From: Candidatus Enterousia sp.
Lineage (GTDB): Bacteria > Pseudomonadota > Alphaproteobacteria > Rs-D84
Length of the DNA stretch: 64,000 bases
Assembly (NCBI GenBank): GCA_045613925.1
Contig: JAZLBV010000009.1
Span: 26,554-90,553, forward strand
Direction of reading: 5' to 3'
Below are positions 1 to 64,000 of the stretch, piece after piece. Position 1 is the first letter of the stretch. Every line of letters starts with the position of its first letter. The position numbers were made by a program, and so were the translations under genes. Under the pieces are notes generated by a model that worked only from the letters and a program-made list of their open reading frames with translations, did no database searches and had not been told where the DNA came from.

Positions 1-138
1 GGGCAAAAAATCCCTGTTAGTGTAAAAAAAGATGATGTCGTATTATTTGCAAAATGGGCTTCAACTGCAAACGAAGTCAAAATTGATGGCAAAGATTACG
101 TTTTAATCAAAGAATCTGATATTCTTGGCATTTTATAA
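1..138 (+). CDS. groES: Co-chaperonin GroES, C-terminal fragment (5' end outside window)
   Basis: Frame 1 reads [45 protein letters not shown]-stop, a typical GroES C-terminus, 11 nt upstream of groEL. Confidence 0.85.
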
Positions 139-149
139 AGGATTTTATT

Positions 150-1769
150 ATGGCAAAAGATATTGTATTTGACACAGACAAATTGGCAGCGGGTGTTGAT
201 AAATTGGCAAACGCTGTGAAAATAACAATGGGACCAAAGGGTCGTACTGTAGTTATTGAACGCAGTTATGGCACCCCAATTGCAACCAAAGATGGTGTAA
301 CGGTCGCCAAAGAAGTTTCTTTGAAAGATCCTGCTGAAAACATTGGCGCAAAAATGATTCAAGAAGTAGCCAAACGCGCAGGTGATAGTGCTGGCGATGG
401 GACAACCACTGCAACAGTATTGGCACAAAATTTATTCCGCGCCGGACGTCGTGTTATCGCTGCGGGTATGAATCCTATGGACATAAAACGTGGTATAGAC
501 ATCGCTGTTTCTGCGGTTGTTGATGATATTGAAAAACACGCACGCCCTGTGAAAGATTCGTCTGAAATCGCCCAGGTTGCAACTATTTCTGCAAACAGCG
601 ATTCTGAAATCGGTCAAAAAATTGCAGATGCTATGGACAAAGTAGGCAAAGAAGGCGTCATCACCGTTCAAGAAGCCAAAGGTTTAGATACTGAAATTGA
701 TGTAGTCGAAGGTATGCAATTCGACCAAGGATTTATGTCTCCCTATTTCGTCACAAACAGCGAAAAAATGTTGGCAGAACTTGAAAATGCACAAATTCTG
801 GTTTCTGAAAAAAAGATTACTGGTCTGCAGGCATTATTGCCTATTTTGGAACCAATCGCACAATCTGGCCGTCCACTTTTAATTATCGCCGAAGACGTTG
901 AATCAGAAGCCCTGGCAACATTGGTTTTGAACCGTTTGCGTGGCGGATTGAAAGTATGTGCAGTCAAAGCCCCTGGTTTTGGCGACCGCCGCAAAGAAAT
1001 GTTGAAAGATATTGCAATTATTACGGGTGCAACTGTTATCTCTGATGATATGGGTATGACATTTGAAAATATTACCCCAGCAGTATTAGGTTCTGCGAAA
1101 CGCGTTGTTGTTTCCAAAGACAAAACATTATTGGTTAACGGCAATGGCGATTCGAACGCAATCAAAAATCGCGCAGATGAAATTCGCAAATCTATATCCA
1201 CATCAACCAGCGACTATGATCGTGAAAAATTGGCAGAACGCCTAGCTAAGTTGGTCGGTGGTGTGGCGGTTATTCACGTTGGTGGTATGACCGAAGTCGA
1301 AGTCAAAGAAAAGAAAGACCGCGTTGATGACGCTTTGGCGGCTACACGTGCAGCAGTCGAAGACGGTATTGTTGCAGGTGGCGGTGTCGCATTGGTTCGT
1401 GCTGTCGCGGCATTAAAAGATTTACACGGTGCAAATTCAGATCAAAATGTAGGTATTGATATAGTTCGCCGTGCAATTGTCACACCTTGTATGCAAATTG
1501 CCGAAAATGCGGGTGTATCTGGCGAAATCGTTGTTGGAAAAATAATGGAAAACAAAGATTACAACTTTGGATATAATGCACAAACAGACGAATACGTCGA
1601 TATGATGAAATCTGGAATCATCGACCCAGCTAAGGTTGTTAAAACCGCAATCCAGGCGGCCGCATCTACCGCGGGCGTGTTATTAACAACCGGCGCAGTA
1701 ATGTCTGAAATTCCAGAAGAAAAACATTGCTGTGGCGGACAAAACCCAGCTATGCCAGGAATGATGTAA
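150..1769 (+). CDS. groEL: Chaperonin GroEL (Cpn60)
   Basis: 539-aa ORF with hallmark GroEL sequence (AKDIVF..., [42 protein letters not shown]). The C-terminal tail ends PGMM. Confidence 0.97.
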
Positions 1770-1785
1770 AAAATATATAAAACAA

Positions 1786-1815
1786 AAATCCCGTCATTAT
1801 GACGGGATTTTTTTA
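1786..1815. terminator. Bidirectional rho-independent terminator between groEL and the convergent GNAT gene
   Basis: Perfect 10-bp stem aaatcccgtc (1786-1795) / gacgggattt (1801-1810), 5-nt loop, flanked by an A-run and a T-run. Confidence 0.8.
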
Positions 1816-1821
1816 TAATTT

Positions 1822-2526
1822 TTATCGCACCATATAAAGCGTATCCGATAATTCCATTGCACGATATTTTGCAACAGTGCCGCTTTTTCTGGTAAATTTT
1901 ATATAATCTTTGCCATTTAACAAACGGGTTGCAACACCATCTATTTTTTGTTCTGGATTTAAATAAACGAAAATCGGTTGACCTCTAAATTGCTTTAACA
2001 AATCGCTATCAACTTTTACATTTAATTTTGCCGATAAATTATCAGACCACCCAAACACCGGCAAAACACCAGACATCGCCAAAGGTAATTTTTTTGTTTT
2101 AACTACACGACCCTGCACCAAAGTATTTTTATAACCGCGTGATTGGTAAAAACTGACTGCTCCGGTTAATGGGATTAATTGAATATTTTTTGCAACAAGA
2201 CTTGCTGCCTGTTCTGATGTGCTCAACAATTTTGTTCCTATGCCGTAATCGTGGTATCTTTTGTCTACATATAAAGCATTGGTCCACATATTTTCACCAC
2301 TCATAAAACCACTTGTAAAACCAACCATATATTCACCAGCGTACGCAACAAACGCAAAAGAATTCCTTGATAGCCGCAAAATATCAAAATAAGACTGATC
2401 AAGATTTTCTATATGCTGTTGCTTATTACCACCACTATTAATATCTATCTGTGCAAAATCTTTACACATCTCTTCGGTCAAATTAAAAACAGGTTTTATC
2501 TCAAAATTAATTTTTTCCTTAAACAT
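1822..2526 (-). CDS. GNAT-family N-acetyltransferase
   Basis: 234-aa ORF with an acetyl-CoA binding-like segment (YVDKRYHDYGIGTKLL), consistent with the GNAT fold. Substrate unknown. Confidence 0.55.
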   Translation of the reverse strand: MFKEKINFEIKPVFNLTEEMCKDFAQIDINSGGNKQQHIENLDQSYFDILRLSRNSFAFVAYAGEYMVGFTSGFMSGENMWTNALYVDKRYHDYGIGTKLLSTSEQAASLVAKNIQLIPLTGAVSFYQSRGYKNTLVQGRVVKTKKLPLAMSGVLPVFGWSDNLSAKLNVKVDSDLLKQFRGQPIFVYLNPEQKIDGVATRLLNGKDYIKFTRKSGTVAKYRAMELSDTLYMVR

Positions 2527-2643
2527 TTATATCCCTTTATTTTCGTGCATATTTTACACAAAACACAATTTATGTCAACAAATTTCTCAAAATTTGCAAA
2601 TAGTCAAAAATATTGGTAGAATTCAACATACAAAAGGTTTAAT

Positions 2644-3420
2644 ATGTCAAAAACATTCAGAAAAATTTGGAAGAAATTTTGGACACCTATTCTGCATAAT
2701 CCAATTATTCAATGGACATTGGCTGTGATTTTGGCGTGTATGACTTGGTTTATATTTTTAACTTCGAAACATCGTTTTACAAACACAAAATCATTAAAGC
2801 AATATCGTAAAAAACCGGTGGTATTTGTATTTTTTCACGGGCGATGCGCAATGTTATCACCAGTTATAAAAAGTGCACACATACGTGCATATTGTGTTGC
2901 ATCACGCCACAAAGACGGTCGTATGATGGCACGCCTGCAACGATTATTTGGACTACGTGCAATTTATGGTTCTACATCTGACGGTGCAGTTGCGGTTTTA
3001 CGCCAGGGCGTTCGTATTATGCATGAAAAAAAAGTTTCAATATGTGTTCCAGTGGACGGTCCGTCCGGTCCATCTATGCGGGTCCAAGACGGTGCACTTT
3101 ATTTTGCACGTATGACGGGCGCACCAATTGTTCCATGTTGTTTTTCTGCTTCACGTGCGATATTTCTTAAACGTTGGGACAGATTTTTAATTCCAAAATT
3201 ATTCGGAACTTTAACTTGTCGTATTGGTGAACCTATTTACATAGATTCAAAATTATCGGGCAGTGAATTTGAAAAAAAACGTGCAGAAATAGAAGAAATT
3301 ATGGTTAAGCAATTACGCGAAATGGATGCTGAATTTAATTTGTCTGAAATAGAACGCGGTACAAACGCTACTGATTACAAAAAACAAATGCGCGAAAAGA
3401 AAAAATTAAAAAACCGCTGA
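2644..3420 (+). CDS. DUF374-type lysophospholipid acyltransferase-like membrane protein
   Basis: 258-aa ORF with an N-terminal TM segment and the pattern FFHGR...ASRHKDGRMMARL...VDGPSGP...GALYFARMTGAPIVP, which I recognise from DUF374 proteins. Confidence 0.55.
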   Translation: MSKTFRKIWKKFWTPILHNPIIQWTLAVILACMTWFIFLTSKHRFTNTKSLKQYRKKPVVFVFFHGRCAMLSPVIKSAHIRAYCVASRHKDGRMMARLQRLFGLRAIYGSTSDGAVAVLRQGVRIMHEKKVSICVPVDGPSGPSMRVQDGALYFARMTGAPIVPCCFSASRAIFLKRWDRFLIPKLFGTLTCRIGEPIYIDSKLSGSEFEKKRAEIEEIMVKQLREMDAEFNLSEIERGTNATDYKKQMREKKKLKNR

Positions 3421-3440
3421 TTTTCATCAGCGGTTTTGGA
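3411..3440. terminator. Bidirectional rho-independent terminator
   Basis: Perfect 10-bp stem aaaccgctga (3411-3420, overlapping the stop codon) / tcagcggttt (3427-3436), followed by a T-run and preceded by an A-run. Confidence 0.7.
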
Positions 3441-3461
3441 CAATACAAAACAAATGTTATT

Positions 3462-5006
3462 TTAGAACAATTTGAATTTGTATGTTGTTCCAGCGCGAAA
3501 TGCCAGATCAGAACTAGACAAACCAGCCCCTGCATTAACAGACCATCTGTTGGACAATCCCATCGCTGCACCGAACGCCATAGCAGATTGGCCATTGTAA
3601 TAACCATATCCACCACTTACAGCGACTTCACCCTTTTGAACACCAGATGTAGACACAGAACTCAACGCAACAGCACTAGCAATACCACTGGATAAATCTT
3701 TGTTCAATTTTTCAACACGTTCATCAGTGTATGCCCTTGCCTGATTTAATGTCAATGCGTTGCCTGCATCAGCATATGCTTTGGCCGCATTTAACGTCAA
3801 CGCATCGCCTGCATCAGCATAAGATTGCGCCGATGCTAATGTTGTTGCATCGCCAGTATCAGCATATGCTTTTGCATTTGTTTCTGCGGCATCTGCCGAA
3901 CCTGCTGCATCATAGTTATCAGCCAAACTATCAGCGTATGCTTTTGCATTTGTTTCCGCAGTATCTGCCGAACCCGCTGCATCATAATTAGATGCTAAAC
4001 CATCAGCATAATCTTTTGCGTTTTGCAACGTGGCAGCTTGCACAGTTTCTATTGGTGTATTATACAAAGTGGCAGCAGCAGCTTCTAATGCTTGATCTTC
4101 TGTAAAATCACCTTGACGCGCCAATTGAGCTTGTTGTGCCTGCCCTAACAAAGTTGTCGCATCAGTATATGTTTCATAATAAGCTGTTAATGTAGATATT
4201 GTAGCTTCATCTGTAGTATAAATACCATTTGCATTAGCAAATGCAGTCGCTTCTGCAGTTGCATAACCGTCAACAGTAGTTTTTGCAGTAGTAATCTCAG
4301 CAGAATCATCAGCAAAAGCGGCAACCATCTCGCCAAATGCAGTTTCTTGAGCAGAACCAGCAGTTGGTGTCTGTTCCATATTCAATGCGTCCACTAATTT
4401 TGTTCCGTCATCACTTAAATGATATACTGCACCGGTATCAGGGTCTGTCCAAACATACATACTGCCAGTCAACACGGGTGCAGCAGAACTATCTGTAACA
4501 TCAACAGAATCAACTGTCGCATATGTGGAATTTAAAGCAACTGTTTCTGTAAAGGATTGAGCCGTTTCACCCAAAGTGACAGTTTCGCCTTTTCCATTAA
4601 CATATTCATAATTGCTACGTGATATTGTTTGGTCTGCAGCAATTGTTTGATGCGATATAACATCAACACCATCCGCAACAGTATCACCATAAAAATCAGA
4701 CGCTGTCAAATCTGTGCCACCTGTGGCTAAATCCGCATCAGGATCACCATCTTTATCTATATATTTAAAACTTGATAAATCTGGATTTACATTTTGTGCA
4801 ACGGTGGTTGTTAAAGGTTCATTCAACCCATCATATCCATACGTGTATGTATATGTATAAGACGAACCATTTAAAGCTGTTCCAACATTGGCTGTTGAAC
4901 CATTACCTAATTGATAATCACCAGCAAAGGTCACATCCGTATCAGCACTTGCTGCACCTGTTGCAACAATTGCCAACAAAGATGTTAAAATTAATGTTTT
5001 TTTCAT
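3462..5006 (-). CDS. Trimeric autotransporter adhesin (YadA-like, type Vc)
   Basis: Signal peptide MKKTLILTSLLAIVATGAASA. Stalk-like repeats (NAKAYADSLADNYDAAGSAD...). C-terminal YadA-type anchor (GIASAVALSS...GEVAVSGGYGYYNGQSAMAFGAA...RAGTTYKFKLF). Confidence 0.75.
   Translation of the reverse strand: MKKTLILTSLLAIVATGAASADTDVTFAGDYQLGNGSTANVGTALNGSSYTYTYTYGYDGLNEPLTTTVAQNVNPDLSSFKYIDKDGDPDADLATGGTDLTASDFYGDTVADGVDVISHQTIAADQTISRSNYEYVNGKGETVTLGETAQSFTETVALNSTYATVDSVDVTDSSAAPVLTGSMYVWTDPDTGAVYHLSDDGTKLVDALNMEQTPTAGSAQETAFGEMVAAFADDSAEITTAKTTVDGYATAEATAFANANGIYTTDEATISTLTAYYETYTDATTLLGQAQQAQLARQGDFTEDQALEAAAATLYNTPIETVQAATLQNAKDYADGLASNYDAAGSADTAETNAKAYADSLADNYDAAGSADAAETNAKAYADTGDATTLASAQSYADAGDALTLNAAKAYADAGNALTLNQARAYTDERVEKLNKDLSSGIASAVALSSVSTSGVQKGEVAVSGGYGYYNGQSAMAFGAAMGLSNRWSVNAGAGLSSSDLAFRAGTTYKFKLF
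3866..4009. repeat. Two tandem 72-bp (24-codon) repeats inside the adhesin stalk, with more diverged copies further 5' on the plus strand (about 3740-3865)
   Basis: 3866-3937 and 3938-4009 both start atgcttttgcatttgtttc and encode AKAYADSLADNYDAAGSAD(T/A)AETN. Confidence 0.8.
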
Positions 5007-5257
5007 TTATTGTCCTTTCGTTTTTAATTAATTAAAAAGTGCCAATCTTTTTGGCCACACAGATAACATTACACAAACCAACCTTTGTGTAATACCAACG
5101 GAAACCCTTTCACAAAAAAACGTTAAAATCGCTAGACATATTGGTTTTCTGGATTTTTTTGACAAAATAAAAAAATGAAAAAAATCATAAAAAAACAGTT
5201 GATTTAAATGTTCCTTTAAAATGCATATAAAAAACTATAAAAAACAGGAGATTTTCA

Positions 5258-5857
5258 ATGGCTATAATAGGTTATATACGGGTAAGTTCAACAAAACAAA
5301 CACTGGAACACCAACGATTCGAAATTGAACAATTTGCTAAAAAAAATAAAATCAAAATTGATAAATGGGTCGAAGAAACTATATCTTCACGAAAACCACT
5401 AAATAAAAGAAAATTGGGTGAACTATTGGACAAACTGACCCCAAAAGACATAATAATTGCGTGTGAAATCTCACGACTGGGACGTTCATTATTGGAAGTA
5501 ATGCGAATTCTTGAAAATTGTTTGAATAAAAATTGTCAGGTCTGGACCATCAAAGAAAACTATCGCCTGGGCAACGATATTCAAAGCAAAGTAATGGCTT
5601 TTGCATTTGGGCTATCCGCAGAAATCGAACGCAATTTAATAAGCCAGCGCACAAAATCATCACTGGACAGCATTAAATCAAGTGGTCGTAAACTTGGACG
5701 GCCATTTTCAGCACAATCAAAAAAATTAAAACTGTCCCGCAATACTATTAAAATAAAAAAATTATTAGATGATGGAATTTCTAAATATCAAATTGCCAGG
5801 ATTATGCACGTTCAACCAATCACTTTAAACAGATTCATCACACGAATGCAATGGTAA
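5258..5857 (+). CDS. Small serine recombinase (resolvase/invertase family) with C-terminal HTH
   Basis: 199 aa. N-terminus MAIIGYIRVSSTKQTLEHQ carries the catalytic-Ser motif. SRLGRS and ERNLISQRTK motifs are present, with a C-terminal HTH-like ISKYQIARIMHVQPITLNRFI. SD aggag lies upstream. Confidence 0.85.
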   Translation: MAIIGYIRVSSTKQTLEHQRFEIEQFAKKNKIKIDKWVEETISSRKPLNKRKLGELLDKLTPKDIIIACEISRLGRSLLEVMRILENCLNKNCQVWTIKENYRLGNDIQSKVMAFAFGLSAEIERNLISQRTKSSLDSIKSSGRKLGRPFSAQSKKLKLSRNTIKIKKLLDDGISKYQIARIMHVQPITLNRFITRMQW

Positions 5858-5858
5858 A

Positions 5859-5890
5859 AAAACCGCCGATTTACATCAGCGGTTTTTATT
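5859..5890 (+). terminator. Rho-independent terminator after the recombinase gene
   Basis: Stem aaccgccgat / atcagcggtt (one mismatch) followed by ttttt. Confidence 0.6.
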
Positions 5891-5914
5891 ATGTGAAACA
5901 AGTTTCAAAATCGA

Positions 5915-8596
5915 CTAGAAATTATATCTGAACTTCACACGACCAGATTGTGATGTGTAATCTTCACGTGCTTCGATATCATAATTCAAAGACAAATCTA
6001 ATCCACGATAATTCATTGTCAAACCGATGCCGAATTCACCAGCTATGCGGGACAAACGTTCACCGTTCAACGCATAGGCATTTACACCAGGCATTGTAAC
6101 AGTTGCAACTTGTTTGTCTGACAACATATCATATTTAACCGCGTAATTTAATTCTGGACGCAAAGTGAAACGTTTTGTTGCTTTGATATCAAATGCATAC
6201 TTTGTTCCAAGTGATGCCGTCAAATAATCCGCATCAGCCAATTCGTTTTTGATACCCAAAGAATTGATATAATCCGACGAATTGATATGCATATAACGCA
6301 ATCCCAATTCAGGTGTTATACCACCGACAAAATCATAACCTGTCGCGATATTTGCACCGAATGAATCAACATCATACTTTGCAGAAATGCCTGTACCCAA
6401 TGCGGCACCTGTTTCGGTATAATCAGCCATTGTATAATTTGCAACCAAATTCATATACCACGCGCTTGGCTTATATTGCCCATACACAAAGACAGAAGAC
6501 GAATCGATTTCTGTATCACGTGCAGTTCCACTTATATCAGAATGTGCAAACGCATACCCTGCACCGATTGTCCACACTTTGTCAAGTGTACCGTCCAAAC
6601 CAGCTGCAATTCCACGTGTATAACCGTTAAATGCATCACTATGCTTTGATTTGTTAAAGATACCCTGGGCCCAAACACCACCAGATGTCATCTTTACATC
6701 ACCACCATTACGACCAACCGTCGGCATAGACATACGTCCAGCAGCCAAAGACGTCACTGTGTTTTGAACAGAAGACGACACCGACTGCACAACCGATTGA
6801 GTTTCAGGATGAATAGCCGCCTGGGCATGTTCAACCTCTGCACGTTCCACATCTGTTCCAGATGCTAACTTTTCCTGGATAACAACAGCCAAATCGTTAA
6901 GTGTTTCAGATGTAGATGTCATCAAACCAGAAATCGCAGTTGCTGTTTCAGTACTAAGATTATTATCAGACGCAATATCTTCAACAGATTTTTGCGTAAC
7001 AACCAAGGTACCTTCGTTCCAATTTAAATCGTACACAGAACTGGACACATCAACATTGTCAAATATTTTCCCACCGAAAACTTTATACGTTCCAGCATCA
7101 GAAAATGACAATTTCAATTCACCATCACCATCAAACTTTGTAGTGGCAGTAATCTGAGCATCATCACCAGAACGTACTGTCGCCAACATAGTTCCATTCA
7201 AAGTGATCGTGTTAACATTAACATTGTTGGTACCAATGTTCATCGTTGCCCCAGAATCAACAGTCAACACACTACTTGCACTAACACCAGCAACATCGTT
7301 ATTAAATACACTTGTTCCAGATGTCAACGTCATTTCGCCAATATTCAACTTTCCGCCATTGAAAGTCGCATCTGCGATAGTTGCATTTTCAACGATAATT
7401 CCACGATCCATATCAGCAATATTCACAGTACCATTGTCAATATTCAAATTATTCAAAGCGATATAATATTTACCAGATGTAACATCTAAACCTGTTTCAT
7501 CATCAACGACCACAGTTTGCTCATTTGTAATCTTTGTCGCATTCCACACAGCACCATTAGACAAAGATAATCTAAAATTATTAACAGCCAACACGCTTTC
7601 TGCTGGTTCATCAGCATAATAATATTCCACAAGCGTATTTCCTGTCCAATAAGATTGAGCATCAGTTAAATTAATGTTAACATATGCATCTATCGGTGAA
7701 TTTGAATTTCCAGAGCTTCCAGGATTGGAATAAAAATTGAAATTCATATCACCATCCATTTTTACAGTATTTTTACCAGATTCATTAACATTAACAGTCG
7801 CATAACCACGTGCCAAAATTGCATTTTTAGCATTAACTGTTAAATTACCATCCAAATCAATCCAACCGTTACTCATTGCCTCAATACCAGTTTCAGTGGC
7901 AGTTAAATTAATATTTTTTGCCTTTATATCCACAAAACTTGTATCTTCTTTAGCTTTTGTTAAATCTGCCGTTCCAAACCCAGCGTGAATGGCAGAATCT
8001 TGAGCAGATATATTAACATCACCGGTTGCTTCCACCGTTATTTGACCTTTGCGATAATTAGCCATAAGACCTGTATCAACACCATCAACAGTTAAATTAT
8101 TCGCTTTAACACTTATGGATGCATTTTCATATGCGTGTATAGCATCACTAGCAGAAACATTTACATCATTGCTAGCAACAACATCTATAGCGCCTTGATA
8201 CGTATAAAGCCCACCATTGTTTCCAATAACCGTAATATCCCTACTTTTTAAATTTATATAACTTCCCGGTCCGGCTACAGCACCATATCCTCCTTCTTTG
8301 GTATCAGATAATTTTATAGTTTGGGTTGTATCTCCACCAAGAAAAACTTTGGAATCATCATACCACGCTTGTATAGCACGTACTTTTTCATTTTCGTTAA
8401 TATTAATATCAATATTGTCAACAGATAACGTACCTGTCTTTCCATAAATTGCATTTACCCGTTCTAGCAAAATCCCATCTGAAAAAGTTGAATTTAAATT
8501 GATATCGTCATCAATTTCAACCGCAACAGCAGGCATAACCAGCAACGCAGGCAAAACAGATATTCCAACTAAAAAACCGTGAAAATGCTTGTTCAT
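5915..8596 (-). CDS. Classical (type Va) autotransporter with a large repetitive passenger domain
   Basis: 893 aa. Signal peptide MNKHFHGFLVGISVLPALLVMPAVA. Asn/Gly/Thr/Val-rich passenger with beta-helix-like periodicity. C-terminal beta-barrel with alternating hydrophobic pattern, ending RVKFRYNF. Confidence 0.8.
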   Translation of the reverse strand: MNKHFHGFLVGISVLPALLVMPAVAVEIDDDINLNSTFSDGILLERVNAIYGKTGTLSVDNIDININENEKVRAIQAWYDDSKVFLGGDTTQTIKLSDTKEGGYGAVAGPGSYINLKSRDITVIGNNGGLYTYQGAIDVVASNDVNVSASDAIHAYENASISVKANNLTVDGVDTGLMANYRKGQITVEATGDVNISAQDSAIHAGFGTADLTKAKEDTSFVDIKAKNINLTATETGIEAMSNGWIDLDGNLTVNAKNAILARGYATVNVNESGKNTVKMDGDMNFNFYSNPGSSGNSNSPIDAYVNINLTDAQSYWTGNTLVEYYYADEPAESVLAVNNFRLSLSNGAVWNATKITNEQTVVVDDETGLDVTSGKYYIALNNLNIDNGTVNIADMDRGIIVENATIADATFNGGKLNIGEMTLTSGTSVFNNDVAGVSASSVLTVDSGATMNIGTNNVNVNTITLNGTMLATVRSGDDAQITATTKFDGDGELKLSFSDAGTYKVFGGKIFDNVDVSSSVYDLNWNEGTLVVTQKSVEDIASDNNLSTETATAISGLMTSTSETLNDLAVVIQEKLASGTDVERAEVEHAQAAIHPETQSVVQSVSSSVQNTVTSLAAGRMSMPTVGRNGGDVKMTSGGVWAQGIFNKSKHSDAFNGYTRGIAAGLDGTLDKVWTIGAGYAFAHSDISGTARDTEIDSSSVFVYGQYKPSAWYMNLVANYTMADYTETGAALGTGISAKYDVDSFGANIATGYDFVGGITPELGLRYMHINSSDYINSLGIKNELADADYLTASLGTKYAFDIKATKRFTLRPELNYAVKYDMLSDKQVATVTMPGVNAYALNGERLSRIAGEFGIGLTMNYRGLDLSLNYDIEAREDYTSQSGRVKFRYNF

Positions 8597-8824
8597 TTAT
8601 GCTCTCCTTTTTTCTGGTTTCCTTACGTGTAATTCTTACTACATAAAAACACACAAAGCAACCTTTTTTATTTCACAACAAAATTAAACTGACAATAAAG
8701 AATACAGGTTTCGCCACTTCGTTAAAACTTCGTGGTGCAAGCGCCAAGGCTTTGCGAGACACTCCTTCGCCTTTGCTACTCTGCTTGGGTGGCCTGCCAC
8801 TCAGACCGCGTCGCAGACGCGAAG

Positions 8825-8913
8825 TGTGGTTGGGGTACACGGATTGTAATTCCCACTCGCTACGTTCGTGGGCCCCTTTCGGCTTCGCCACGAACTGAAC
8901 AACTTCGTTGTAC
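8825..8913. repeat. Direct repeat copy 1 (89 bp), beginning with a copy of the 3' end of tRNA-Gln
   Basis: 88/89 identical to 10472-10560. It contains tggttggggtacacggatt, the reverse complement of the tRNA-Gln T-loop/acceptor/CCA end, and an 8-bp hairpin gttcgtgg...ccacgaac. Confidence 0.9.
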
Positions 8914-8972
8914 TGTCAAACCGTGACCAAAAAAACCAAAAATTAAACCCGTCTTTCGACGGGGTGAATTTT

Positions 8973-8988
8973 TGGTTGTGGGGTGCGG
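8973..8988. repeat. Left arm of a perfect 16-bp inverted repeat flanking the radical-SAM gene
   Basis: tggttgtggggtgcgg is the exact reverse complement of ccgcaccccacaacca at 10263-10278. It resembles a degenerate tRNA-Gln 3' end (tggtt-ggggtacacgg). Confidence 0.9.
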
Positions 8989-9043
8989 GCAAAACGCGAA
9001 TGTATTGATTTTATTGTTTGACAAATTATAATATTATGCAACA

Positions 9044-10195
9044 ATGGGTGGCATGACTAACGCTATTGAACCTTTAAAGCAATTTACAACATCTGCTGAA
9101 ATTCTGGCGGACTACGCAAATAACACGCCTGGGGACACTTATACCACAGAAGAATTAATTTCGTTTATTTGTGATGGTTCTGTTCCGTATAAAAAGCGAT
9201 TGTTTGTATTCTTTGATCATCCCCGATTTAAAAAAGATGATAAATTCGCTGTATTATATAATAATCAATGCTGTAATTGGAAAGAATTGTATAATCTTAT
9301 GGTTTGTGCATCATATCATGTATATTTTGATACAACATATTATTGTGATTTAGAATGCAGGCATTGCATATCAGATGCGGGACCAAATCAGCCGATGAAA
9401 TTTATGCCCGCTGGTGACATCACGCATTACATAGAACAAGCAAAAGTAGAACACATGTCTGTGTGTCATTTTGCTTTGTTTGGTGGTGAACCAATATTCG
9501 CAGAAATTCACCATAATGGTTATTTTGAACAAATATCCAAGACTATCGGTGATAAAGAAATGGCATTCAGTACAAACGGTAATTGGATTAATGACAAACA
9601 TGCTGATCATTTGATTAGCGAAATTATCAAGATGTATGAAACGATCCCAAAATTTTTATTTCAAATATCTGTAAGTAGATTCCACAAAAACTCTGTAGAA
9701 AATGCGAAAAAAATTATTCAAAAATTGGATAGCAATGTACACAAACCAATCTGTGTGCATATTCACGGATTTGATTTTGATACCGTAGAATTTAAATCAC
9801 AATGTGACACATTATCGACCAACAATGTGCATGTTCGTCTTGATTTTGAATCAGGCATTGTTTCTGGAGGGCGCGCTGCAACAATGCCAGGTAAAACATC
9901 TTGTAATAGTGACCATGATGCCAAGCGTGCCATTATAATTGGGGATGAAGAAATCCCAGGGAATATATGTTTTGCAGTAATGAAACCGTGTGCATTCGAT
10001 AGTTGCAATAAAATGCGCATCAGCTTACATTTTACCCCAGATGGACAAGTTTTTACCCGCGATAGATTGAATCCTAATAAAAAATATACTACGCCAATCA
10101 AAACCCGATTAGGCGAATACAGAACTTATGGCAAAATAATTCAATCTTTGGCACATCAAATATTCAATAATTACAAAGGCCAAATAGAAAAATAA
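9044..10195 (+). CDS. Radical SAM domain protein (orphan, function unknown)
   Basis: 383 aa. CX3CX2C cluster motif (CDLECRHC) about 95 aa from the N-terminus, followed by a GGEP-type motif (FALFGGEPIF). C-terminal Cys triad ICFAVMKPCAFDSC. Confidence 0.75.
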   Translation: MGGMTNAIEPLKQFTTSAEILADYANNTPGDTYTTEELISFICDGSVPYKKRLFVFFDHPRFKKDDKFAVLYNNQCCNWKELYNLMVCASYHVYFDTTYYCDLECRHCISDAGPNQPMKFMPAGDITHYIEQAKVEHMSVCHFALFGGEPIFAEIHHNGYFEQISKTIGDKEMAFSTNGNWINDKHADHLISEIIKMYETIPKFLFQISVSRFHKNSVENAKKIIQKLDSNVHKPICVHIHGFDFDTVEFKSQCDTLSTNNVHVRLDFESGIVSGGRAATMPGKTSCNSDHDAKRAIIIGDEEIPGNICFAVMKPCAFDSCNKMRISLHFTPDGQVFTRDRLNPNKKYTTPIKTRLGEYRTYGKIIQSLAHQIFNNYKGQIEK

Positions 10196-10240
10196 AAACG
10201 CTAAAAACATGGCGTTAACGAATTTGATATTACGTTGATA

Positions 10241-10384
10241 ATGCCGAAAAGTAAAGGTTTGTCCGCACCCCACAACCACAATGAACAGTTAATGTTAAGC
10301 GGGGTATGTTATTGTTGTAAATTTAACCTTTTTATTGGTTCGAATGTTTTTAGCGATTTATTGTTAGTTCGAAAGTGTTGGTAG
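10241..10384 (+). CDS. Hypothetical 47-aa Cys-containing small ORF downstream of the radical-SAM gene (speculative)
   Basis: Hand translation gives MPKSKGLSAPHNHNEQLMLSGVCYCCKFNLFIGSNVFSDLLLVRKCW-stop. It is below the ORF-track size cutoff and has no convincing SD. It overlaps the right inverted-repeat arm. Confidence 0.2.
   Translation: MPKSKGLSAPHNHNEQLMLSGVCYCCKFNLFIGSNVFSDLLLVRKCW
10263..10278. repeat. Right arm of the perfect 16-bp inverted repeat flanking the radical-SAM gene
   Basis: ccgcaccccacaacca is the reverse complement of 8973-8988. Confidence 0.9.
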
Positions 10385-10471
10385 TGACATAATTTTTTAA
10401 GAATTAACTTTCGAACTTCTGCAGCCCAAGCAATCCAAACAAAAAATCGCCCCAGCGGGCAATTTGTTAAC

Positions 10472-10560
10472 TGTGGTTGGGGTACACGGATTGTAATTCC
10501 CACTCGCTACGTTCGTGGGCCCCTTTCGGCTTCGCCACGAACCGAACAACTTCGTTGTAC
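10472..10560. repeat. Direct repeat copy 2 (89 bp), 55 nt from the tRNA-Gln gene
   Basis: 88/89 identical to 8825-8913 (single T/C difference in cgaac[t/c]gaac). The flanks beyond it are homologous but much more diverged. Confidence 0.9.
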
Positions 10561-10615
10561 GATTGAACCACGACCTAAACCAAAAATTAAACCGGCAAAA
10601 TGCCGGTTGAATTCT

Positions 10616-10689
10616 TGGTTGGGGTACACGGATTCGAACCGCGATATACAGAGTCAGAGTCTGCTGTTCTACCGTTAAACTATACCCCA
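10616..10689 (-). tRNA. tRNA-Gln (anticodon CUG), CCA encoded
   Basis: Hand-folded cloverleaf: acceptor TGGGGTA/TACCCCA, D stem GTTT/GAAC, anticodon stem GCAGA/TCTGT, loop CTCTGAC (CTG), 4-nt variable loop, T arm CGCGG-TTCGAAT-CCGTG, discriminator A, then CCA. The 5' UGGGGUA is typical of bacterial tRNA-Gln. Confidence 0.9.
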
Positions 10690-10725
10690 ATTCGGGAACA
10701 CATTATATAGATAATATTTGCTTTT

Positions 10726-11460
10726 TCAATCAAATATTTTAATTTCACCAAAATCATCGTGCGTTGCGTTTTCTATAATTATTATATCGTCAACATTTGC
10801 CCAACTCTGCGCCAAAGCAACAGGAACAACCCTGTCCCGCCCACCAATAAAATGTTTCTGGGGCACATTTGGCAAAGATTTCAAATCCATCGATTCGCCC
10901 AAGGCTTCATCCCCAAAAAAATCAGTCCATTTTTTATGGTTCAAAACACCGGCAATTGTAATCCATTTTTCTATTTTCATTTTTGGATTTTGATTGATAA
11001 CTAAACCAGACACCAGCGCACCACCAGAATATCCAACCAAAGTTATTTTTTTATCACCGGCAACCTGCGCCACAGCATTTGATTCTGCATCTATGATTTT
11101 TTTTGAAAAACGCCCACTGGTCCAATCAGATTCAGAACAATTTTGATTTGAAATAAATTGGCACGGTCGTGCAATATAAACCACATTATCAAAATTATCA
11201 CGCGCCGCCAAATCACGAACTAACGTCCCACGCGGTGTTGGATTACTTGTCGGTTGCCCATATACATCAAAAGCGTTTCCATCGCCTTCTATATAAATAT
11301 GAATATAAGAATCTTTTGGATTATTTATCTTTTGCCAGGTTGCAATTTCATATTCCCCAGTATCAATTGGCACATAAATAAACCCATCTGGTGCCACCCA
11401 TTCACGCCCAGCACAACCAATCAAAACTAAACAAAATAAAATTGAAAACAACTTTTTCAT
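10726..11460 (-). CDS. Alpha/beta-hydrolase-fold lipoprotein (putative esterase/lipase)
   Basis: Start moved to the ATG at 11460 (MKKLFSILFCLVLIGCAG, lipobox). GxSxG nucleophile elbow (GYSGGA). C-terminal ATHDDF His motif. Confidence 0.5.
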   Translation of the reverse strand: MKKLFSILFCLVLIGCAGREWVAPDGFIYVPIDTGEYEIATWQKINNPKDSYIHIYIEGDGNAFDVYGQPTSNPTPRGTLVRDLAARDNFDNVVYIARPCQFISNQNCSESDWTSGRFSKKIIDAESNAVAQVAGDKKITLVGYSGGALVSGLVINQNPKMKIEKWITIAGVLNHKKWTDFFGDEALGESMDLKSLPNVPQKHFIGGRDRVVPVALAQSWANVDDIIIIENATHDDFGEIKIFD

Positions 11461-11582
11461 CAGAATGATAATACTATATTCACACAACACCGGCAAAGCA
11501 AAATATCGTCTGGAAAACTATTTTTTTTATGTTATAATCGCACCGATTTGAATTGAACACTCAAATAACAAAAGGAAGAATT

Positions 11583-12818
11583 ATGAAAATAAAACCGTTT
11601 AAGGGTATTCGCCCACCACGTGAATTGGCATCTGAAGTTGCTTCGCGTCCATATGATGTTTTGAATTCTAAAGAAGCCAAAGCAGAAGCCGGCGAAAAAT
11701 CATTACTGCACATTATCAAACCAGAAATTGATTTCGATCCAATTGCAGATGAACATGAACAAAAAACTTACGACAAAGCTGTTGAAAATTTCAAGAAATG
11801 GCAAGATAACCGTTGGCTTGTTCAAGATGACAAAGAAATGTATTACATTTACGCGCAAACTATGGACGGGCGCACACAGTATGGTCTGGTTGCAGCAGCG
11901 AACGTAGATGATTATATGACAGGCAAAATCAAAAAACACGAATTAACACGCAAAGACAAAGAAGACGATCGTATGATTCACGTCCGTATTCAAAGCGCGA
12001 ATTTGGAACCTGTGTTTTTTGCATATCCTGACGTTGCTGAAATGAACGAATTGGTTGCAAATTGGATAAAAACACACGCCCCAGAATATGATTTCGTAGC
12101 CGAAGACGGTTTTGGTCATACATTCTGGAAAATAGACGATGATGCAACAAACGCCCGCATTACTGAAATTTTTGCAAACGTTCCTGCATTCTATGTTGCA
12201 GACGGTCATCACAGAACTGCTGCGGCTGCACGTGTCGGCGCAGAACGTCGTGACGAAAATCCGAATCACACAGGAAACGAAGAATACAATTATTTCCTGG
12301 CTGTGATATTCCCAGAATCTCAATTAAAAGTTATTGATTACAACCGCGTTATCAAAGATTTAAACGGTTTAACCCCAGATGAATTCATTGAAAAATTGCG
12401 TGAATCTTTTGATGTTGTTGAAATGGGTGGTGAAATTTATAAACCAACAAAATTGCATAACTTTTCAATGTACATGGGTGGCAAATGGTATTCATTGACT
12501 GCAAAGACCGGTACATATAACGACAACGATCCAATCGGCGTATTGGATGTCACAGTATTGTCTAATTTAGTATTTGATAAAATATTAAACTTGGGCGATT
12601 TGCGAACAAGTAAACGTATAGATTTTGTTGGCGGAATTCGCGGACTTGGCGAATTGAAAAAACGCGTAGACAGTGGTGAAATGGTTGCAGCATTCGCACT
12701 TTATCCTGTCACAATGCGTCAAATAATTGATATTGCAGACACAGGCAACATTATGCCACCAAAAACTACGTGGTTTGAACCAAAACTGCGCAGCGGTCTG
12801 GTAATACACAAATTTTAG
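11583..12818 (+). CDS. DUF1015 family protein
   Basis: Start at the ATG preceded by aaggaag. MKIKPFKGIRP..., ADGHHR motif and about 410 aa length match my recollection of DUF1015 proteins. Confidence 0.65.
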   Translation: MKIKPFKGIRPPRELASEVASRPYDVLNSKEAKAEAGEKSLLHIIKPEIDFDPIADEHEQKTYDKAVENFKKWQDNRWLVQDDKEMYYIYAQTMDGRTQYGLVAAANVDDYMTGKIKKHELTRKDKEDDRMIHVRIQSANLEPVFFAYPDVAEMNELVANWIKTHAPEYDFVAEDGFGHTFWKIDDDATNARITEIFANVPAFYVADGHHRTAAAARVGAERRDENPNHTGNEEYNYFLAVIFPESQLKVIDYNRVIKDLNGLTPDEFIEKLRESFDVVEMGGEIYKPTKLHNFSMYMGGKWYSLTAKTGTYNDNDPIGVLDVTVLSNLVFDKILNLGDLRTSKRIDFVGGIRGLGELKKRVDSGEMVAAFALYPVTMRQIIDIADTGNIMPPKTTWFEPKLRSGLVIHKF

Positions 12819-12904
12819 TTAGCATCCGCCAACCACGGCGGATGATTACGAAAACTTAGTGCCACGGCTTTGGTCTGCAAAGACGGAAAAAAACTAAACA
12901 CAAA

Positions 12905-12932
12905 CAAAAAACGGGGCCTCGCCCCGTTTTTA
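12905..12932. terminator. Bidirectional rho-independent terminator
   Basis: GC-rich 8-bp stem aacggggc (12910-12917) / gccccgtt (12921-12928), loop ctc, A-run before and T-run after. Confidence 0.8.
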
Positions 12933-12942
12933 ATTACCCCGA

Positions 12943-14937
12943 CTATCTTCCGAAACCAATAGTAAATTCATCACCAAAGTCGGCCACTTTCTGTCCGCCA
13001 ACCGTGCAATTCAACGCATCAAAGCCCTTTTCTACCTGTTTCTTTTTGATAATTTTTGCAGAAACTATACCACCAACAGTTCCCAAAATCACACCTGCGG
13101 TCGCATCAGACGCAAGGCGCGCAGTATTAAATTTACCATCGGCATTTTTCCAAACATTGGCATTAGATTTCGCATATTCAAAAAATCGATTTATATTGTC
13201 GGTTGCAGCCTTGACCTGGGCATCGGTTATAATATTACCCACCCCACCCGATTTTTCACAAAGCAATCCTGCGATTTCATTAAGATATTTTGCAACATTT
13301 GATTTATACAAATTACATTTTTCAGCAGACAGCGATACTGTGGCATTTTTATTAAATTTTGTACCATTTTTGCACTGTACAGATGCCCCCAGTTCAACCA
13401 CACAATCAATATTGTTATTTTTTGATTGTGGCGATGTTTTACCCCCAGTATCCACAACACAATTATGGGTTTCTTTATCCCATTTCCTACCAGTATCCAA
13501 ACATTTACATTCACCATTTTGCCAATTAGTATTTATATTTTCTTTAACCTTGCGCCAATTACACCACGCAAGTTGTTCATTATTTGTACATTCTTTTCCA
13601 TCTTTATGATTAAGTCTTGCAATATCAAAATATTTATATTCTCCTTCGCATAAAAAGCACAAATCTGTTTCTTCCACAAAAGAACCATCCTGTTTTTTAT
13701 TAAAAATCGCTACCGTATCATTATCGTGATAATCTCCAACATACACAGACATCGCCTGATTGTCCCCTTTTGGTGTTGAAGGATCTAATAACAAACAAGG
13801 TTCAATGACCATAAAGTCGGGGTGTAGCTTTTGCCACTCAATGACACGATTAGAATCATCATTATTATCAAAACACGTAAAAAATTCATAATCACAAGAT
13901 ATCCATTTGCCAGATGTTTTCTTATTGCATTTTACACCGCATTTTTCGTCCACTTTACCTGAACCAGTTTTAGAGTTTGATTTTTTATTACCCATATTTG
14001 TATTGGTTTTCCCGGCCCCAGTTTTACCGCCCTTGCCCGATTTTACACAATCGTGTTGTTCGGTATTCCATTCCATACCACTATCTTTACATTCACAATG
14101 ATTGTCATCAACCCATTCAACATTTTTACCGTCTTTATTCTTCCGCCATTTGCACCAGGCCTCACCCAAATTGTCACGACAATAGCCAGTTCCATCAGAA
14201 AATGGCTCACCTGCAGGACAACCCCAACAAAGATCATTTTCATTGACCATACCAGTAATCGCATTTGATTTATTGGTATAGGCTGGATAACCATCCTTTA
14301 AAACACCAACATACGTATATCCAGATGCCACATGTTCTGATGAAACATAATCACATTTTTGATCCACCCCATTAGAAATTTCCCACAACATAGACTGCAT
14401 TGAACAATAAAAAATCTTGTTATCACACAACAGCAACCTTCTTTCTCCACCAAAATCTGCTGATGTTGACAGCGTGCATTCCACACCACATTTTTCATCG
14501 AGTTTCACATAATGAACATTTGTGTAATAATCGCCATCCGATGCCTTTTTGCCATAAAGATACATTTCTTTTATTGGCTCACCCCTAATAAAATCTTGCC
14601 GATCATCCGATACTGGTATATCACTACTAGTAGCTTCCACCCACCTGTCATTTCCACCAAGTTTACATTTATAAATGGTGTCGTCTTTATTAACCGTTGT
14701 AAAACCTGCTGAATTAAACATATTACCAATATAATGGGTGCCATCCACATACACAATCTCACCGTCTTCACATTTACCCTTTTCGCATATCAATGCCATA
14801 CGGCTAACGTTTGGATCCTGGGGATACAAATCTTCATCACTGGGTGTTAGGTCGGTTGATTCAGTCAATTCGCACACTGCCCACGAATCGCCGACAAATC
14901 CACAGAACAAACAAATTATCATAAAGATTTTTTTCAT
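12943..14937 (-). CDS. Exported Cys-rich protein with an internal ~170-aa duplication and a C-terminal glycine-zipper hydrophobic segment (unknown family)
   Basis: Start moved to the ATG at 14937 (SD gagagggga). Signal peptide MKKIFMIICLFCGFVGDSWA. Two repeats begin DEKCGV(E/K)C and end AWC(K/N)WRK...C(E/K)C(K/L)D(S/T)G..W..E.H.CV, separated by a Gly/Lys/Thr-rich linker. C-terminal ATAGVILGTVGGIVSAKIIKKKQ. Confidence 0.7.
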   Translation of the reverse strand: MKKIFMIICLFCGFVGDSWAVCELTESTDLTPSDEDLYPQDPNVSRMALICEKGKCEDGEIVYVDGTHYIGNMFNSAGFTTVNKDDTIYKCKLGGNDRWVEATSSDIPVSDDRQDFIRGEPIKEMYLYGKKASDGDYYTNVHYVKLDEKCGVECTLSTSADFGGERRLLLCDNKIFYCSMQSMLWEISNGVDQKCDYVSSEHVASGYTYVGVLKDGYPAYTNKSNAITGMVNENDLCWGCPAGEPFSDGTGYCRDNLGEAWCKWRKNKDGKNVEWVDDNHCECKDSGMEWNTEQHDCVKSGKGGKTGAGKTNTNMGNKKSNSKTGSGKVDEKCGVKCNKKTSGKWISCDYEFFTCFDNNDDSNRVIEWQKLHPDFMVIEPCLLLDPSTPKGDNQAMSVYVGDYHDNDTVAIFNKKQDGSFVEETDLCFLCEGEYKYFDIARLNHKDGKECTNNEQLAWCNWRKVKENINTNWQNGECKCLDTGRKWDKETHNCVVDTGGKTSPQSKNNNIDCVVELGASVQCKNGTKFNKNATVSLSAEKCNLYKSNVAKYLNEIAGLLCEKSGGVGNIITDAQVKAATDNINRFFEYAKSNANVWKNADGKFNTARLASDATAGVILGTVGGIVSAKIIKKKQVEKGFDALNCTVGGQKVADFGDEFTIGFGR

Positions 14938-15228
14938 AAAATGTCCCCTCTCGATTTTTTCACATAAATAAAAACCACCAGAAAAATTCAAGTGGTTGGA
15001 GGTTGAGAACAATTTAATAGGAAATTGTGCCGTTTATTTTATCATACGATATTATTCACGCGCCCTCCAACCAAACGTTGGAGTTCTTTTCATCTGGGTT
15101 ATCCACACAGACGCCTATTATTCCGGGTTCTCACACCCCATCGCAAAAACACTTTGCGACGACATTATTTTATCATATTTCACCCGCCCACCGCAATAGT
15201 ATTTTTTATACCCGAACCCGGGCCAATA

Positions 15229-15262
15229 GAAAAAACACCGACAAATGCCGGTGTTTTTTTTA
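15229..15262 (-). terminator. Rho-independent terminator downstream of ssb
   Basis: Stem aacaccg (15234-15240) / cggtgtt (15249-15255) flanked by A and T runs. On the minus strand a U-run follows it. Confidence 0.7.
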
Positions 15263-15280
15263 ACATAAACATTAAAATCA

Positions 15281-15730
15281 TTAAAACGGAATATCGTCTG
15301 CAATATCTTCGATTTTAACGTCTTCACGTGGCTGCGACATTGGTGCATCACCAGCGTCGGACATACCGTCCATAGTTTTAGCCCCAGACAATATAACCAT
15401 CTGACCAGCAAAAGGATTCAATACAACTTCGGTTGTGTATGTGTCAACACCCTGTTGATTTTGCCATTTACGTGTGCGCAACGAACCTTCAAGATACAAT
15501 TTAGTCCCCTTTTGCAACATACGTTCTGCGACGTCCACCAAATTAGGATTGAAAATCACAACACGATGCCATTCTGTTTGTTCCTTTTGTTCACCGGTTT
15601 GACGGTCGCGCCATCTATCCGATGTAGCAAGGGAAAAACTTACCACCTTTTGTCCACTGGACATAGTGCGCACCTGTGGTTCCTGACCAATATTACCAAC
15701 CAATATAACTTTGTTTATGCTGCCTGCCAT
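15281..15730 (-). CDS. ssb: Single-stranded DNA-binding protein
   Basis: MAGSINKVILVGNIGQEPQVRT..., OB-fold core and acidic C-terminal tail ending DDIPF. Confidence 0.95.
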   Translation of the reverse strand: MAGSINKVILVGNIGQEPQVRTMSSGQKVVSFSLATSDRWRDRQTGEQKEQTEWHRVVIFNPNLVDVAERMLQKGTKLYLEGSLRTRKWQNQQGVDTYTTEVVLNPFAGQMVILSGAKTMDGMSDAGDAPMSQPREDVKIEDIADDIPF

Positions 15731-15826
15731 TTTTTCTTCCTTTGTTTGTTATAAGAATATGATTGCGAAAAAAATATATAAAAACAAGAAAAAAAGAAAC
15801 GCGCCATCAAAACAGCGCGTTAAAAC

Positions 15827-16387
15827 TTATTCCTCATCAGATTCATCAACTTCGTCATCTTCATCGACGGCATTCAAATCTATTTCCTTTGGTACACCCA
15901 AAATATCTTCAATTTTATCAGATGCCGAATCTAAATCCATTTTATGCAACACAGCAAATTCCTGCGCCATACGTTCCAGCGCACGTAAATACAACTGGCG
16001 CGCAGAAAATGTCATAGTATCCGTTGCGGTACGCCGCTGCAAATCGCGAACCACTTCGGCTAATTTCATCGGGTCGCCAGAATTTATGTTTTCTTCGTAT
16101 TGTGCAGCACGTCGCGCCCAAATCATACGTTTTGCCCCTGCTTTGCCCTTAGCATACGCAATCGCTTCATCCAATTTCTTTGCACTGGACAGCGGACGCA
16201 ACCCAGATAATTCTGCACGTTCCAGCGGAACACGCAACGTCATATGATTTCTTTCAAAATCAATAACCATCATTTTTATTTTTTGGTCGCCAATTGTCTG
16301 TTCTTCGACACGCAACAACTTACCGACACCCTGGGTCGGATAAACGACATATTGACCAGTTTTAAAATCAAGCTTTTTTGTTGGCAT
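15827..16387 (-). CDS. carD: CarD/CdnL family transcriptional regulator
   Basis: N-terminal FKTGQYVVYPTQGVGKL...V (CarD_TRCF RNAP-interacting domain pattern). 186 aa with an acidic tail. Confidence 0.85.
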   Translation of the reverse strand: MPTKKLDFKTGQYVVYPTQGVGKLLRVEEQTIGDQKIKMMVIDFERNHMTLRVPLERAELSGLRPLSSAKKLDEAIAYAKGKAGAKRMIWARRAAQYEENINSGDPMKLAEVVRDLQRRTATDTMTFSARQLYLRALERMAQEFAVLHKMDLDSASDKIEDILGVPKEIDLNAVDEDDEVDESDEE

Positions 16388-16473
16388 ATTTTACACACCC
16401 CTTGCGGTTGCCATTCTCTCTGTCCCTGGCATTATAACACAAAAATTTGAAAAAACAAATATTTAGCAAAAAA

Positions 16474-16902
16474 TTATTGCCCCAGGCCTGCCGGCGAAAA
16501 CCGTCCAATATTATTAAACAACTCTTCAATAGCATTTAATTCTATGGCCGCAGGTATTTCTGTTTCGCCTTCTGCCAGTTTAACATTCTTTAAATCATCA
16601 TCGTGCAAAATCTTTGTCTGGATTACCCGACCATTTTTTACCCATGCTAAAAGCACAGTTTTATTATCATAGGTTATTGGAAAAGGTCCGTGCATATTTT
16701 CATCTGAACCATAATAAATCCAAACTTCATCGCCATAAACAGTGCGCGCCTGAGGATCACCAATGGCATCCTGTAATTGTGCAGTGGTTTTTATGGTTGC
16801 AACTTTTGTTTCTAAATCATCAGGAAACACATAGCCGCGATGTTTAGTTTGAAAAGTACACGCACACAACCCAATCATCAAAACGAATAAAAATTTTTTC
16901 AT
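16474..16902 (-). CDS. bamE: BamE (SmpA/OmlA)-like outer-membrane lipoprotein
   Basis: Start moved to the ATG at 16902. Signal plus lipobox MKKFLFVLMIGLCAC, small size, and an HRGYVFPDD... N-terminus typical of alphaproteobacterial BamE. Confidence 0.55.
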   Translation of the reverse strand: MKKFLFVLMIGLCACTFQTKHRGYVFPDDLETKVATIKTTAQLQDAIGDPQARTVYGDEVWIYYGSDENMHGPFPITYDNKTVLLAWVKNGRVIQTKILHDDDLKNVKLAEGETEIPAAIELNAIEELFNNIGRFSPAGLGQ

Positions 16903-16906
16903 ATTA

Positions 16907-19900
16907 TTACCCTTCACCATTGTCTTTGTTTTTATTCACAACAAAATTAGCAATATGCTGTTTTAATTCCGTTTTATATAAATTATCAGATTTTGCCAAA
17001 TCCACCAATTTATCAAAGTTAGGATTAACCGAACGTGCCGCCGCGAATCGCGTCTCTGATTTCATAAATTCTTCCAACGGCAAAGGATTATCAACCCGCG
17101 AATCCAACGTCAATGGATTTTGCCCATTTTCTATATTTGCCGGATTAAATCTGTATAACGGCCAAGCCCCCGTATTTACTAAATTCGTCTGATGTTCAAC
17201 ACCATTTTGTAATGCAAACCCGTGTGCTATGCACGGTGCATAGGCCAGAATAATAGACGGTCCATCAAAGGCTTCTGCTTCACGGAAAGCGCGTATTGCC
17301 TGGGCTTGGTTTGCACCAATCGCAATTTGTGCGACATACGCACCCGACATCATTGCGATTAAACCCAAATCTTTCTTGGCGTGTTCTTTGCCACCAATCG
17401 CAAATTTCATAGATGCCCCAAACGGAGTTGATTTAGATTGCTGACCACCAGTATTAGAATAACCTTCGGTATCTAACACCAAAATATTCACATTTTCACC
17501 ACTATGCAAAATATGATCAACACCACCGTATCCTATGTCATACGCCCAACCGTCGCCACCGACAATCCACACAGATTTATCCACAATTGCATCCAACAAA
17601 TCCAACGCATATTTCGCACGCGGATTATCCATCTTTACCAATTGTTTTTGCAAATCTGATTTAATTGCACGCTGTTTTTCTGTATCACGTTCGGCAAAGA
17701 GATTATCCACATCCGCAAAGCCCAATTCAAATAAAACACTTCGCAACGCAGATTTTTTCTGATTAAGCGCTATACGCATACCCAAACCATATTCAGCATT
17801 ATCTTCAAACAAAGAATTAGACCACGCTGGTCCACGTCCATTGTCATCCGCACACCACGGCGTGGTCGGCAAATTTCCGCCGTATATAGAAGAACATCCT
17901 GTAGCATTTGCAACAACCATTTTTTCACCAAACAAATGTGCCATCAAACGAATATACGGTGTTTCACCACACCCAGCGCACGCCCCAGGGAATTCAAAAT
18001 AATGTGGCAACAATTCAATATGCTTTGGAATATTCAGATTTAAATTTTTCTTGTCTATACCTTTGATTTTCAAAGATTCATCAAACGCACTTTGATTTTT
18101 AATTCCATCTGCCATAGGCACCATAGTCAACGCAGATACAGGACAATTTTTCATACACAAACCACACCCCGTACAATCAGACGGCGATATATTCAATGTC
18201 CAAAACAATCCATTTCCCAATCCAGATGTTTTCATCGGAACAACGGTTATACCATTTGCACGCGCAGTTTGCATTTCGTTTTCATCCATAACTTTAATCC
18301 GAATCGCACCGTGCGGACAAAGCATTGAACATTTTCCACATTGAATACATTTAGATAAATCACAGCTTGCAACACGTGTCGCCAATGCGCGCTTTTCATA
18401 ACGGGACGTTCCCACAGGATATTGCCCTGCCCCAAAATTCCCGTCCACTTTGAATCGCGATACAGGTATATCGTCCCCCCGTCCTGCAACCATTTCACCA
18501 AGTGTCCCAGCTATTTCGGCCGGTGTATCCAACGTCATAGCAGGAACAAAATCTGGTGCAAATTCAGATACAGACGATGGCAATTCATACTTTTTCAAAT
18601 AAGATTCAGCCGTATCAACCGCCGCCCAGTTTGCCTGAACAACATCCATACCTTTTTTCTTATACGTTTTTTCAATAGCATTTTTCGCAGCATCCTTTGC
18701 AACATTTGGTTCTATGACCTTTGTCAAATTAAAGAAATTCAACATTATAAACGTATTGATTCGATTGCCCAAACCCAATTCATTTGCAGCACGATTAGCA
18801 TCCAAGAAATAAAGATTTGCACGCATACGAATTAAATGTTCTTGGGCTGTACGTGGCAAATTCATAAACGCTTCATCTGGCGACATAGACGTATTTATCA
18901 TAACAGTCCCACCCGCCCGCAAAGCAGCAAATACATCAAACCTTTGCGCAATCATAAAATTAGAAACACATATAAAATCAGCACTTTCCACCAAATATTC
19001 ACTTTTTATTGGATTTTGTGAAAACCGAATATGCGACTGAGTTATTCCACCGGATTTTTTTGAATCATACACAGCATACGATTGTGGATATAATTCAGAA
19101 TTTTCCCCCACAATTTTTACTATGTTTTTAACAGCCCCAACAGTACCATCACTGCCAATACCATATAAAATTGCGGTCTTAACATCAGGATTTTCAATAG
19201 CAAAAGATTTATCAACATCCAAAGATAAATGTGTTAAATCATCATCTATGCCAACTGTGAAATTATGATGCAAATCACCACGCATCATATATTCAACAAT
19301 AGCTTTGACATCACGTGGTTTAAATTCTTTGGACCCCAAACCATAGCGTCCACCAAATACAGATATTTTTGAATCTACAATACTGCGAACATTTTGATAA
19401 AGCGGTTCACCGATACTACCTGCCTCTTTTGTTCTGTCTAATACCGCAATTTGTTCAACAGATTTTGGCAAAGCATTTAAAAATGCTTCAACTGGGAAAG
19501 GATTGAATAAATGTACACGAACCAAGCCCACACCCATAGGTAAAAATGCCAAAGTTTCTTCAATAGTATCACAGCTTGATCCCATAGAAACAATTACATA
19601 TTTTGCATTTTTATCTCCTACATAATCAACCAAACCATATTGACGCCCGGTTAACTTCGCAAATTCATCCATACAATCTTGCACTATTTGCGGAACCGAA
19701 TCATAAAGCGAATTTGCCGCTTCGCGTCCTTGGAAATAAACATCAGGATTTTGCGCAGTTCCACGGACGTGCGGGTTATCAGGATCCATCCCACGCGCCC
19801 TATTTTTAGCAACAATATCATCCGGTAACATTTTACGCAAAACATCATCATCGATTCGATTTAATGCAGATTCTTCGTGGCTTGTCCGAAAACCATCAAA

Positions 19901-20404
19901 AAAATGCAAAAAAGGAACACGAGATTTCAAAGTCGCCGCGTGCGCAATAGCCGCCATATCATGCGCCTGTTGCACATTATGCGATGAAAGCAACGCAAAA
20001 CCAGTTTGCCGCACAGCCATAACATCACTATGATCACCAAATATAGACAATGCGTGTGTTGCAATCGCACGCGCCGCCACGTGCATAACAAACGGGGTCT
20101 GTTCACCCGCAATTTTATACATATTCGGAATCATCAATAACAATCCCTGGGATGCAGTAAATGTCGTAGCCAGCGCCCCCATTTGCAAAGCGCCGTGCAA
20201 TGTCCCCGCGGCCCCCGCCTCTGATTGCATTTCTATAATCTGTGGAATAACACCCCAAATATTTTTTTTATGTTGAAACGACCATTCGTCCGCTAATTCA
20301 CCCATAGTGCTGCTGGGGGTAATAGGATAAATCGCCGCACAATCAACACACCTGTACGCAACATCTGCCGCCGCCCAATTTCCATCAACAATCAATTTAG
20401 CCAT
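16907..20404 (-). CDS. nifJ: Pyruvate:ferredoxin (flavodoxin) oxidoreductase
   Basis: 1165-aa single-chain PFOR. Two 4Fe-4S ferredoxin motifs (CIQCGKCSMLCPHGAI, CTGCGLCMKNCPVSAL). TPP-binding GGDGWAYDIGYGG. Typical N-terminus DGNWAAADVAYR. Confidence 0.95.
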   Translation of the reverse strand: MAKLIVDGNWAAADVAYRCVDCAAIYPITPSSTMGELADEWSFQHKKNIWGVIPQIIEMQSEAGAAGTLHGALQMGALATTFTASQGLLLMIPNMYKIAGEQTPFVMHVAARAIATHALSIFGDHSDVMAVRQTGFALLSSHNVQQAHDMAAIAHAATLKSRVPFLHFFDGFRTSHEESALNRIDDDVLRKMLPDDIVAKNRARGMDPDNPHVRGTAQNPDVYFQGREAANSLYDSVPQIVQDCMDEFAKLTGRQYGLVDYVGDKNAKYVIVSMGSSCDTIEETLAFLPMGVGLVRVHLFNPFPVEAFLNALPKSVEQIAVLDRTKEAGSIGEPLYQNVRSIVDSKISVFGGRYGLGSKEFKPRDVKAIVEYMMRGDLHHNFTVGIDDDLTHLSLDVDKSFAIENPDVKTAILYGIGSDGTVGAVKNIVKIVGENSELYPQSYAVYDSKKSGGITQSHIRFSQNPIKSEYLVESADFICVSNFMIAQRFDVFAALRAGGTVMINTSMSPDEAFMNLPRTAQEHLIRMRANLYFLDANRAANELGLGNRINTFIMLNFFNLTKVIEPNVAKDAAKNAIEKTYKKKGMDVVQANWAAVDTAESYLKKYELPSSVSEFAPDFVPAMTLDTPAEIAGTLGEMVAGRGDDIPVSRFKVDGNFGAGQYPVGTSRYEKRALATRVASCDLSKCIQCGKCSMLCPHGAIRIKVMDENEMQTARANGITVVPMKTSGLGNGLFWTLNISPSDCTGCGLCMKNCPVSALTMVPMADGIKNQSAFDESLKIKGIDKKNLNLNIPKHIELLPHYFEFPGACAGCGETPYIRLMAHLFGEKMVVANATGCSSIYGGNLPTTPWCADDNGRGPAWSNSLFEDNAEYGLGMRIALNQKKSALRSVLFELGFADVDNLFAERDTEKQRAIKSDLQKQLVKMDNPRAKYALDLLDAIVDKSVWIVGGDGWAYDIGYGGVDHILHSGENVNILVLDTEGYSNTGGQQSKSTPFGASMKFAIGGKEHAKKDLGLIAMMSGAYVAQIAIGANQAQAIRAFREAEAFDGPSIILAYAPCIAHGFALQNGVEHQTNLVNTGAWPLYRFNPANIENGQNPLTLDSRVDNPLPLEEFMKSETRFAAARSVNPNFDKLVDLAKSDNLYKTELKQHIANFVVNKNKDNGEG

Positions 20405-20557
20405 TTTAAAAATCCTAATATTTTTGAAAAAATTTTTAACTTTGAAAATATTACCGCTTTTGAGAAATTAAGGCAAGATTTATTATCAATAAAACTATTG
20501 ACAAACATATTATTTTGTATTATTTATTACACTAATAAGCATACAAAGGAAAACCTG

Positions 20558-21205
20558 ATGGCAAACGACATAAAAAACACAGTTATACAAAATAATATAT
20601 ACATAACAACAGCTATAAATAACGAAACTTGCAATAGTGTTATTATAAATTTAAGTCAATGGATTCAAGATTTACCATTCAAAGAAAAGAACCCATTAAC
20701 TTTTGCTCCTTTTACCGAATTGCCCGCAGGAACACCGATATTAAACGTGTACATTTCTTCGTATGGTGGCGATATGGATGTTGCAAAATCTATTCTGTCA
20801 TTATTAAACATTGCCAAAGCAAAAAATGTAATAGTAAAAACATATAATATATCAAATGCTCACAGTGGAGCCAGTATGATTGCAGTATCTGGAACTAAAG
20901 GATACAGATATATGGCACACAACGCATCAAATGGTATTCATTTCGGCAAACATACAGAAACAGTATCTCGTTTGCCTGAATTGCCACTGATGCTTGAAGA
21001 TATGAATCGTGTTAAACAACAAATGAAAGATATATATCTAGAAAATACAAAATTAACAAAAAAAGAATTAACAAAATTCTTCACAACCGAAGGTTCCGGC
21101 ACACTTAACGCCGTTCAATGTTTAACAAAAGGTATTTGCGACTATGTCATTACACCGAACGGTTGGACAAATAAACCAGAAGATTTAAAACAAATAACAC
21201 GTTAA
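20558..21205 (+). CDS. Divergent ClpP/S14-like serine protease homologue (orphan)
   Basis: Start at the ATG after aaagga. ISSYGGDMDVAKSILSLL resembles ClpP INSPGG...I.D.M, and GASMIAVSG resembles the Ser-nucleophile region. It is much more divergent than the canonical clpP at 34428..35009. Confidence 0.45.
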   Translation: MANDIKNTVIQNNIYITTAINNETCNSVIINLSQWIQDLPFKEKNPLTFAPFTELPAGTPILNVYISSYGGDMDVAKSILSLLNIAKAKNVIVKTYNISNAHSGASMIAVSGTKGYRYMAHNASNGIHFGKHTETVSRLPELPLMLEDMNRVKQQMKDIYLENTKLTKKELTKFFTTEGSGTLNAVQCLTKGICDYVITPNGWTNKPEDLKQITR

Positions 21206-21231
21206 AAAAACGGGGCGATGCCCCATTTTTC
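21204..21231. terminator. Probable bidirectional terminator
   Basis: 5-bp GC stem ggggc/gcccc with a 3-nt loop, flanked by an A-run and a T-run. It overlaps the stop codon of the convergent protease gene. Confidence 0.5.
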
Positions 21232-22720
21232 ATTTTTTCTTTTCTGATTTTTTATCAGCTTCTTTTTTCTCAGAATCTTTCTTGTCTTTGGATTCTTCCT
21301 TTTTTACATCTTTCACATCCACAAACTTTTCATCTTCATCTATTTTTTCAAGATTCTTTTTACCAATTTTTGACATAGCACGCACCATATCCATCGCACG
21401 TTGTAATTGATAATCACGTGCATCTTTTTCTTCATCTGTCAGATTTAGATAATCTTCCTCTTCGTCATCAGACTTATCTGATTTTTTAGAATCCTTTTTC
21501 TTGGCAGAATCACCTTTTTTTGAAGCATCGTTTTTAAGTGAATTTTTGAATGTCGCTTCGGTAAACATACCCTCTTTCTTTTCAATAACTTCTACTTTAC
21601 TTTGTAAAACTTCAACATCAGGGGTAATACCTTCATTTTGTATAGATTTACCACTGGGGGTGTAATAGCGCGCAATGGTTATATGAATTGCAGAACCATC
21701 ACCCAAAGGTTTTTGTTGCTGCACACTGCCTTTGCCAAAACTTTGCGAACCCATAACAATTGCACGACCATTATCTTGCAAAGCACCCGCCACAATCTCT
21801 GATGCAGATGCAGAGCCGTGATTTATTAAAACTACAATCGGTTTACCATTCACTAAATCCCCAGGTTTAGCAAACATTCTTTCTATATCAGCTTTGTCCT
21901 TGCCACGCGTAGAAACAATTTCACCTTCATCTAAAAATGCATCTGAAACATCCACAGCAGCGACCAAATACCCACCTGGATTATTGCGCAAATCCAAAAC
22001 ATACCCAACGACTTTCTTTTTTTCCAAATCTTTAATTGCGTCTTTCAATTCTTTAGTAGTTGTAGCACCAAAATCAGAAATACGAATATAACCGATCTTA
22101 CCTGCTTTATCATCATCGGCAGCAACAGCATCTTCTTTTTCTGAAAACTTTACAGATTTCACCTTGATAATTGCCCGTTTAAGGGTTATTTCTTTTGGTT
22201 CTTCACCGGAATGTACAATTGTTAACTTAACCTTGGTTCCCGGTTTACCCTTCATTTTTTTAACAGCCTGATTTAATGTCAAATCAAAAACTTGTTCACC
22301 GTCTATATGCGTAATATAATCACCTGCTTCTATTCCTGCCTTGGCCGCAGGTGTATCATCGATTGGTGAAATAACACGCACAGCCCCCTTATCACTTGTT
22401 ATCTGAATGCCCAACCCGCCAAATTCACCATGTGATTTATCATTAAATTCTTTAAAATCTTCCTTTGATAAATACGAAGAATGTGGATCCAAAGCACCCA
22501 ACATACCGTTCATAGCCCCTTCTAACATCTTGCGTTCATCAGCTTCTTCGACAAATTTATCGCGAGCAGTTTCAAATACCAACGCCAACTTTTTTAATTC
22601 AGAATAAATCTCTTCATCGGTTAAATGTTCAACAGGTTCTTCTTTTTTCTTATTTTTTGGACTTGCATCTACAACCATCGGCATTAATAAAGCAAATAAA
22701 ACAATGAATTTTTTGAACAT
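21230..22720 (-). CDS. Carboxy-terminal processing peptidase (S41 family) with a long charged C-terminal tail
   Basis: Start moved to the ATG at 22720 (MFKKFIVLFALLMPMVVDA, SD aaggaaaaagga). PDZ-like segment (GGLGIQITS...GIEAGDYITHIDG). S41 core (LDLRNNPGGYL, NHGSASASEIVAGALQD). Confidence 0.85.
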   Translation of the reverse strand: MFKKFIVLFALLMPMVVDASPKNKKKEEPVEHLTDEEIYSELKKLALVFETARDKFVEEADERKMLEGAMNGMLGALDPHSSYLSKEDFKEFNDKSHGEFGGLGIQITSDKGAVRVISPIDDTPAAKAGIEAGDYITHIDGEQVFDLTLNQAVKKMKGKPGTKVKLTIVHSGEEPKEITLKRAIIKVKSVKFSEKEDAVAADDDKAGKIGYIRISDFGATTTKELKDAIKDLEKKKVVGYVLDLRNNPGGYLVAAVDVSDAFLDEGEIVSTRGKDKADIERMFAKPGDLVNGKPIVVLINHGSASASEIVAGALQDNGRAIVMGSQSFGKGSVQQQKPLGDGSAIHITIARYYTPSGKSIQNEGITPDVEVLQSKVEVIEKKEGMFTEATFKNSLKNDASKKGDSAKKKDSKKSDKSDDEEEDYLNLTDEEKDARDYQLQRAMDMVRAMSKIGKKNLEKIDEDEKFVDVKDVKKEESKDKKDSEKKEADKKSEKKK

Positions 22721-22832
22721 AATTATTCCTTTTTCCTTAGATATACCGCCACAGCATACCTTAAAAAAGCCAGCCACGCAACAGTATTTTTTTATTATTC
22801 CTTGATTTACAATTTTTATATGTTTTGATACA

Positions 22833-23921
22833 ATGCATACTATGTATTGGCCAAAGCTCATTTTCATAACAACTATTTGCAGCGTATTTATCACGCCAAC
22901 ATTTGCAAATAATGAATTGGCAAAAATACAAAATCAAATCAAACAAACAGAACAACAAAACAAACAAATTGAACAACAATTAAAAACTTCAACACGCGAC
23001 GTAGAACAAACCAAAAAAAAATTGGTAAAGGCAGCATCTCAGGTCAGCACACTTGAAGAACAAAGAACCGCAATTTCAAAAAACATCGCAGAACTTGATG
23101 CACAACGCGATAAAATAAGCGCACAATTATCCAAAGATTACGATGGCATCTCTGACGCCACAAACAGCATCTTATTCATCGCGCTTAACCCATCTTTTGA
23201 TGCAGACACAATGCACGAATACGTCTTAACATCTGCATTATTAGCATCCGCGGCGGAACAATTTGATAACAGAATTATGGATGCAACACAGAAAATCAAA
23301 GAACTTGATAAAATCCGCAACGAACGCGCAATAGAAAAAGAAAAACTGGACCGCAGTGCAAAACGATATAGTGATGAAAAAAACAATCTTGATAAATTAT
23401 TAAAGACCAGATCTGCACAAAATGAAAAATTAAAAAATCAACAAATCGCAATCCAGGAAAAATTAAGAAACCTGTCAACACGCGCAAAAAATATTTCTGA
23501 ATTGTCTGCGGGTGTGGGGTCATCAGAAATGTCATCTGACACGCGATTTTCTAAACGTAAATTAAACACACCTGTCCGTGGAAAGTTGGTTGTACGTTAT
23601 GGTGAAAAAACACCACTTGGATTAAAATCAGACGGTTGGCGCATACATACACGTGGGGATGCATTGGTTATGGCACCTGCAGATGGGGTTGTAAAATTTG
23701 CAGACAATTTTCGTGGCTTTGGCAAAGTTATAATTATGTCCCACAAAAACGGATATAATACAGTTATGACAAATATGGGTTCAATTGATGCTTTGGTCGG
23801 CCAGGAAGTTTTGGCTGGCGAACCAATCGGCCGAATGAATTCAAATCGCCCAGAGATGTATATAGAAGTTCGCCGTGGCAACAAATCCGTAGATCCTGCC
23901 CGTCTATTTAATGAACCATAA
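22833..23921 (+). CDS. EnvC-like murein hydrolase activator (coiled coil plus degenerate LytM/M23 domain)
   Basis: Signal peptide, long Q/K/E-rich coiled coil, and a C-terminal LytM-like domain (GFGKVIIMSHKNGYNTVMTNMG) in which the usual second His motif looks replaced. Confidence 0.7.
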   Translation: MHTMYWPKLIFITTICSVFITPTFANNELAKIQNQIKQTEQQNKQIEQQLKTSTRDVEQTKKKLVKAASQVSTLEEQRTAISKNIAELDAQRDKISAQLSKDYDGISDATNSILFIALNPSFDADTMHEYVLTSALLASAAEQFDNRIMDATQKIKELDKIRNERAIEKEKLDRSAKRYSDEKNNLDKLLKTRSAQNEKLKNQQIAIQEKLRNLSTRAKNISELSAGVGSSEMSSDTRFSKRKLNTPVRGKLVVRYGEKTPLGLKSDGWRIHTRGDALVMAPADGVVKFADNFRGFGKVIIMSHKNGYNTVMTNMGSIDALVGQEVLAGEPIGRMNSNRPEMYIEVRRGNKSVDPARLFNEP

Positions 23922-23940
23922 AAAACATCGAAAAAATTTA

Positions 23941-24924
23941 TTAAAATTCAAATCGTACACCAATCATTAAATTGGTATAGAACATATTTTCAGCGCTGAA
24001 CCATTCACGGGTTTGCGAACCGTCAGCGTTTGCAATACTCCACGTTATTTTTGGAACGTACGTCACACGCGCACTTACATCCAAAAATGTATATTTTGCA
24101 ATCCCATACGACACCCCCAGTGTCCCAGTCACTGCGATATTAGTAGACGAAGGATATTTATCTTTGTCGGTTGGATTATCAAATTGCAGAACGTTATTAG
24201 CGTTCACACTGCCGTAATTTTGCAAATCGTCATCTTCAGACAAATCACCGTAAATATCAGACAAATGTAACGTAGTTCTGGATATAGCATACCCCAATCC
24301 CAAACCCACATACGGAATAAAAGTATTTAATTTCTTAAAACTGCCGTCAAAGAAATCATAATATACCATTGCAGAAATTATATCTGTGGTAATCGTAGAT
24401 CTTGCCCCGGTGCTAGACACTTGAACCGTCGTATCACCCAACTCACCACCAGTAAGTTTCAAATCACCCTGTAACAAAGGCATTTGGTTATATTCCGTTT
24501 CAGAAATATAATCATAATCTGCCGCCAATCTCCAATTAGTATGATAAGGTAAAGTAAATCCAACACTGGCACCAGCCGCAAACGCCTGCTTGCTAAAATC
24601 TTTACGCAATGGCAAAGTAGCCAAATCGCCATACCCCGCAGAAACATAACCATCTGGTTCATCGGCATTAATATATGCCAATTCAGATACTATATCGCCA
24701 TTTTCGGGATTTATATAATACGCACCGTATAAACTGCCAATATCATTTTTCATCTTTGCGCGTGCCAAAGACAACCCACCACGAAATCCAATAACAAACC
24801 GTGAACCATCATCTTTATAATAGCCATCACGAATACGATAACCTTCGTACTGCCAACCACCTGCAAACGCAGACACGGACCAAAGCGACATTAAAACTGA
24901 TAAAAAAGATATTTTCGTTTTCAT
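23941..24924 (-). CDS. Outer-membrane beta-barrel protein (porin/OMP family, unassigned)
   Basis: Start moved to the ATG at 24924 (MKTKISFLSVLMSLWSVSAFA). Alternating amphipathic beta-strand pattern. C-terminal GVRFEF with terminal Phe. Confidence 0.6.
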   Translation of the reverse strand: MKTKISFLSVLMSLWSVSAFAGGWQYEGYRIRDGYYKDDGSRFVIGFRGGLSLARAKMKNDIGSLYGAYYINPENGDIVSELAYINADEPDGYVSAGYGDLATLPLRKDFSKQAFAAGASVGFTLPYHTNWRLAADYDYISETEYNQMPLLQGDLKLTGGELGDTTVQVSSTGARSTITTDIISAMVYYDFFDGSFKKLNTFIPYVGLGLGYAISRTTLHLSDIYGDLSEDDDLQNYGSVNANNVLQFDNPTDKDKYPSSTNIAVTGTLGVSYGIAKYTFLDVSARVTYVPKITWSIANADGSQTREWFSAENMFYTNLMIGVRFEF

Positions 24925-24991
24925 AGCTGAAACAATTATATCACAAAAACGAACATAAAAAAAGAACAAAGCTACAAAAATTTAAAATAAA

Positions 24992-25021
24992 AAATAAAAA
25001 AAATGCCCAAATGGGCATTTT
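24992..25021 (-). terminator. Rho-independent terminator after the OB-fold gene
   Basis: Stem aatgccc / gggcatt immediately after the stop codon, with a long A-run on the plus strand (a U-run on the transcript). Confidence 0.75.
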
Positions 25022-25396
25022 TTATTCAATTGATGTAACATCTATTTCAGTATAATCAGAACCTTTGTCTACATTACCATAAACAGTGACAATATCATCA
25101 ACACGCACTGTCTTGCCGTTCCAATCTTCTTCATCTATTTCCAACATAATAGTTCCTGAAGAATCTTCGAACACATAAATATTATCACCCATATCCTTGG
25201 TTATACGCCCACGCATTGTGACAGGGCTGTTGTCTGGCAAAGAAACGACTTCCATCACAGACCAATATGTTGGTTGTGCCGTTTGTTTTTGCATCATTTG
25301 ATTATTATTCATATTATGATTGTTCATACCAGAACCTGCAATTGCGCCACACATAGGTACCAGGGTAAGAATGGTTAACAAAGATATTTTTTTCAT
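25022..25396 (-). CDS. YgiW/YdeI-type periplasmic OB-fold (BOF) protein
   Basis: 124 aa with a signal peptide. The C-terminal pattern V.MRG.I.....D.Y.F.D.SG.I..EID...W.G..V...D.V.V.G.VD is characteristic of BOF proteins. Confidence 0.6.
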   Translation of the reverse strand: MKKISLLTILTLVPMCGAIAGSGMNNHNMNNNQMMQKQTAQPTYWSVMEVVSLPDNSPVTMRGRITKDMGDNIYVFEDSSGTIMLEIDEEDWNGKTVRVDDIVTVYGNVDKGSDYTEIDVTSIE

Positions 25397-25519
25397 TGTG
25401 TTTTCTCCTTTGGTTTATTCCCCAAAGCCATGGCAAGGGGGGATTTTGTCTTCCACATCAAAATTATACCAAAAGGAGCATCAAAAATATCTAGGAACGA
25501 TTTGATAAATCAACCATAA

Positions 25520-25552
25520 AAAAAACCGCCATATTGACGGTTTTTACAATTA
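25520..25552 (-). terminator. Possible terminator after the Cys-rich tandem pair
   Basis: Short stem aaccg/cggtt with a 9-nt loop and an 8-nt A-run on the plus strand (a U-run on the transcript). Weak. Confidence 0.4.
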
Positions 25553-25560
25553 CGTTTATA

Positions 25561-28071
25561 TTACATTTTAATATCTTCACACACAGGATCTTTTGTATCC
25601 GCAGTGCACGACATATTTCTGTTATTATGGAACCAAGATACCGAACCTGTCGTCTTGCAAGAATTAGTTGTTATAACACGACAGATATGACATATTCTGG
25701 TTTCACGATCAAACGTAGATGTCACATCTTTCACCACAGTACCTAAATCAGATGCACCACTTCCACCCAAATACGCTTTGTTTTCAAATGTTCCTGCCGA
25801 AGACGTAGAAGTCCCCGCACCACCTTGAACCAAATCAGCAGTGGTCAGACCTGCACCAACTTCATAAGAAATCGAATACGGCGCAACTAACGGTGTCTGT
25901 TCATTGATAGAATTAGCCAAACTAACCCCTGTTTCGCCAGCCGCTATCTTATTACACATATATTGTGCAATATCAGTAGATGCGTTTTGTGTTGCTTCTG
26001 AAATCGCAGTATTTATCTTTTTGTTATAGTTATCCTGTGCTTTACGCAACGCAGCCATAGCAATCATCACACGATATTGATTCAACAACTTTGGTGTTCG
26101 TGCTTCTGTCATTTCTGTTTTATTTTTCTTAGTTTTTCCTTTGATTTGCGACAAATCACGTCCAGTAATACAATATTGAATCTTTTGATCCGATTCAATC
26201 AAAGATATTGTTCTGTTAATCGAACCAGCGATATTATTCAATTCATCTTCAATAGAAGTAATAATCGCATCGGCATCTTTGACACCTTTATTTTTCTTTT
26301 TAATTTGCGCGATATAATCTTGAACACCAATTTCACCAGGTGCCAAAACCTTATCACCATCTTTGACAGTTCCTGCGGCATCACCCATCTTTATATTACC
26401 AAACGAAATCATTCCAGTCACACGATACGTCGCACCGTCTTTCTGGGATTTAACTGACGACGTTCCGATATATTCATCAGTCGCAAAAGAATTACAATCG
26501 GTCGTAGAACCACACAATTCAACCATTTTTTCTTCTGCCAGATTCTGACAATTTTCAAGTGCTTTGTTATCTATGTTCAAATATAACCCCATCAACATAG
26601 AATCCAAATCAGACATTTTGAAATCAGGATTTGCCTGTTTGCAAACTACCAATTTATCAATTGGACAAATATCGTGAATATAATTGAAATCCATACCAAT
26701 ACAATTCATAAAATCTGGACCGCATCTGTCTTCGGATGTAAAGCAATCTTTGACTTCTTTGGTACACGCATCAACACGCATAGCCGCTAATTTACTTTTC
26801 ACATAATCCCAAATTTGTGGTTCCATACGTTCACACGGATCCAATTGAATCTTACAAAAAGACCGTGCCATCTCAGGCCGTGCCAAACACGCATCCATAG
26901 TTGCAACGCCCTTGCCTTCTATATCATCTTTACAAGCTGTTTGAATACACGCAGAAATATCACCCAAACAAGATTGACGTTTTTTTGATTCTACGTTTTG
27001 TTCAGCCAAACGAATAGTCGGCGCAGCTTCACGTAAAAAATCATCCCAAATATAATTACGCACCGCAACACAGCTGTCTAAAACCTTCTCACAAATGAAA
27101 CGTTTCGCCTCTAAGATTTCCATAGTAGATGCAGTAATATCATATACATTGATTGTTGCAACTTTCGTTCCAACAACACTTGTCGATGCATTGTTTTGCA
27201 TATTTTCAGATGCAATTGTGAACACACAATTACCCCAATCAGAACCGCACGCATCTTCGCTTTTCATACATTTTTTGTATTCAACCATACAGGTACCACG
27301 ATCGTATTTGTTGGATTCTTCTAAACTTTCCTTTAACGCTGCACGCACATCAGCATTCGCAGACGCATATATAGATTTTGCCTCAGACAACTTTTGTTGC
27401 ACACTATTCGCCAAACCTTTGCAATCAGAAACAATTTGACGAGAATACATCTGGGTCAACAAAGACAAATCTTTATCACAAGATTTATCTAATTGCTCTT
27501 TACACAATCTATGCGCAGCACTATACAAAGAACTTCCTGTTTTCGAAGCGATACCAGATAACAAATCTTCATCGTCTTCGTCATCATATTCTTCATCGTA
27601 ATCTTCATCATAAAGCGATGACCACATAGTAGATTTTATATCTTTTTTATTTTTCGTAGCGTTCGTCGCGATAACATTATTGGTTTCATCATATTCTCTG
27701 GTGCCTTGGAAAATAATGTCAGCATTTGCACCCGCCTGAACTTTTTCAACTTCTTCTGTGCGAATACGTTCCGCCTCTGACAACATATGTTGTATTTGTG
27801 TCAAAGCCGATTCATATTGCGCTATCTCATCGCTGCAATTGCACGATCCACCCATTTCATTATCAACGATACAAAATTGATCCATACAACTGTAATAAGA
27901 ATCATAACAATTCTGGTCGTAAATTCCCTTAGCATCCGTTCTGGCACGCACTTTGGTTCCCAAATTAATTGCAGCTTGTTTTTTTGTCGCTTTGGCTGCA
28001 AAAGAATCACCTGTTCCAACGAACACAGCTAACAATCCAACAACAAAACCAAAATTTAATATTTTTCTCAT
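25561..28071 (-). CDS. Large secreted Cys-rich protein, paralogue P1 of the CMDxFC family (unknown function)
   Basis: Start moved to the ATG at 28071 (SD ggaga). Signal peptide MRKILNFGFVVGLLAVFVGTGDSFA. Conserved block NCYDSYYSCMDQFCIVDNEMGGSCNCSD. Acidic patch DEDYDEEYDDEDDEDLL. Many spaced Cys. Homologous along its length to the 46286..49339 protein. Confidence 0.85.
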   Translation of the reverse strand: MRKILNFGFVVGLLAVFVGTGDSFAAKATKKQAAINLGTKVRARTDAKGIYDQNCYDSYYSCMDQFCIVDNEMGGSCNCSDEIAQYESALTQIQHMLSEAERIRTEEVEKVQAGANADIIFQGTREYDETNNVIATNATKNKKDIKSTMWSSLYDEDYDEEYDDEDDEDLLSGIASKTGSSLYSAAHRLCKEQLDKSCDKDLSLLTQMYSRQIVSDCKGLANSVQQKLSEAKSIYASANADVRAALKESLEESNKYDRGTCMVEYKKCMKSEDACGSDWGNCVFTIASENMQNNASTSVVGTKVATINVYDITASTMEILEAKRFICEKVLDSCVAVRNYIWDDFLREAAPTIRLAEQNVESKKRQSCLGDISACIQTACKDDIEGKGVATMDACLARPEMARSFCKIQLDPCERMEPQIWDYVKSKLAAMRVDACTKEVKDCFTSEDRCGPDFMNCIGMDFNYIHDICPIDKLVVCKQANPDFKMSDLDSMLMGLYLNIDNKALENCQNLAEEKMVELCGSTTDCNSFATDEYIGTSSVKSQKDGATYRVTGMISFGNIKMGDAAGTVKDGDKVLAPGEIGVQDYIAQIKKKNKGVKDADAIITSIEDELNNIAGSINRTISLIESDQKIQYCITGRDLSQIKGKTKKNKTEMTEARTPKLLNQYRVMIAMAALRKAQDNYNKKINTAISEATQNASTDIAQYMCNKIAAGETGVSLANSINEQTPLVAPYSISYEVGAGLTTADLVQGGAGTSTSSAGTFENKAYLGGSGASDLGTVVKDVTSTFDRETRICHICRVITTNSCKTTGSVSWFHNNRNMSCTADTKDPVCEDIKM

Positions 28072-28085
28072 TTTTTTCTCCACTA

Positions 28086-30281
28086 TTACATATTTATATC
28101 TTCACAGGATTCAATTTCCTGACAGAATTCTTCTTTGCCACCAGACATATAACCCAACACACCGGCCCCCACAGCACCAACAACACCACCAATTGCAGTA
28201 CCCCAACCAGCGCTCAACATAGTGCCTGTAGATGCCCCCGCAGACAATCCACCTGCTGCAGATTTCAACGCAGACGACGCCTTAGATTCACCCCCGGTTT
28301 CGCAAACTTGTTGAATGCGACAAACGTGGCAATTACGCAAATCCGATTCGAATGATACAGTATGTATATAACTGTAATTGCTCTTGGAATCTTTCGGTGT
28401 TTCCGGTTTATAAGTATTCAAACACGTTTTCCGTGCAGTTTCGACGTCTTTTTGACGAGTTAATTCTGCAATCTTAGAATCTAATTCACGCAAATTACGA
28501 TTTTCAGCAGACATCTTTGCCAACAATTTCGCAGTATTAAACACACTTATACCCATCGATTGCTTTCCTTTGACCTTTTTCGCTGGAACACTTTGAGAAT
28601 CCGAACACGCAGCCACAGTTTTTTCCTGTTCAAACTGTTTAAAGAATTCTTCAACCGACGCATCGGAATTTGCGATAACTGTATTACGCAAATCAGATAA
28701 ACCTTCGGCTGTATCTGGCAATTCAACCAAAGATTCAACCGCAGCATCAATCGGCAAACACGCCATATCTGTACCACAAACTTTTGACAGCTGTGTATCA
28801 AAATAATTTATACAACCCTGCAGCATCTGATAATCCATCTGTAATAACACAGATTGCACAATTACATCATACTGCTTTGCACCTTTGCACGATGGGAACA
28901 TATCTTGCGGACAAAGCGATGCAATTTCATAAGGTTTTTTCCCGACACATTCTGCCTTGGTAAAATCGACACCACATTTATCTTGTAAACATTTATCAAC
29001 ATCGTTTTCACAGAATTTTGTCTGTAAATATTTCAGTTTATCATTAACAACCACTTGCAAGCCTGGGATTTTCGCATCACATTCTGTGATAACAGGACAA
29101 ATTCCCGCTGCAACATTGACATCAACCAAACATTCAGAATTCGCCGATGTTGAACAACCTTCTTCCAAACAATCCTGAATCCGTGCTAAACAAGTTTGGC
29201 GTTCATATTTATCAGCATACTTTTCTGCTTCCTTTAAAACACTTTTAGATTCTGCCGCCCAATCTTGTTTAACATATTCACTTACCGCCATACACTGATC
29301 CAAAATATTTTCACACGCATTAGAACGACGCGCCAGTAATTTTGCATCTAAACAATTTTCAAAATTTACACCACAACCACCCTTGTCAGAAATGCAAGAA
29401 CGATACGCCAACAAACATTCACCACGGTTGTATTTGTTCGTAGTATCTAACATCTCTAAACGCGCCTTGCGCACAGCAGATTCAGCAATACGCTTATTAG
29501 ATTCTGCATTTGCTTTCTGATCTTTTAAATACGCATCATAACTTTTGCAATCTTGCGCAATCATACGCGTATAAAGTATGGTTTCCATTTCCGCCTTAGA
29601 TGCACAAGATTCCAACTCAGACGCGCAATATTTCGCCGCCATTTTATATAAATCATCACCCAATGTAACGTCTTCGCCAACATCTACATCTTCATCATCA
29701 TAATCTTCTTCATCAGCACCCAGCCACGACATAAAATCAGCAACTGAAACCTTGGTATTATTTGTATTTTCAGCAAACACCAACCGCGCCTTAGCACCCA
29801 GTTGTTCACGTTCAACACCTTCGGTAAATAATTTGTCTGCTTCTTCTTGAATTTTTAACACAGCCTGTATCTTGCTTCGCGCCAAATCTATGTTATCAGA
29901 ACACGCACAACGTTCACCCTGGCTTTCATCTAACAAACAAAATTGATCCATACAATCACGATATGCATCCCGACAATCCCCGGATTTTTCAGCAACAACT
30001 TCTTCCTTTGGCGTTTCAGCAACAGGTTCCACAACAGACTCTTCAACAACCACCGATTCTGCCGGCTTTGATTCAGTCGTACTGACCGCCTGGGTTGTGA
30101 TTGCTTTTATACCAGATACAGCCTTAACATCCGCAGCCGTTACCACGGGCATACGCGTTCCGCCAGTACTGGGTCGACCAAACCCAATACGCGCAGCATC
30201 CCCACGCGACGTAGCCCCAAATGCAGACATCGATACCGAAAACACACTAAACAGTGCCACAAAAATATTAAATTTTTTCAT
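28086..30281 (-). CDS. Large secreted Cys-rich protein, paralogue P2 of the CMDxFC family, with a C-terminal glycine-zipper segment
   Basis: Signal peptide MKKFNIFVALFSVFSVSMSAFG. Conserved block DCRDAYRDCMDQFCLLDESQGERCACSD. NKYNRGEC block. C-terminal GWGTAIGGVVGAVGAGVLGYMSGG and terminal CEDINM. Lies 14 nt upstream of P1. Confidence 0.85.
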   Translation of the reverse strand: MKKFNIFVALFSVFSVSMSAFGATSRGDAARIGFGRPSTGGTRMPVVTAADVKAVSGIKAITTQAVSTTESKPAESVVVEESVVEPVAETPKEEVVAEKSGDCRDAYRDCMDQFCLLDESQGERCACSDNIDLARSKIQAVLKIQEEADKLFTEGVEREQLGAKARLVFAENTNNTKVSVADFMSWLGADEEDYDDEDVDVGEDVTLGDDLYKMAAKYCASELESCASKAEMETILYTRMIAQDCKSYDAYLKDQKANAESNKRIAESAVRKARLEMLDTTNKYNRGECLLAYRSCISDKGGCGVNFENCLDAKLLARRSNACENILDQCMAVSEYVKQDWAAESKSVLKEAEKYADKYERQTCLARIQDCLEEGCSTSANSECLVDVNVAAGICPVITECDAKIPGLQVVVNDKLKYLQTKFCENDVDKCLQDKCGVDFTKAECVGKKPYEIASLCPQDMFPSCKGAKQYDVIVQSVLLQMDYQMLQGCINYFDTQLSKVCGTDMACLPIDAAVESLVELPDTAEGLSDLRNTVIANSDASVEEFFKQFEQEKTVAACSDSQSVPAKKVKGKQSMGISVFNTAKLLAKMSAENRNLRELDSKIAELTRQKDVETARKTCLNTYKPETPKDSKSNYSYIHTVSFESDLRNCHVCRIQQVCETGGESKASSALKSAAGGLSAGASTGTMLSAGWGTAIGGVVGAVGAGVLGYMSGGKEEFCQEIESCEDINM

Positions 30282-30413
30282 AATGATACATTCCTACATT
30301 ATGTGATGATTTTATCAAAAAACCATTTGTATTGCAAGCGAATAAAAACTTCTTGCAATTTAAACCAATGATTAATATCATAGGAAAAACTTAAACAAAC
30401 AGGATTTTGACAT

Positions 30414-30665
30414 ATGGCAAAAGATGATGTAATTGTTTTTTCTGGGACCGTCGAAGAAAGATTACCAAACACTATGTTTCGTGTTCGTTTGGAAAACGGT
30501 CATATGATATTGGCAACAATGTGTGGCAAAATGCGCAAAGCACGTATTTGGGTCAATACCGGTGAAAAGGTTCATGTTGAAATGACACCGTACGATTTGG
30601 ACAAGGGTCGAATAACATTTGTTGAACGCACGCACGCAACAAACGAAAACCAATCTCAGAATTAA
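30414..30665 (+). CDS. infA: Translation initiation factor IF-1
   Basis: [69 protein letters not shown] is typical IF-1, with a short extra C-terminal tail. Confidence 0.95.
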
Positions 30666-30695
30666 AAAAACCACATAATGTGGTTTTTTATTTTT
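30665..30695 (+). terminator. Rho-independent terminator after infA
   Basis: Stem aaccac/gtggtt, 5-nt loop, followed by a T-run. Confidence 0.7.
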
Positions 30696-30766
30696 GTTTT
30701 TTTGTAAAATACCCTTGCCTAAAATATCGTATTTTTGATATTATTATTTAGAAGTAAAGAAAAGGG

Positions 30767-33094
30767 ATGAGAAAAATACTATCGATTTTTCTGGGTCTAT
30801 GTTTTTGCATTGGCATTGCCAACGGTGCAACGCGTACCCAAAACGCCCTTACCCGAACAGACACAAATAATACATCCACGCGACAATCTGCGAACATACA
30901 AAAAACAAACTCTTCACGTGCACTAACAACACGCGCCGCAACAAACACGACAAATAACACACAAAAAAGAACTACTGCACGCAATACGGCAAAAAAAAGT
31001 GTATCTTCACGCACTGCAACAAACGCGCGCAACAATGTAATCTCGCGGACGGCGATACGACCAAATCGAATTTCGCGCGCAACATCAACATCTGGAACCA
31101 AAACAAAAACTTTTGGTGATAATTATAACGCGTGCAGAGACACATACTTTACGTGTATGGATTTATTCTGTGCAAACCAAAATGACCAATACAGAAGATG
31201 TGTATGTTCTTCACGATTAACAGAAATTCAAAACCAGGAAAAATCTTTGTCTCAAACATCCGATAGTTTGAAAGATTTTCATAATCTGAATATCGAAGTT
31301 ATTGATAAAACAGCAGCAGAGGTAAAATCTATGGTTTCTGCATCTGATGGCGAAAAGGCGATGAAAAAGAAAGGGAAATCCGACGGAACCGGAACATTGG
31401 CAAACATATCAGATGTTTTGAAAACAACAAAACAAAAATCTTTATCAACAGGTGGCACTTTGGACATCGCCGGCGATATAAAATCAATATGGTCCACCAC
31501 TGATTTGATTGGTGGTTCTGATATTGCAAATTTAACAGGCGAATCCTTGTATAATGCAGTTCACGCACAATGTTCTGAAATAGCCGCCCAAAATTGCAGC
31601 GCCAGTGATTTAAAAATGATAATTTCTGCATACGGAATGTACATAGAAAACGATTGTTCATTGCTTGCAAACAATCTTGATAAAAAAACAACAGAAGCAA
31701 ACGCGGCCATACGCACAACCAGACACCAGATGCAAGATGCCAGATTAGAAAATTATGACGCGCATAATTCGCTTACTCTTAACGACTGTATTGCCCGTGT
31801 CCGCCAGGATTTAACCGCGTCAACGGCGTGCGGCGAAGGCTATGTCCACTGTCTTGATTTTACTGGCAAATATATTAATTCAACAACTGGCGAACCAATA
31901 TATTCACCTGATTTTTATCAAATAGAAAATCAGTTATCTTTGTCTGGGGATATTTTAAAAAATACAAAAAATACATCATTTGTAAAAATGTTAGATAAAA
32001 AACGCATTTATGCAAAGAATTCTTTGGATTTATGCACTGATGATGCAGATTATGTATGGAACGAATTTTTACGCCAGGCTGTCGTTGAAATTTATCAGGC
32101 ACAACAACAAGCTGTTCAAAAAGTAAAATCAGACTGTCTTGGTGTGGTAAATCAATGTTATTTGAAACAATCTGATACATTAAAAGAATTTTCAGATAAT
32201 TCATATCAAATATTATTGGGCCAGGCATTAGAATTATCCGAAGAATTATGTTCTGAAAAATTGTCTACTTGCAGCAATCTATACGGCGGTGGTCCCGAAG
32301 GATTGGCATTATTAGTCAACACGCTTGCAGGAATCACAGATAAAGCAATTGCGCAAACTTGTCCAGATTTATTAACGAAATTTGCACAAAAAATCTGTGC
32401 GGTACCTGCAAATGATTCTAATCATATGTATCCTTATGGCTGTCGTGTTTATGCACCTGGTGAATCAAGATACGCCCGCGTTGACGTGTGTAATACAACA
32501 TTGGTAAATCCTTTTTCAAAATCTGATATTTTAAGCACAAAAACAAGTGATATCTATAACACTTACTATACTTGTCCGAATGCAAACATCAGATACAAAA
32601 GCTGTGAATTTAATTATTATTTATATAACAGACCGAACGAATCCACAGAATGCAACGATACAAACAATTGGTGTTATAACGAAAACTTTGCAACAGAATG
32701 TCGTATATGTCCATCCGGTTATCTTTGCACAGGTGAAACTGCAGAACCAAAAAATCTTGATAAAAACTTATACGATTCTTGCGGACTTTACTACATAGGC
32801 AGTTTATATCAACAAATGGTTATATATGCATTGCAAAATTGCACGCGTCCGTCAAATGATGATACCGTATTACCAGAATCAATATTGGCCGACGTTGATA
32901 TAGTGATGAAACAGGTTCAATCATCACTTATATCCGGATTAGCAGCTGAATGCGACAAACAAAATGGTATATGGGTTGAATTGCCCTGGACGGACGAGAA
33001 TATGGATGGGTATCACGACATAACTGGGGATGTATTGTTAAAAGAATTCTATACATCAACTGGAACAAATAAACTTTGGGGATATTGTAAATAA
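30767..33094 (+). CDS. Large secreted Cys-rich protein, paralogue P3 of the CMDxFC family
   Basis: Signal peptide MRKILSIFLGLCFCIGIANG. About 100 aa of basic Thr/Ala/Arg/Asn low-complexity sequence. Conserved block ACRDTYFTCMDLFCANQNDQYRRCVCSS. Cys-rich remainder, including ECRICPSGYLC. Confidence 0.85.
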   Translation: MRKILSIFLGLCFCIGIANGATRTQNALTRTDTNNTSTRQSANIQKTNSSRALTTRAATNTTNNTQKRTTARNTAKKSVSSRTATNARNNVISRTAIRPNRISRATSTSGTKTKTFGDNYNACRDTYFTCMDLFCANQNDQYRRCVCSSRLTEIQNQEKSLSQTSDSLKDFHNLNIEVIDKTAAEVKSMVSASDGEKAMKKKGKSDGTGTLANISDVLKTTKQKSLSTGGTLDIAGDIKSIWSTTDLIGGSDIANLTGESLYNAVHAQCSEIAAQNCSASDLKMIISAYGMYIENDCSLLANNLDKKTTEANAAIRTTRHQMQDARLENYDAHNSLTLNDCIARVRQDLTASTACGEGYVHCLDFTGKYINSTTGEPIYSPDFYQIENQLSLSGDILKNTKNTSFVKMLDKKRIYAKNSLDLCTDDADYVWNEFLRQAVVEIYQAQQQAVQKVKSDCLGVVNQCYLKQSDTLKEFSDNSYQILLGQALELSEELCSEKLSTCSNLYGGGPEGLALLVNTLAGITDKAIAQTCPDLLTKFAQKICAVPANDSNHMYPYGCRVYAPGESRYARVDVCNTTLVNPFSKSDILSTKTSDIYNTYYTCPNANIRYKSCEFNYYLYNRPNESTECNDTNNWCYNENFATECRICPSGYLCTGETAEPKNLDKNLYDSCGLYYIGSLYQQMVIYALQNCTRPSNDDTVLPESILADVDIVMKQVQSSLISGLAAECDKQNGIWVELPWTDENMDGYHDITGDVLLKEFYTSTGTNKLWGYCK

Positions 33095-33127
33095 AAAAGC
33101 CCAAAATAATTTCGGGCTTTTTTTCTT
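33095..33127. terminator. Bidirectional terminator between P3 and clpX
   Basis: Stem aagccc/gggctt with an 11-nt loop, A-run before and a long T-run after. Confidence 0.6.
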
Positions 33128-33145
33128 TTTAATCACAACGAAAAA

Positions 33146-34408
33146 CTAAGCGGCTTTTTTATTTTCAGTAAATATTTCCACAGGTGCCTTTTTGCCGTTA
33201 ACAACATCTGCATCTATGACAATCTCTTGCAAACCTTTTTTATCAGGTGCTTCAAACATCGGCTGTAATAAAATCTTTTCCAATATAGAACGCAACCCAC
33301 GCGCACCGGTTTTACGTTCAACAGCCATTTTTGCAATCGCATTCAAACCGTCTTTGGTTATGTTCAATTTAATTCCGTCCATTTCCAACATGGCCGTATA
33401 TTGTTTAACTATTGCATTCTTTGGTTCAGTTAAAATTTTTACCAACGCTTTTTCGTCCAACGCTTCCAAAGTAGTAATTATTGGCAAACGACCAATTAAT
33501 TCTGGAATAATTCCAAAGCGCACCAAATCAGATGACTGCACATCGGCCAGATGATTTTGTTCTTCACGCATTTTTTTGTCTGAAACATTTGCACCAAAAC
33601 CAATCCCTGCACGCGCGCAATTACGTGCACCAATAATTTTATTCAAACCATCAAATGCACCACCACAGATAAACAAAATCTTGCTTGTATCTAATTGTAC
33701 AGTGGTTTCACCTGGATGTTTTCTTCCACCACCACCCGCAGGAACATTTGCAACAGTACCTTCTATCAACTTCAACAAAGCCTGTTGTACACCTTCGCCA
33801 GAAACATCACGTGTCAGCGACGGATTTTCAGATTTTCTTGAAATCTTATCAATTTCATCAATGTAAATAATTCCACGTTGCGCACGTTCCACATCAAAAT
33901 TGGCGTTTTGCAACAAACGCGTTAACACAGATTCTACATCGTCCCCCACATAGCCCGCTTCGGTTAAAGTGGTGGCATCAGCAATCGCAAAAGGTACATC
34001 TAATACCCGCGCCAAGGTTTGGGCGAACAAAGTCTTACCAGTTCCAGTTGGACCAATCATCAAAATATTTGATTTTTGAATTTCAACATTAGATGCAAGT
34101 GATGCGCTGTTTCTTTTATAATGATTATACACAGCCACTGCCAAAGTTCTTTTTGCTTCATCCTGTCCAATAACATATTCATTTAAAAATTTATAAATCT
34201 GGGACGGTGTCGGCAAAGACTCAGCATCACGATTTATCTGTGTTTTTTTGTCATCAGCCATAATATCATTACACAAATTTATGCATTCATCACAAATGCA
34301 AACATTACGACCACTGACTAATTTTTTAACTTCATATACAGACTTACCACAAAAACTGCAAAACTGCTGAGCATTTTCCTGTGTGTTCTGTGTTTTTTCA
34401 TCACTCAT
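33146..34408 (-). CDS. clpX: ATP-dependent Clp protease ATP-binding subunit ClpX
   Basis: N-terminal zinc-binding CSFCGK...CICDECI, Walker A GPTGTGKT, and typical ClpX sequence throughout. Confidence 0.97.
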
Positions 34409-34427
34409 TTTTAAACCCCAGAATCTT

Positions 34428-35009
34428 TTATTTGCGTGTTAAAATTCCATCAATCAGACCAAATTTCTTAGCTTCTTCTGCCTGCATCCAATTATCGCGT
34501 TCCATTGCATCAAAAACTTCTTTTTCTTTGCGACCTGTAAATTCCATCATCTGTTTTATCATTGCTTTTTTGGTATATTGAACCTCTTTCAAATAAATTT
34601 CCATATCAGTCACTTTACCTTCTGTTCCAGACGATGGCTGATGAATCATAATCTGAGCATTTGGCAAAACAAAACGTTTACCCTTTTCCCCAGCAGCCAA
34701 CAACACAGCCGCCATAGATGCAACCAACCCAATACCAATTGTAGAAACATTTGGTTTAATATATTGCATAGTGTCCATAATCGCCCACCCGGCACTAACA
34801 TCACCACCCGGAGAATTTATATATAACGAAATGTCAGCATTTGGATTTTCAGATTCCAAAAACAGCAACTGCGCAACAATTGTATTCGCCATATTGGTTT
34901 CTATAGGCCCAGAAACCATAACAATTCTGTCCCGCAAAAGGCGCGAATAAATATCAAATGAACGCTCACCCTTTGGTGATTCTTCAATAACAATAGGTAC
35001 CAACGACAT
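34428..35009 (-). CDS. clpP: ATP-dependent Clp protease proteolytic subunit ClpP
   Basis: Start moved to the ATG at 35009 ([10 protein letters not shown]...). [36 protein letters not shown] motifs. Confidence 0.95.
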
Positions 35010-35143
35010 AATAAAATCCTTTTTATAATATTGAATCATACCATAAAACAAGCCGATTCGCCAATTTTATAGTATAAAAATAAGGAAATTTTCCATTTTT
35101 GCAAGTGTGGCGATCAAAAATCCCCATTTGAACAAAACTCAGA

Positions 35144-35722
35144 CTATTCGGTATTTTTCACATAAATCAAAGAATCACATTTGCCGACACATTTGGCCCA
35201 AGACGCCAAAGGTGATCTTTTTACCAATTTATACCCATTGCGACGCGCAACATTTTCTGAGCCAGTGTTTCCCGCATCAATATCTAAAATGATTTTATCA
35301 AACCCGAATTTGAATAATTCAGATTCCAACGCACCCAAAGCCTCGCCCATATATCCATTTCCATTTTCAGATTTAATCAACCAAAAACCTATTTCACACG
35401 CATTAGCTTTAACATCAAAAAAACGGATGCGACCAATTAAATTATTATTTTTATAAATACCAAACATAACACCTTCATTTTTAGCAATCTGTGCATACCT
35501 ATATTCTAATTGACGAAGAACGTCTTCAACATTACGCAGATATTCAAAATGCCCCTGCCACGCTTCCAGATAATCACGATTTTTTTCAATGATATCAAAA
35601 ATTATTTCTGCATTTTTTTGTGTCGGTTCAACAGCCCGCAACACTAAACGTGGGGTTTTGATATTTTTTGGAAATTGCGATAACAGCATTGCCATAATGT
35701 TATTTTTCATATTCGCTTGCAA
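35144..35722 (-). CDS. GNAT (RimJ/RimL-like) N-acetyltransferase
   Basis: TPRLVLRAVEP... N-terminus typical of RimJ/RimL-like GNATs, with a conserved core (NGNGYMGEAL). The exact start is uncertain because several Met codons are available. Confidence 0.65.
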   Translation of the reverse strand: MQANMKNNIMAMLLSQFPKNIKTPRLVLRAVEPTQKNAEIIFDIIEKNRDYLEAWQGHFEYLRNVEDVLRQLEYRYAQIAKNEGVMFGIYKNNNLIGRIRFFDVKANACEIGFWLIKSENGNGYMGEALGALESELFKFGFDKIILDIDAGNTGSENVARRNGYKLVKRSPLASWAKCVGKCDSLIYVKNTE

Positions 35723-36299
35723 GTTTTGTAAAAACTAACTGATCCATAAATGTACCGTCAGGCATCATTGTTGATGCTCGTACACAGCCATCAAGATGAA
35801 AACCGCTACTACTGATAGACTTTTGAGATTGTTTATTATCTGCCATACACTGCCGCATAATTCTATTTGCACCCAATTTCTCAAAAGCAATTTTTATTAA
35901 CAAAGACCAAATTTCTTGGTTAAAGCCTTGTTGCTGCGCGGATTTTATAAACCAAACATTTCCAGATTGCATAGATTTGTTATTATCAAAATAAAAGACA
36001 CCATGATGTCCTATCAGTTTACCATTGTAAAACACATACCACACCGCACCATTTGGAACAACATCGCGTTCTTGTTCTTGTTGCATTTGTTTTAAAGTTT
36101 CTTCCAACGATTCTGGCAATGGTTTTTTATAATCCGGGGTCCAATTAATATACTTAAAATCATCAGGATTTTCATTTTTCAAAACATCCCACACTACCTT
36201 TGCATTTTCCAATGTCGGTTCCAAAACCCGCAAATCCAAACGTTTTGTTTTCAAATTCCGTCTAAATAACTTATAAAATTTTTCCATCGTTGTTATCAT
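35700..36299 (-). CDS. GNAT (RimJ/RimL-like) N-acetyltransferase, second copy
   Basis: TKRLDLRVLEPTLENA... and the core QQQGFNQEI resemble the adjacent gene. The two ORFs overlap by 23 nt. Confidence 0.65.
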   Translation of the reverse strand: MITTMEKFYKLFRRNLKTKRLDLRVLEPTLENAKVVWDVLKNENPDDFKYINWTPDYKKPLPESLEETLKQMQQEQERDVVPNGAVWYVFYNGKLIGHHGVFYFDNNKSMQSGNVWFIKSAQQQGFNQEIWSLLIKIAFEKLGANRIMRQCMADNKQSQKSISSSGFHLDGCVRASTMMPDGTFMDQLVFTKLASEYEK

Positions 36300-36303
36300 C
36301 TAT

Positions 36304-37017
36304 CTATTCCCTTTGATTTTGTTTAGATTGTTGCAACAGATTATAATCCGCCATCATTTTTTGCACTGTGCCTGGCAAATCAGTTTTAATTGCTTCTGGT
36401 GTTATATATTTGTTAACAAACGAATTTTCAAATGATTCTTGAACAGGTTTTTTAATAAATTCATAACAAATTAAATCAACTATGCGTTCTTTTAAATCCT
36501 GGGGAACTTTATATTTTTGAATAATTGGTTCTTCTATCAAAAGATGCACAAATTCGTGAAACAAAGTATTATATATTCCATATTCATTATCTAAAGATTC
36601 CGACATACGAAACTGAATCTGCGCAACATCATCACTTATCCGCCAATATCCCGCGCCATTACCATAGGCACATAAAATTTCCAGCCGTTTTGGCATAACC
36701 GCATTCCAAAAAGGAATCAAAGGAACTAAAAATTTATTGATACCACGTTCAAGATTTGGTTTCACCTTTTTTTCAAAAACATTATCAAATTTTTGCAAAT
36801 GTTTTACATCATAAACTTTATTTACAAAAACATCGTGATATTTTTCTATTTCTTGTTCGGTTAAATTTTCTTTATCGAACATTTCACCAATGGCCTTGGG
36901 AACAAACCTGGTCTTAGTATATCCAAAATGTTTCAAAGTTGTTTGGAAATTTTGATACGTTCCCAAAATAAAATCCCAGGCTTCATCTGCCGTCATTGGT
37001 CGCATTGTTATTTGCAC
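36304..37017 (-). CDS. Hypothetical protein with an HExxH motif (possible metallopeptidase-like)
   Basis: 237-aa ORF with good coding appearance. It contains LFHEFVHLLIEE (HExxH). No family recognised. Confidence 0.4.
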   Translation of the reverse strand: MQITMRPMTADEAWDFILGTYQNFQTTLKHFGYTKTRFVPKAIGEMFDKENLTEQEIEKYHDVFVNKVYDVKHLQKFDNVFEKKVKPNLERGINKFLVPLIPFWNAVMPKRLEILCAYGNGAGYWRISDDVAQIQFRMSESLDNEYGIYNTLFHEFVHLLIEEPIIQKYKVPQDLKERIVDLICYEFIKKPVQESFENSFVNKYITPEAIKTDLPGTVQKMMADYNLLQQSKQNQRE

Positions 37018-37085
37018 AGAAAAATCCTTTATCTATATTTATCCTATGGACAATTTTACCAAAAAAAGGCGAAAAATTAAACAAA

Positions 37086-38252
37086 TTATTTCATCAATGC
37101 TTTGATGCCGGGCAATTCTTTGCCCTCAATAAATTCCAAGAACGCCCCACCCCCGGTGGAAACATATGTAATATCTTCGCGAACACCACATTCATCCAAA
37201 GCAGCCACTGTATCACCACCACCAACAAAACTTTTCAATTTGTTTTCTTTGGTCATCTTGGCCAAATGCCGAGCCAAATGAAACGAAGCATATCCCCACC
37301 GTTCACCCCATTCGGCCATTCCAAAGGTTCCGTTCCAAATCACAGTCTTGGCATCTTTCAATAATTCAATATTACGCGCAGTTGTTTTTTCGCCATCATC
37401 AATAATAACATCGTCGTCTTTGATTTGGGTTGCATCACGATTCGTGCGCGGTGAATCTTTGACAAAGTTTTTTCCAACACCCTTGTCCAACGGCAAAAAT
37501 ATTTCACAACCGTTTTTATCTGCGTCTTTCATTATCTCAACCGCAAAATCCGCCATAGATTCTTCGTACAAAGAATCCCCAACTGGTAACCCATTTGCAA
37601 AATTGAACGTAGTCCCCAACGCACCACCAATCACTATTTTATCAGCAATTGAAACAAATTTTTTCAACACACCCATCTTGGTCGAAACTTTTGACCCACC
37701 AATATAAACAACCAATGGATGCTGTGGATTTTCCATAACGTTTGAAATATTTTCAATTTCACTTATTAACAAATCACCCGCAAAGGACGGCAAATATTTA
37801 GTAATCGCAACCAAACTGGCCGCCGCACGATGTGAAACCGCAAACGCATCATTGACATAGATATCAAAACCCGCCGCTAACTTTTTTGCGAATTCATCAT
37901 CATTTTCTTCTTCGCCAATATGAAACCGTAGATTTTCCATTAACACTACATCACCATTTTTCATTTCGCTTAAAAAATCTTTTTTTAAACAATCATCAAT
38001 AAATGGAATATTCATATACTCTGCAACAACACGCAAAGACATATCAGGTACCACATGTCCTTTTGGCCGCCCCAAATGTGCACAAATCACGACACGCGCA
38101 CCATTTTCACTCAACCGCTTTATAGTAGGCATAGATGCATCCAAACGAAAAGAATCTGTAATCACACCATCAACAATCTGAACATTAAAATCATCGCGCA
38201 ACAAAACATATTTGCCCCGCACAGAATTATAATCAATCGCATTTATTTTCAT
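37086..38252 (-). CDS. pgk: Phosphoglycerate kinase
   Basis: VLLRDDFNV...., AHLGRPKG, and the C-terminal STGGGAFLEFIEGKELPGI motif. Confidence 0.95.
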   Translation of the reverse strand: MKINAIDYNSVRGKYVLLRDDFNVQIVDGVITDSFRLDASMPTIKRLSENGARVVICAHLGRPKGHVVPDMSLRVVAEYMNIPFIDDCLKKDFLSEMKNGDVVLMENLRFHIGEEENDDEFAKKLAAGFDIYVNDAFAVSHRAAASLVAITKYLPSFAGDLLISEIENISNVMENPQHPLVVYIGGSKVSTKMGVLKKFVSIADKIVIGGALGTTFNFANGLPVGDSLYEESMADFAVEIMKDADKNGCEIFLPLDKGVGKNFVKDSPRTNRDATQIKDDDVIIDDGEKTTARNIELLKDAKTVIWNGTFGMAEWGERWGYASFHLARHLAKMTKENKLKSFVGGGDTVAALDECGVREDITYVSTGGGAFLEFIEGKELPGIKALMK

Positions 38253-38580
38253 TTTTCCTTCCTTGTTTTTTATCTCTATCTGGTCTCTCTATGCATATCT
38301 GCAATAAATGTCTGGGGCACACAATCCCACGAACAAAACGGTCTGCGTTCGTTCAAAGCACGCACCACAGCCGCCCAAGCCAGATTAGAAATCTTTGGCG
38401 ATGAATTATGAAAAACAATTTTTTTCAGCTCTGGTTCTTTGTCAAGCAACTTGTCCATTTTTTCTTTCCTATTTACCTTTGGTCTTCACGCAAGTTCAGA
38501 GACCTTAAATTCCGTTTTATATTCCACAACAAAACCCCTTTTATCTAGCACGAAAATTTTATCAAAAACACCACAAAAAG

Positions 38581-39210
38581 TCAATAGTTTTCGCAGATTT
38601 CCAGGATTTTCTTCACTGGTCCATAACTTTTTCGATAATGTTCATTTATACCATATTTTTCGATTGCTTGCAAATGTTGTTTGGTTGGATATCCTGCATT
38701 TTTATCCCACGCATATTGCGGAAACTGTTTTGATAAATCGGACATAATTTTATCACGCGTTTGTTTTGCCAGAATTGATGCCGCCGCAATAGATAGTGAT
38801 TTAGAATCGCCCTTTACCACCGCACATCCTTTAATATCGCACGGCATTTTATTCCCGTCAACAAGGCAATATTCATACCCCACCCCCAGCGCCCCAATTG
38901 CACGTTTCATCGCGGTTAATGACGCTTTTAAAATATTCATCTCATCAATCTCTGCCGCGCTGCATTGTGCAACCGCCCAAATAATATCTGGATTATTAGT
39001 AATCCAATCATATGCGATTTCGCGCTGTTTCTGCGACATCTGTTTTGAATCACGAATTATCGGCATATCATCAAAATCATATTTTTTAAAAATCACAGCA
39101 CCTGCAACCACAGGTCCACACAATGGCCCCCGTCCTGCTTCATCAACACCAACAACCACTTTATATCCGCAATTTTTTTCGATTTCAAAATCAGGATTTA
39201 CACGCATCAC
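38581..39210 (-). CDS. rnhB: Ribonuclease HII
   Basis: VVGVDEAGRGPLCGPVVAGAVI catalytic motif, DSKQMS, SIAAASILAK. Confidence 0.93.
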   Translation of the reverse strand: MMRVNPDFEIEKNCGYKVVVGVDEAGRGPLCGPVVAGAVIFKKYDFDDMPIIRDSKQMSQKQREIAYDWITNNPDIIWAVAQCSAAEIDEMNILKASLTAMKRAIGALGVGYEYCLVDGNKMPCDIKGCAVVKGDSKSLSIAAASILAKQTRDKIMSDLSKQFPQYAWDKNAGYPTKQHLQAIEKYGINEHYRKSYGPVKKILEICENY

Positions 39211-39225
39211 AAAAAACCGTTTTAA

Positions 39226-40950
39226 TTACAAAGAAAATCTGTCGAACATCTGACTTTGTACATATTCATCTTCGCTGTTGTAATACGGCCAGTGTCCATC
39301 AGACAATTCTTTTAATGCAGTCAACGGTTGATTCAAACGCGCACGATACAACCACAAATTAGACATAACACGTTTGATATAATTTCGCGTTTCATACGCA
39401 GGGAAACTTTCTATATATAACAACGGATCCGACGTAGTAAAACTTTTTTCAAATTTAACCAGATTTCCCATACCTGCATTATAGGCCACCAACATTTTTA
39501 TAATGTTATTTTGAATCAATTGATGCGATAACAAATCGACAATATATTGTTGACCCAAAAACATATTATGTTCGGGCTTTGACATATCTATATCAGACAT
39601 TTTCATATCATTTTTACGCGCAACACGTTTTGCAGTATTCGGCATTAACTGCATTAAACCATTTGCCCCCGCAGTCGATTTAGCATTTGGTTTAAAACCG
39701 CTTTCCTGTTTTGTAATCGCCAACAAAAGCGCCCTGTCAATAGACCACCCACCCAACGGTTCCCAATTAGGCAACGGATATTGTGCAGAATAAATAATAT
39801 CATCATTAATTTCCAAAACACCCCTGTCGCGCATAACACCAGACACCAAAATAGAAACCTGGGGCAAAGCATACATAGATGACACAGCATTAACCGCGTG
39901 CAACATTTTGTCGGAAGATTTTGCTGTTACCAAATATTTTAAATATTGTTCTGCACGTTCTTTGCGACCAACCTGCAAAAGCGCCAAAGCTTTGCGACCA
40001 TATTTATTTTCCCGCAGTTCTACAATATCTTCATCAGAACATTCTTGATCAAAAAATTCATATTCAGGTGTATCTCCAGACATAGCCGCCGCCAACGCAC
40101 CATAAAAAGACATAGGATGCGCCGCCGCGATTTTCAAATATTTTTTCGTATTTTCAGAATCACCAACCAAATCGGCCGCACGTGCTGCCCAGAAAGCAGC
40201 TTCTGTTTTTCGCGCATTATTTATCTGGGTCAGATTCAAAATTTCACTAAAATATTTTCTGCTTTCTTTGTATTTTTGTTCTTTGAAATATAATAATCCC
40301 ATTGACCACAAACCATATTCTGATTTTGCATCAGATGCAACAAAGCCCCATTTTTTTGCCAATTCGTATTCGCCGTTTGTATAATATAAAAAAGATAAAC
40401 GTCCCGCCAAACGACCATAATCTGCCTCTGACAATTTTGATTTAAATTTTTTATCCTCTAATATGACACGTGCTGTCTTGGAACTGCCAGACCGGATAGC
40501 TTTTTTGAATTTATCTATATTTTTTGTAATCTTTTCGTTATATGTCTTGGCGGTCCAATTTTCAGATTGTGCTGTTTCTATATATTCTTTACCTGTCACA
40601 ATATGCGGTACCACAGGCTTACGCACAGTAGCTTTTTTTATCTGGGCGATTTTTGATAACCGCTCTGCCCCTGGCATATCATAATATTTTTCCATCCACT
40701 TTTGTAATTCACTGCCCTTGGTATGATAAGTTTTTGAAATATATCGTTGATATAAAACTTCATTCATTAAAAATTTATCAGACAATTTATCTTCTAATTT
40801 TTTAGCCGCATCAATTTTTTCTTTGTCCTGTAAATTAAATATTTGCACATAAATGGCCGCATCGTCATCTGTCAAAACATCGACAGATTCCGCCGCCCAC
40901 GCCCCCAGCGATATAATAAACGCGACAAAACAAGATAATAATTTTTTCAT
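39226..40950 (-). CDS. Soluble lytic murein transglycosylase (Slt-like)
   Basis: Signal peptide, superhelical repeat N-domain, and C-terminal SLT catalytic motif AITKQESGFKPNAKSTAGANGLMQLMPNTA. Confidence 0.85.
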   Translation of the reverse strand: MKKLLSCFVAFIISLGAWAAESVDVLTDDDAAIYVQIFNLQDKEKIDAAKKLEDKLSDKFLMNEVLYQRYISKTYHTKGSELQKWMEKYYDMPGAERLSKIAQIKKATVRKPVVPHIVTGKEYIETAQSENWTAKTYNEKITKNIDKFKKAIRSGSSKTARVILEDKKFKSKLSEADYGRLAGRLSFLYYTNGEYELAKKWGFVASDAKSEYGLWSMGLLYFKEQKYKESRKYFSEILNLTQINNARKTEAAFWAARAADLVGDSENTKKYLKIAAAHPMSFYGALAAAMSGDTPEYEFFDQECSDEDIVELRENKYGRKALALLQVGRKERAEQYLKYLVTAKSSDKMLHAVNAVSSMYALPQVSILVSGVMRDRGVLEINDDIIYSAQYPLPNWEPLGGWSIDRALLLAITKQESGFKPNAKSTAGANGLMQLMPNTAKRVARKNDMKMSDIDMSKPEHNMFLGQQYIVDLLSHQLIQNNIIKMLVAYNAGMGNLVKFEKSFTTSDPLLYIESFPAYETRNYIKRVMSNLWLYRARLNQPLTALKELSDGHWPYYNSEDEYVQSQMFDRFSL

Positions 40951-40952
40951 TT

Positions 40953-41453
40953 TCAGAACAGTGATGTCTTTGGTAAATCACAGACGACCGCATCATCATC
41001 TGCCTCTGGGATTTGACTAATTATTTTCTTAAAATCCGCAACCTTGGAAAATTTTCTGTATACAGAAACAAATCTTATAAACGCAATAGGATCCAAATTT
41101 AACAAAGAATCTGAAACCATCTGTCCAACCTGGGAACTGGTCACAGTATCATCAGCAGTTTCTGTTTCCAATCTACGTTGAATAGATGCAACCAACCGAT
41201 CAATCTGTTCATCCCGAACATCACGATTACGACAAGCCAACTTAATACTGCGAAATAATTTATCACGGTCAAAAGGTTCCATTTTTCCACTATTTTTCCG
41301 AACCATCAAATCGCGCATTTGTATCCGTTCAACCGTTGTGAATTTCGCCCCACATTGATTACAAACACGCCGACGCCGTATAACTGCATCGCCAATATCC
41401 GGACGTGAATCCGCCACCCTGCTATCCGTAGAATTACAATATGGACATCTCAT
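40953..41453 (-). CDS. nrdR: Transcriptional repressor NrdR
   Basis: MRCPYCNSTDSRVADSRP... zinc ribbon (C..C....C..C) plus an ATP-cone. Confidence 0.93.
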   Translation of the reverse strand: MRCPYCNSTDSRVADSRPDIGDAVIRRRRVCNQCGAKFTTVERIQMRDLMVRKNSGKMEPFDRDKLFRSIKLACRNRDVRDEQIDRLVASIQRRLETETADDTVTSSQVGQMVSDSLLNLDPIAFIRFVSVYRKFSKVADFKKIISQIPEADDDAVVCDLPKTSLF

Positions 41454-41641
41454 AATCTTAAAAGATAGAAAAAATTCATCTTGTTGTAAAGCAGAATTTA
41501 TAATTAAAAAAATTGCTTTTTGATAAAAATCAAGTGTTTTTTTTCAAAAGCGATTCGCAGTGCACTTTTTTATTTCACGTAAAAATGGTAAAATACTGGC
41601 AAAGATTATATATTTTTTTAACCTTAGAGAGAATGTAACCT

Positions 41642-42742
41642 ATGCAAAAATATCTGAACAAAATTTTGTGCGGTGATTGTGTTGAAATAATGCGCAAAAT
41701 TCCAGATGCATCCGTGGATGCTGTTTTTGCAGACTCTCCGTATAATTTACAATTGGGTGAAAAAACGCTTTACAGACCCGAAGATCAAACCGCTGCACGT
41801 GCAGTACGCGACGAATGGGATGCGTTTGAATCACAAAAAGAATATGATGAATTTACACGTCAGTGGCTAACAGAATGCAAACGAATTTTAAAACCAGACG
41901 GCGCAATGTGGGTTATTGGTTCTTATCATAATATTTTCCGTGTGGGCTCTATCTTGCAAGACCTTGGGTTTTGGATTTTAAATGACATAGTATGGGTAAA
42001 AACAAATCCTATGCCTAATTTCCGCGGAACACGCTTCACAAACGCCCACGAAACATTGATTTGGGCAACCCCTACCAAGACGGGTAAATATACATTTAAT
42101 TACGAAACAATGAAAAAATTAAATGGCGGAAAACAAATGCGTTCTGACTGGGATTTAAACATATGTCTGGGTGAAGAGCGCATCAAAGGCGCCGATGGAA
42201 AAAGTTTGCATAACACGCAAAAACCTATGGATTTATTGCGACGCGTGATTTTATCGTCAACTAAGCAAGGCGATATTATCTTGGATCCATTTGTTGGTTC
42301 TGGAACAACCGCCGCAGCTGCAAAAGAACTAGGACGACAGTTTATCGGTATAGATCGTGAAGCAACCTATGTGAATGCAGCACGCGAACGTGTCGAAAAA
42401 ATAACACCGATAGATTTATCAGATATCGAAGTTTGCGCACCAAAACGCGACGCGATTAAGATTGCTTTCCGTGAATTGATTGATGCAGGATTATTATACG
42501 TCGGTCAAACATTGATCAGCCCGCATGGCGAACGTGTCATGATTACACACGACGCACAGTTAATGCATACACTTTATGGCAAAGCTTCTATACACGTTAT
42601 GGCTGCCCGCATCCAACACAGCGTCAGCTTTAATGGTTGGGATTATTGGTCTGCAGAAAAACAAGATGGTGGTTTAATAGCTATTGATGAATTACGAAAA
42701 TACTTACGCAACATAAAACAAAATATGAAAAAAGCAGCATAA
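41642..42742 (+). CDS. ccrM: CcrM-type N6-adenine DNA methyltransferase (beta class, GANTC-type by homology)
   Basis: Collinear with my recollection of Caulobacter CcrM (GSYHNIFRVG, LGFWILNDIVW.K.NPMPNF.GTRF.NAHETLIWA, QKP, DPFVGSGTT). Motif IV here reads DSPY rather than DPPY. Confidence 0.9.
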   Translation: MQKYLNKILCGDCVEIMRKIPDASVDAVFADSPYNLQLGEKTLYRPEDQTAARAVRDEWDAFESQKEYDEFTRQWLTECKRILKPDGAMWVIGSYHNIFRVGSILQDLGFWILNDIVWVKTNPMPNFRGTRFTNAHETLIWATPTKTGKYTFNYETMKKLNGGKQMRSDWDLNICLGEERIKGADGKSLHNTQKPMDLLRRVILSSTKQGDIILDPFVGSGTTAAAAKELGRQFIGIDREATYVNAARERVEKITPIDLSDIEVCAPKRDAIKIAFRELIDAGLLYVGQTLISPHGERVMITHDAQLMHTLYGKASIHVMAARIQHSVSFNGWDYWSAEKQDGGLIAIDELRKYLRNIKQNMKKAA

Positions 42743-42966
42743 TGAATACACCAGAAATTGGCGCAAATTATCGCCATTACAAAGGAAACATTTATCAAGT
42801 TATTGCCATTGGCAAACATTCTGAAACACTTGAAGAACTTGTAATTTACAAAGCCCTTTATGAATCAAAAGATTTCCCATACGGACAAATATGGTGTCGG
42901 CCATTAAAAATGCGACAAGACACAGTAAATAACAAACCCAGATTTGAAAAAATCGAAAAGAAATAA
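42742..42966 (+). CDS. DUF1653-like small protein
   Basis: 74 aa. YRHYKGNIYQVIAIGKHSETLEELVIYKALY pattern. Its start overlaps the ccrM stop (TAATG). Confidence 0.55.
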   Translation: MNTPEIGANYRHYKGNIYQVIAIGKHSETLEELVIYKALYESKDFPYGQIWCRPLKMRQDTVNNKPRFEKIEKK

Positions 42967-43029
42967 TATAAAAAAATAAATTTCCCACGGGCTTACGCCC
43001 GGGGTATTACGTTAGAACAATAAACATAA

Positions 43030-43060
43030 AAAATGCCGAAAAATATTTCGGCATTTTATC
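43030..43060. terminator. Bidirectional rho-independent terminator
   Basis: Perfect 11-bp stem aaatgccgaaa (43031-43041) / tttcggcattt (43046-43056), 4-nt loop. Confidence 0.8.
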
Positions 43061-43076
43061 TTTCAAATATTAACCT

Positions 43077-45017
43077 TTATTCTATACCATACAAACTGGC
43101 CACAGCTTCATTCATTAAACACATACTGCCAACCATTTTGCAAGCATACGATACAGTCTGTCTTTTGTTATTCTGTTTAAGGATTATCGACGCATTCCAA
43201 CAATCTTCCGAATTACCCAGGAATTCAGAACACGCCACACCCCACGAATTCTTATCGACAACTGGCGTATTAGCCAAAACTGTATCTGGGATATTAAGCC
43301 CACGTTTGACATAGAAATCTTTTAAAGAATCAATCTTATAATTCTTGCCCAACGCCACAGCACCAAGATTATTGCCAACTTTGCATTTGATGTTGCTGCT
43401 TTCAATCAACGCAGTTATACCTGTTGCCAAACCACCAACACCCGCACCAGTCAAACCACCAATCAACATGCCCTTGCCTACACTTGGTGCAGAATTTTCA
43501 GGTGTCACCATCGCAATATTATTCAACAAACTTCTCATACGACTTAATTCATCTTTGATTTTCCGTATATCCACACATTCACTACCTGTTTCGCACAGTG
43601 GATTATTGCTGTTATCGGTTAAATAACCCTTTTGCAAAGTCTTGAACATACATTGACTTTTAAAATTGTTAACATCCACTTCGGTTATATCTGTATCCAC
43701 AGATTCACAAGTCACACGTCCATGTATACACATTTTAACGTCGCCATTTTCTTTGACTAATTCCAAATCATCAAAAACGACATCTTGGTTTGTTTCTGGG
43801 AATGTATTCAAAATCCGAATATTCTTAGAATTCGCTTCACATGCACGAATTGCATCATCGTAAAGTTTAGCTTTTGAATACAAATCTAAAATCAAATTAC
43901 ATTGCGTTTCTGTCAAATTATAGAAATCAACAGATGCCACTTCACCGTTCTTTTTCTGTTTAGATGGCAACACACCATTATCGAAATAAGATGATACCAA
44001 CATATCATTATTAGTCGATTTAATCTGATTGCCCAGTTTCTTACGATAATCACTGCTATCACACGGATTAGCCAACGCTTTGTTTTGTTTTGCTTTGGCA
44101 ATAATTCCGCCAGTCGCCGCACCGACAATCGCTCCCCCAGGTATCGCGGTTGCCGCAACAGTTGCTGTATCGTTCAACAACGAAAATCCGAACAAATCTT
44201 TGTTACAAGTAAACGAAGATCCCGTTGGCAGGCACGCTTCAGCGTAACGTTCATCTCCAGCAGCACCAAACAGCCAACTGTTTTTAATCTGAATTTCTTT
44301 GTTATGCGCGGTTACACAAACAATGCATTCAGCATCCACTGCATCCCACTTTCCACCGATATTCAAACAAGTCTTTTTTGCTTGGTTTGGTGTCAAACCT
44401 GTTTTATACAAAACAAAATTGTAATATTCAGGCATCAAGATTTTTGTTTTGAAATCCATCCAAATTGGTCTGATACCAGTATAAACCTTATGACAATTGA
44501 CACGAATATCTAAACATTTATCAATAACATTTTGACAAATATTCAATCCACCATTCAAAAGTCTGTTAAACATATCTTCGTTAAACAACCCATGCAAACC
44601 GCCAGACACTGCCCCGGCATCGATACATTGTTGCAATTCAGCCATACACATAGAAACCGTATATTCAGTATTTTTCACACCACCATCTGGACAGTCTGGC
44701 TGTGGTTGTGGTTCCGGCTCTGGCTCTGGGTCAGGATCTGGATGTGGTGGGGTTGGCGGTGTTGGAATAATAATCCCCTGATTATTAACCCCCGCAGGTT
44801 CAGAAATAGTATGAACCGCCGGATTTCCAATAGTATTCATCGTCACAATAGGCATAATCGGCATACGCGCACTGGTCGCAGATGATGAACCATTAACCAC
44901 AGTATTCGGCATCATACTGGCCCGACCACGATCATTTTCCGCTGCATCAACAGACAAAACAACCACGCAAGCCGCGAAAAAACCGGCAGATTTGATAAAT
45001 AAATTCTTCATATTCAT
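43077..45017 (-). CDS. Exported Cys-rich protein with a Pro/Asp/Glu linker and glycine-zipper hydrophobic segments (unknown family, related in its C-terminal part to 12943..14937)
   Basis: Start moved to the ATG at 45017 (SD gaggga). Signal peptide MNMKNLFIKSAGFFAACVVVLSVDA. PTPPTPPHPDPDPEPEPEPQPQPD linker. Segments ATAIPGGAIVGAATGGIIAKAKQNK and GMLIGGLTGAGVGGLATGITAL. Confidence 0.7.
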   Translation of the reverse strand: MNMKNLFIKSAGFFAACVVVLSVDAAENDRGRASMMPNTVVNGSSSATSARMPIMPIVTMNTIGNPAVHTISEPAGVNNQGIIIPTPPTPPHPDPDPEPEPEPQPQPDCPDGGVKNTEYTVSMCMAELQQCIDAGAVSGGLHGLFNEDMFNRLLNGGLNICQNVIDKCLDIRVNCHKVYTGIRPIWMDFKTKILMPEYYNFVLYKTGLTPNQAKKTCLNIGGKWDAVDAECIVCVTAHNKEIQIKNSWLFGAAGDERYAEACLPTGSSFTCNKDLFGFSLLNDTATVAATAIPGGAIVGAATGGIIAKAKQNKALANPCDSSDYRKKLGNQIKSTNNDMLVSSYFDNGVLPSKQKKNGEVASVDFYNLTETQCNLILDLYSKAKLYDDAIRACEANSKNIRILNTFPETNQDVVFDDLELVKENGDVKMCIHGRVTCESVDTDITEVDVNNFKSQCMFKTLQKGYLTDNSNNPLCETGSECVDIRKIKDELSRMRSLLNNIAMVTPENSAPSVGKGMLIGGLTGAGVGGLATGITALIESSNIKCKVGNNLGAVALGKNYKIDSLKDFYVKRGLNIPDTVLANTPVVDKNSWGVACSEFLGNSEDCWNASIILKQNNKRQTVSYACKMVGSMCLMNEAVASLYGIE

Positions 45018-45122
45018 AGTATTTCCCTCAATTTCTCTTTGACAAATTATACCATACAAAAGACCCAAAAAAAAGCATTTTTTAACAAACAATCAACCAA
45101 AGTTTTATTTTTAACAACTTAT

Positions 45123-45150
45123 TTGACAAACTTTTACAATTGTCTATAAT
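45123..45150 (+). promoter_or_regulatory. Sigma-70-like promoter (TTGACA-16 nt-TATAAT), implying a leaderless or near-leaderless mRNA
   Basis: TTGACA at 45123-45128, TATAAT at 45145-45150, ATG at 45158 (7 nt after the -10). No SD is possible. Confidence 0.55.
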
Positions 45151-45157
45151 ATAAAAT

Positions 45158-46162
45158 ATGACGAAGTTATCAAATTTCTTAAAAACTAACAAAATATTGC
45201 TGCGATGGACAGTATGGTATTTTGTATGTTTATGGGCAATTCTGCGATTTGTATTTGATTTCAATATGCTTTCAAAAAATTGCTGGGTAAAATTTTTTAA
45301 TGAAACCCTGCACGGATTCTGGGGATTAGTGTTCGTAGTCATTATTTATGGTGCAATTTTAATATATGTTGCATCAGCAATGATAATATATCGAAAAAAC
45401 AAACCGATAATGGAAATCCCTGTCCCAGACAGCATAAAAAAAATCCCATCAAACATATCAAAAATATTTTCAGAAACAAAAACAGATACAAAATCTGACG
45501 AAAATAAAAAAACAGAAAATAATTCAGACATTAACGATGACGGATATCCACGTAATTTACCACCCGAATTGTATGTTCCATATATGCGCGCAAAAAACCA
45601 TATGACTGCAAATACCGCCATATCTGATTTCAACAAACAACCAGATGAAAACGCAACGCCTGCCCCAGAACCCCAACAAGCACAACCAGAAACCGAATCG
45701 TTTCCAATACCAACTGATTTTGACATCTCAGATGATTTGACCGACACAACACAATCACAACAAAACAATTCGGTTCCTGTATTCAAAGATTTAGATTTTG
45801 ATACACCCATAGAACAAACCAAACAAGACACTGCACAAGACAATAATAAAAACACAGTCATAAAATATTGCGAAAAAAATGGTCTGGAATATGAAATCCT
45901 GGACGATTTTGTAATGATGAAAAAATATTTGATTTACGACCACAACGACGAAGATTTCTGGATAATGGACGACGACAACTGGTTCGCATCAGGCAAACAG
46001 AAAAAATCCCCAGTTAATAGATTAATAGATTTATCCGAACAATACACCGTATCCCCAGTTATATATTTCGAAACGAAAAACATTTTGGACATAGAACACG
46101 TAATCACAGGACTTGAAAAACACGGCATTCGTGTGATTATGGATTTATCTGAATTACCATAG
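45158..46162 (+). CDS. Hypothetical membrane protein (two N-terminal TM segments, acidic disordered linker, C-terminal globular domain)
   Basis: 334-aa ORF. Hydrophobic segments WTVWYFVCLWAILRFVF and FWGLVFVVIIYGAILIYVASAMII. No family recognised. Confidence 0.5.
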   Translation: MTKLSNFLKTNKILLRWTVWYFVCLWAILRFVFDFNMLSKNCWVKFFNETLHGFWGLVFVVIIYGAILIYVASAMIIYRKNKPIMEIPVPDSIKKIPSNISKIFSETKTDTKSDENKKTENNSDINDDGYPRNLPPELYVPYMRAKNHMTANTAISDFNKQPDENATPAPEPQQAQPETESFPIPTDFDISDDLTDTTQSQQNNSVPVFKDLDFDTPIEQTKQDTAQDNNKNTVIKYCEKNGLEYEILDDFVMMKKYLIYDHNDEDFWIMDDDNWFASGKQKKSPVNRLIDLSEQYTVSPVIYFETKNILDIEHVITGLEKHGIRVIMDLSELP

Positions 46163-46189
46163 TTTCAATTATAAACGATATCAAAGAAC

Positions 46190-46220
46190 AAAAAACCGCC
46201 CATCCAGGCGGTTTTAAATT
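46190..46220. terminator. Bidirectional rho-independent terminator
   Basis: 9-bp stem aaaaccgcc (46192-46200) / ggcggtttt (46207-46215), loop catcca. Confidence 0.8.
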
Positions 46221-46285
46221 TTAACCACGTCCACCAGAGCCGGAACCACCGGACATAGATCCACCAGTTCCGCTGCCATCAGGAT

Positions 46286-49200
46286 TCAAGACGCCCCCCC
46301 ACCAGAACCACCATTATTATCAGAACAATTAAATACATCTGAATTTGGTGAATTCCATTCCTTCATCTGATATTTTTCGTATGTAACCTTTGTGTGTTCG
46401 TCATCATCACTAGAATACCATTTTACACACTTGTCTCTACGATTACGCGATCCTGCGGTTCTTTCACACGCATAAGTCCAAACCTTAACAGTACAAACAT
46501 TCGTTTCCGGATCATAGGAGGGTCTTCTTTTTTCTGTTTGTAACCCAGCATTAGGAATACTCCTGTTACTTTCATCTTCTCCATAAGCGCTGCAACCGGT
46601 GGCTCTAGAGCAGAAATTCGGCTCTTGATAATACTTTTCATTATTTTTATCTGTACATTCTTCCTGATTTGATTCATCCTGTACCTGTTTCATTTGCGAC
46701 ACCAAATCTGCATCAGCCATAAGTGCTGCGTATTCTTCTGCAGTCAACGCACAGATTTCTTTGTTTGCAATCTTCAAAGCCAATTCTTGCGCCAAAATTT
46801 TTTGACGACGTTCTCTAATTGCATCATACATTTCATCACGTTTACCAGACTCCAAATAAGCAGTCAGGGAAGTATTATAATCAGATAAAATAGAATTCAT
46901 CAACTGATTACCAACTGAAACGTGCAAACTGTCCATCAAATTTTGGAACCGACGTGTATCTCTAGAACCTGTCCCCTCTGCGTAGTTCTTAGAATAAGTG
47001 GTACCATTATTTTCCCCTTTTTCACCACGTTGTTCACTAGTTGAAATCATCTGGAAAGTTTTACCATTGATACAAGCATCAACCGTTGGATCTGATTCCG
47101 CCTGGGATACAGTATTACCAAAATCACGATTCATACTGTCAATAATCATATTCAAAAATTCGTTATTATTATCTGTGTACCCATCAGCAACCTTACGTAT
47201 CGGGTCTTTATCAACAACATAAAAATATTTACCGGACTCAGTAGAATTTGCACCCTCCCCTGCTTTACCCGACTTATCAAAACCAAGCAGTGATAAATCC
47301 ATTTTCCCAGTTAAACGTGGTTCAATAACATTACGTTTAATTCTATCATCTGTAATTTTGCTAGAAAACAAATCATCATAACACTCTGCCTTTCCTTTTC
47401 TACAATACTGCCATTTGAAAGCATTTTTGATTTCATTGCTAGATAAAACCAATCCTGGACAAGCCTGAGAATTTTCATCGTCATCACTAGAGACGCCACA
47501 AACACGTTCCATCGCAGCATTAGCGGCGTTTTGACAAGTTTGCGCAAAAGTATTATCAATATTCAACGCTAAACCTTGCGCCACACGTGCGATATAATCA
47601 CGAACACCATCTGTCTTAAACTTTTCCTGACACGCAATAAGCTTTTCTTCTGCACACAAATCAACAATCGTATCAGTATCCAAACCTATACACGCAGAAT
47701 AATCTTCACCGCATCTGTCTTCAGAAGTTAAACATTCTTTAACTTCCAAAGTACATTTATCGACACGAATAGCCGCCAATTTTGCCTTTACATAATTCCA
47801 AACTTTGTCTTGCACAGAAACAGTATCGCCAACGCCACCACAACGTGCCAATTCAAGCTTACAAGACGCCGCGACCAAATCTGGATCAGACAAACACGCG
47901 TCATAATTGTCTGAATTTTCATCCCATTGTGAACCGCAAACCTTTTGCACACAAGACACAGCCGTGCTGATACAATTCATACGACTATTTGACGCCGCAG
48001 AATATTCCGCAGTATAAACCGCCGGCACAATTTCTTTCAACACAGTTTTCCAAACTGCATCATTTTTATTCGCGTTAACACATTGTTTGGTAACGTGCTG
48101 ACACATTTCCTTCTTGCTGCCGTTCAAAATATCATACGTCGCAGAACTGATAGTTATAGTAGTAACACCTGTTTTAACCGCAGTTGTCGGAATTGTGCCA
48201 CTTTTAGAACCCTTGCCACTGCCATACAAAGCCTGCAAAATTGCAGTATCTGCAATACAGCCCGAAAAATCACTGCCACATTCTGCGGTCGTTTGCAAAC
48301 ACTGTTTGAATTGGATTGTGCATTGACCTAAATCATATTTATTTTCATTTTCATACATTTCCAACGCCGCATCACGCAAAGCCTTTTGCGCAGTCTGCAA
48401 TTTTTGCTGGCTGGAATTACGTTGCTGTTTCAAACTGTTTTCATACGCAGAACAATCAGAACGAACCTTTTGCGCATATGTCAATTGCAATATACCCGCC
48501 GAAGGCGAACATTTTTCAGACAACTGTCTTGTGCACAATTTTGCCGCCGCGTTGTGCAAATCGTCGCCTTTTTTGTCTGCAAATTTTGTTTCCATAGTCG
48601 TCAAAGAATCACCGAATATGTCATCATCTTCTTCGTCATCACTGAACAAATTTGTATTCCACGCAGACAAATCCAAAGTTCTGCTTTTCTTGGTTGTTTG
48701 TTTAGATGATTCCAAAGTTTCCTTAGCCACCTTGTCAGCCGCCGCCTTGGCACGCGACATAATAACATCGGCATTATCACCCATCTGGATACGTTCGACA
48801 CCTTCGGTCGCCAAAGCATAACTTTGTTCATCCAATTTCAAAATTTCTTCCAAAACAACATCTAATTCTGCATTTCTGTCGCTGCATTGGCAACGCCCAC
48901 CCGACGCGTTATCCAGCATACAAAACGCATCCATACATCCATAATACGCATCTTGACATTCCTGGTCTACCAAAGTATTTTCCTTGGCAACTTCAACCTT
49001 GGTCCCTGTTTGAATAACCTTTTTCGTAGTTCCCGCACGCGCCGCAACAACATTGTTTTGCTTTGTGGCCGCACGCGCCGTTGTCGACGCAGGTTTTGCC
49101 GTCGTCCGTGTTGCAGAACGCGCAGACGACACCGCCGCATTATTCGCATTTTTAATCGCGTTTCGCGCCGTAGCAGCACGCGCCGCCACAGTTGGTGCAG

Positions 49201-49339
49201 CATTCGTCGCAGGCGCAGACACAGCCGGCGCATTTGATACATCTGTATTACCACGTGAAGAACGCGACGCGGCACCAAACGACGCAAAACTGACGACACA
49301 AAGCGCCAGAATTACTGGGAAAAACAAGATTTTACGCAT
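46286..49339 (-). CDS. Large secreted Cys-rich protein, paralogue P4 (longest) of the CMDxFC family
   Basis: Start moved to the ATG at 49339 (SD aaggag). Signal peptide MRKILFFPVILALCVVSFASFGAA. Ala/Thr/Arg-rich spacer. Conserved block ECQDAYYGCMDAFCMLDNASGGRCQCSD. Long collinear similarity to P1 (WNYVKAKLAAIRVDKCTLEVKECLTSEDRCGEDYSACIG versus WDYVKSKLAAMRVDACTKEVKDCFTSEDRCGPDFMNCIG). The annotated stop follows a G7 tract. Confidence 0.85.
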   Translation of the reverse strand: MRKILFFPVILALCVVSFASFGAASRSSRGNTDVSNAPAVSAPATNAAPTVAARAATARNAIKNANNAAVSSARSATRTTAKPASTTARAATKQNNVVAARAGTTKKVIQTGTKVEVAKENTLVDQECQDAYYGCMDAFCMLDNASGGRCQCSDRNAELDVVLEEILKLDEQSYALATEGVERIQMGDNADVIMSRAKAAADKVAKETLESSKQTTKKSRTLDLSAWNTNLFSDDEEDDDIFGDSLTTMETKFADKKGDDLHNAAAKLCTRQLSEKCSPSAGILQLTYAQKVRSDCSAYENSLKQQRNSSQQKLQTAQKALRDAALEMYENENKYDLGQCTIQFKQCLQTTAECGSDFSGCIADTAILQALYGSGKGSKSGTIPTTAVKTGVTTITISSATYDILNGSKKEMCQHVTKQCVNANKNDAVWKTVLKEIVPAVYTAEYSAASNSRMNCISTAVSCVQKVCGSQWDENSDNYDACLSDPDLVAASCKLELARCGGVGDTVSVQDKVWNYVKAKLAAIRVDKCTLEVKECLTSEDRCGEDYSACIGLDTDTIVDLCAEEKLIACQEKFKTDGVRDYIARVAQGLALNIDNTFAQTCQNAANAAMERVCGVSSDDDENSQACPGLVLSSNEIKNAFKWQYCRKGKAECYDDLFSSKITDDRIKRNVIEPRLTGKMDLSLLGFDKSGKAGEGANSTESGKYFYVVDKDPIRKVADGYTDNNNEFLNMIIDSMNRDFGNTVSQAESDPTVDACINGKTFQMISTSEQRGEKGENNGTTYSKNYAEGTGSRDTRRFQNLMDSLHVSVGNQLMNSILSDYNTSLTAYLESGKRDEMYDAIRERRQKILAQELALKIANKEICALTAEEYAALMADADLVSQMKQVQDESNQEECTDKNNEKYYQEPNFCSRATGCSAYGEDESNRSIPNAGLQTEKRRPSYDPETNVCTVKVWTYACERTAGSRNRRDKCVKWYSSDDDEHTKVTYEKYQMKEWNSPNSDVFNCSDNNGGSGGGAS

Positions 49340-49429
49340 AAAATACTCCTTACCTTTCTTGGTAATTTTATCACAAAACCGCACCCCGCGCAAGACGTAT
49401 TTATAAAAAAGCATAAAAAACAATAACAA

Positions 49430-49460
49430 AAAAAACCGCCCAAAATGGGCGGTAAAAAAT
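49430..49460 (-). terminator. Rho-independent terminator after rplQ
   Basis: 8-bp stem accgccca/tgggcggt, 3-nt loop, and a long A-run on the plus strand (a U-run on the transcript). Confidence 0.85.
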
Positions 49461-49474
49461 TCACGTTTTTTTAA

Positions 49475-50032
49475 TTATTTGCCAGTGGCACGACGTTTAA
49501 CAGCAACAGTCTTTTTTGCCGCACTTGCCTTTGGCGCCGCAGCCTTTTTTTCAGCTGCAACTTTTGTTGCCTTTGGCGCAGCTGCTTTTTTGACTTCTTT
49601 TTCTTCTTTGGCAACAGGTTCAACTGCTTCTGCCGCAACTGTTTTTGGTGCAACTTTCTTGGCATTTTCGTCCCTATCAACCAATTCAATTATCGCCATA
49701 GGCGCCGCATCACCATAACGGAAACCTGCTTTCAAAACGCGAGTATAACCGCCCGGACGTTTTGCATAACGTGGCCCCAAAACAGAAAACAATTTTTTCA
49801 CAGTTGCTGCCGATGAATTGCCCAATTCAGATGCAGTCAAACGACGATTTGCAACAGTATCAACCTTTGCGCGAGTAATCAATTTTTCGACAACACCGCG
49901 TAAATCTTTTGCCTTTGGCAAAGTTGTTTTAATTTGTTCTTTTTCAATCAAGTTTTTCGCCAAACCAATAAACATTGCTTTGCGCGCATTTGTATCGCGA
50001 TTAAAAGTGCGACCTGCTTTCATATGTCTCAT
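49475..50032 (-). CDS. rplQ: 50S ribosomal protein L17 with an Ala/Lys-rich C-terminal extension
   Basis: [13 protein letters not shown]... after SD aaggag. The L17 core is followed by about 60 aa of [13 protein letters not shown]...KKAAAPKA... Confidence 0.93.
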
Positions 50033-50245
50033 CAATTACTCCTTTTGTTTCTGCCCCACATACCGGGGATTCGTGAGACGCCGTGCCCTAAAAAAATTTT
50101 TTTCAGCAACACGAGTTTTTTAACCATATTCTTGCTTTGCGCAAGAAATTAAATTATGTGCTAGGATTGGAAGCGATTGACGTTTCGCAGTGTACAGACG
50201 CTACATAAGAAACGACAATCGCGACAAGTCCGCACAGAATTTAAT

Positions 50246-51274
50246 TTATTTATAGGGGTCTTCGTATTTCTTGGACAACTCCGCAATATTTTCCGGTGGC
50301 CATCCAGGAACTTCCATACCCAAAGACAATCCCATAGCTTCCAATTGAACTTTGATTTCGTTCAAAGATTTGCGACCAAAATTAGGTGTTTTCAACATAT
50401 CATTTTCTGTCTTTTGCACCAATTCGCCCAACCAATTAATCTTGTCGTTTTTCAAACAATTTGTTGCACGTACAGACAATTCCAATTCATCAACGTGTTT
50501 CAACAATTTTGGATCAAATGGCAAAACATCTTTTGTTTTTTCTTCTTCGGTAATTGCATTGACTTGGTTTGGATCTTCAAAATTGATAAACACAGTCAAT
50601 TGATCAGTCAAAATGCGCGCTGCATATGCGATTGCATCTTCAGGAGTTACCGAACCATTTGTTTTAACAACCAATTCCAATTTATCATAATCAGTGCTTT
50701 GCCCAACACGAGTTTGAGATACACTTGATGCTACGTTCAAAATCGGAGAATAAATAGAATCCACAGGAATTGTTCCCAATGGCAAATCTACAGCATTCAC
50801 ACTTGCCGGAACATAACCACGACCAGATGCCAAAGTAATTTCCATATCTAAACTAGCACCTGCATCCAAAGTGCAAATTTCTGCATCTTTGTTCATAACT
50901 TCAACACTGCCAGATGTTTCAATCATTCCAGCTGTCACAACCGCAGGACCTTTAACTTTTAATACGGCCTTGTGTTGACCTTCGGTCAAAGCTTTAAAAT
51001 AAACACCCTTTAAATTCAAAATAATATCTGTCACATCTTCACGAACCCCAGATAAACTGCTGAATTCATGCTGCACACCATCAATTTTGATATAAATAGG
51101 TGCACATCCTTGAAGTGAAGACAACAAAATACGACGCAACGCCGTTCCCAACGTCAAGCCAAAACCTTTTTCCAAAGGTTCCGCAATCAACGTAGCAATG
51201 TTTGGATTATGTTCATCGACTTTGATATTTAACTTTTTTGGCTTAATCAAAGTCATCCAGTTTTTTTCTATCAT
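50246..51274 (-). CDS. rpoA: DNA-directed RNA polymerase subunit alpha
   Basis: Start moved to the ATG at 51274 ([14 protein letters not shown]...). Typical alpha NTD ([22 protein letters not shown]) and CTD ([14 protein letters not shown]...). Confidence 0.95.
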
Positions 51275-51403
51275 ATTTAAACCCCTATGGCTTAGTTTAT
51301 TATTTTCACCATTTAATGACGCATCAAAAAACTTGATACGCCCGCGCATTTTAAACAAAAAATCAAGACAAGTCAATTATTTTATAAGAAAAAATCAATA
51401 AAA

Positions 51404-52399
51404 TTATTGGAAAATAACACTTGGCGAAGTTATATCACGCTCAGACACAGAACCATCTGTTGGCCAAGAAAAACTACCGCCATTACCAACAAAACTACTT
51501 GCACTTTGAACAGAACATTCAGATGCAGACAACGCCCCCAAGCCTTCAGTCGTTTTTCCACCCGAACAACGTTCACAGCCACCCTTAATCACCCCCACGG
51601 CAGGCATAGTAATAGCATAACACATACCACCATCACGGTTAGTATTCGTACAAACACTTTGAAAAGCTGTATAAGCTGATTGACACGGCAAATCACCGGT
51701 TGCATACGTACCTTTTTTACAAATGTGCGCAACATATCCATAACAGCAATTTCCTGCCGGACAGGCTTCACATTTTGTCTTATCTGGCGAAACATATGGT
51801 GCCCTTAAAACATTACCATTTCGATCAGTAATACATATTTTACATTCCTCAGCGCCTTGTACATCCATATATTGTCCATTTGGACACGGCCGACAGGTAA
51901 TATTTACATCATCACCATCTTCACTTGGCGCAGGTGCATACGTACCCTTGGCACACTTTGAACAACCGGCACTGCCCGCAGAACTGGCATAACGACCACC
52001 GCCACATTTTTTACACACAGAACTTCCACCTGGACTATACCAACCAGGATCGCATTTTATACACCCCTCTTCTTCGCCATAAAAACCATACCCAGCCACA
52101 CAATTCACATTAATACAAGCCGTATTCACATTATCACCATCTGGTTCCGGAGAATACATCCCCGCAGGACATTTAGAACAACTTTCACTGCCACCATTTT
52201 CAGAATAATATCCACCACCACATTTTTGACACTCAGAATTTCCACCTGGACTGAACCACCCCGCCTCACAAACAACACACCCACCGGCTTCACTAGAATA
52301 TCCAGATCCGGGCGCACAATTAATTTCATCCGCAAACGCACCAAACACCAAAGCGCCAGACACAAAAAAACATAATAAAAACGCACTAAATTTTTTCAA
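51404..52399 (-). CDS. Exported Cys-rich repeat protein with CxxC...G.Y repeats (GCC2/GCC3- or furin-like-repeat-like), inserted between rpsK and rpoA
   Basis: TTG start after aaagga. Signal peptide (M)KKFSAFLLCFFVSGALVFGAFA. Duplicated unit C..C..GW(F/Y)SPGG.S.C.KCGGG.Y....GS..CSKC..G.Y.P. Confidence 0.7.
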   Translation of the reverse strand: MKKFSAFLLCFFVSGALVFGAFADEINCAPGSGYSSEAGGCVVCEAGWFSPGGNSECQKCGGGYYSENGGSESCSKCPAGMYSPEPDGDNVNTACINVNCVAGYGFYGEEEGCIKCDPGWYSPGGSSVCKKCGGGRYASSAGSAGCSKCAKGTYAPAPSEDGDDVNITCRPCPNGQYMDVQGAEECKICITDRNGNVLRAPYVSPDKTKCEACPAGNCCYGYVAHICKKGTYATGDLPCQSAYTAFQSVCTNTNRDGGMCYAITMPAVGVIKGGCERCSGGKTTEGLGALSASECSVQSASSFVGNGGSFSWPTDGSVSERDITSPSVIFQ

Positions 52400-52509
52400 A
52401 TTCGTCCTTTCCTATGCAACCTAGTTTAAAAAAAATACACATATTCGGTCAAGATATTTTTACAAAAAAATATCGCCACAATTGTGGCGACATAAATAAC
52501 ATTTGCAAA

Positions 52510-52893
52510 TTAAACACGACGCACTTTCTTCGGACGGCACCCATTGTGTGGAATACGCGTTGTGTCAGTAATAGATTGAACAACCAATCCAGCATTTGCC
52601 AATCCACGAACAGCAGATTCACGTCCCTGGCCAATACCACGCATCAAAACATCAACCGTTTTCATTCCCATTTCAGCAACTTTTTTGCCAACTGCATCTG
52701 CAACGACCGTCGCCGCATACGGTGTAGATTTCTTTGCACCTTTGAAATTATTAGCCCCAGCGGTTGCCCAAGTCAACACAGCCCCGCTTTGATCTGTTAT
52801 AGTAATACGTGTATTATTATTAGTTGCAACCACATGAGCAATCCCATGTGATACTTTTTTTACAACTTTCTTTTTTGATTTTGTAACTGCCAT
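52510..52893 (-). CDS. rpsK: 30S ribosomal protein S11
   Basis: GIAHVVATNNNTRITITD..., C-terminal DTTRIPHNGCRPKKVRRV. Confidence 0.95.
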   Translation of the reverse strand: MAVTKSKKKVVKKVSHGIAHVVATNNNTRITITDQSGAVLTWATAGANNFKGAKKSTPYAATVVADAVGKKVAEMGMKTVDVLMRGIGQGRESAVRGLANAGLVVQSITDTTRIPHNGCRPKKVRRV

Positions 52894-52955
52894 TTGTGTT
52901 TTTCCTTTTTAGATGTCTTCAATTAACTATTGTGTTAATCTCTACCCAATTAAAC

Positions 52956-53333
52956 TTATTTACCCTTGGTCGCAGAACCCGCAACAACCACACGTTTACC
53001 CTTACGAGTACGTGCATTAGTTTGCGTGCGTTGACCACGAACCGGCAAACGATTACGATGACGAATACCGCGATAAGTTTTTAAATCTTGCAAACGTTTA
53101 ATATTCATTGCAACTTCGCGACGAACATCACCTTCTACTTTGAAATTTTGTTCAATATAATTTGAAATTTTGATAACATCCTCGTCGGTTAAATCTTTTG
53201 CGCGCAGACCGTCTTTTAATTTCAAAGCTGAACAAATCTGTGCAGACCTAGCCGGCCCAATACCGTGAATATATTGCAACGCAATTTCGATGCGTTTTTC
53301 ACTTGGAATGTTAACACCTGCTATACGTGCCAT
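52956..53333 (-). CDS. rpsM: 30S ribosomal protein S13
   Basis: [26 protein letters not shown]... Confidence 0.95.
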
Positions 53334-53518
53334 CTTTTATTTTCCTTTTTCTTGTCCCACCAAGCCCTAACAAAGTGGGATTGTTTTTTGTTTCATTCTG
53401 GATGTTTCCATCCATACCAACATTCAAAATCCACACGTTCTTGAATGTTTTCTGATTTTCGCAACGGCTATTTTATTACAGAACCGAACAAAAATCAAAT
53501 TTCATTTTACATTTCCGA

Positions 53519-54835
53519 TTAATTGCGGAAACGTCCTTTTTTCTGAGTGCTGCCAACAACACCATTATATTGTCTTTCAACCAAATAAGATTTCACCTGG
53601 TTCATAGTATCCAATACAACACCAGCAACGATTAAAACACTGGTTCCACCAATCATCAAAGGCATTCCACCACGAGTATTCAAAATAATAGGTACAACGC
53701 AAACGACAATTAAATACACAACACCTATTGCTGTTATCTTTGAAACAACATCGTCTAAATAATGCATTGTCTGTTCACCCGGACGAACACCTGGAATATA
53801 ACCACCCATATTTTTCAAATTATTACTGGTCTCTTCCGAATTAAATACAACAGCAGTTTGAAAATACGCAAAGAACGCAATCAACACAGTGTACATAATC
53901 ATATATGACCATGTTCCATACGTAAAGAATCCTAAGATATTTTGCACAACCAAATTTTCACTTTGTACAAAACGTTGAATAAACGCAGGCAACATCATAA
54001 TAGAAGCGGCAAATACAGGTCCCATAACACCAGACATATTAACCTTTAACGGTAAATACGAAGCATTAGTATTCATGACACCATTTGCCATCGCCTGGCG
54101 GGGATATAAAATCTGGATACGACGTTGTGCTTGTTCCATAAAAGCAATCAACGCAACGATACCAACAACAAAACCCAACACCATAGCAATCATCGCAGGC
54201 GACATTTGTCCAACACCTGCCAATGAAAACAGCTTTGCAACACCACCTGGGATTTCTGCAACAATACCTGCAAAAATCAACAATGATGCACCCTGACCGA
54301 TACCACGAGATGTAACCTGTTCTGCTAACCACATAACAAACACAGTTCCACCAACCAAAGCAATTATCGCCGACAATTCAAACGCAAACCCTGGATTTGC
54401 AACCGCTGCAATGCCATTAACTGGTGCCATAGATTCCAACCCACGAACAACAGCCCAACCCTGAACGACAGCCAACAATACCGCCAAATAACGTGTATAC
54501 TGATTGATTTTTACACGTCCAGATTCGCCCTCTTTGCGTAAATCATTCAAAGATTTGCTGGTTGCACTTAACAATTGAATAACGATTGATGCCGAAATGT
54601 ATGGGAAAATATTCAAAGCCAACACAGACATACGCGACAATGAACCGCCCGAAAACATATCAAACATCCCCATCATACCATTATCGCCATTAAACAAATG
54701 CAAAACAGCACTGGCATTAACGCCCGGCAATGGTATAAAAGAACCAATACGATAAACAATCAACGCACACAAAGTAAACAGGATACGCTTTTGCAAATCA
54801 GACAAATTTCTAAAAATATTTCTAAAAGATTTCAT
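53519..54835 (-). CDS. secY: Preprotein translocase subunit SecY
   Basis: 438 aa, 10-TM pattern, typical SecY motifs (LALNIFPYISASIVIQLL, GGTSVLIVAGV). Confidence 0.95.
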   Translation of the reverse strand: MKSFRNIFRNLSDLQKRILFTLCALIVYRIGSFIPLPGVNASAVLHLFNGDNGMMGMFDMFSGGSLSRMSVLALNIFPYISASIVIQLLSATSKSLNDLRKEGESGRVKINQYTRYLAVLLAVVQGWAVVRGLESMAPVNGIAAVANPGFAFELSAIIALVGGTVFVMWLAEQVTSRGIGQGASLLIFAGIVAEIPGGVAKLFSLAGVGQMSPAMIAMVLGFVVGIVALIAFMEQAQRRIQILYPRQAMANGVMNTNASYLPLKVNMSGVMGPVFAASIMMLPAFIQRFVQSENLVVQNILGFFTYGTWSYMIMYTVLIAFFAYFQTAVVFNSEETSNNLKNMGGYIPGVRPGEQTMHYLDDVVSKITAIGVVYLIVVCVVPIILNTRGGMPLMIGGTSVLIVAGVVLDTMNQVKSYLVERQYNGVVGSTQKKGRFRN

Positions 54836-54896
54836 AGGTTTTAATCTTTAATGTATCAATACATCTGTGAAAAAATTCACAGATGTATCGGTTGAA

Positions 54897-55355
54897 CTAT
54901 TTAGATTGGATTTTTCCACCTGCCTTGACAATCGCTGCTTCTGCGGCCTTAGACCATTTTGTTGCAACGACGTTAACGGCTGTTTTAATTTCGCCTTTGG
55001 CCAAAACTTTCAAACCATCCAATTTGCGATTAATAATTTTTGCATCAAACAAAGAATCAATATTAATCTCTTTTTTCGCATCAATTTTCCCAGATGCAAT
55101 AAATTTTTCAATATCACCTAAATTGATAGTTGCATATTGTTTAGCAAAAGGATTGTTAAAACCAAATTTTGGAAAACGACGTAAAATCGGCATTTGACCA
55201 CCTTGGAAAGTAGCCTGTTTTCTTGATCCAGCACGTGCCTTTTGCCCTTTGGTTCCACGACCAGCTGTCTTACCATAACCAGACGCCATACCACGACCAA
55301 CACGTTTGATACCTTTACGAGCACCAAAATTATCCATCAAAGCATTTAATTTCAT
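54897..55355 (-). CDS. rplO: 50S ribosomal protein L15
   Basis: MKLNAL...KRVGRGMASGYGKTAGRGTKGQKAR. Confidence 0.93.
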   Translation of the reverse strand: MKLNALMDNFGARKGIKRVGRGMASGYGKTAGRGTKGQKARAGSRKQATFQGGQMPILRRFPKFGFNNPFAKQYATINLGDIEKFIASGKIDAKKEINIDSLFDAKIINRKLDGLKVLAKGEIKTAVNVVATKWSKAAEAAIVKAGGKIQSK

Positions 55356-55435
55356 TTCTTTTTCCTTTTAGTCCTATGACCAATATATAGTCAGTTTCGC
55401 ACATAATACAAGATTATATACTCGGTTTTCTTAAA

Positions 55436-56005
55436 TTATTTTTCTTCTGTGGCAACTTCTAATTTTTTACCATCACGACCAGCGATGATTTCAGCCACGC
55501 TTTTACCACGACGTGCAGCCACAGTCTTTGGCGAATTCATTTTTTCAAAAGCCAAAAACGCAGCACGAATCATATTGTTCGGATTATTTGAACCTTGAGA
55601 TTTCACAACAACGTCTTGAACGCCCAAACATTCAAACACTGCACGCAAAGCACCACCAGCAATGATACCAGTTCCAGGAACCGCACTACGCACGACCAAT
55701 TTGCTTGCGCCGTATTTCGCAGCGCTATCATGATGCAATGTACGACCTTCTTTCAAAGGAACACGAATCATTTTTGCTTTTGCTGCCTTGGTTGCTTTCT
55801 GAACAGCGGCCTGCACTTCCAATGCTTTACCTTTGCCAAATCCAACCAAACCAGATTTATCACCAACCACAACCAGCGCAGAGAACGACATATTGCGTCC
55901 ACCTTTCACTGTCTTAGAAACGCGGTTGATAGAAACTAATTTATCTACCAAATTATCTGTCTGTAATTTTTTATCATCAAAACGTGCCATTGTTTTTTGC
56001 TCCAT
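55436..56005 (-). CDS. rpsE: 30S ribosomal protein S5
   Basis: [24 protein letters not shown]...GTGIIAGG. The start may instead be the ATG at 55990 (MARFDD), which has a GGAG upstream. Confidence 0.92.
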
Positions 56006-56008
56006 ATA

Positions 56009-56365
56009 TTAAATTTTCATTCCGTTTGCGCGCATAGAATCGCCCAAAGCTTTTACACGACCGTGATACAGATAACAACCACGATCAAAATAACAATTAT
56101 CTTTGATACCGGCCTTTGCTGCACGTTCTGCAAACATTTTGCCAACCATCTCAGCCCCAGCGATATTCCAACCTTTGCCTTTGAAATCTTTTTCTTTTGA
56201 CGATGCAGCGCACAGTGTGCAACCTTTTACATCATCAATAGCCTGAACTTCGATATGACGTCCGGAACGGAATACACACAAACGAATTTTTTCAGGATTC
56301 TTGCTTTTCAACGAACGGCGATTTGCCAATTTACGTCTTTCTTCAGAAGATAAATGTTTTAACAT
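56009..56365 (-). CDS. rplR: 50S ribosomal protein L18
   Basis: Start moved to the ATG at 56365 ([17 protein letters not shown]...), SD aagga. [14 protein letters not shown]...[15 protein letters not shown]. Confidence 0.92.
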
Positions 56366-56384
56366 TTTATTTTTCCTTTGTTTC

Positions 56385-56406
56385 AATTCCCGTAACAGCG
56401 GGAATT
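56385..56406 (-). promoter_or_regulatory. Conserved intergenic hairpin (copy 1) between rplF and rplR
   Basis: aattcccg-taacag-cgggaatt, 8-bp stem. Flanks are also similar to the copy at 58341-58360. Confidence 0.6.
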
Positions 56407-56417
56407 ATATTATTTTA

Positions 56418-56969
56418 TTATTTCTTTTTGCCTTCTTTACGACGGACATATTCGTCTTTATAGAAGATACCTTTACCTTTATACGGATCAGCTTTGCGAA
56501 TTTTGTGAATTTTGTCAGCAAACTGACCCAATAAATTCTTGTCTATGCCAGAAATTGTAAATTCCGTTGGTGTTTCACCCATAACAACAGTCAAACCCGC
56601 TGGTATATGCATAACAACATCGTGTGAGAAACCAACAACCAATGTGAAAACATCACCTTTGACCGATGCCTTATAACCAACACCTTTCATGTACATAGAT
56701 TTAGAAAAACCTTCTGTCACACCTTTGACCGCAGATTTAATATTACGCGCCATAGTTCCCCACATAGCACGCGAAGCTTTGTCTTCTGCATCTTTTGGTG
56801 TAATAACAATATTAGCATCTTCAATTTTAACATCAACCAAACCGGCATTCTTAGTATCCAAAGCTACCTTCAATTCGCCCTTTGGTCCCTTAACAATTAT
56901 GGCATTGTCAATCATTTCAACCGACACACCATTTTTAATTTCTACTGGATATTTTCCTGCACGAGACAT
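56418..56969 (-). CDS. rplF: 50S ribosomal protein L6
   Basis: MSRAGKYPVEIKNGVSV... and duplicated L6 domain pattern. Confidence 0.93.
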   Translation of the reverse strand: MSRAGKYPVEIKNGVSVEMIDNAIIVKGPKGELKVALDTKNAGLVDVKIEDANIVITPKDAEDKASRAMWGTMARNIKSAVKGVTEGFSKSMYMKGVGYKASVKGDVFTLVVGFSHDVVMHIPAGLTVVMGETPTEFTISGIDKNLLGQFADKIHKIRKADPYKGKGIFYKDEYVRRKEGKKK

Positions 56970-56984
56970 AACAAATTCCTTTGA

Positions 56985-57383
56985 TTAAATAACTTTGCAT
57001 AACACTTCGCCACCGACATTCATCAAACGAGCTTTGTGATCTGTCATAACACCATTAGGTGTGGAAACAATAGCGATACCCAACCCATTCAACACGCGTG
57101 GCATCTTTGCACAACCAGAATATACACGGCGTCCCGGTTTAGACACTGTAGTAATCTCTTGAATTGCACCATTACCATTAACATATTTTAATTCAACGAT
57201 TAAATTCGCACGCTTTTCATCAAGTTGTTCTTTGCGAAAATCTGTTATGAAACCTTCGTCTTTCAAAACAGACAAAACTGCAGCACGCAATTTGCTGTTT
57301 GGAACAGTGACGAATTCTTTTCCTGCATTCTGACCATTGCGAATGCGGGTAATCATATCTCCGATTGGATGTGATAATGACAT
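56985..57383 (-). CDS. rpsH: 30S ribosomal protein S8
   Basis: SHPIGDMITRIRNGQ..., C-terminal GGEVLCKVI. Confidence 0.95.
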   Translation of the reverse strand: MSLSHPIGDMITRIRNGQNAGKEFVTVPNSKLRAAVLSVLKDEGFITDFRKEQLDEKRANLIVELKYVNGNGAIQEITTVSKPGRRVYSGCAKMPRVLNGLGIAIVSTPNGVMTDHKARLMNVGGEVLCKVI

Positions 57384-57457
57384 ATTTTACTCCTTATATT
57401 CGCAGGATAAACCTGCACTTGGGCTGCATTGTCCACAGCTTGCATTTTGTTAAACGA

Positions 57458-57760
57458 TTACCAACTGGATTTGCGAACACCTGGCAATTTACCTTCAGAA
57501 GCCTGTGTACGAACCTGTTGACGGCACAAACCAAACATTCTGAAAAATCCGCGTGCACGCCCAGTTACAGAACAGCGATTATGCAAACGTGTTGGATTTG
57601 CATTACGTGGCAACTTTGCCAACTTTTTCATAGCATCCATACGTTCTTCAGGTGTTGCATTGCGAGACATTTTCTCTTTAAGCGCAGCACGTTTCGCAGC
57701 ATACTTTTTAACTTGCTTTGCACGTCTTTCGTTTTTATTTATCAGTGCTAATTTAGCCAT
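57458..57760 (-). CDS. rpsN: 30S ribosomal protein S14 (long, non-zinc form)
   Basis: MAKLALINKNERRAKQVKKYAAKRAALK...RNRC..TGRARGFFRMFGLCR...GVRKSSW. Confidence 0.93.
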   Translation of the reverse strand: MAKLALINKNERRAKQVKKYAAKRAALKEKMSRNATPEERMDAMKKLAKLPRNANPTRLHNRCSVTGRARGFFRMFGLCRQQVRTQASEGKLPGVRKSSW

Positions 57761-57775
57761 TTTTCTTTCCTTATA

Positions 57776-58321
57776 TTATTTCAAAACCAATGGCAAGCCG
57801 ATTTTTGTCAGCAATGCGCGGGCTTCATCATCTGTTTTTGCTGTTGTAACGATAACAATATCCATACCACGGATAGCATCAATCTTATCAACAGAAATTT
57901 CTGGGAATATCAAATGTTCTTTGATACCAAACGCATAATTTCCACGACCATCAAATTTAGATTTTGACAATCCACGAAAATCCTTAACACGTGGCAAAGC
58001 CACTGTAATCAATTTGTCTAAGAAATCATACATTCTTTTACCACGAAGTGTAACTTTGGCACCAATCGCCTGACCTTCACGTAAACGATATGTAGCGATG
58101 GATTTCTTCGCGTGTGTAATTATACATTTCTGTGCTGCAATCGCGGTCAAATCGGTTGCTGCAGAATCCAATTTCTTTTTATCAGACACAGCTTCCCCAA
58201 CGCCCATATTCAAAACGATTTTAGACAATTTAGGAACTGCGAATTTATTTTTGTACCCGAATTCTTTAACCAATTCAGGAACAATATTTTTTTCATAAAT
58301 ATCACGCAATCTGCTTTGCAT
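57776..58321 (-). CDS. rplE: 50S ribosomal protein L5
   Basis: Start moved to the ATG at 58321 ([25 protein letters not shown]...). Confidence 0.93.
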
Positions 58322-58340
58322 TTTTTTGCCTTTTATTTTC

Positions 58341-58360
58341 AATTCCGTAACAGCGGAATT
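58341..58360 (-). promoter_or_regulatory. Conserved intergenic hairpin (copy 2) between rplX and rplE
   Basis: aattccg-taacag-cggaatt, 7-bp stem, with the same loop and similar flanks as 56385-56406. Confidence 0.6.
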
Positions 58361-58366
58361 ATTACA

Positions 58367-58669
58367 TTAAATTTCTGTCCCAGATTTTTTTGAAACGCGA
58401 ACTTTCTTATCACCAGAAACCTTATAACCAACACGTGTTGGCTTTTTAGTTTTCGGGTCTACCAATGCAACATTAGAAACGTGGATTGGTGCTTCGCGAT
58501 CAACAATATGACCTGGTTGTTCTTGTGTTGGTTTGATGTGCCATTTATGACGGTTCACACCTTCGACAACAACGCGGGACTCTTCTGGACGTGCTTGTAA
58601 TACTTTACCTTTGACGCCTTTGTATTTTCCCGAAATAACTACGACTTCGTCGCCTTTCTTGATTTTCAT
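58367..58669 (-). CDS. rplX: 50S ribosomal protein L24
   Basis: Start moved to the ATG at 58669 ([23 protein letters not shown]...). Confidence 0.93.
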
Positions 58670-58702
58670 ATTTTCGCCTTTTATCTTAATAGTCAAAAGT
58701 AC

Positions 58703-59077
58703 TTATATTACCTCCGGAGCCAAAGACACTATCTTCTGAACGTCATATTTACGACGAACTTCACGTGCAATTGGTCCAAAAATACGAGTTCCAATTGGTT
58801 CAAAATTGTTTTTATTAATCAAAACAACTGCGTTATCATCAAAACGAATAATAGATCCGTCTGGACGTTTTACCGGGAATTTTGTTCTTACGATAATAGC
58901 GCGCTGAACAGTTCCCTTTTGAACCTTGCCACGTGGAATGGCATCTTTAATAGCGACAACGATTTTATCGCCCACAGTTGCATAACGGCGGTGAGAACCA
59001 CCCAAAACCTTGATGCACATCGCTTTGCGCGCACCAGAGTTATCTGCAACAGTCATAACTGTTTCATTTTGTATCAT
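58703..59077 (-). CDS. rplN: 50S ribosomal protein L14
   Basis: [27 protein letters not shown]... Confidence 0.95.
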
Positions 59078-59190
59078 AACTTTTTTCCTTAATCCTGCAA
59101 ATGGGGCAATCCCCCACCGCTTTGTTAACGGGTTTCGACTGTTTTGAATTTAAGAAAAAATCAAAACCTCAAAAAACCCAACCATAAAAA

Positions 59191-59457
59191 CTAGTCAACA
59201 TTAACAGAAGTGTCTTTGCTGACCCCAACACGACCCTTTACAATCCAAGATTTTGTTTTGGATATAGGGCGATGTTCTTCAATAGCAACGATTTCACCAA
59301 CTTTGTATTCGTTGTTTTCATCGTGTGCCTTGTATTTTTTATTCTGCTTAACGAACTTTCCATACAACGGATGACGGAAACGACGTTCAACTTCTACAAC
59401 GACAGTTTTATCATTCGCCACACTTTTCACAGTTCCTTGCAGTATACGTCTTGGCAT
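59191..59457 (-). CDS. rpsQ: 30S ribosomal protein S17
   Basis: [34 protein letters not shown]... Confidence 0.93.
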
Positions 59458-59530
59458 AACTTTTGTCCTTATTTTTCTTACTTTTCGGCCTTTGATTTTA
59501 CACTAAAAAAACCAAAAGTCAAAGATTTAG

Positions 59531-59734
59531 TTATTTATCCGCATTCAACTTCGTTTTTACACGTGCAATTTCACGGCGAGTTTTACGCAAAACGTGGGTT
59601 TTTGGTAATTGACCCGCAGCCAGTTGAAAACGTTGATTCATTTGTTCTTTCTTCAAATCAACCAATTTACTTTGCAAAGCTTCTTTGGTCAAAGCATCTT
59701 TATCGGCTGTTTTTTTCACTTTTTTTTCTGCCAT
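59531..59734 (-). CDS. rpmC: 50S ribosomal protein L29
   Basis: 67 aa, L..EL..KL.DLKKE..N.RFQ pattern, in the conserved position between rplP and rpsQ. Confidence 0.88.
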
Positions 59735-59758
59735 AATCTTAACCTTTTTTGCACTGTC

Positions 59759-60172
59759 TTAGTTTACTTTGCGTTCTACAACTTTTGTTTTAACTGGCAA
59801 TTTTGCAGATGCTAACGCAAACGCTTCATATGCGACTTCAGGTTTAACACCATCCAATTCAAACATAATGCGTCCTGGTTTAACACGGCAAATCCAGTAT
59901 TCAACGGCACCTTTACCTTTACCCATACGAACACCACCTGGCTTTGATGTCACAGGAACATCTGGGAAAATACGAATCCATAATTTACCCATACGTTTCA
60001 TATGACGCGTAATGGCACGACGAGCGGCTTCTATCTGACGAGCAGTCACACGTTCCGGCGACATTGCTCTTAATCCAAACGAACCAAACGCCAATTCACT
60101 TCCACCTTTGGTAACCCCGTGAATACGACCTTTGTGCTGTTTGCGAAATTTTGTTTTATTTGGCATTAACAT
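59759..60172 (-). CDS. rplP: 50S ribosomal protein L16
   Basis: Start at the ATG at 60172 ([16 protein letters not shown]...). Confidence 0.94.
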
Positions 60173-60188
60173 AATAAACACCTTTTAA

Positions 60189-60890
60189 TTATTTGCTTTT
60201 CTTTTCGCTGCTGCCGGCATATTCAGTCGGACGCGCCATTTCAGACGCCAGCTTTTCTTTGTTCACAACATCACCAGTGTAAATCCAAACTTTTACGCCG
60301 ATAACACCATATGTTGTTTTTGCTTGGATTGCCGCATAGTCAATATCTGCACGCAATGTATGAAGCGGAATACGACCTTCGCGAATTTGTTCGCTGCGCG
60401 CAATTTCTGCACCATTCAAACGACCAGAACACATAACTTTGATACCTTGGGCACCTGCTTTCTGAGCATTTTGAACAGCTTTCTTCATTGCACGTTTGAA
60501 CGAAACACGACCTTCGATTTGTTGTGCGATATTTTGTGCAACCAGTTGTGCATTCAAATCTGGGCGGCGAACTTCATAGATATTAACAACAACTTGGTCA
60601 TTTTTAACCAATTTCTTAATATCGTTGCGCAACGCTTCGATATCTGCACCATTTTTACCAATAATCATACCCGGACGAGATGTGTGGATGGTAACAACCA
60701 CCTTCTTAGCAAAACGTTCGATAACGACCTTGGCCAATCCTGCTTTCTTTAATTTCTTTTCAACGAATTTACGGATTTTTACATCTTCTGCCAACAGAAT
60801 TGCATAATCTTTTTTACCTGCAATCCAGCGAGAATCAGTAATTTTATTTATAAATTCGCGTAATGAAATTGGTGATACTTTTTGTCCCAT
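60189..60890 (-). CDS. rpsC: 30S ribosomal protein S3
   Basis: [11 protein letters not shown]..., KH domain, [10 protein letters not shown]. Confidence 0.95.
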
Positions 60891-60907
60891 TTTTCTTTAC
60901 CCCATTT

Positions 60908-61303
60908 TTATTTTGTTTCTTTCTTATTTTGTTTTTTTTCAGGAGCCACCCCAGATTCCAAAACAATTGTCAAATTAGAAAATGGTTTCAAAATTGGACG
61001 AGCACTTCCACGAGGTCCCGGCATAATACGTTTCATAGTTAACGCTTTGCCACACCAGATTTCTTTGATGAACAAAGTATCCACAGGCAAATTTTTATTG
61101 TGTTCTGCATTTGCAACCGCAGACAACAATGTTTTCAAAACTTCACCAGCAACACGCTTTTTTGAAAATTTCAAAACGTCAACCGCACGGTCAACTGGCA
61201 AGCCGCGAACCATATCACAAACCAGATTTAATTTCTGGTGGCTGATGCGAATCATTTTATTGAACGCACGAACCTGATTGTCTTTTATTCCATATCTTGT
61301 CAT
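60908..61303 (-). CDS. rplV: 50S ribosomal protein L22
   Basis: RISHQKLNLVCDMVRG..V..A...L.FS.K pattern and conserved position. Confidence 0.92.
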   Translation of the reverse strand: MTRYGIKDNQVRAFNKMIRISHQKLNLVCDMVRGLPVDRAVDVLKFSKKRVAGEVLKTLLSAVANAEHNKNLPVDTLFIKEIWCGKALTMKRIMPGPRGSARPILKPFSNLTIVLESGVAPEKKQNKKETK

Positions 61304-61315
61304 AATTAACCTACC

Positions 61316-61594
61316 TTATTTTGCTGCTGCTTTCTTGTTTGCTGCGTGACCTTTGAAAGTACGCGTTGGTGCAAATTCACCCAATTTATGTCCAATCATG
61401 TCTTCTACGATTGACACAGGAACAAATTTATTACCATTATGAACTTCAAACGTCAAACCAACCATAGGTGGCACAATCGTGCTGCCTCTGGACCAAGTTT
61501 TAATAGGTTTATGATCATTCTTTTCAATCGCAACCGCAACCTTTTTCAAGATAGACGGATGAACATAAGGACCTTTCCATACTGAACGAGACAT
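61316..61594 (-). CDS. rpsS: 30S ribosomal protein S19
   Basis: [11 protein letters not shown]...[19 protein letters not shown]. Confidence 0.95.
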
Positions 61595-61607
61595 TTATAC
61601 ACTCCTA

Positions 61608-62441
61608 TTATTTCTTCTTTGCCAAATGTCTGCTGCGAATAATCATCTTTGCAGTACGTTTATTGCTACGCGTACGATATCCCTTGGCTGGAATACCTGT
61701 GCGAGATACAGGTTCATGTCCTTTGGAATGACCATTACCACCACCCATCGGGTGATCGTTAGGATTCATTGCCATACCACGTGTAGATGGGCGAATACCC
61801 AACCAACGCGCACGACCCGCTTTACCTAAATTGACATTACGTTGCTCAGGGTTAGAAACACTGCCAACCGTTGCCAAACATTCAGAATGAACTTTGCGTA
61901 ATTCACCGCTATTCATTTTAATCTGGGCATACACACCATCTTTACCCATTAATTGAGCATAACAACCTGCACTACGTGCCAATTGACCACCAGCACCAGG
62001 TTTCAACTCAACATTATGCACAATCGTTCCGATTGGCATATTTTTCAATGGCATCGCATTACCTGGTTTAATATCTTCACGTGTTCCAGAAATCACAACA
62101 TCACCTGGTTTCAAATCACGTGGTGCCAAGATATACGAACGCACACCATCTTTGTATTCAATCAATGCAATAAATGCAGTACGATTTGGATCATATTCCA
62201 AACGAACTACTGTTGCAGGAATATCTTTCTTTTTACGGTCAAAATCAATCAAACGATATTTACGTTTATGTCCCCCACCCTGATGCGGAACTGTAACGTG
62301 ACCAAAATTATTACGTCCACCCTTGGACTTTAAACCAACAGTCAAAGACTTTTCCGGCGCACCCTTGTGCAATTCACTGTGGTCAATCAAAGTCAAACCA
62401 CGTGTTCCCGGTGTTGTTGGCTTGTAATGTTTTAATGCCAT
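61608..62441 (-). CDS. rplB: 50S ribosomal protein L2
   Basis: [15 protein letters not shown]..., [20 protein letters not shown]. Confidence 0.96.
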
Positions 62442-62504
62442 TTTTTTTACCTTTGTTTATGTCTTGACACTAATACCCGAAGATACAGGTTCTCTGTCAA
62501 AACG

Positions 62505-62834
62505 TTATTTTATATCTGCTGACAAATCCAAATTTGCATCTGCCGGCAAAGATACGTATGCTTTTTTAACCTTACGTTGTGTTCCAGTGCTACGACCACG
62601 GAAAGTCTTTACTTTACCTTTGGTAATAACAATATTAATTTTTGTTGGTTTAACGTTGAATAATACTTCAACCGCTTTGGCAACATCTTCTTTGGTTGCA
62701 GACATTGCAACTTCGAACACAACACCATTGCTTTCGGATAACTTTGCAGCCTTTTCCGAAATGATTGGACGGCGCAATACATCATATGTATTGGCAGTCG
62801 CAACTAATTTCTTTTCAACTTTTTTTTCTGCCAT
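62505..62834 (-). CDS. rplW: 50S ribosomal protein L23
   Basis: YDVLRRPIISEKA... and conserved position between rplD and rplB. Confidence 0.9.
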   Translation of the reverse strand: MAEKKVEKKLVATANTYDVLRRPIISEKAAKLSESNGVVFEVAMSATKEDVAKAVEVLFNVKPTKINIVITKGKVKTFRGRSTGTQRKVKKAYVSLPADANLDLSADIK

Positions 62835-62850
62835 ATCTTCAAACCTTTAA

Positions 62851-63480
62851 TTAAGCCAATCTCGCTTCCACAGCTTTAACTGCATCTGCTGTCAAAACCA
62901 ATTTTTCGTGCTTCAAGATATCCAGAACATTCAAACCAATTGTTGGCAAAACGTCAACATTGATAATATTCGCAGCAGATTTCTTGAAATTTTCATCCAA
63001 TTCTTTGGCCCCAACAAACAAAGCAGAACCAATGTTCATTTTCTTTAATTGTTTTGCCAAAGTGTTTGTCTTAGCAGCTTTCATTTTTTCACTATCGATA
63101 ACAATCAAAGAACCATCTTTGACCTTTGAAGACAAAGCCATTTTCAAACCCAAGCTACGTATTTTCTTTGGTAAATCGATACCGTGATCACGAACAACAG
63201 GACCGTGAACCACACCACCGCCACGCATATGAACATTGTATCTTTCACCTTGACGTGCGTTTCCTGTTTTCTTTTGTTTAAATGCTTTTTTACCACTTCC
63301 TGCGACATCAGACACAGTTTTCACTGCGTGAGTCCCAGCACGCGCATTTGCACGTTGCCATACCACAACACGGTGCAAAATGTCTGCACGTGGATCAATT
63401 CCAAAGATGCTGTCTTGCAATTCTACTTTTCCGACAGATTTGCCATCTAAATTTAAAATATCTACTTGCATTTTATTCAC
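62851..63480 (-). CDS. rplD: 50S ribosomal protein L4
   Basis: ...KTVSDVAGSGKKAFKQKKTGNARQG....HMRGGGVVHGP. Confidence 0.93.
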   Translation of the reverse strand: MNKMQVDILNLDGKSVGKVELQDSIFGIDPRADILHRVVVWQRANARAGTHAVKTVSDVAGSGKKAFKQKKTGNARQGERYNVHMRGGGVVHGPVVRDHGIDLPKKIRSLGLKMALSSKVKDGSLIVIDSEKMKAAKTNTLAKQLKKMNIGSALFVGAKELDENFKKSAANIINVDVLPTIGLNVLDILKHEKLVLTADAVKAVEARLA

Positions 63481-63494
63481 CTTATATTGTGTCG

Positions 63495-64000
63495 TTATGC
63501 TTGTTCAGCTTCATTAACTGTTTCATTGGATTCAACTGCAGCATTATTCACAGTCGGCACAGGCAAATTTTCCTGAACTTTCTTAACTGCATCAGAAACC
63601 AAAACAAATGTCCCATTGCTACCTGGAACTGCGCCCTCTACATAAATCAGATTTTCAGCTGCATCTGTTCCAAAAACTTTCAAATTTTGAACTGTCACAG
63701 TTTCATTTCCCATCTGACCGGACATCTTTTTACCTTTTAACACACGACCTGGCCATTCGCGCATACCTGTACCACCAAGTGAACGATGCGCCTTTAAAAC
63801 ACCGTGAGTTGCTTCTTTACCACCAAAATTATGGCGTTTCATAGCACCCTGAAAACCTTTACCCTTGCTGGTCGCTTGAACATCGACATATTGACCGGCA
63901 ATAAAATGTGTGGCAGACAACTGTGTCCCAACAGGTATAACACAATCATCAGAAACGCGGAATTCTACAACCTTACGATAAGGTTTTACCCCCGCTTTTT
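63495..64000 (-). CDS. rplC: 50S ribosomal protein L3, C-terminal part (5' end outside window)
   Basis: FIAGQYVDVQATSKGKGFQGAMKRHNFGG...HRSLGGTG...PGRV.KGKKM.G.MG. The reading frame stays open to the window edge. Confidence 0.9.
   Translation of the reverse strand, partial: KAGVKPYRKVVEFRVSDDCVIPVGTQLSATHFIAGQYVDVQATSKGKGFQGAMKRHNFGGKEATHGVLKAHRSLGGTGMREWPGRVLKGKKMSGQMGNETVTVQNLKVFGTDAAENLIYVEGAVPGSNGTFVLVSDAVKKVQENLPVPTVNNAAVESNETVNEAEQA

Follow-up and report, generated by a model that had tools for sequence, protein, structure and literature searches.

Partial tRNA copies flanking a recombinase-less cassette at tRNA-Gln(CUG) of Candidatus Enterousia as probable arms of serine-recombinase elements

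The window analyzed here, a stretch of 64,000 nucleotides from a Candidatus Enterousia sp. contig, contains a tRNA-Gln(CUG) gene followed on the same strand by two modules that each end in a copy of the tRNA 3' end, with a 1.6-kb cassette lying between them. The features of the locus are as follows:

5258-5857: gene for an Mpi-family serine invertase, 3 kb from the inverted-repeat segment (NF009949, 277 bits, above the curated cut-off)
8700..8826, minus strand: relic of the structured leader of a tRNA-end-linked GIY-YIG nuclease gene (alignment A3; blastn to the intact copy on contig C14)
8825..10471, no strand: unit of gain and loss, 1647 nt, one module plus the cassette
8827..8932, minus strand: module b, ending in tail copy C (8827-8845; covariance model R1, 82.6 bits)
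8933..8969, minus strand: spacer and terminator 2 (hairpin 8948-8963)
8970..8993, no strand: right end of the cassette and right arm of the inverted repeat, a pseudo-tRNA-Gln tail reading CCGCACCCCACAACCA in tRNA sense
9005-9032: promoter-like site of the cargo gene
9044..10195, plus strand: cargo gene, an orphan radical-SAM protein of 383 aa (PF04055, E 4.7e-7)
10258..10281, no strand: left arm of the 24-nt inverted repeat, an inverted pseudo-tRNA end (inverted repeat I2, 92% complementary)
10282..10473, minus strand: conserved left end of the cassette, 80% identical to a second locus on contig C19
10366-10376 and 10407-10417: inverted 11-mer pair AGTTCGAAAGT/ACTTTCGAACT within the cassette left end
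10444-10465: terminator within the cassette left end
10474..10579, minus strand: module a (repeat families D1 and D2; covariance model R1, 84 bits; alignment A1)
10580..10615, minus strand: native-type spacer of tRNA-Gln(CUG) and intrinsic terminator 1 (hairpin 10590-10608, then a T run; terminator scan)
10616..10689, minus strand: tRNA-Gln(CUG) gene (ARAGORN; Rfam tRNA, 67 bits)
10616-10634: tail copy A, the last 19 nt of tRNA-Gln(CUG)
10729-10702: promoter-like site of tRNA-Gln(CUG)

The recurrence of the tRNA end reported in the original prediction is exact: the reverse complement of the tRNA end from A58 to A76, a 19-mer, occurs at 8827, 10474 and 10616. Its chance expectation in the 64-kb window is 0.01 copies, three copies were reached in none of 100 shuffles, and no additional copy was found in the window with up to 3 mismatches allowed. 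Identity between the tRNA and the modules begins at A58, in the T-loop, which we take as the putative crossover point. The blocks at 8825-8913 and 10472-10560 likewise proved identical at 88 of 89 positions, with a sole T/C difference at 8896, and the repeat reaches 111 nt at 92% identity; past this length the two copies are homologous and diverged, as had been described, sharing a 17-mer followed by terminator hairpins with compensatory differences. The AAAATTCAA-hairpin-T-run layout is also present downstream of tRNA-Gln in relatives, and terminator 2 is close to the one that natively follows tRNA-Gln(CUG) in G020, another species of the genus.

Read in tRNA sense, module a is composed of a degenerate inverted tail, the 5' half of a T-arm (CGGTTCG), a 45-nt insert holding a conserved GAAAGGGGCCC-hairpin-TGGGAATTAC, and the exact 19-nt tail copy B (10474-10492). 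An interpretation of the module as a tmRNA or permuted tRNA was rejected, with ARAGORN finding nothing there and the T-stem being unable to form. A further degenerate piece of the repeat that had been proposed at 8712-8745 lies outside it and instead belongs to the 127-nt GIY-YIG leader relic (8700-8826), which abuts module b. In the leader alignment, column identity averages 70% and long blocks are invariant, and the GIY-YIG (Ssn) nuclease ORF itself was not found at the locus.

The degenerate tRNA-end-like sequence seen earlier at 8975-8990 is real. It doubles as an arm of a 24-nt inverted repeat; the other arm, at 10258-10281, had been overlooked. An identical inverted-repeat layout surrounds other cargo in C19, L030 and L033. 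As a separate observation, this inverted repeat flanks antisense cargo and not sense cargo. The segment 8970..8993 corresponds to the consensus right end both of cassettes and of recombinase-bearing elements and looks like an attR site. The radical-SAM protein encoded between the arms is represented by only 7 protein clusters among 5.8 billion sequences, its homologues lie in other genomic contexts, and PADLOC returned only a weak viperin-like match for it (E 3e-4).

Modules of this kind are not confined to the locus. About 10 of the 46 tRNA genes of this genome are followed, 120-180 nt downstream, by a copy of their own tail, and covariance model R1 matches the module type in 84 of 101 genomes of the genus. 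Throughout, the architecture is that of a partial copy of the T-arm, interrupted by a hairpin and ending in the exact tail of the neighboring tRNA. The 29 best loci in other genomes hold 34 motif instances, of which 26 follow a tRNA on the same strand at a distance of 115-175 nt and match its tail. In 23 of these 26 tRNA-linked modules the match covers 19 of 19 positions, and the set spans eleven tRNA species. The original prediction had set its proposal against a common genome-wide repeat unrelated to the tRNA; the repeat does form a genome-wide family, but the family is linked strictly to tRNA genes and its members fit the individual tRNAs, which strengthens its reading as an attachment (att) site. 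The mostly exact tails count against that reading: they point to ongoing gene conversion, a recent origin or a function of their own, since a dead scar would not keep them exact.

The origin of the modules is suggested by complete elements in relatives. Large serine recombinases of about 510 aa (PF00239, PF07508, PF13408) are encoded in 30 of 101 genomes, so that the modules (84 of 101) are far more widespread than the enzyme, and the recombinase ORFs terminate antisense inside tRNA genes. In genome G108, a 15-kb element begins at tRNA-His with serine recombinase genes, and its far end, 15.1 kb from the tRNA, carries a full-length R1 match (37 bits, E 3e-7) with an exact 19/19 tail and the native terminator. 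A second recombinase element, in G061, ends in a different module type. No large serine recombinase was found in the islet or elsewhere in the genome studied here, and current mobility is therefore unproven.

The left end of the islet cassette can be related to the same elements through its inverted 11-mer pair. In relatives, the pair and its 41-nt spacing are invariant within the C-terminal coding region of the recombinase genes, and the islet pair shares with the recombinase-bearing elements its sequence, its spacing and its position relative to the tail. From this sequence correspondence, we read the cassette left end as a putative remnant of the corresponding end of an element with a serine recombinase. 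In sense cassettes, the pair precedes a TGnTATAAT-like box. A role as a plain operator or promoter was nevertheless set aside, given its location inside the recombinase coding sequence of complete elements, and for that reason the pair is treated as a candidate element-end site. Cassettes with the same ends and varied cargo are found in arrays of 1-4 behind tRNA-Gln (CUG and UUG) and, once, behind tRNA-Pro-tail modules. Across the genus, the cargo of the tRNA-Gln arrays includes Fic/SoFic, HD, ADP-ribosyltransferase (ART), ankyrin, radical-SAM and other proteins, and HD-domain cargo at a UUG locus is 97% identical to that at a CUG-tail locus.

An empty site was recovered from a metagenome (run X2), in which the cassette interior has no coverage and one assembled contig of 366 nt from a near-identical strain, at low depth (3.5x) and with 3 mismatches, joins 8824 directly to 10472 and so skips exactly 1647 nt. 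The predicted presence/absence polymorphism is thus borne out on the basis of this single contig, which could equally reflect loss through homologous recombination.

Taken together, these data make it fairly probable that the modules are right-end arms of tRNA-targeting large-serine-recombinase elements, that the islet is an integrase-less derivative of such an element, and that it moved by the route outlined here. The module would be an attR-type arm that terminates with the 19 nt, from T-loop to CCA, displaced from the local tRNA. The left end of the islet would retain the terminator and inverted 11-mer pair of the recombinase-proximal end, and its right end would consist of the pseudo-tRNA-Gln tail, a foreign copy of the tRNA-Gln terminator and then the module. 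In a donor, two identical tails, or else modules, would recombine and free a circle carrying the cassette, pseudo-tail, terminator and module, and this circle would then re-enter the present chromosome at its resident module, either by homology over about 100 nt or through the action in trans of a recombinase since lost. Entry would yield the order module-cassette-module, and the reverse event would remove exactly 1647 nt. We infer both the excision and integration steps and the enzyme performing them. Two site types coexist, in that modules share with the tRNA the 19 nt starting at the T-loop and cassette-type element ends only its last 6-9 nt, and no single enzyme therefore accounts for everything. 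The earlier reading of the locus as an att footprint at a tRNA gene without an integrase holds, resting on the module end of the tRNA-His element, the islet 11-mer pair, the empty site and the antisense entry of recombinase genes into tRNA genes, with the amendment that the enzyme would be a large serine recombinase and not a classical tyrosine integrase. That earlier interpretation is largely right, with a different enzyme and a wider context.

The closest published parallel is provided by the ssrA islands of Dehalococcoides, which depend on the large serine recombinase DsiB. These islands follow a small RNA gene in tandem. Direct repeats of the gene 3' end, approximately 20 nt long, delimit each of them, with the insertion point in the T-loop, and a conserved non-target motif stands just upstream of each repeat (PMC3146451). 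Their recombinase gene adjoins attL on the reverse strand, and some integrase-less islands are regarded as cis-mobilizable (PMC3146451). Similarly, the Enterousia islet lies between the target gene and a direct repeat, approximately 20 nt long, of the 3' end of that gene, the identity boundary of the module falls in the T-loop, and the module arm is the far end of a recombinase-bearing element at the tRNA-His gene of G108. In contrast, no recombinase was found beside attL at this locus, the enzyme being present in 30 of 101 relatives, where it overlaps the tRNA gene, which the recombinase ORF itself enters; the targets are many tRNA genes instead of one tmRNA gene; each unit is a cassette of 1-2 kb with a single gene; and the right arm is a hairpin-bearing partial tRNA copy of roughly 100 nt. 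In this sense, the locus is a known island-building route in miniature, without its enzyme. The SCC and SCCmec elements of staphylococci also depend on large serine recombinases and are stacked at the 3' end of a conserved gene (rlmH) with direct repeats between them, and their ccr-less pseudo-SCC relatives are recombinase-less units that are mobile only with help. The Enterousia elements differ in targeting a tRNA gene and not rlmH, in being far smaller and in the absence of resistance genes. With integrons, the Enterousia arrays share single-gene cassettes with variable accessory cargo, arrayed at a fixed site with conserved junctions between them; they have, however, no IntI tyrosine recombinase, attI or attC hairpin, their junctions are modelled on tRNA ends, and every cassette brings its own promoter-like region.

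The modules also invite comparison with the tRNA-linked repeats (TLR) of E. coli. At least as outlined in PMC8144298, which cites Egan and Landy 1978 and Rudd 1999, TLRs lie just downstream of a tRNA gene, often past its terminator and sometimes in tandem, and their last 18-19 nt are identical to the tRNA 3' end. The Enterousia modules likewise lie on the same strand directly downstream of the tRNA, with a 19/19 tail in both copies, but they show no sequence or Rfam (RtT) similarity to TLRs and can be connected to the ends of mobile elements, whereas for most E. coli TLRs neither origin nor function is established. This likeness in layout, together with the fact that some TLRs are read-through small RNAs (PMC8144298), raises the alternative that the modules are functional RNA elements, namely read-through small RNAs or processing signals of the E. 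coli RrA/B/F type whose tRNA-like 3' end is used for RNase processing, the islet being incidental between tandem copies. The covariation of the module hairpin, which shows compensatory changes between modules, the exact tails in 23 of 26 modules and the excess of modules over recombinases all agree with such a role. We nevertheless consider it unlikely, because an Rfam scan of 8000-11500 at E up to 10 matched the tRNA alone with no RtT match, single-strand folding of the module is weakly better than that of shuffles (z about -1.8), the modules at the locus have a terminator upstream and no promoter-like site of their own was found there, and the 15-kb recombinase element of G108 ends in a module. 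This last observation also weighs against a still less probable proposal, in which small GIY-YIG (Ssn-like) nuclease cassettes nesting at tRNA 3' ends account for the modules, either as derivatives that have lost the gene or as the recognition hairpins of the cassettes, with the tails duplicated and the cassette moved by break-induced repair and not by a recombinase. Ssn nucleases do cleave hairpin repeats in single-stranded DNA (PMC11893778), and an 81-aa GIY-YIG gene (PF01541, E 3e-16) is present in 33 of 81 genomes. Of 30 copies of this gene, about 23 follow a tRNA end at a distance of roughly 100-270 nt (in most cases about 100-120), a module or a restarted tail comes after some copies, and the leader relic adjoins module b. 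The published SRM motif, however, has 0 matches in this genome compared with 1-2 in shuffles, many module-bearing genomes have no GIY-YIG match, and the leader always starts after the CCA and never in the T-loop.

Two further explanations invoke other recombinases, and both strike us as highly improbable. The 1.3-kb segment between the 24-nt inverted repeats could be an invertible, phase-variable gene flipped by the Mpi-family serine invertase, whose match exceeds the curated cut-off (NF009949, 277 bits); the gene is indeed flanked by the repeat, and a conserved promoter-like region is directed at its 3' end. No strand-switch joint appeared in four metagenome runs (a weak test based on contigs only), no such invertase was found beside the tRNA-Gln arrays in 20 relatives, and the repeat arms have no internal dyad symmetry; the absence of linkage and of inversion joints also led us to reject the Mpi-like invertase as the enzyme of the cassettes. 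Marginally less probable again is that the locus is what remains at tRNA-Gln of an island of the classical tyrosine-integrase kind or of such a prophage. A tail duplication starting in the T-loop is typical of such islands, and the genome has three tyrosine recombinase genes (PF00589), but all three are on other contigs, the islet contains no phage genes and the recombinases of the complete homologous elements in relatives are of the serine type. The reading of the modules as arms of tRNA-targeting serine-recombinase elements is thus the one that we favor.

To our knowledge, tRNA-linked repeats have been a class of bacterial repeat without explanation since 1978. The locus described here joins repeats that copy tRNA 3' ends with site-specific gene capture at tRNA genes, two subjects usually treated separately. 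We tentatively raise the possibility, as a generalization that may well not hold, that tRNA-linked repeats in general are att arms of elements whose serine recombinase gene crosses the att site into the tRNA, and that in Enterousia such arms and recombinase-less one-gene cassettes make up an integron-like capture platform at tRNA-Gln, run by a different enzyme, that swaps defence and effector genes between strains. If this link holds, tRNA-linked repeats would acquire a testable origin as attachment-site arms of serine recombinases, and the partial tRNA copies behind many Enterousia tRNA genes would be explained in annotation. Furthermore, tRNA-entering recombinases would be natural enzymes with short, known and highly conserved target sites, and gut alphaproteobacterial genomes of about 0.9 Mb would keep a miniature cassette store at tRNA-Gln.

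The 3'-terminal 19 nt of tRNA-Gln(CUG), from A58 to the encoded CCA, occur in reverse complement as exact matches at positions 8827, 10474 and 10616, and no further copy was found in the 64-kb window with up to 3 mismatches permitted (0.01 expected by chance). The segments 8825-8913 and 10472-10560 are identical at 88 of 89 positions, bearing out the original prediction of a duplicated tRNA-Gln end within near-identical 89-nt repeats. The direct repeat extends to 111 nt at 92% identity, and past it lie a 17-mer common to both copies and then two differing terminator hairpins. Within the islet, the ~1.6-kb cassette bracketed by these repeats, a 24-nt inverted repeat (arms 8970-8993 and 10258-10281), not noted in the original prediction, encloses a radical-SAM ORF (9044-10195).

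Features at and around the islet (window positions unless a contig is named)
5258-5857, plus strand: Mpi-family invertase gene (199-aa serine recombinase that passes the curated cut-off for the family 'master DNA invertase Mpi')
8700-8826, minus strand: leader relic without a GIY-YIG gene, GC-rich and hairpin-rich (full leader ~100 nt)
10616-10689, minus strand: tRNA-Gln(CUG), the single tRNA gene of the window
C14 (another contig of this genome), 7401-7751: intact counterpart of the relic at 8700-8826, behind tRNA-Pro(CGG)

The repeats belong to a family of tRNA-linked modules. In the host genome (870 kb, 19 contigs), about 10 of the 46 tRNA genes have their tail repeated 120-180 nt downstream (Ser-GCT, 21/21; Arg-CCG, 20/20; Arg-ACG, 19/19; Gln-CTG, 19/19 twice; also Ser-GGA, Pro-GGG, Glu, Pro-TGG, Val-TAC in tandem, and Tyr), with the module placed after the terminator of the tRNA in each case. 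Modules consist, in order, of a degenerate inverted tail, the 5' half of the T-arm (GGTTCG), a hairpin-bearing insert of 45-70 nt and the tail from A58. In the window's module type, GAAAGGG and TGGGAATTAC are invariant on either side of the hairpin, the inner pairs of which show compensatory changes. R1, a covariance model built for this type, yielded ~280 matches in 84 of 101 genus genomes. Of 34 instances at the 29 best loci in other genomes, 26 lay 115-175 nt downstream of a tRNA that is on the same strand and has a matching tail; eleven tRNA species are represented among these 26, and the tails are exact in 23. E. coli tRNA-linked repeats share this layout (PMC8144298), but the modules described here have neither sequence nor Rfam similarity to them.

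The ends of recombinase-bearing elements in relatives reveal what these modules are. In one relative (G004), a large serine recombinase of 511 aa that combines resolvase, recombinase and zinc-ribbon domains adjoins tRNA-Gln(UUG), and homologues are encoded in 30 of 101 genomes. At 22 of 25 loci, the recombinase ORF runs antisense into a gene for tRNA-Gln, -Pro, -Met, -Asn, -His or -Arg and terminates there, so that some 20 C-terminal residues are dictated by tRNA sequence; the C-terminal 21 residues correspond to tRNA-Gln translated antisense. The islet carries an inverted 11-mer pair (10366-10376 and 10407-10417), and the same 11-mers (AGTTCGAAAGT / ACTTTCGAACT) are invariant and inverted in the C-terminal coding region of recombinase genes of relatives (L118-L139), ~80 nt from the tRNA end and with the 41-nt spacing seen in the islet, even though the recombinases holding them are just 40% identical to one another. 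Ends of G004-clade elements comprise a T-loop-like motif and the final 6-9 nt of the tRNA, after which comes the native terminator, and the end of the islet is built likewise. In a second clade, the far end of a 15-kb element at tRNA-His (G108) matches R1 over its full length (37 bits, E 3e-7), and beyond this match lie a tail identical at 19/19 positions and then the native terminator; the far end of the G061 element is another module type. These findings identify the modules as right-end arms of recombinase-bearing elements. The proposed reading of the duplicated tails as attL/attR is thus supported, with a serine recombinase, not a tyrosine one, as the enzyme; no large serine recombinase of the G004/G108 kind was found in this genome. 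The overlap between recombinase ORF and tRNA spans ~60 nt in L118-L139 (e.g. L118:1487-3030).

A second locus of this genome, at tRNA-Gln(UUG) on contig C19, presents its parts in the same order as the islet. The tRNA, its terminator and a module come first, then a ~170-nt conserved left end and antisense cargo enclosed by 22-nt inverted repeats, and finally a pseudo-tRNA tail, a terminator and a second module. Across 20 relatives, 1-4 such cassettes lie behind both tRNA-Gln genes, and in two more genomes cassettes are bracketed by modules with tRNA-Gln or tRNA-Pro tails. The cargo varies between cassettes, encompassing Fic (a strong SoFic match), S41 peptidase, HD-domain, ankyrin-repeat, ART-PolyVal, isochorismatase, GNAT and radical-SAM proteins and several of unknown family; HD cargo at a UUG locus is 97% identical to that at a locus whose tails are of CUG type. 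Since the 366-aa Fic cargo (L045:110-1207, G006; also L027, G001) matches the SoFic anti-phage model over its full length (E 7e-91), some cassettes, at least, carry defence genes.

Wherever cargo is antisense, inverted repeats of 22-24 nt resembling tRNA-Gln tails flank it (the window, C19, L030 and L033), and sense cargo is without the left arm. Joined end to end, the arms would form a 48-bp palindrome, roughly the size of a serine-recombinase attP. In addition, a small element with ends GATAAACAAT...ATTGTTTATC, or a 25-30-nt remnant of it, lies within tail copies behind tRNA-Gln in L013, L016, L017 and L030, with 7-8-nt tail duplications on either side and a right end that matches the sequence directly past the GIY-YIG stop codon.

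The radical-SAM protein is rare (7 clusters), and its homologues are found at tRNA-Gln(UUG) as well as at the ychF 3' end, which is duplicated there. In an ENA metagenome contig (L112:2380-4290), an 83%-identical radical-SAM gene lies at the ychF 3' end and the final ~40 nt of ychF are repeated on its far side, extending the logic of rebuilding an interrupted end to a protein gene. In the window, a good promoter-like site (TTGATT, 16 nt, TATAAT; within 9005-9046) ends ~11 nt upstream of the radical-SAM ATG, and no ribosome-binding site is visible in this interval; the mRNA from this predicted promoter may be nearly leaderless.

Logan contigs from four gut metagenomes were aligned to window positions 8300-11000. 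In one run (X2), a single 366-nt contig with three mismatches fuses 8824 directly to 10472, omitting exactly 1647 nt, or one repeat period, and the cassette interior has no coverage. This junction implies a near-identical strain in which the tRNA and its terminator are followed by one module and an unchanged downstream flank. The empty site sought in the original prediction is represented by one low-depth contig, in which gain and loss look alike. In another run (X3), a radical-SAM gene with 91% identity adjoins a terminator and tRNA-Gln tail, an arrangement shared by ENA locus L116.

Other genes share this niche. One of them, encoding an 81-aa GIY-YIG protein, is present in 33 of 81 genomes, with ~23 of 30 copies located ~100-270 nt (mostly ~100-120) behind a tRNA end and preceded by a conserved structured leader, the stems of which show compensatory changes from genome to genome; the published Ssn recognition motif was not found in this genome. 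The Mpi-family gene lies between one YadA-anchor protein gene and one autotransporter gene (3462-5006 and 5915-8596, both minus strand), a position that suggests surface-protein phase variation, and this invertase shows no linkage to tRNA-Gln arrays in relatives.

We propose that a cassette became integrated at the end of a tRNA-Gln gene in a donor genome, and that identical tails or modules would then have recombined to release a circle composed of cassette, pseudo-tail, donor terminator and module, which would have inserted into this chromosome at the resident module. Such entry would explain why the 89-nt block is near-identical and its flanks diverged. Terminator 2, on the cassette side of the distal module, is very similar to the tRNA-Gln(CUG) terminator native to G020, which fits a foreign origin for this part. 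The closest published parallel is that of the Dehalococcoides ssrA islands, which have 3'-end repeats of 20 nt, an insertion point in the T-loop, a reverse-strand serine recombinase beside attL, and tandem islands that lack an integrase (PMC3146451). The Enterousia locus contributes a tie between tRNA-linked repeat modules and element ends, as well as a natural empty site.

Follow-up and report, generated by a model that had tools for sequence, protein, structure and literature searches.

The window, by which we mean the whole 64-kb stretch of Ca. Enterousia DNA analysed, encodes four large, cysteine-rich proteins (P1 to P4) that are true paralogues, with similarity far beyond chance (BLASTP E values: P1-P4 3e-89, P1-P2 3e-47, P1-P3 6e-25, P2-P3 9e-10). 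Judging from sequence comparisons, they form a protein family that has not been described before and that is confined to uncultured Alphaproteobacteria (Ca. Enterousia, order Rs-D84). As for function, we lean tentatively towards disulfide-stapled helical scaffolds of the cell envelope that are mostly periplasmic, in which a glycine-zipper loop would anchor P2.

Ca. Enterousia and the order Rs-D84 are widespread, uncultured, partner-dependent bacteria of gut and rumen, with genomes of 0.75-1.0 Mb. Genomes this small shed nearly all non-essentials, and yet these keep four large paralogues in fixed places beside infA and rplQ in at least 80 species, which suggests that the family is central to how the cells are built or attach to their partner. 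With about 18 predicted bonds each, P1-P4 would rank among the most disulfide-dense helical bacterial proteins known, and so many disulfides in the exported proteins of an anaerobe that reportedly does not respire raise the question of how such proteins are oxidised. The family also provides a specific marker and antigen set with which Ca. Enterousia and Rs-D84 can be visualised and enriched, and its predicted structures may give structural biologists a new fold class to work on.

Gene set, distribution and conservation

The features are listed in Table 1. A first-pass annotation had described three open reading frames (P1, P2 and P3), and their coordinates and strands, the 14-nt gap between the tandem P2 (end at 28086) and P1 (ATG at 28071) and the position of infA between P2 and P3 were all recovered. 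The MRKIL start common to P1, P3 and P4 was also seen, the CxDxYxxCMDxFC blocks quoted for P1, P2 and P3 translated as given at their positions, and the acidic patches, the NKYxRGxC..CGxxxxNC block, the CH(I/V)CR motif and the terminal CEDI(K/N)M were all found. Since a GGAG ribosome-binding site lies 7 nt upstream of ATG 28071, GTG 28083 is unlikely to be the P1 start.

Table 1 Features of the window. Coordinates of the CxDxYxxCMDxFC blocks are counted from the first Cys.
Feature	Position	Strand	Details
P1	25561-28071	-	836 aa, 36 Cys; signal peptide, short basic linker with invariant GTxV, predicted Cys-stapled helical core (aa 53-530), mixed region, predicted C-terminal 4-strand sheet with CEDIKM end
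P2	28086-30281	-	731 aa, 36 Cys; core as in P1; predicted C-terminal beta hairpin and last strand clamping the glycine-zipper loop
P3	30767-33094	+	775 aa, 33 Cys (mature protein: 31)
P4	46286-49339	-	1017 aa, 41 Cys; directly downstream of rplQ; fast-evolving
infA	30414-30665	+	between P2 and P3
C671	43077-45017	-	Cys-rich, exported, C-x6-C motifs, two glycine-zipper segments
CxDxYxxCMDxFC...CxCS block of P1	27829-27909	-	CYDSYYSCMDQFCIVDNEMGGSCNCSD
CxDxYxxCMDxFC block of P2	29895-29975	-	translated from sequence
CxDxYxxCMDxFC block of P3	31133-31213	+	translated from sequence
CxDxYxxCMDxFC block of P4	48878-48958	-	CQDAYYGCMDAFCMLDNASGGRCQCSD
Acidic D/E/Y patch of P1	27566-27612	-	encoded by 12/24-nt tandem repeat; predicted disordered
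Glycine-zipper hydrophobic loop of P2	28134-28271	-	aa 671-716; ...GWGTAIGGVVGAVGAGVLGY...; kept in P2 orthologues
Extended -10 promoter-like site upstream of P2	30309-30337	-	consensus match only
Extended -10 promoter-like site upstream of P3	30715-30744	+	consensus match only
Intrinsic-terminator-like hairpin	25521-25545	-	directly after P1

Seven Cys-rich exported open reading frames sum to 15,021 nt, or 23.5% of the window, in agreement with the roughly 15 kb estimated before, and the four paralogues sum to 10.1 kb, roughly 1% of the genome. The genes had been regarded as core genes and not as part of an island, and this view was borne out by the synteny: P3-infA-P2-P1 was intact and syntenic in 80/80 species genomes (best 80 loci). 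The GC content of the cluster (0.37-0.40) was the same as that of the rest of the window, so an island signature is absent. At the other locus, the adjacency of rplQ and P4 was kept in rumen contigs.

The family comprised 945 clusters at 50% identity, and all named ones seen were annotated as hypothetical. The best 80 genome loci and every named member belonged to uncultured Alphaproteobacteria, namely Ca. Enterousia or order Rs-D84 metagenome-assembled genomes (MAGs), so that the proposal of a lineage-specific system held. That it is also expanded was true only in part, as extra tandem family copies lie only behind P4, in some genomes (L093, L106 and L111), whereas P1, P2 and P3 each form an old orthologue group with one copy per genome. 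Full-length intact orthologues with near-constant Cys counts were found in 80 (P1), 79 (P2) and 63 (P3) genomes. Those of P1 and P2 showed 57-88% identity at 100% coverage and diverged only about 2.5 times faster than ClpX. P4 identity was 36-90% while that of RpoA was 89-97%, and the C-terminal third of P4 was variable. P3, P4, the Cys-rich protein C671 and an Ephrin_rec_like protein were all fast-evolving.

Searches of Pfam-A 2025, NCBIfam 20.0, PADLOC 2.0 and PHROGs v4 with P1-P4 gave best E values of >=0.05, with scores far below the cut-offs, and the other Cys-rich open reading frames of the window had no usable match in Pfam, NCBIfam, PADLOC or PHROGs. No fused or shared Pfam domain was present in 45 long or divergent family members. 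Profiles built from 4 and 150 sequences had 0 matches at E <=10 among PDB sequences. With the P1 and P2 models (pLDDT about 70) as queries, Foldseek found nothing better than E 0.55 and 0.87 in the PDB (probability <=0.07), and with the P2 model nothing better than E 0.25 in BFVD. Vinculin, the alpha-actinin rod and phage internal virion and tape-measure proteins appeared as generic long-helix Foldseek matches with non-significant E values and were rejected. A viral or mobile origin was rejected as well, because no relatives were found in IMG/VR and the GC content is native. The literature on Enterousia, Rs-D84 and cysteine-rich proteins gave no description of P1-P4. With no match to a curated model, solved structure or fold, the family is indeed one that cannot be named, as had been supposed.

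Export signals, cysteine pattern and predicted fold

The signal peptides noticed in the first reading were examined by a rule-based check for a basic n-region, a hydrophobic h-region and small residues at -3/-1. P1, P2, P3 and P4 themselves passed, and Sec-type features were found in 80/80 P1, 75/79 P2 and 60/63 P3 orthologues (215/222). Neither a lipobox nor a twin-Arg motif was found by this check in the signal peptides of P1-P4 or of these 215 orthologues. P1-P4 are predicted to be exported via Sec, with the signal peptide cleaved by signal peptidase I. Behind it, every paralogue carries a basic disordered linker. The promoter-like site of P2 consists of TTGCAA, a 17-nt spacer and TAAAAT with an upstream TG; P2 and P1 are probably co-transcribed, and the hairpin after P1 likely marks the end of the P2-P1 transcription unit.

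Cysteine made up 4.0-4.9% of P1-P4 compared with 0.92% of the 38 other open reading frames in the window (binomial p <=1e-12). In an alignment of 210 diverse members, 29 core Cys columns were 79-100% conserved, and the Cys columns of the CxDxYxxCMDxFC block were 96-98% Cys across 210 family members. Missing cysteines went in pairs, namely (380,395), (443,469), (368,413), (520,526) and (477,508), and an even mature Cys count was observed in 80/80 P1 orthologues, 77/79 P2 orthologues and 97/113 representatives. Paired loss together with even counts points to structural intramolecular disulfides, not metal sites, and the pattern indicates that the cysteines of these proteins form such disulfides, predicted at about 18 per protein. 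The first-pass idea of a disulfide cross-linked layer stood as far as the disulfide character is concerned, whereas the data favour intramolecular stapling over cross-linking between molecules. P3 is the most divergent paralogue, with a long S/T/R/N-rich basic linker and without three core Cys pairs; its clade lacks exactly six core cysteines (268, 327, 380, 395, 436 and 450). The mature Cys count was odd in 54/63 P3 orthologues, and this conserved odd cysteine may leave room for an intermolecular bond.

The dominant spacing was C-x6-C on predicted helices, where the Cys pairs 368-413 and 268-327 fit the antiparallel hairpins [368,375|406,413] and [261,268|327,334]. Genes for Dsb, VKOR or type 2 secretion were not found in the 64-kb window. 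Respiratory chains are reportedly absent from the lineage (PMC12306168), a difficulty for a reading that needs an oxidant for about 18 disulfides per protein.

AlphaFold models of P1 and P2, of moderate confidence overall (pLDDT 69-71, pTM 0.41-0.43), predicted long helices (58, 48 and 35 residues) and a small C-terminal sheet, with the P2 core at pLDDT 80-92. The invariant CED(I/V)xM terminus was placed as the last strand of this sheet, on which ground CEDIxM was rejected as a sorting signal; we treat it as structural on the basis of the models, and it may still act as a signal for PDZ or BAM. The glycine-zipper loop of P2, with pLDDT <50 in the AlphaFold model, is a candidate membrane-inserting hairpin, and many family members contain 1-3 glycine-zipper segments near the C-terminus. 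The P2 tail scored 10.8 bits against Gly-zipper_YMGG (cut-off 28.9) and 12.5 against YiaD_Gzip_OmpA (cut-off 175), and a weak class II bacteriocin-like match was also seen there (E 0.4). Conserved N-terminal strand-like motifs were 'AIQxGTxVR' in P1 and 'ARVGVxR' in P2. In an hhalign self-comparison, one 22-25-residue motif (C-x6-C-x6-CGxDFxxC) was present twice, and a large or regular internal repeat was rejected since just this one short motif was supported.

Proposed role and competing explanations

If P1-P4 are envelope scaffolds, they would be exported by Sec, lose the signal peptide and, once in an oxidising compartment outside the cytoplasm, fold into elongated alpha-helical bundles, with hairpins locked by nested disulfides ('twin C-x6-C' ladders). 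They would then serve as rigid, protease-resistant rods, structural parts of the cell envelope that stay for the most part in the periplasm. In P2-type members the C-terminal glycine-zipper hairpin would provide a tether to a membrane, with both of its ends clamped by a small disulfide-bonded beta sheet. P1 would be the soluble partner of P2, P3 and P4, which evolve faster, would have a more peripheral place, and the basic N-terminal linkers and acidic loops could make electrostatic or strand-docking contacts.

We infer periplasmic retention, glycine-zipper anchoring, hetero-assembly and the scaffold role itself. The autotransporter and the YadA-type adhesin of the window, both recognisable as outer-membrane-translocated proteins, contain 0 Cys each, and no beta-barrel or translocator domain was found in P1-P4 with Pfam. 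Heavily disulfide-bonded proteins are not known to use type 5 or type 1 secretion. These points together argue for retention in the periplasm. An essential core role is suggested by the P3-infA-P2-P1 arrangement being intact in all 80 genomes of about 0.9 Mb (PMC12306168), by the comparatively slow evolution of P1 and P2 and by the extended -10 promoter-like sites, close to consensus, ahead of each unit, while P4, with its fast evolution and tandem duplication, looks more like a surface-exposed protein.

An alternative which we consider rather unlikely and yet worth serious attention is that the proteins are a surface coat or adhesins, crossing the outer membrane folded (type 2-like) or released, and forming a protease-resistant Cys-rich layer that mediates contact with the animal host or partner organism that this metabolically dependent bacterium needs. 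Dependence on a partner and a lack of standard transporters are predicted for the lineage (PMC12306168; PMC13196213), the window also encodes the autotransporter and the YadA-type adhesin mentioned above, and disulfide stapling would suit a protease-rich gut; the fast evolution of P4, P3, C671 and the Ephrin_rec_like protein and the extra copies behind P4 fit this as well. However, P1-P4 showed no domain for targeting to or translocation across the outer membrane, the cluster has no linked gene of a secretion system, and P1 and P2 are conserved end to end, unlike typical variable surface antigens. The RGD of the window P2 occurred in just 19/79 orthologues and was rejected as a conserved adhesion motif.

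A bolder extension of the scaffold idea seems improbable to us: the four paralogues would assemble into a hetero-polymer, a helical exoskeleton stapled by disulfides that lies in or on the Rs-D84 envelope and replaces classical tethers. Here the strand-like motifs of P1 and P2 could dock onto the C-terminal beta sheet of the next subunit, and undescribed quinone-independent oxidative folding would be needed in an anaerobe without a respiratory chain.

It is highly improbable that P1-P4 are soluble proteins secreted against competitors or host cells, be it as effectors, toxins or bacteriocin-like proteins. The signal peptide, the variable C-terminal third of P4 and the weak glycine-zipper and bacteriocin-like matches of the P2 tail would agree with such a role, but no toxin, enzyme or immunity domain was found in 45 diverse members, PADLOC and PHROGs were blank, no immunity-like neighbour gene was seen at the locus and viral or mobile copies were not found; the genes behave as single-copy core genes with fixed synteny at infA and rplQ in all genomes.

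There is only a slim chance that the cysteines bind metal or redox cofactors (Fe-S, Zn, haem) for periplasmic electron transfer or metal storage, as might be thought from the high Cys content, the anaerobic way of life of the bacterium and the one CxxC each in P1 and P2 (CHICR and CHVCR). The loss of cysteines in defined pairs and the even counts in P1, P2 and most representatives speak against it, as do the dominant C-x6-C on helices instead of CxxC or CxxCH, a second CxxC cysteine column that is Cys in only 38% of members, export by Sec and not Tat, and the absence of a cofactor-binding family match. That the open reading frames are decaying, non-functional or artefacts has practically no chance: a P3 orthologue is broken into two open reading frames in one MAG (L072), but the intact orthologues, the strong sequence conservation and the 945 clusters effectively settle that the paralogues are not decaying.

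Comparison with known systems and a possible distant relative

The chlamydial cysteine-rich proteins had been offered as an analogy only, and this proved apt, since neither a sequence nor a fold relation exists and no Chlam_OMP6 or DUF11-type Pfam match was found. OmcB and OmcA, like P1-P4, are Sec-exported, contain a few percent or more Cys and belong to a diderm with a reduced genome and host dependence. The chlamydial envelope proteins are disulfide-bonded, as P1-P4 are predicted to be, and a part in stiffening the envelope has been proposed for either set. OmcB has a beta-rich structure, OmcA is a small lipoprotein, and most of their disulfides link separate molecules and are under developmental control. 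In contrast, P1-P4 are predicted to be helical, lack a lipobox and have Cys pairs that are apparently intramolecular.

In the twin-CX9C or CHCH hairpins of the mitochondrial intermembrane space, antiparallel helices are joined by nested disulfides (C1-C4 outer, C2-C3 inner), and paired Cys loss suggests a similar nesting in P1-P4 for the two hairpins given above. P1-P4 differ in having C-x6-C instead of C-x9-C, in apparently concatenating many hairpins within 700-1000 aa, in their bacterial extracytoplasmic setting and in lacking a CHCH Pfam match. Helicobacter Hcp (Sel1-like repeat) proteins are, as P1-P4 are predicted to be, exported and alpha-helical with disulfide-bridged helix pairs, and they too occur in a gut-associated bacterium. 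However, P1-P4 showed no Sel1 (PF08238) match at E <=1, no TPR match and no repeat of about 36 residues, and they are much larger, with a distinct predicted C-terminal beta domain.

The tail of P2 (GWGTAIGGVVGAVGAGVLGY) resembles the GxxxG-type zippers of SlyB/Pcp, the Rickettsia 17-kDa antigen and the YMGG family in length and composition. Unlike SlyB-type proteins, P2 is not a lipoprotein, its zipper is predicted to be a loop that a sheet with disulfide bonds clamps behind 650 aa of helical protein, and it scores far below the family cut-offs. The Giardia VSP and trypanosome VSG are functional analogies only, as abundant exported, protease-resistant, paralogous families, of which VSP are disulfide-stabilised and VSG are long helical bundles. 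They differ from P1-P4 in being eukaryotic, transmembrane- or GPI-anchored, of extreme copy number and subject to antigenic switching, while P1 and P2 are conserved and single-copy, and Pfam or Foldseek similarity is absent.

Within the window itself, C671 is possibly a very distant relative of P1-P4. Against the family, hmmsearch gave E 0.35, and hhalign gave a weak match of 41 columns (probability 11%, E 0.0027) that spans the C-x6-C..VR..VWxDF motif. The N-terminal 'RGR..SARMP' of C671 resembles the N-terminus of P2, with the RMP motif common to both.

A conserved protein family and its genomic setting

As shown by BLASTP, P1-P4, the four exported Cys-rich proteins with a common CxDxYxxCMDxFC block, are paralogues (E 3e-89 for P1 against P4, 3e-47 for P1 against P2, 6e-25 for P1 against P3 and 9e-10 for P2 against P3), in agreement with the paralogous cluster proposed by the first-pass annotation, and a family HMM run over the window matched exactly these four genes. 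The P1-P3 ORFs lie where that annotation had placed them, the Cys blocks it quoted translate exactly at the coordinates it gave, and P4 carries the same block. Cysteine makes up 4.0-4.9% of P1-P4 versus 0.92% of 38 other window ORFs. The seven exported Cys-rich ORFs total 15,021 nt, or 23.5% of the window, close to the 15 kb first estimated.

P1-P4 gave no significant match in Pfam, NCBIfam, PADLOC or PHROGs, and the family profiles had 0 hits among PDB sequences, so the family could indeed not be named. Foldseek against PDB and BFVD returned nothing below E 0.25, no fused domain was found in 45 diverse members, no relatives were found in the viral contigs searched, and a literature search found no description of these proteins. 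Chlamydial OmcB/OmcA, Helicobacter Hcp (Sel1) proteins, CHCH twin-CX9C hairpins, glycine-zipper lipoproteins and parasite Cys-rich coats are analogous in principle, but P1-P4 did not pass as members of any of them. P1-P4 are a real, conserved and undescribed protein family and fold.

Scanning one genome per GTDB species confirmed at least 575 relatives. The best 80 of these loci all came from uncultured MAGs named Candidatus Enterousia, Alphaproteobacteria or 'Rickettsiales' bacterium, with sources including the rumen and the gut of horse, chicken, pig and human (Hadza); one MAG is labelled Zod_Metabat, and one record is a circular chromosome of 958,618 bp. Clustering at 90% identity gives at least 1,312 family clusters with E<=1e-3, and at 50% identity there are 945, 468 of them below 1e-30. 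Where a member carries a name it is 'hypothetical protein', and the divergent ones are also from Alphaproteobacteria MAGs.

In these best 80 genomes the order P3-infA-P2-P1 was kept in 80/80, each locus holding exactly the family members expected, and the GC content of the family genes is native to the window, consistent with the earlier remark that they form no obvious island. In the closer clade the genes next after this order encode a BOF OB-fold protein and a porin-like outer-membrane protein, and clpX-clpP lies on the opposite side. P4 is always 3' of rplQ, in the order secY-rpsM-(Ephrin_rec_like Cys-rich gene)-rpoA-rplQ-P4-(membrane protein, opposite strand)-C671-ccrM, where C671 is another Cys-rich exported protein. 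One or two extra family genes follow P4 in tandem in three rumen metagenome contigs (L093, L106 and L111), and the site downstream of rplQ is therefore a place of family expansion in some lineages.

P1 very probably starts with MRKIL at the ATG at 28071, not at the upstream GTG, because a GGAG ribosome-binding site lies 7 nt before this ATG. The gap between P2 and P1 is 14 nt. By consensus match only, the promoter-like sites of P2, P3, P4 and C671, about 25 nt 5' of the start codon, have TTGC as -35, a 17-18 nt spacer and an extended -10 TGnTAnAAT, and this similar architecture suggests that the four genes may have common strong sigma-70-type expression.

Positions of the family genes, their putative signals and other genes of the window
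Feature	Position	Strand	Remark
P1	25561-28071	-	ORF
P2	28086-30281	-	ORF
P3	30767-33094	+	ORF
P4	46286-49339	-	ORF
P4 Cys block	48878-48958
infA	30414-30665		between P2 and P3; own terminator
Terminator-like hairpin	25545-25521		directly after P1
P2 promoter-like site	30309-30337		consensus match only
P3 promoter-like site	30715-30744		consensus match only
P4 promoter-like site	about 49365-49395		consensus match only
C671 promoter-like site	about 45040-45070		consensus match only
C671	43077-45017	-	exported, Cys-rich
TM334	45158-46162	+	adjoins C671
Ephrin_rec_like ORF	51404-52399	-	exported, Cys-rich
664-aa protein	12943-14937	-	exported, Cys-rich
Trimeric (YadA-anchor) and classical autotransporters	3462-5006, 5915-8596	-	0 Cys each
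Small ORF	5258-5857	+	between the autotransporters
ClpP-like gene	20498-21205	+	PF00574, E 4.5e-15
clpP-clpX	33146-35051		canonical

Protein anatomy and cysteine pairing

In a layout common to all four, each of P1-P4 opens with a Sec-type signal peptide with small residues at -3 and -1, lacking a lipobox and twin-Arg, and such features were found in 215/222 orthologues. The disordered linker that follows is net-basic in 68/74 representatives; among its short conserved motifs, GTxV occurs in 80/80 orthologues of P1 and R[VI][GS]xxR in 67/79 of P2. The helical core of about 480 residues begins with CxDxYxxCMDxFC-x9-CxCS and contains the C-x6-C-x6-CGxDFxxC motif twice; the acidic loop is predicted to be disordered, and the P1 version arises from a 12/24-nt tandem repeat in the gene. 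The C-terminal part is variable, and in P1 and P2 it ends as a small beta sheet, with the near-invariant CED(I/V)xM terminus as the final strand. In P2 this sheet clamps a conserved hydrophobic glycine-zipper loop (aa 671-716) with weak resemblance to glycine-zipper families, and many members have 1-3 glycine-zipper-like segments near the C-terminus. AlphaFold models of P1 (pLDDT 70.6) and P2 (69.0, core 80-92) consist mostly of helices, the longest with 58 residues.

Among 210 diverse aligned members, conservation was 79-100% at 29 Cys columns of the core, and departures occurred in pairs: (380,395) was missing in seven sequences, (443,469) in five and (368,413) in five, while (520,526) and (477,508) were likewise lost together. 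The P3 clade lacks exactly six Cys (268,327,380,395,436,450). The mature Cys count was even in 80/80 P1 and 77/79 P2 orthologues and in 97/113 representatives; it was odd, leaving an unpaired Cys, in 54/63 P3 orthologues. Because orthologues are not independent, the significance is lower than nominal p-values suggest. Taken with the C-x6-C spacing seen on predicted helices, the pairs 368-413 and 268-327 point to putative nested 'twin C-x6-C' hairpins at [368,375|406,413] and [261,268|327,334]. Sec export, the even counts, the paired losses and the absence of CxxC or His patterns together speak for structural disulfides and against metal or cofactor binding; folding would probably take place in an oxidising extracytoplasmic compartment. 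Dsb, VKOR and type 2 secretion genes were absent from the 64-kb window.

Possible roles in the envelope

We tentatively favour, as the best-supported reading, envelope scaffolds that are rigid, helical and disulfide-stapled and that stay mainly in the periplasm, a reading that falls somewhat short of even odds. Four observations speak for it: a translocator domain is absent from P1-P4, the outer-membrane-translocated proteins that can be recognised in the window contain no Cys at all, a stretch of P2 is a candidate membrane hairpin, and the evolution of P1 and P2 resembles that of constrained core genes. Median identity to the window proteins was 60% for P1, 61% for P2, 48% for P3 and 88% for ClpX, and divergence relative to ClpX was 2.5-fold, 2.5-fold and 3.6-fold for P1, P2 and P3, respectively. 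The P2-P1 operon would then encode an anchored (P2) and soluble (P1) pair. The first-pass description was accurate, and its cautious suggestion of a surface or periplasmic system is supported in part, the function still being one we infer.

The main rival is a coat or set of adhesins that is exposed on the surface, resists proteases and serves partner contact; it is rather unlikely but deserves weight next to the periplasmic scaffold. It fits the organism's lifestyle: Enterousia (order Rs-D84) has genomes of 0.75-1.0 Mb (PMC12306168) and lacks the TCA cycle, respiratory chains and standard transporters, and partner dependence was inferred (PMC12306168; PMC13196213 agrees). It also fits the rapid evolution of P4, P3 and C671 and their local duplication; P4 identity was 36-90% while that of RpoA was 89-97%, indicating that P4 evolves much faster. 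Toxins or effectors find little support and are improbable, and metal or redox proteins, against which the cysteine pattern speaks, slightly more so. Pseudogenes can be dismissed almost entirely. The sole disrupted family gene seen among the 80 genomes is a P3 orthologue split into two overlapping ORFs (L072:2466-5271, minus strand), by either a frameshift or an assembly error.

Other genes of the window

C671, possibly a very remote relative of the family, has a Pro/Asp/Glu linker and two glycine-zipper segments. Its neighbour TM334 has 334 aa, two transmembrane segments and no known family, and both keep synteny with P4 across rumen contigs (P4-TM334-C671-ccrM). The Ephrin_rec_like ORF lies within the ribosomal alpha operon, with the rpsM/rpsK genes on one side and rpoA on the other, and encodes an exported protein of 331 aa with 31 Cys (9.4%) and four eukaryote-type repeats (PF07699, E 2.7e-15); its place is kept in rumen contigs, with sequences only 26-65% identical. 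The 664-aa protein has 35 Cys, an internal repeat of about 190 aa (CWGCP...CKWRKN / CFLCE...CNWRKV) and a glycine-zipper or transmembrane-like segment at the C-terminus; it had no Pfam or NCBIfam match and was unrelated to P1-P4 by BLASTP or HMM. The small ORF between the two autotransporters may encode a serine recombinase or invertase, to judge by its N-terminus (MAIIGYIRVSSTKQ), and the three genes could form an invertible or mobile adhesin region. Besides the canonical clpP-clpX, the window carries a second, diverged ClpP-like gene.
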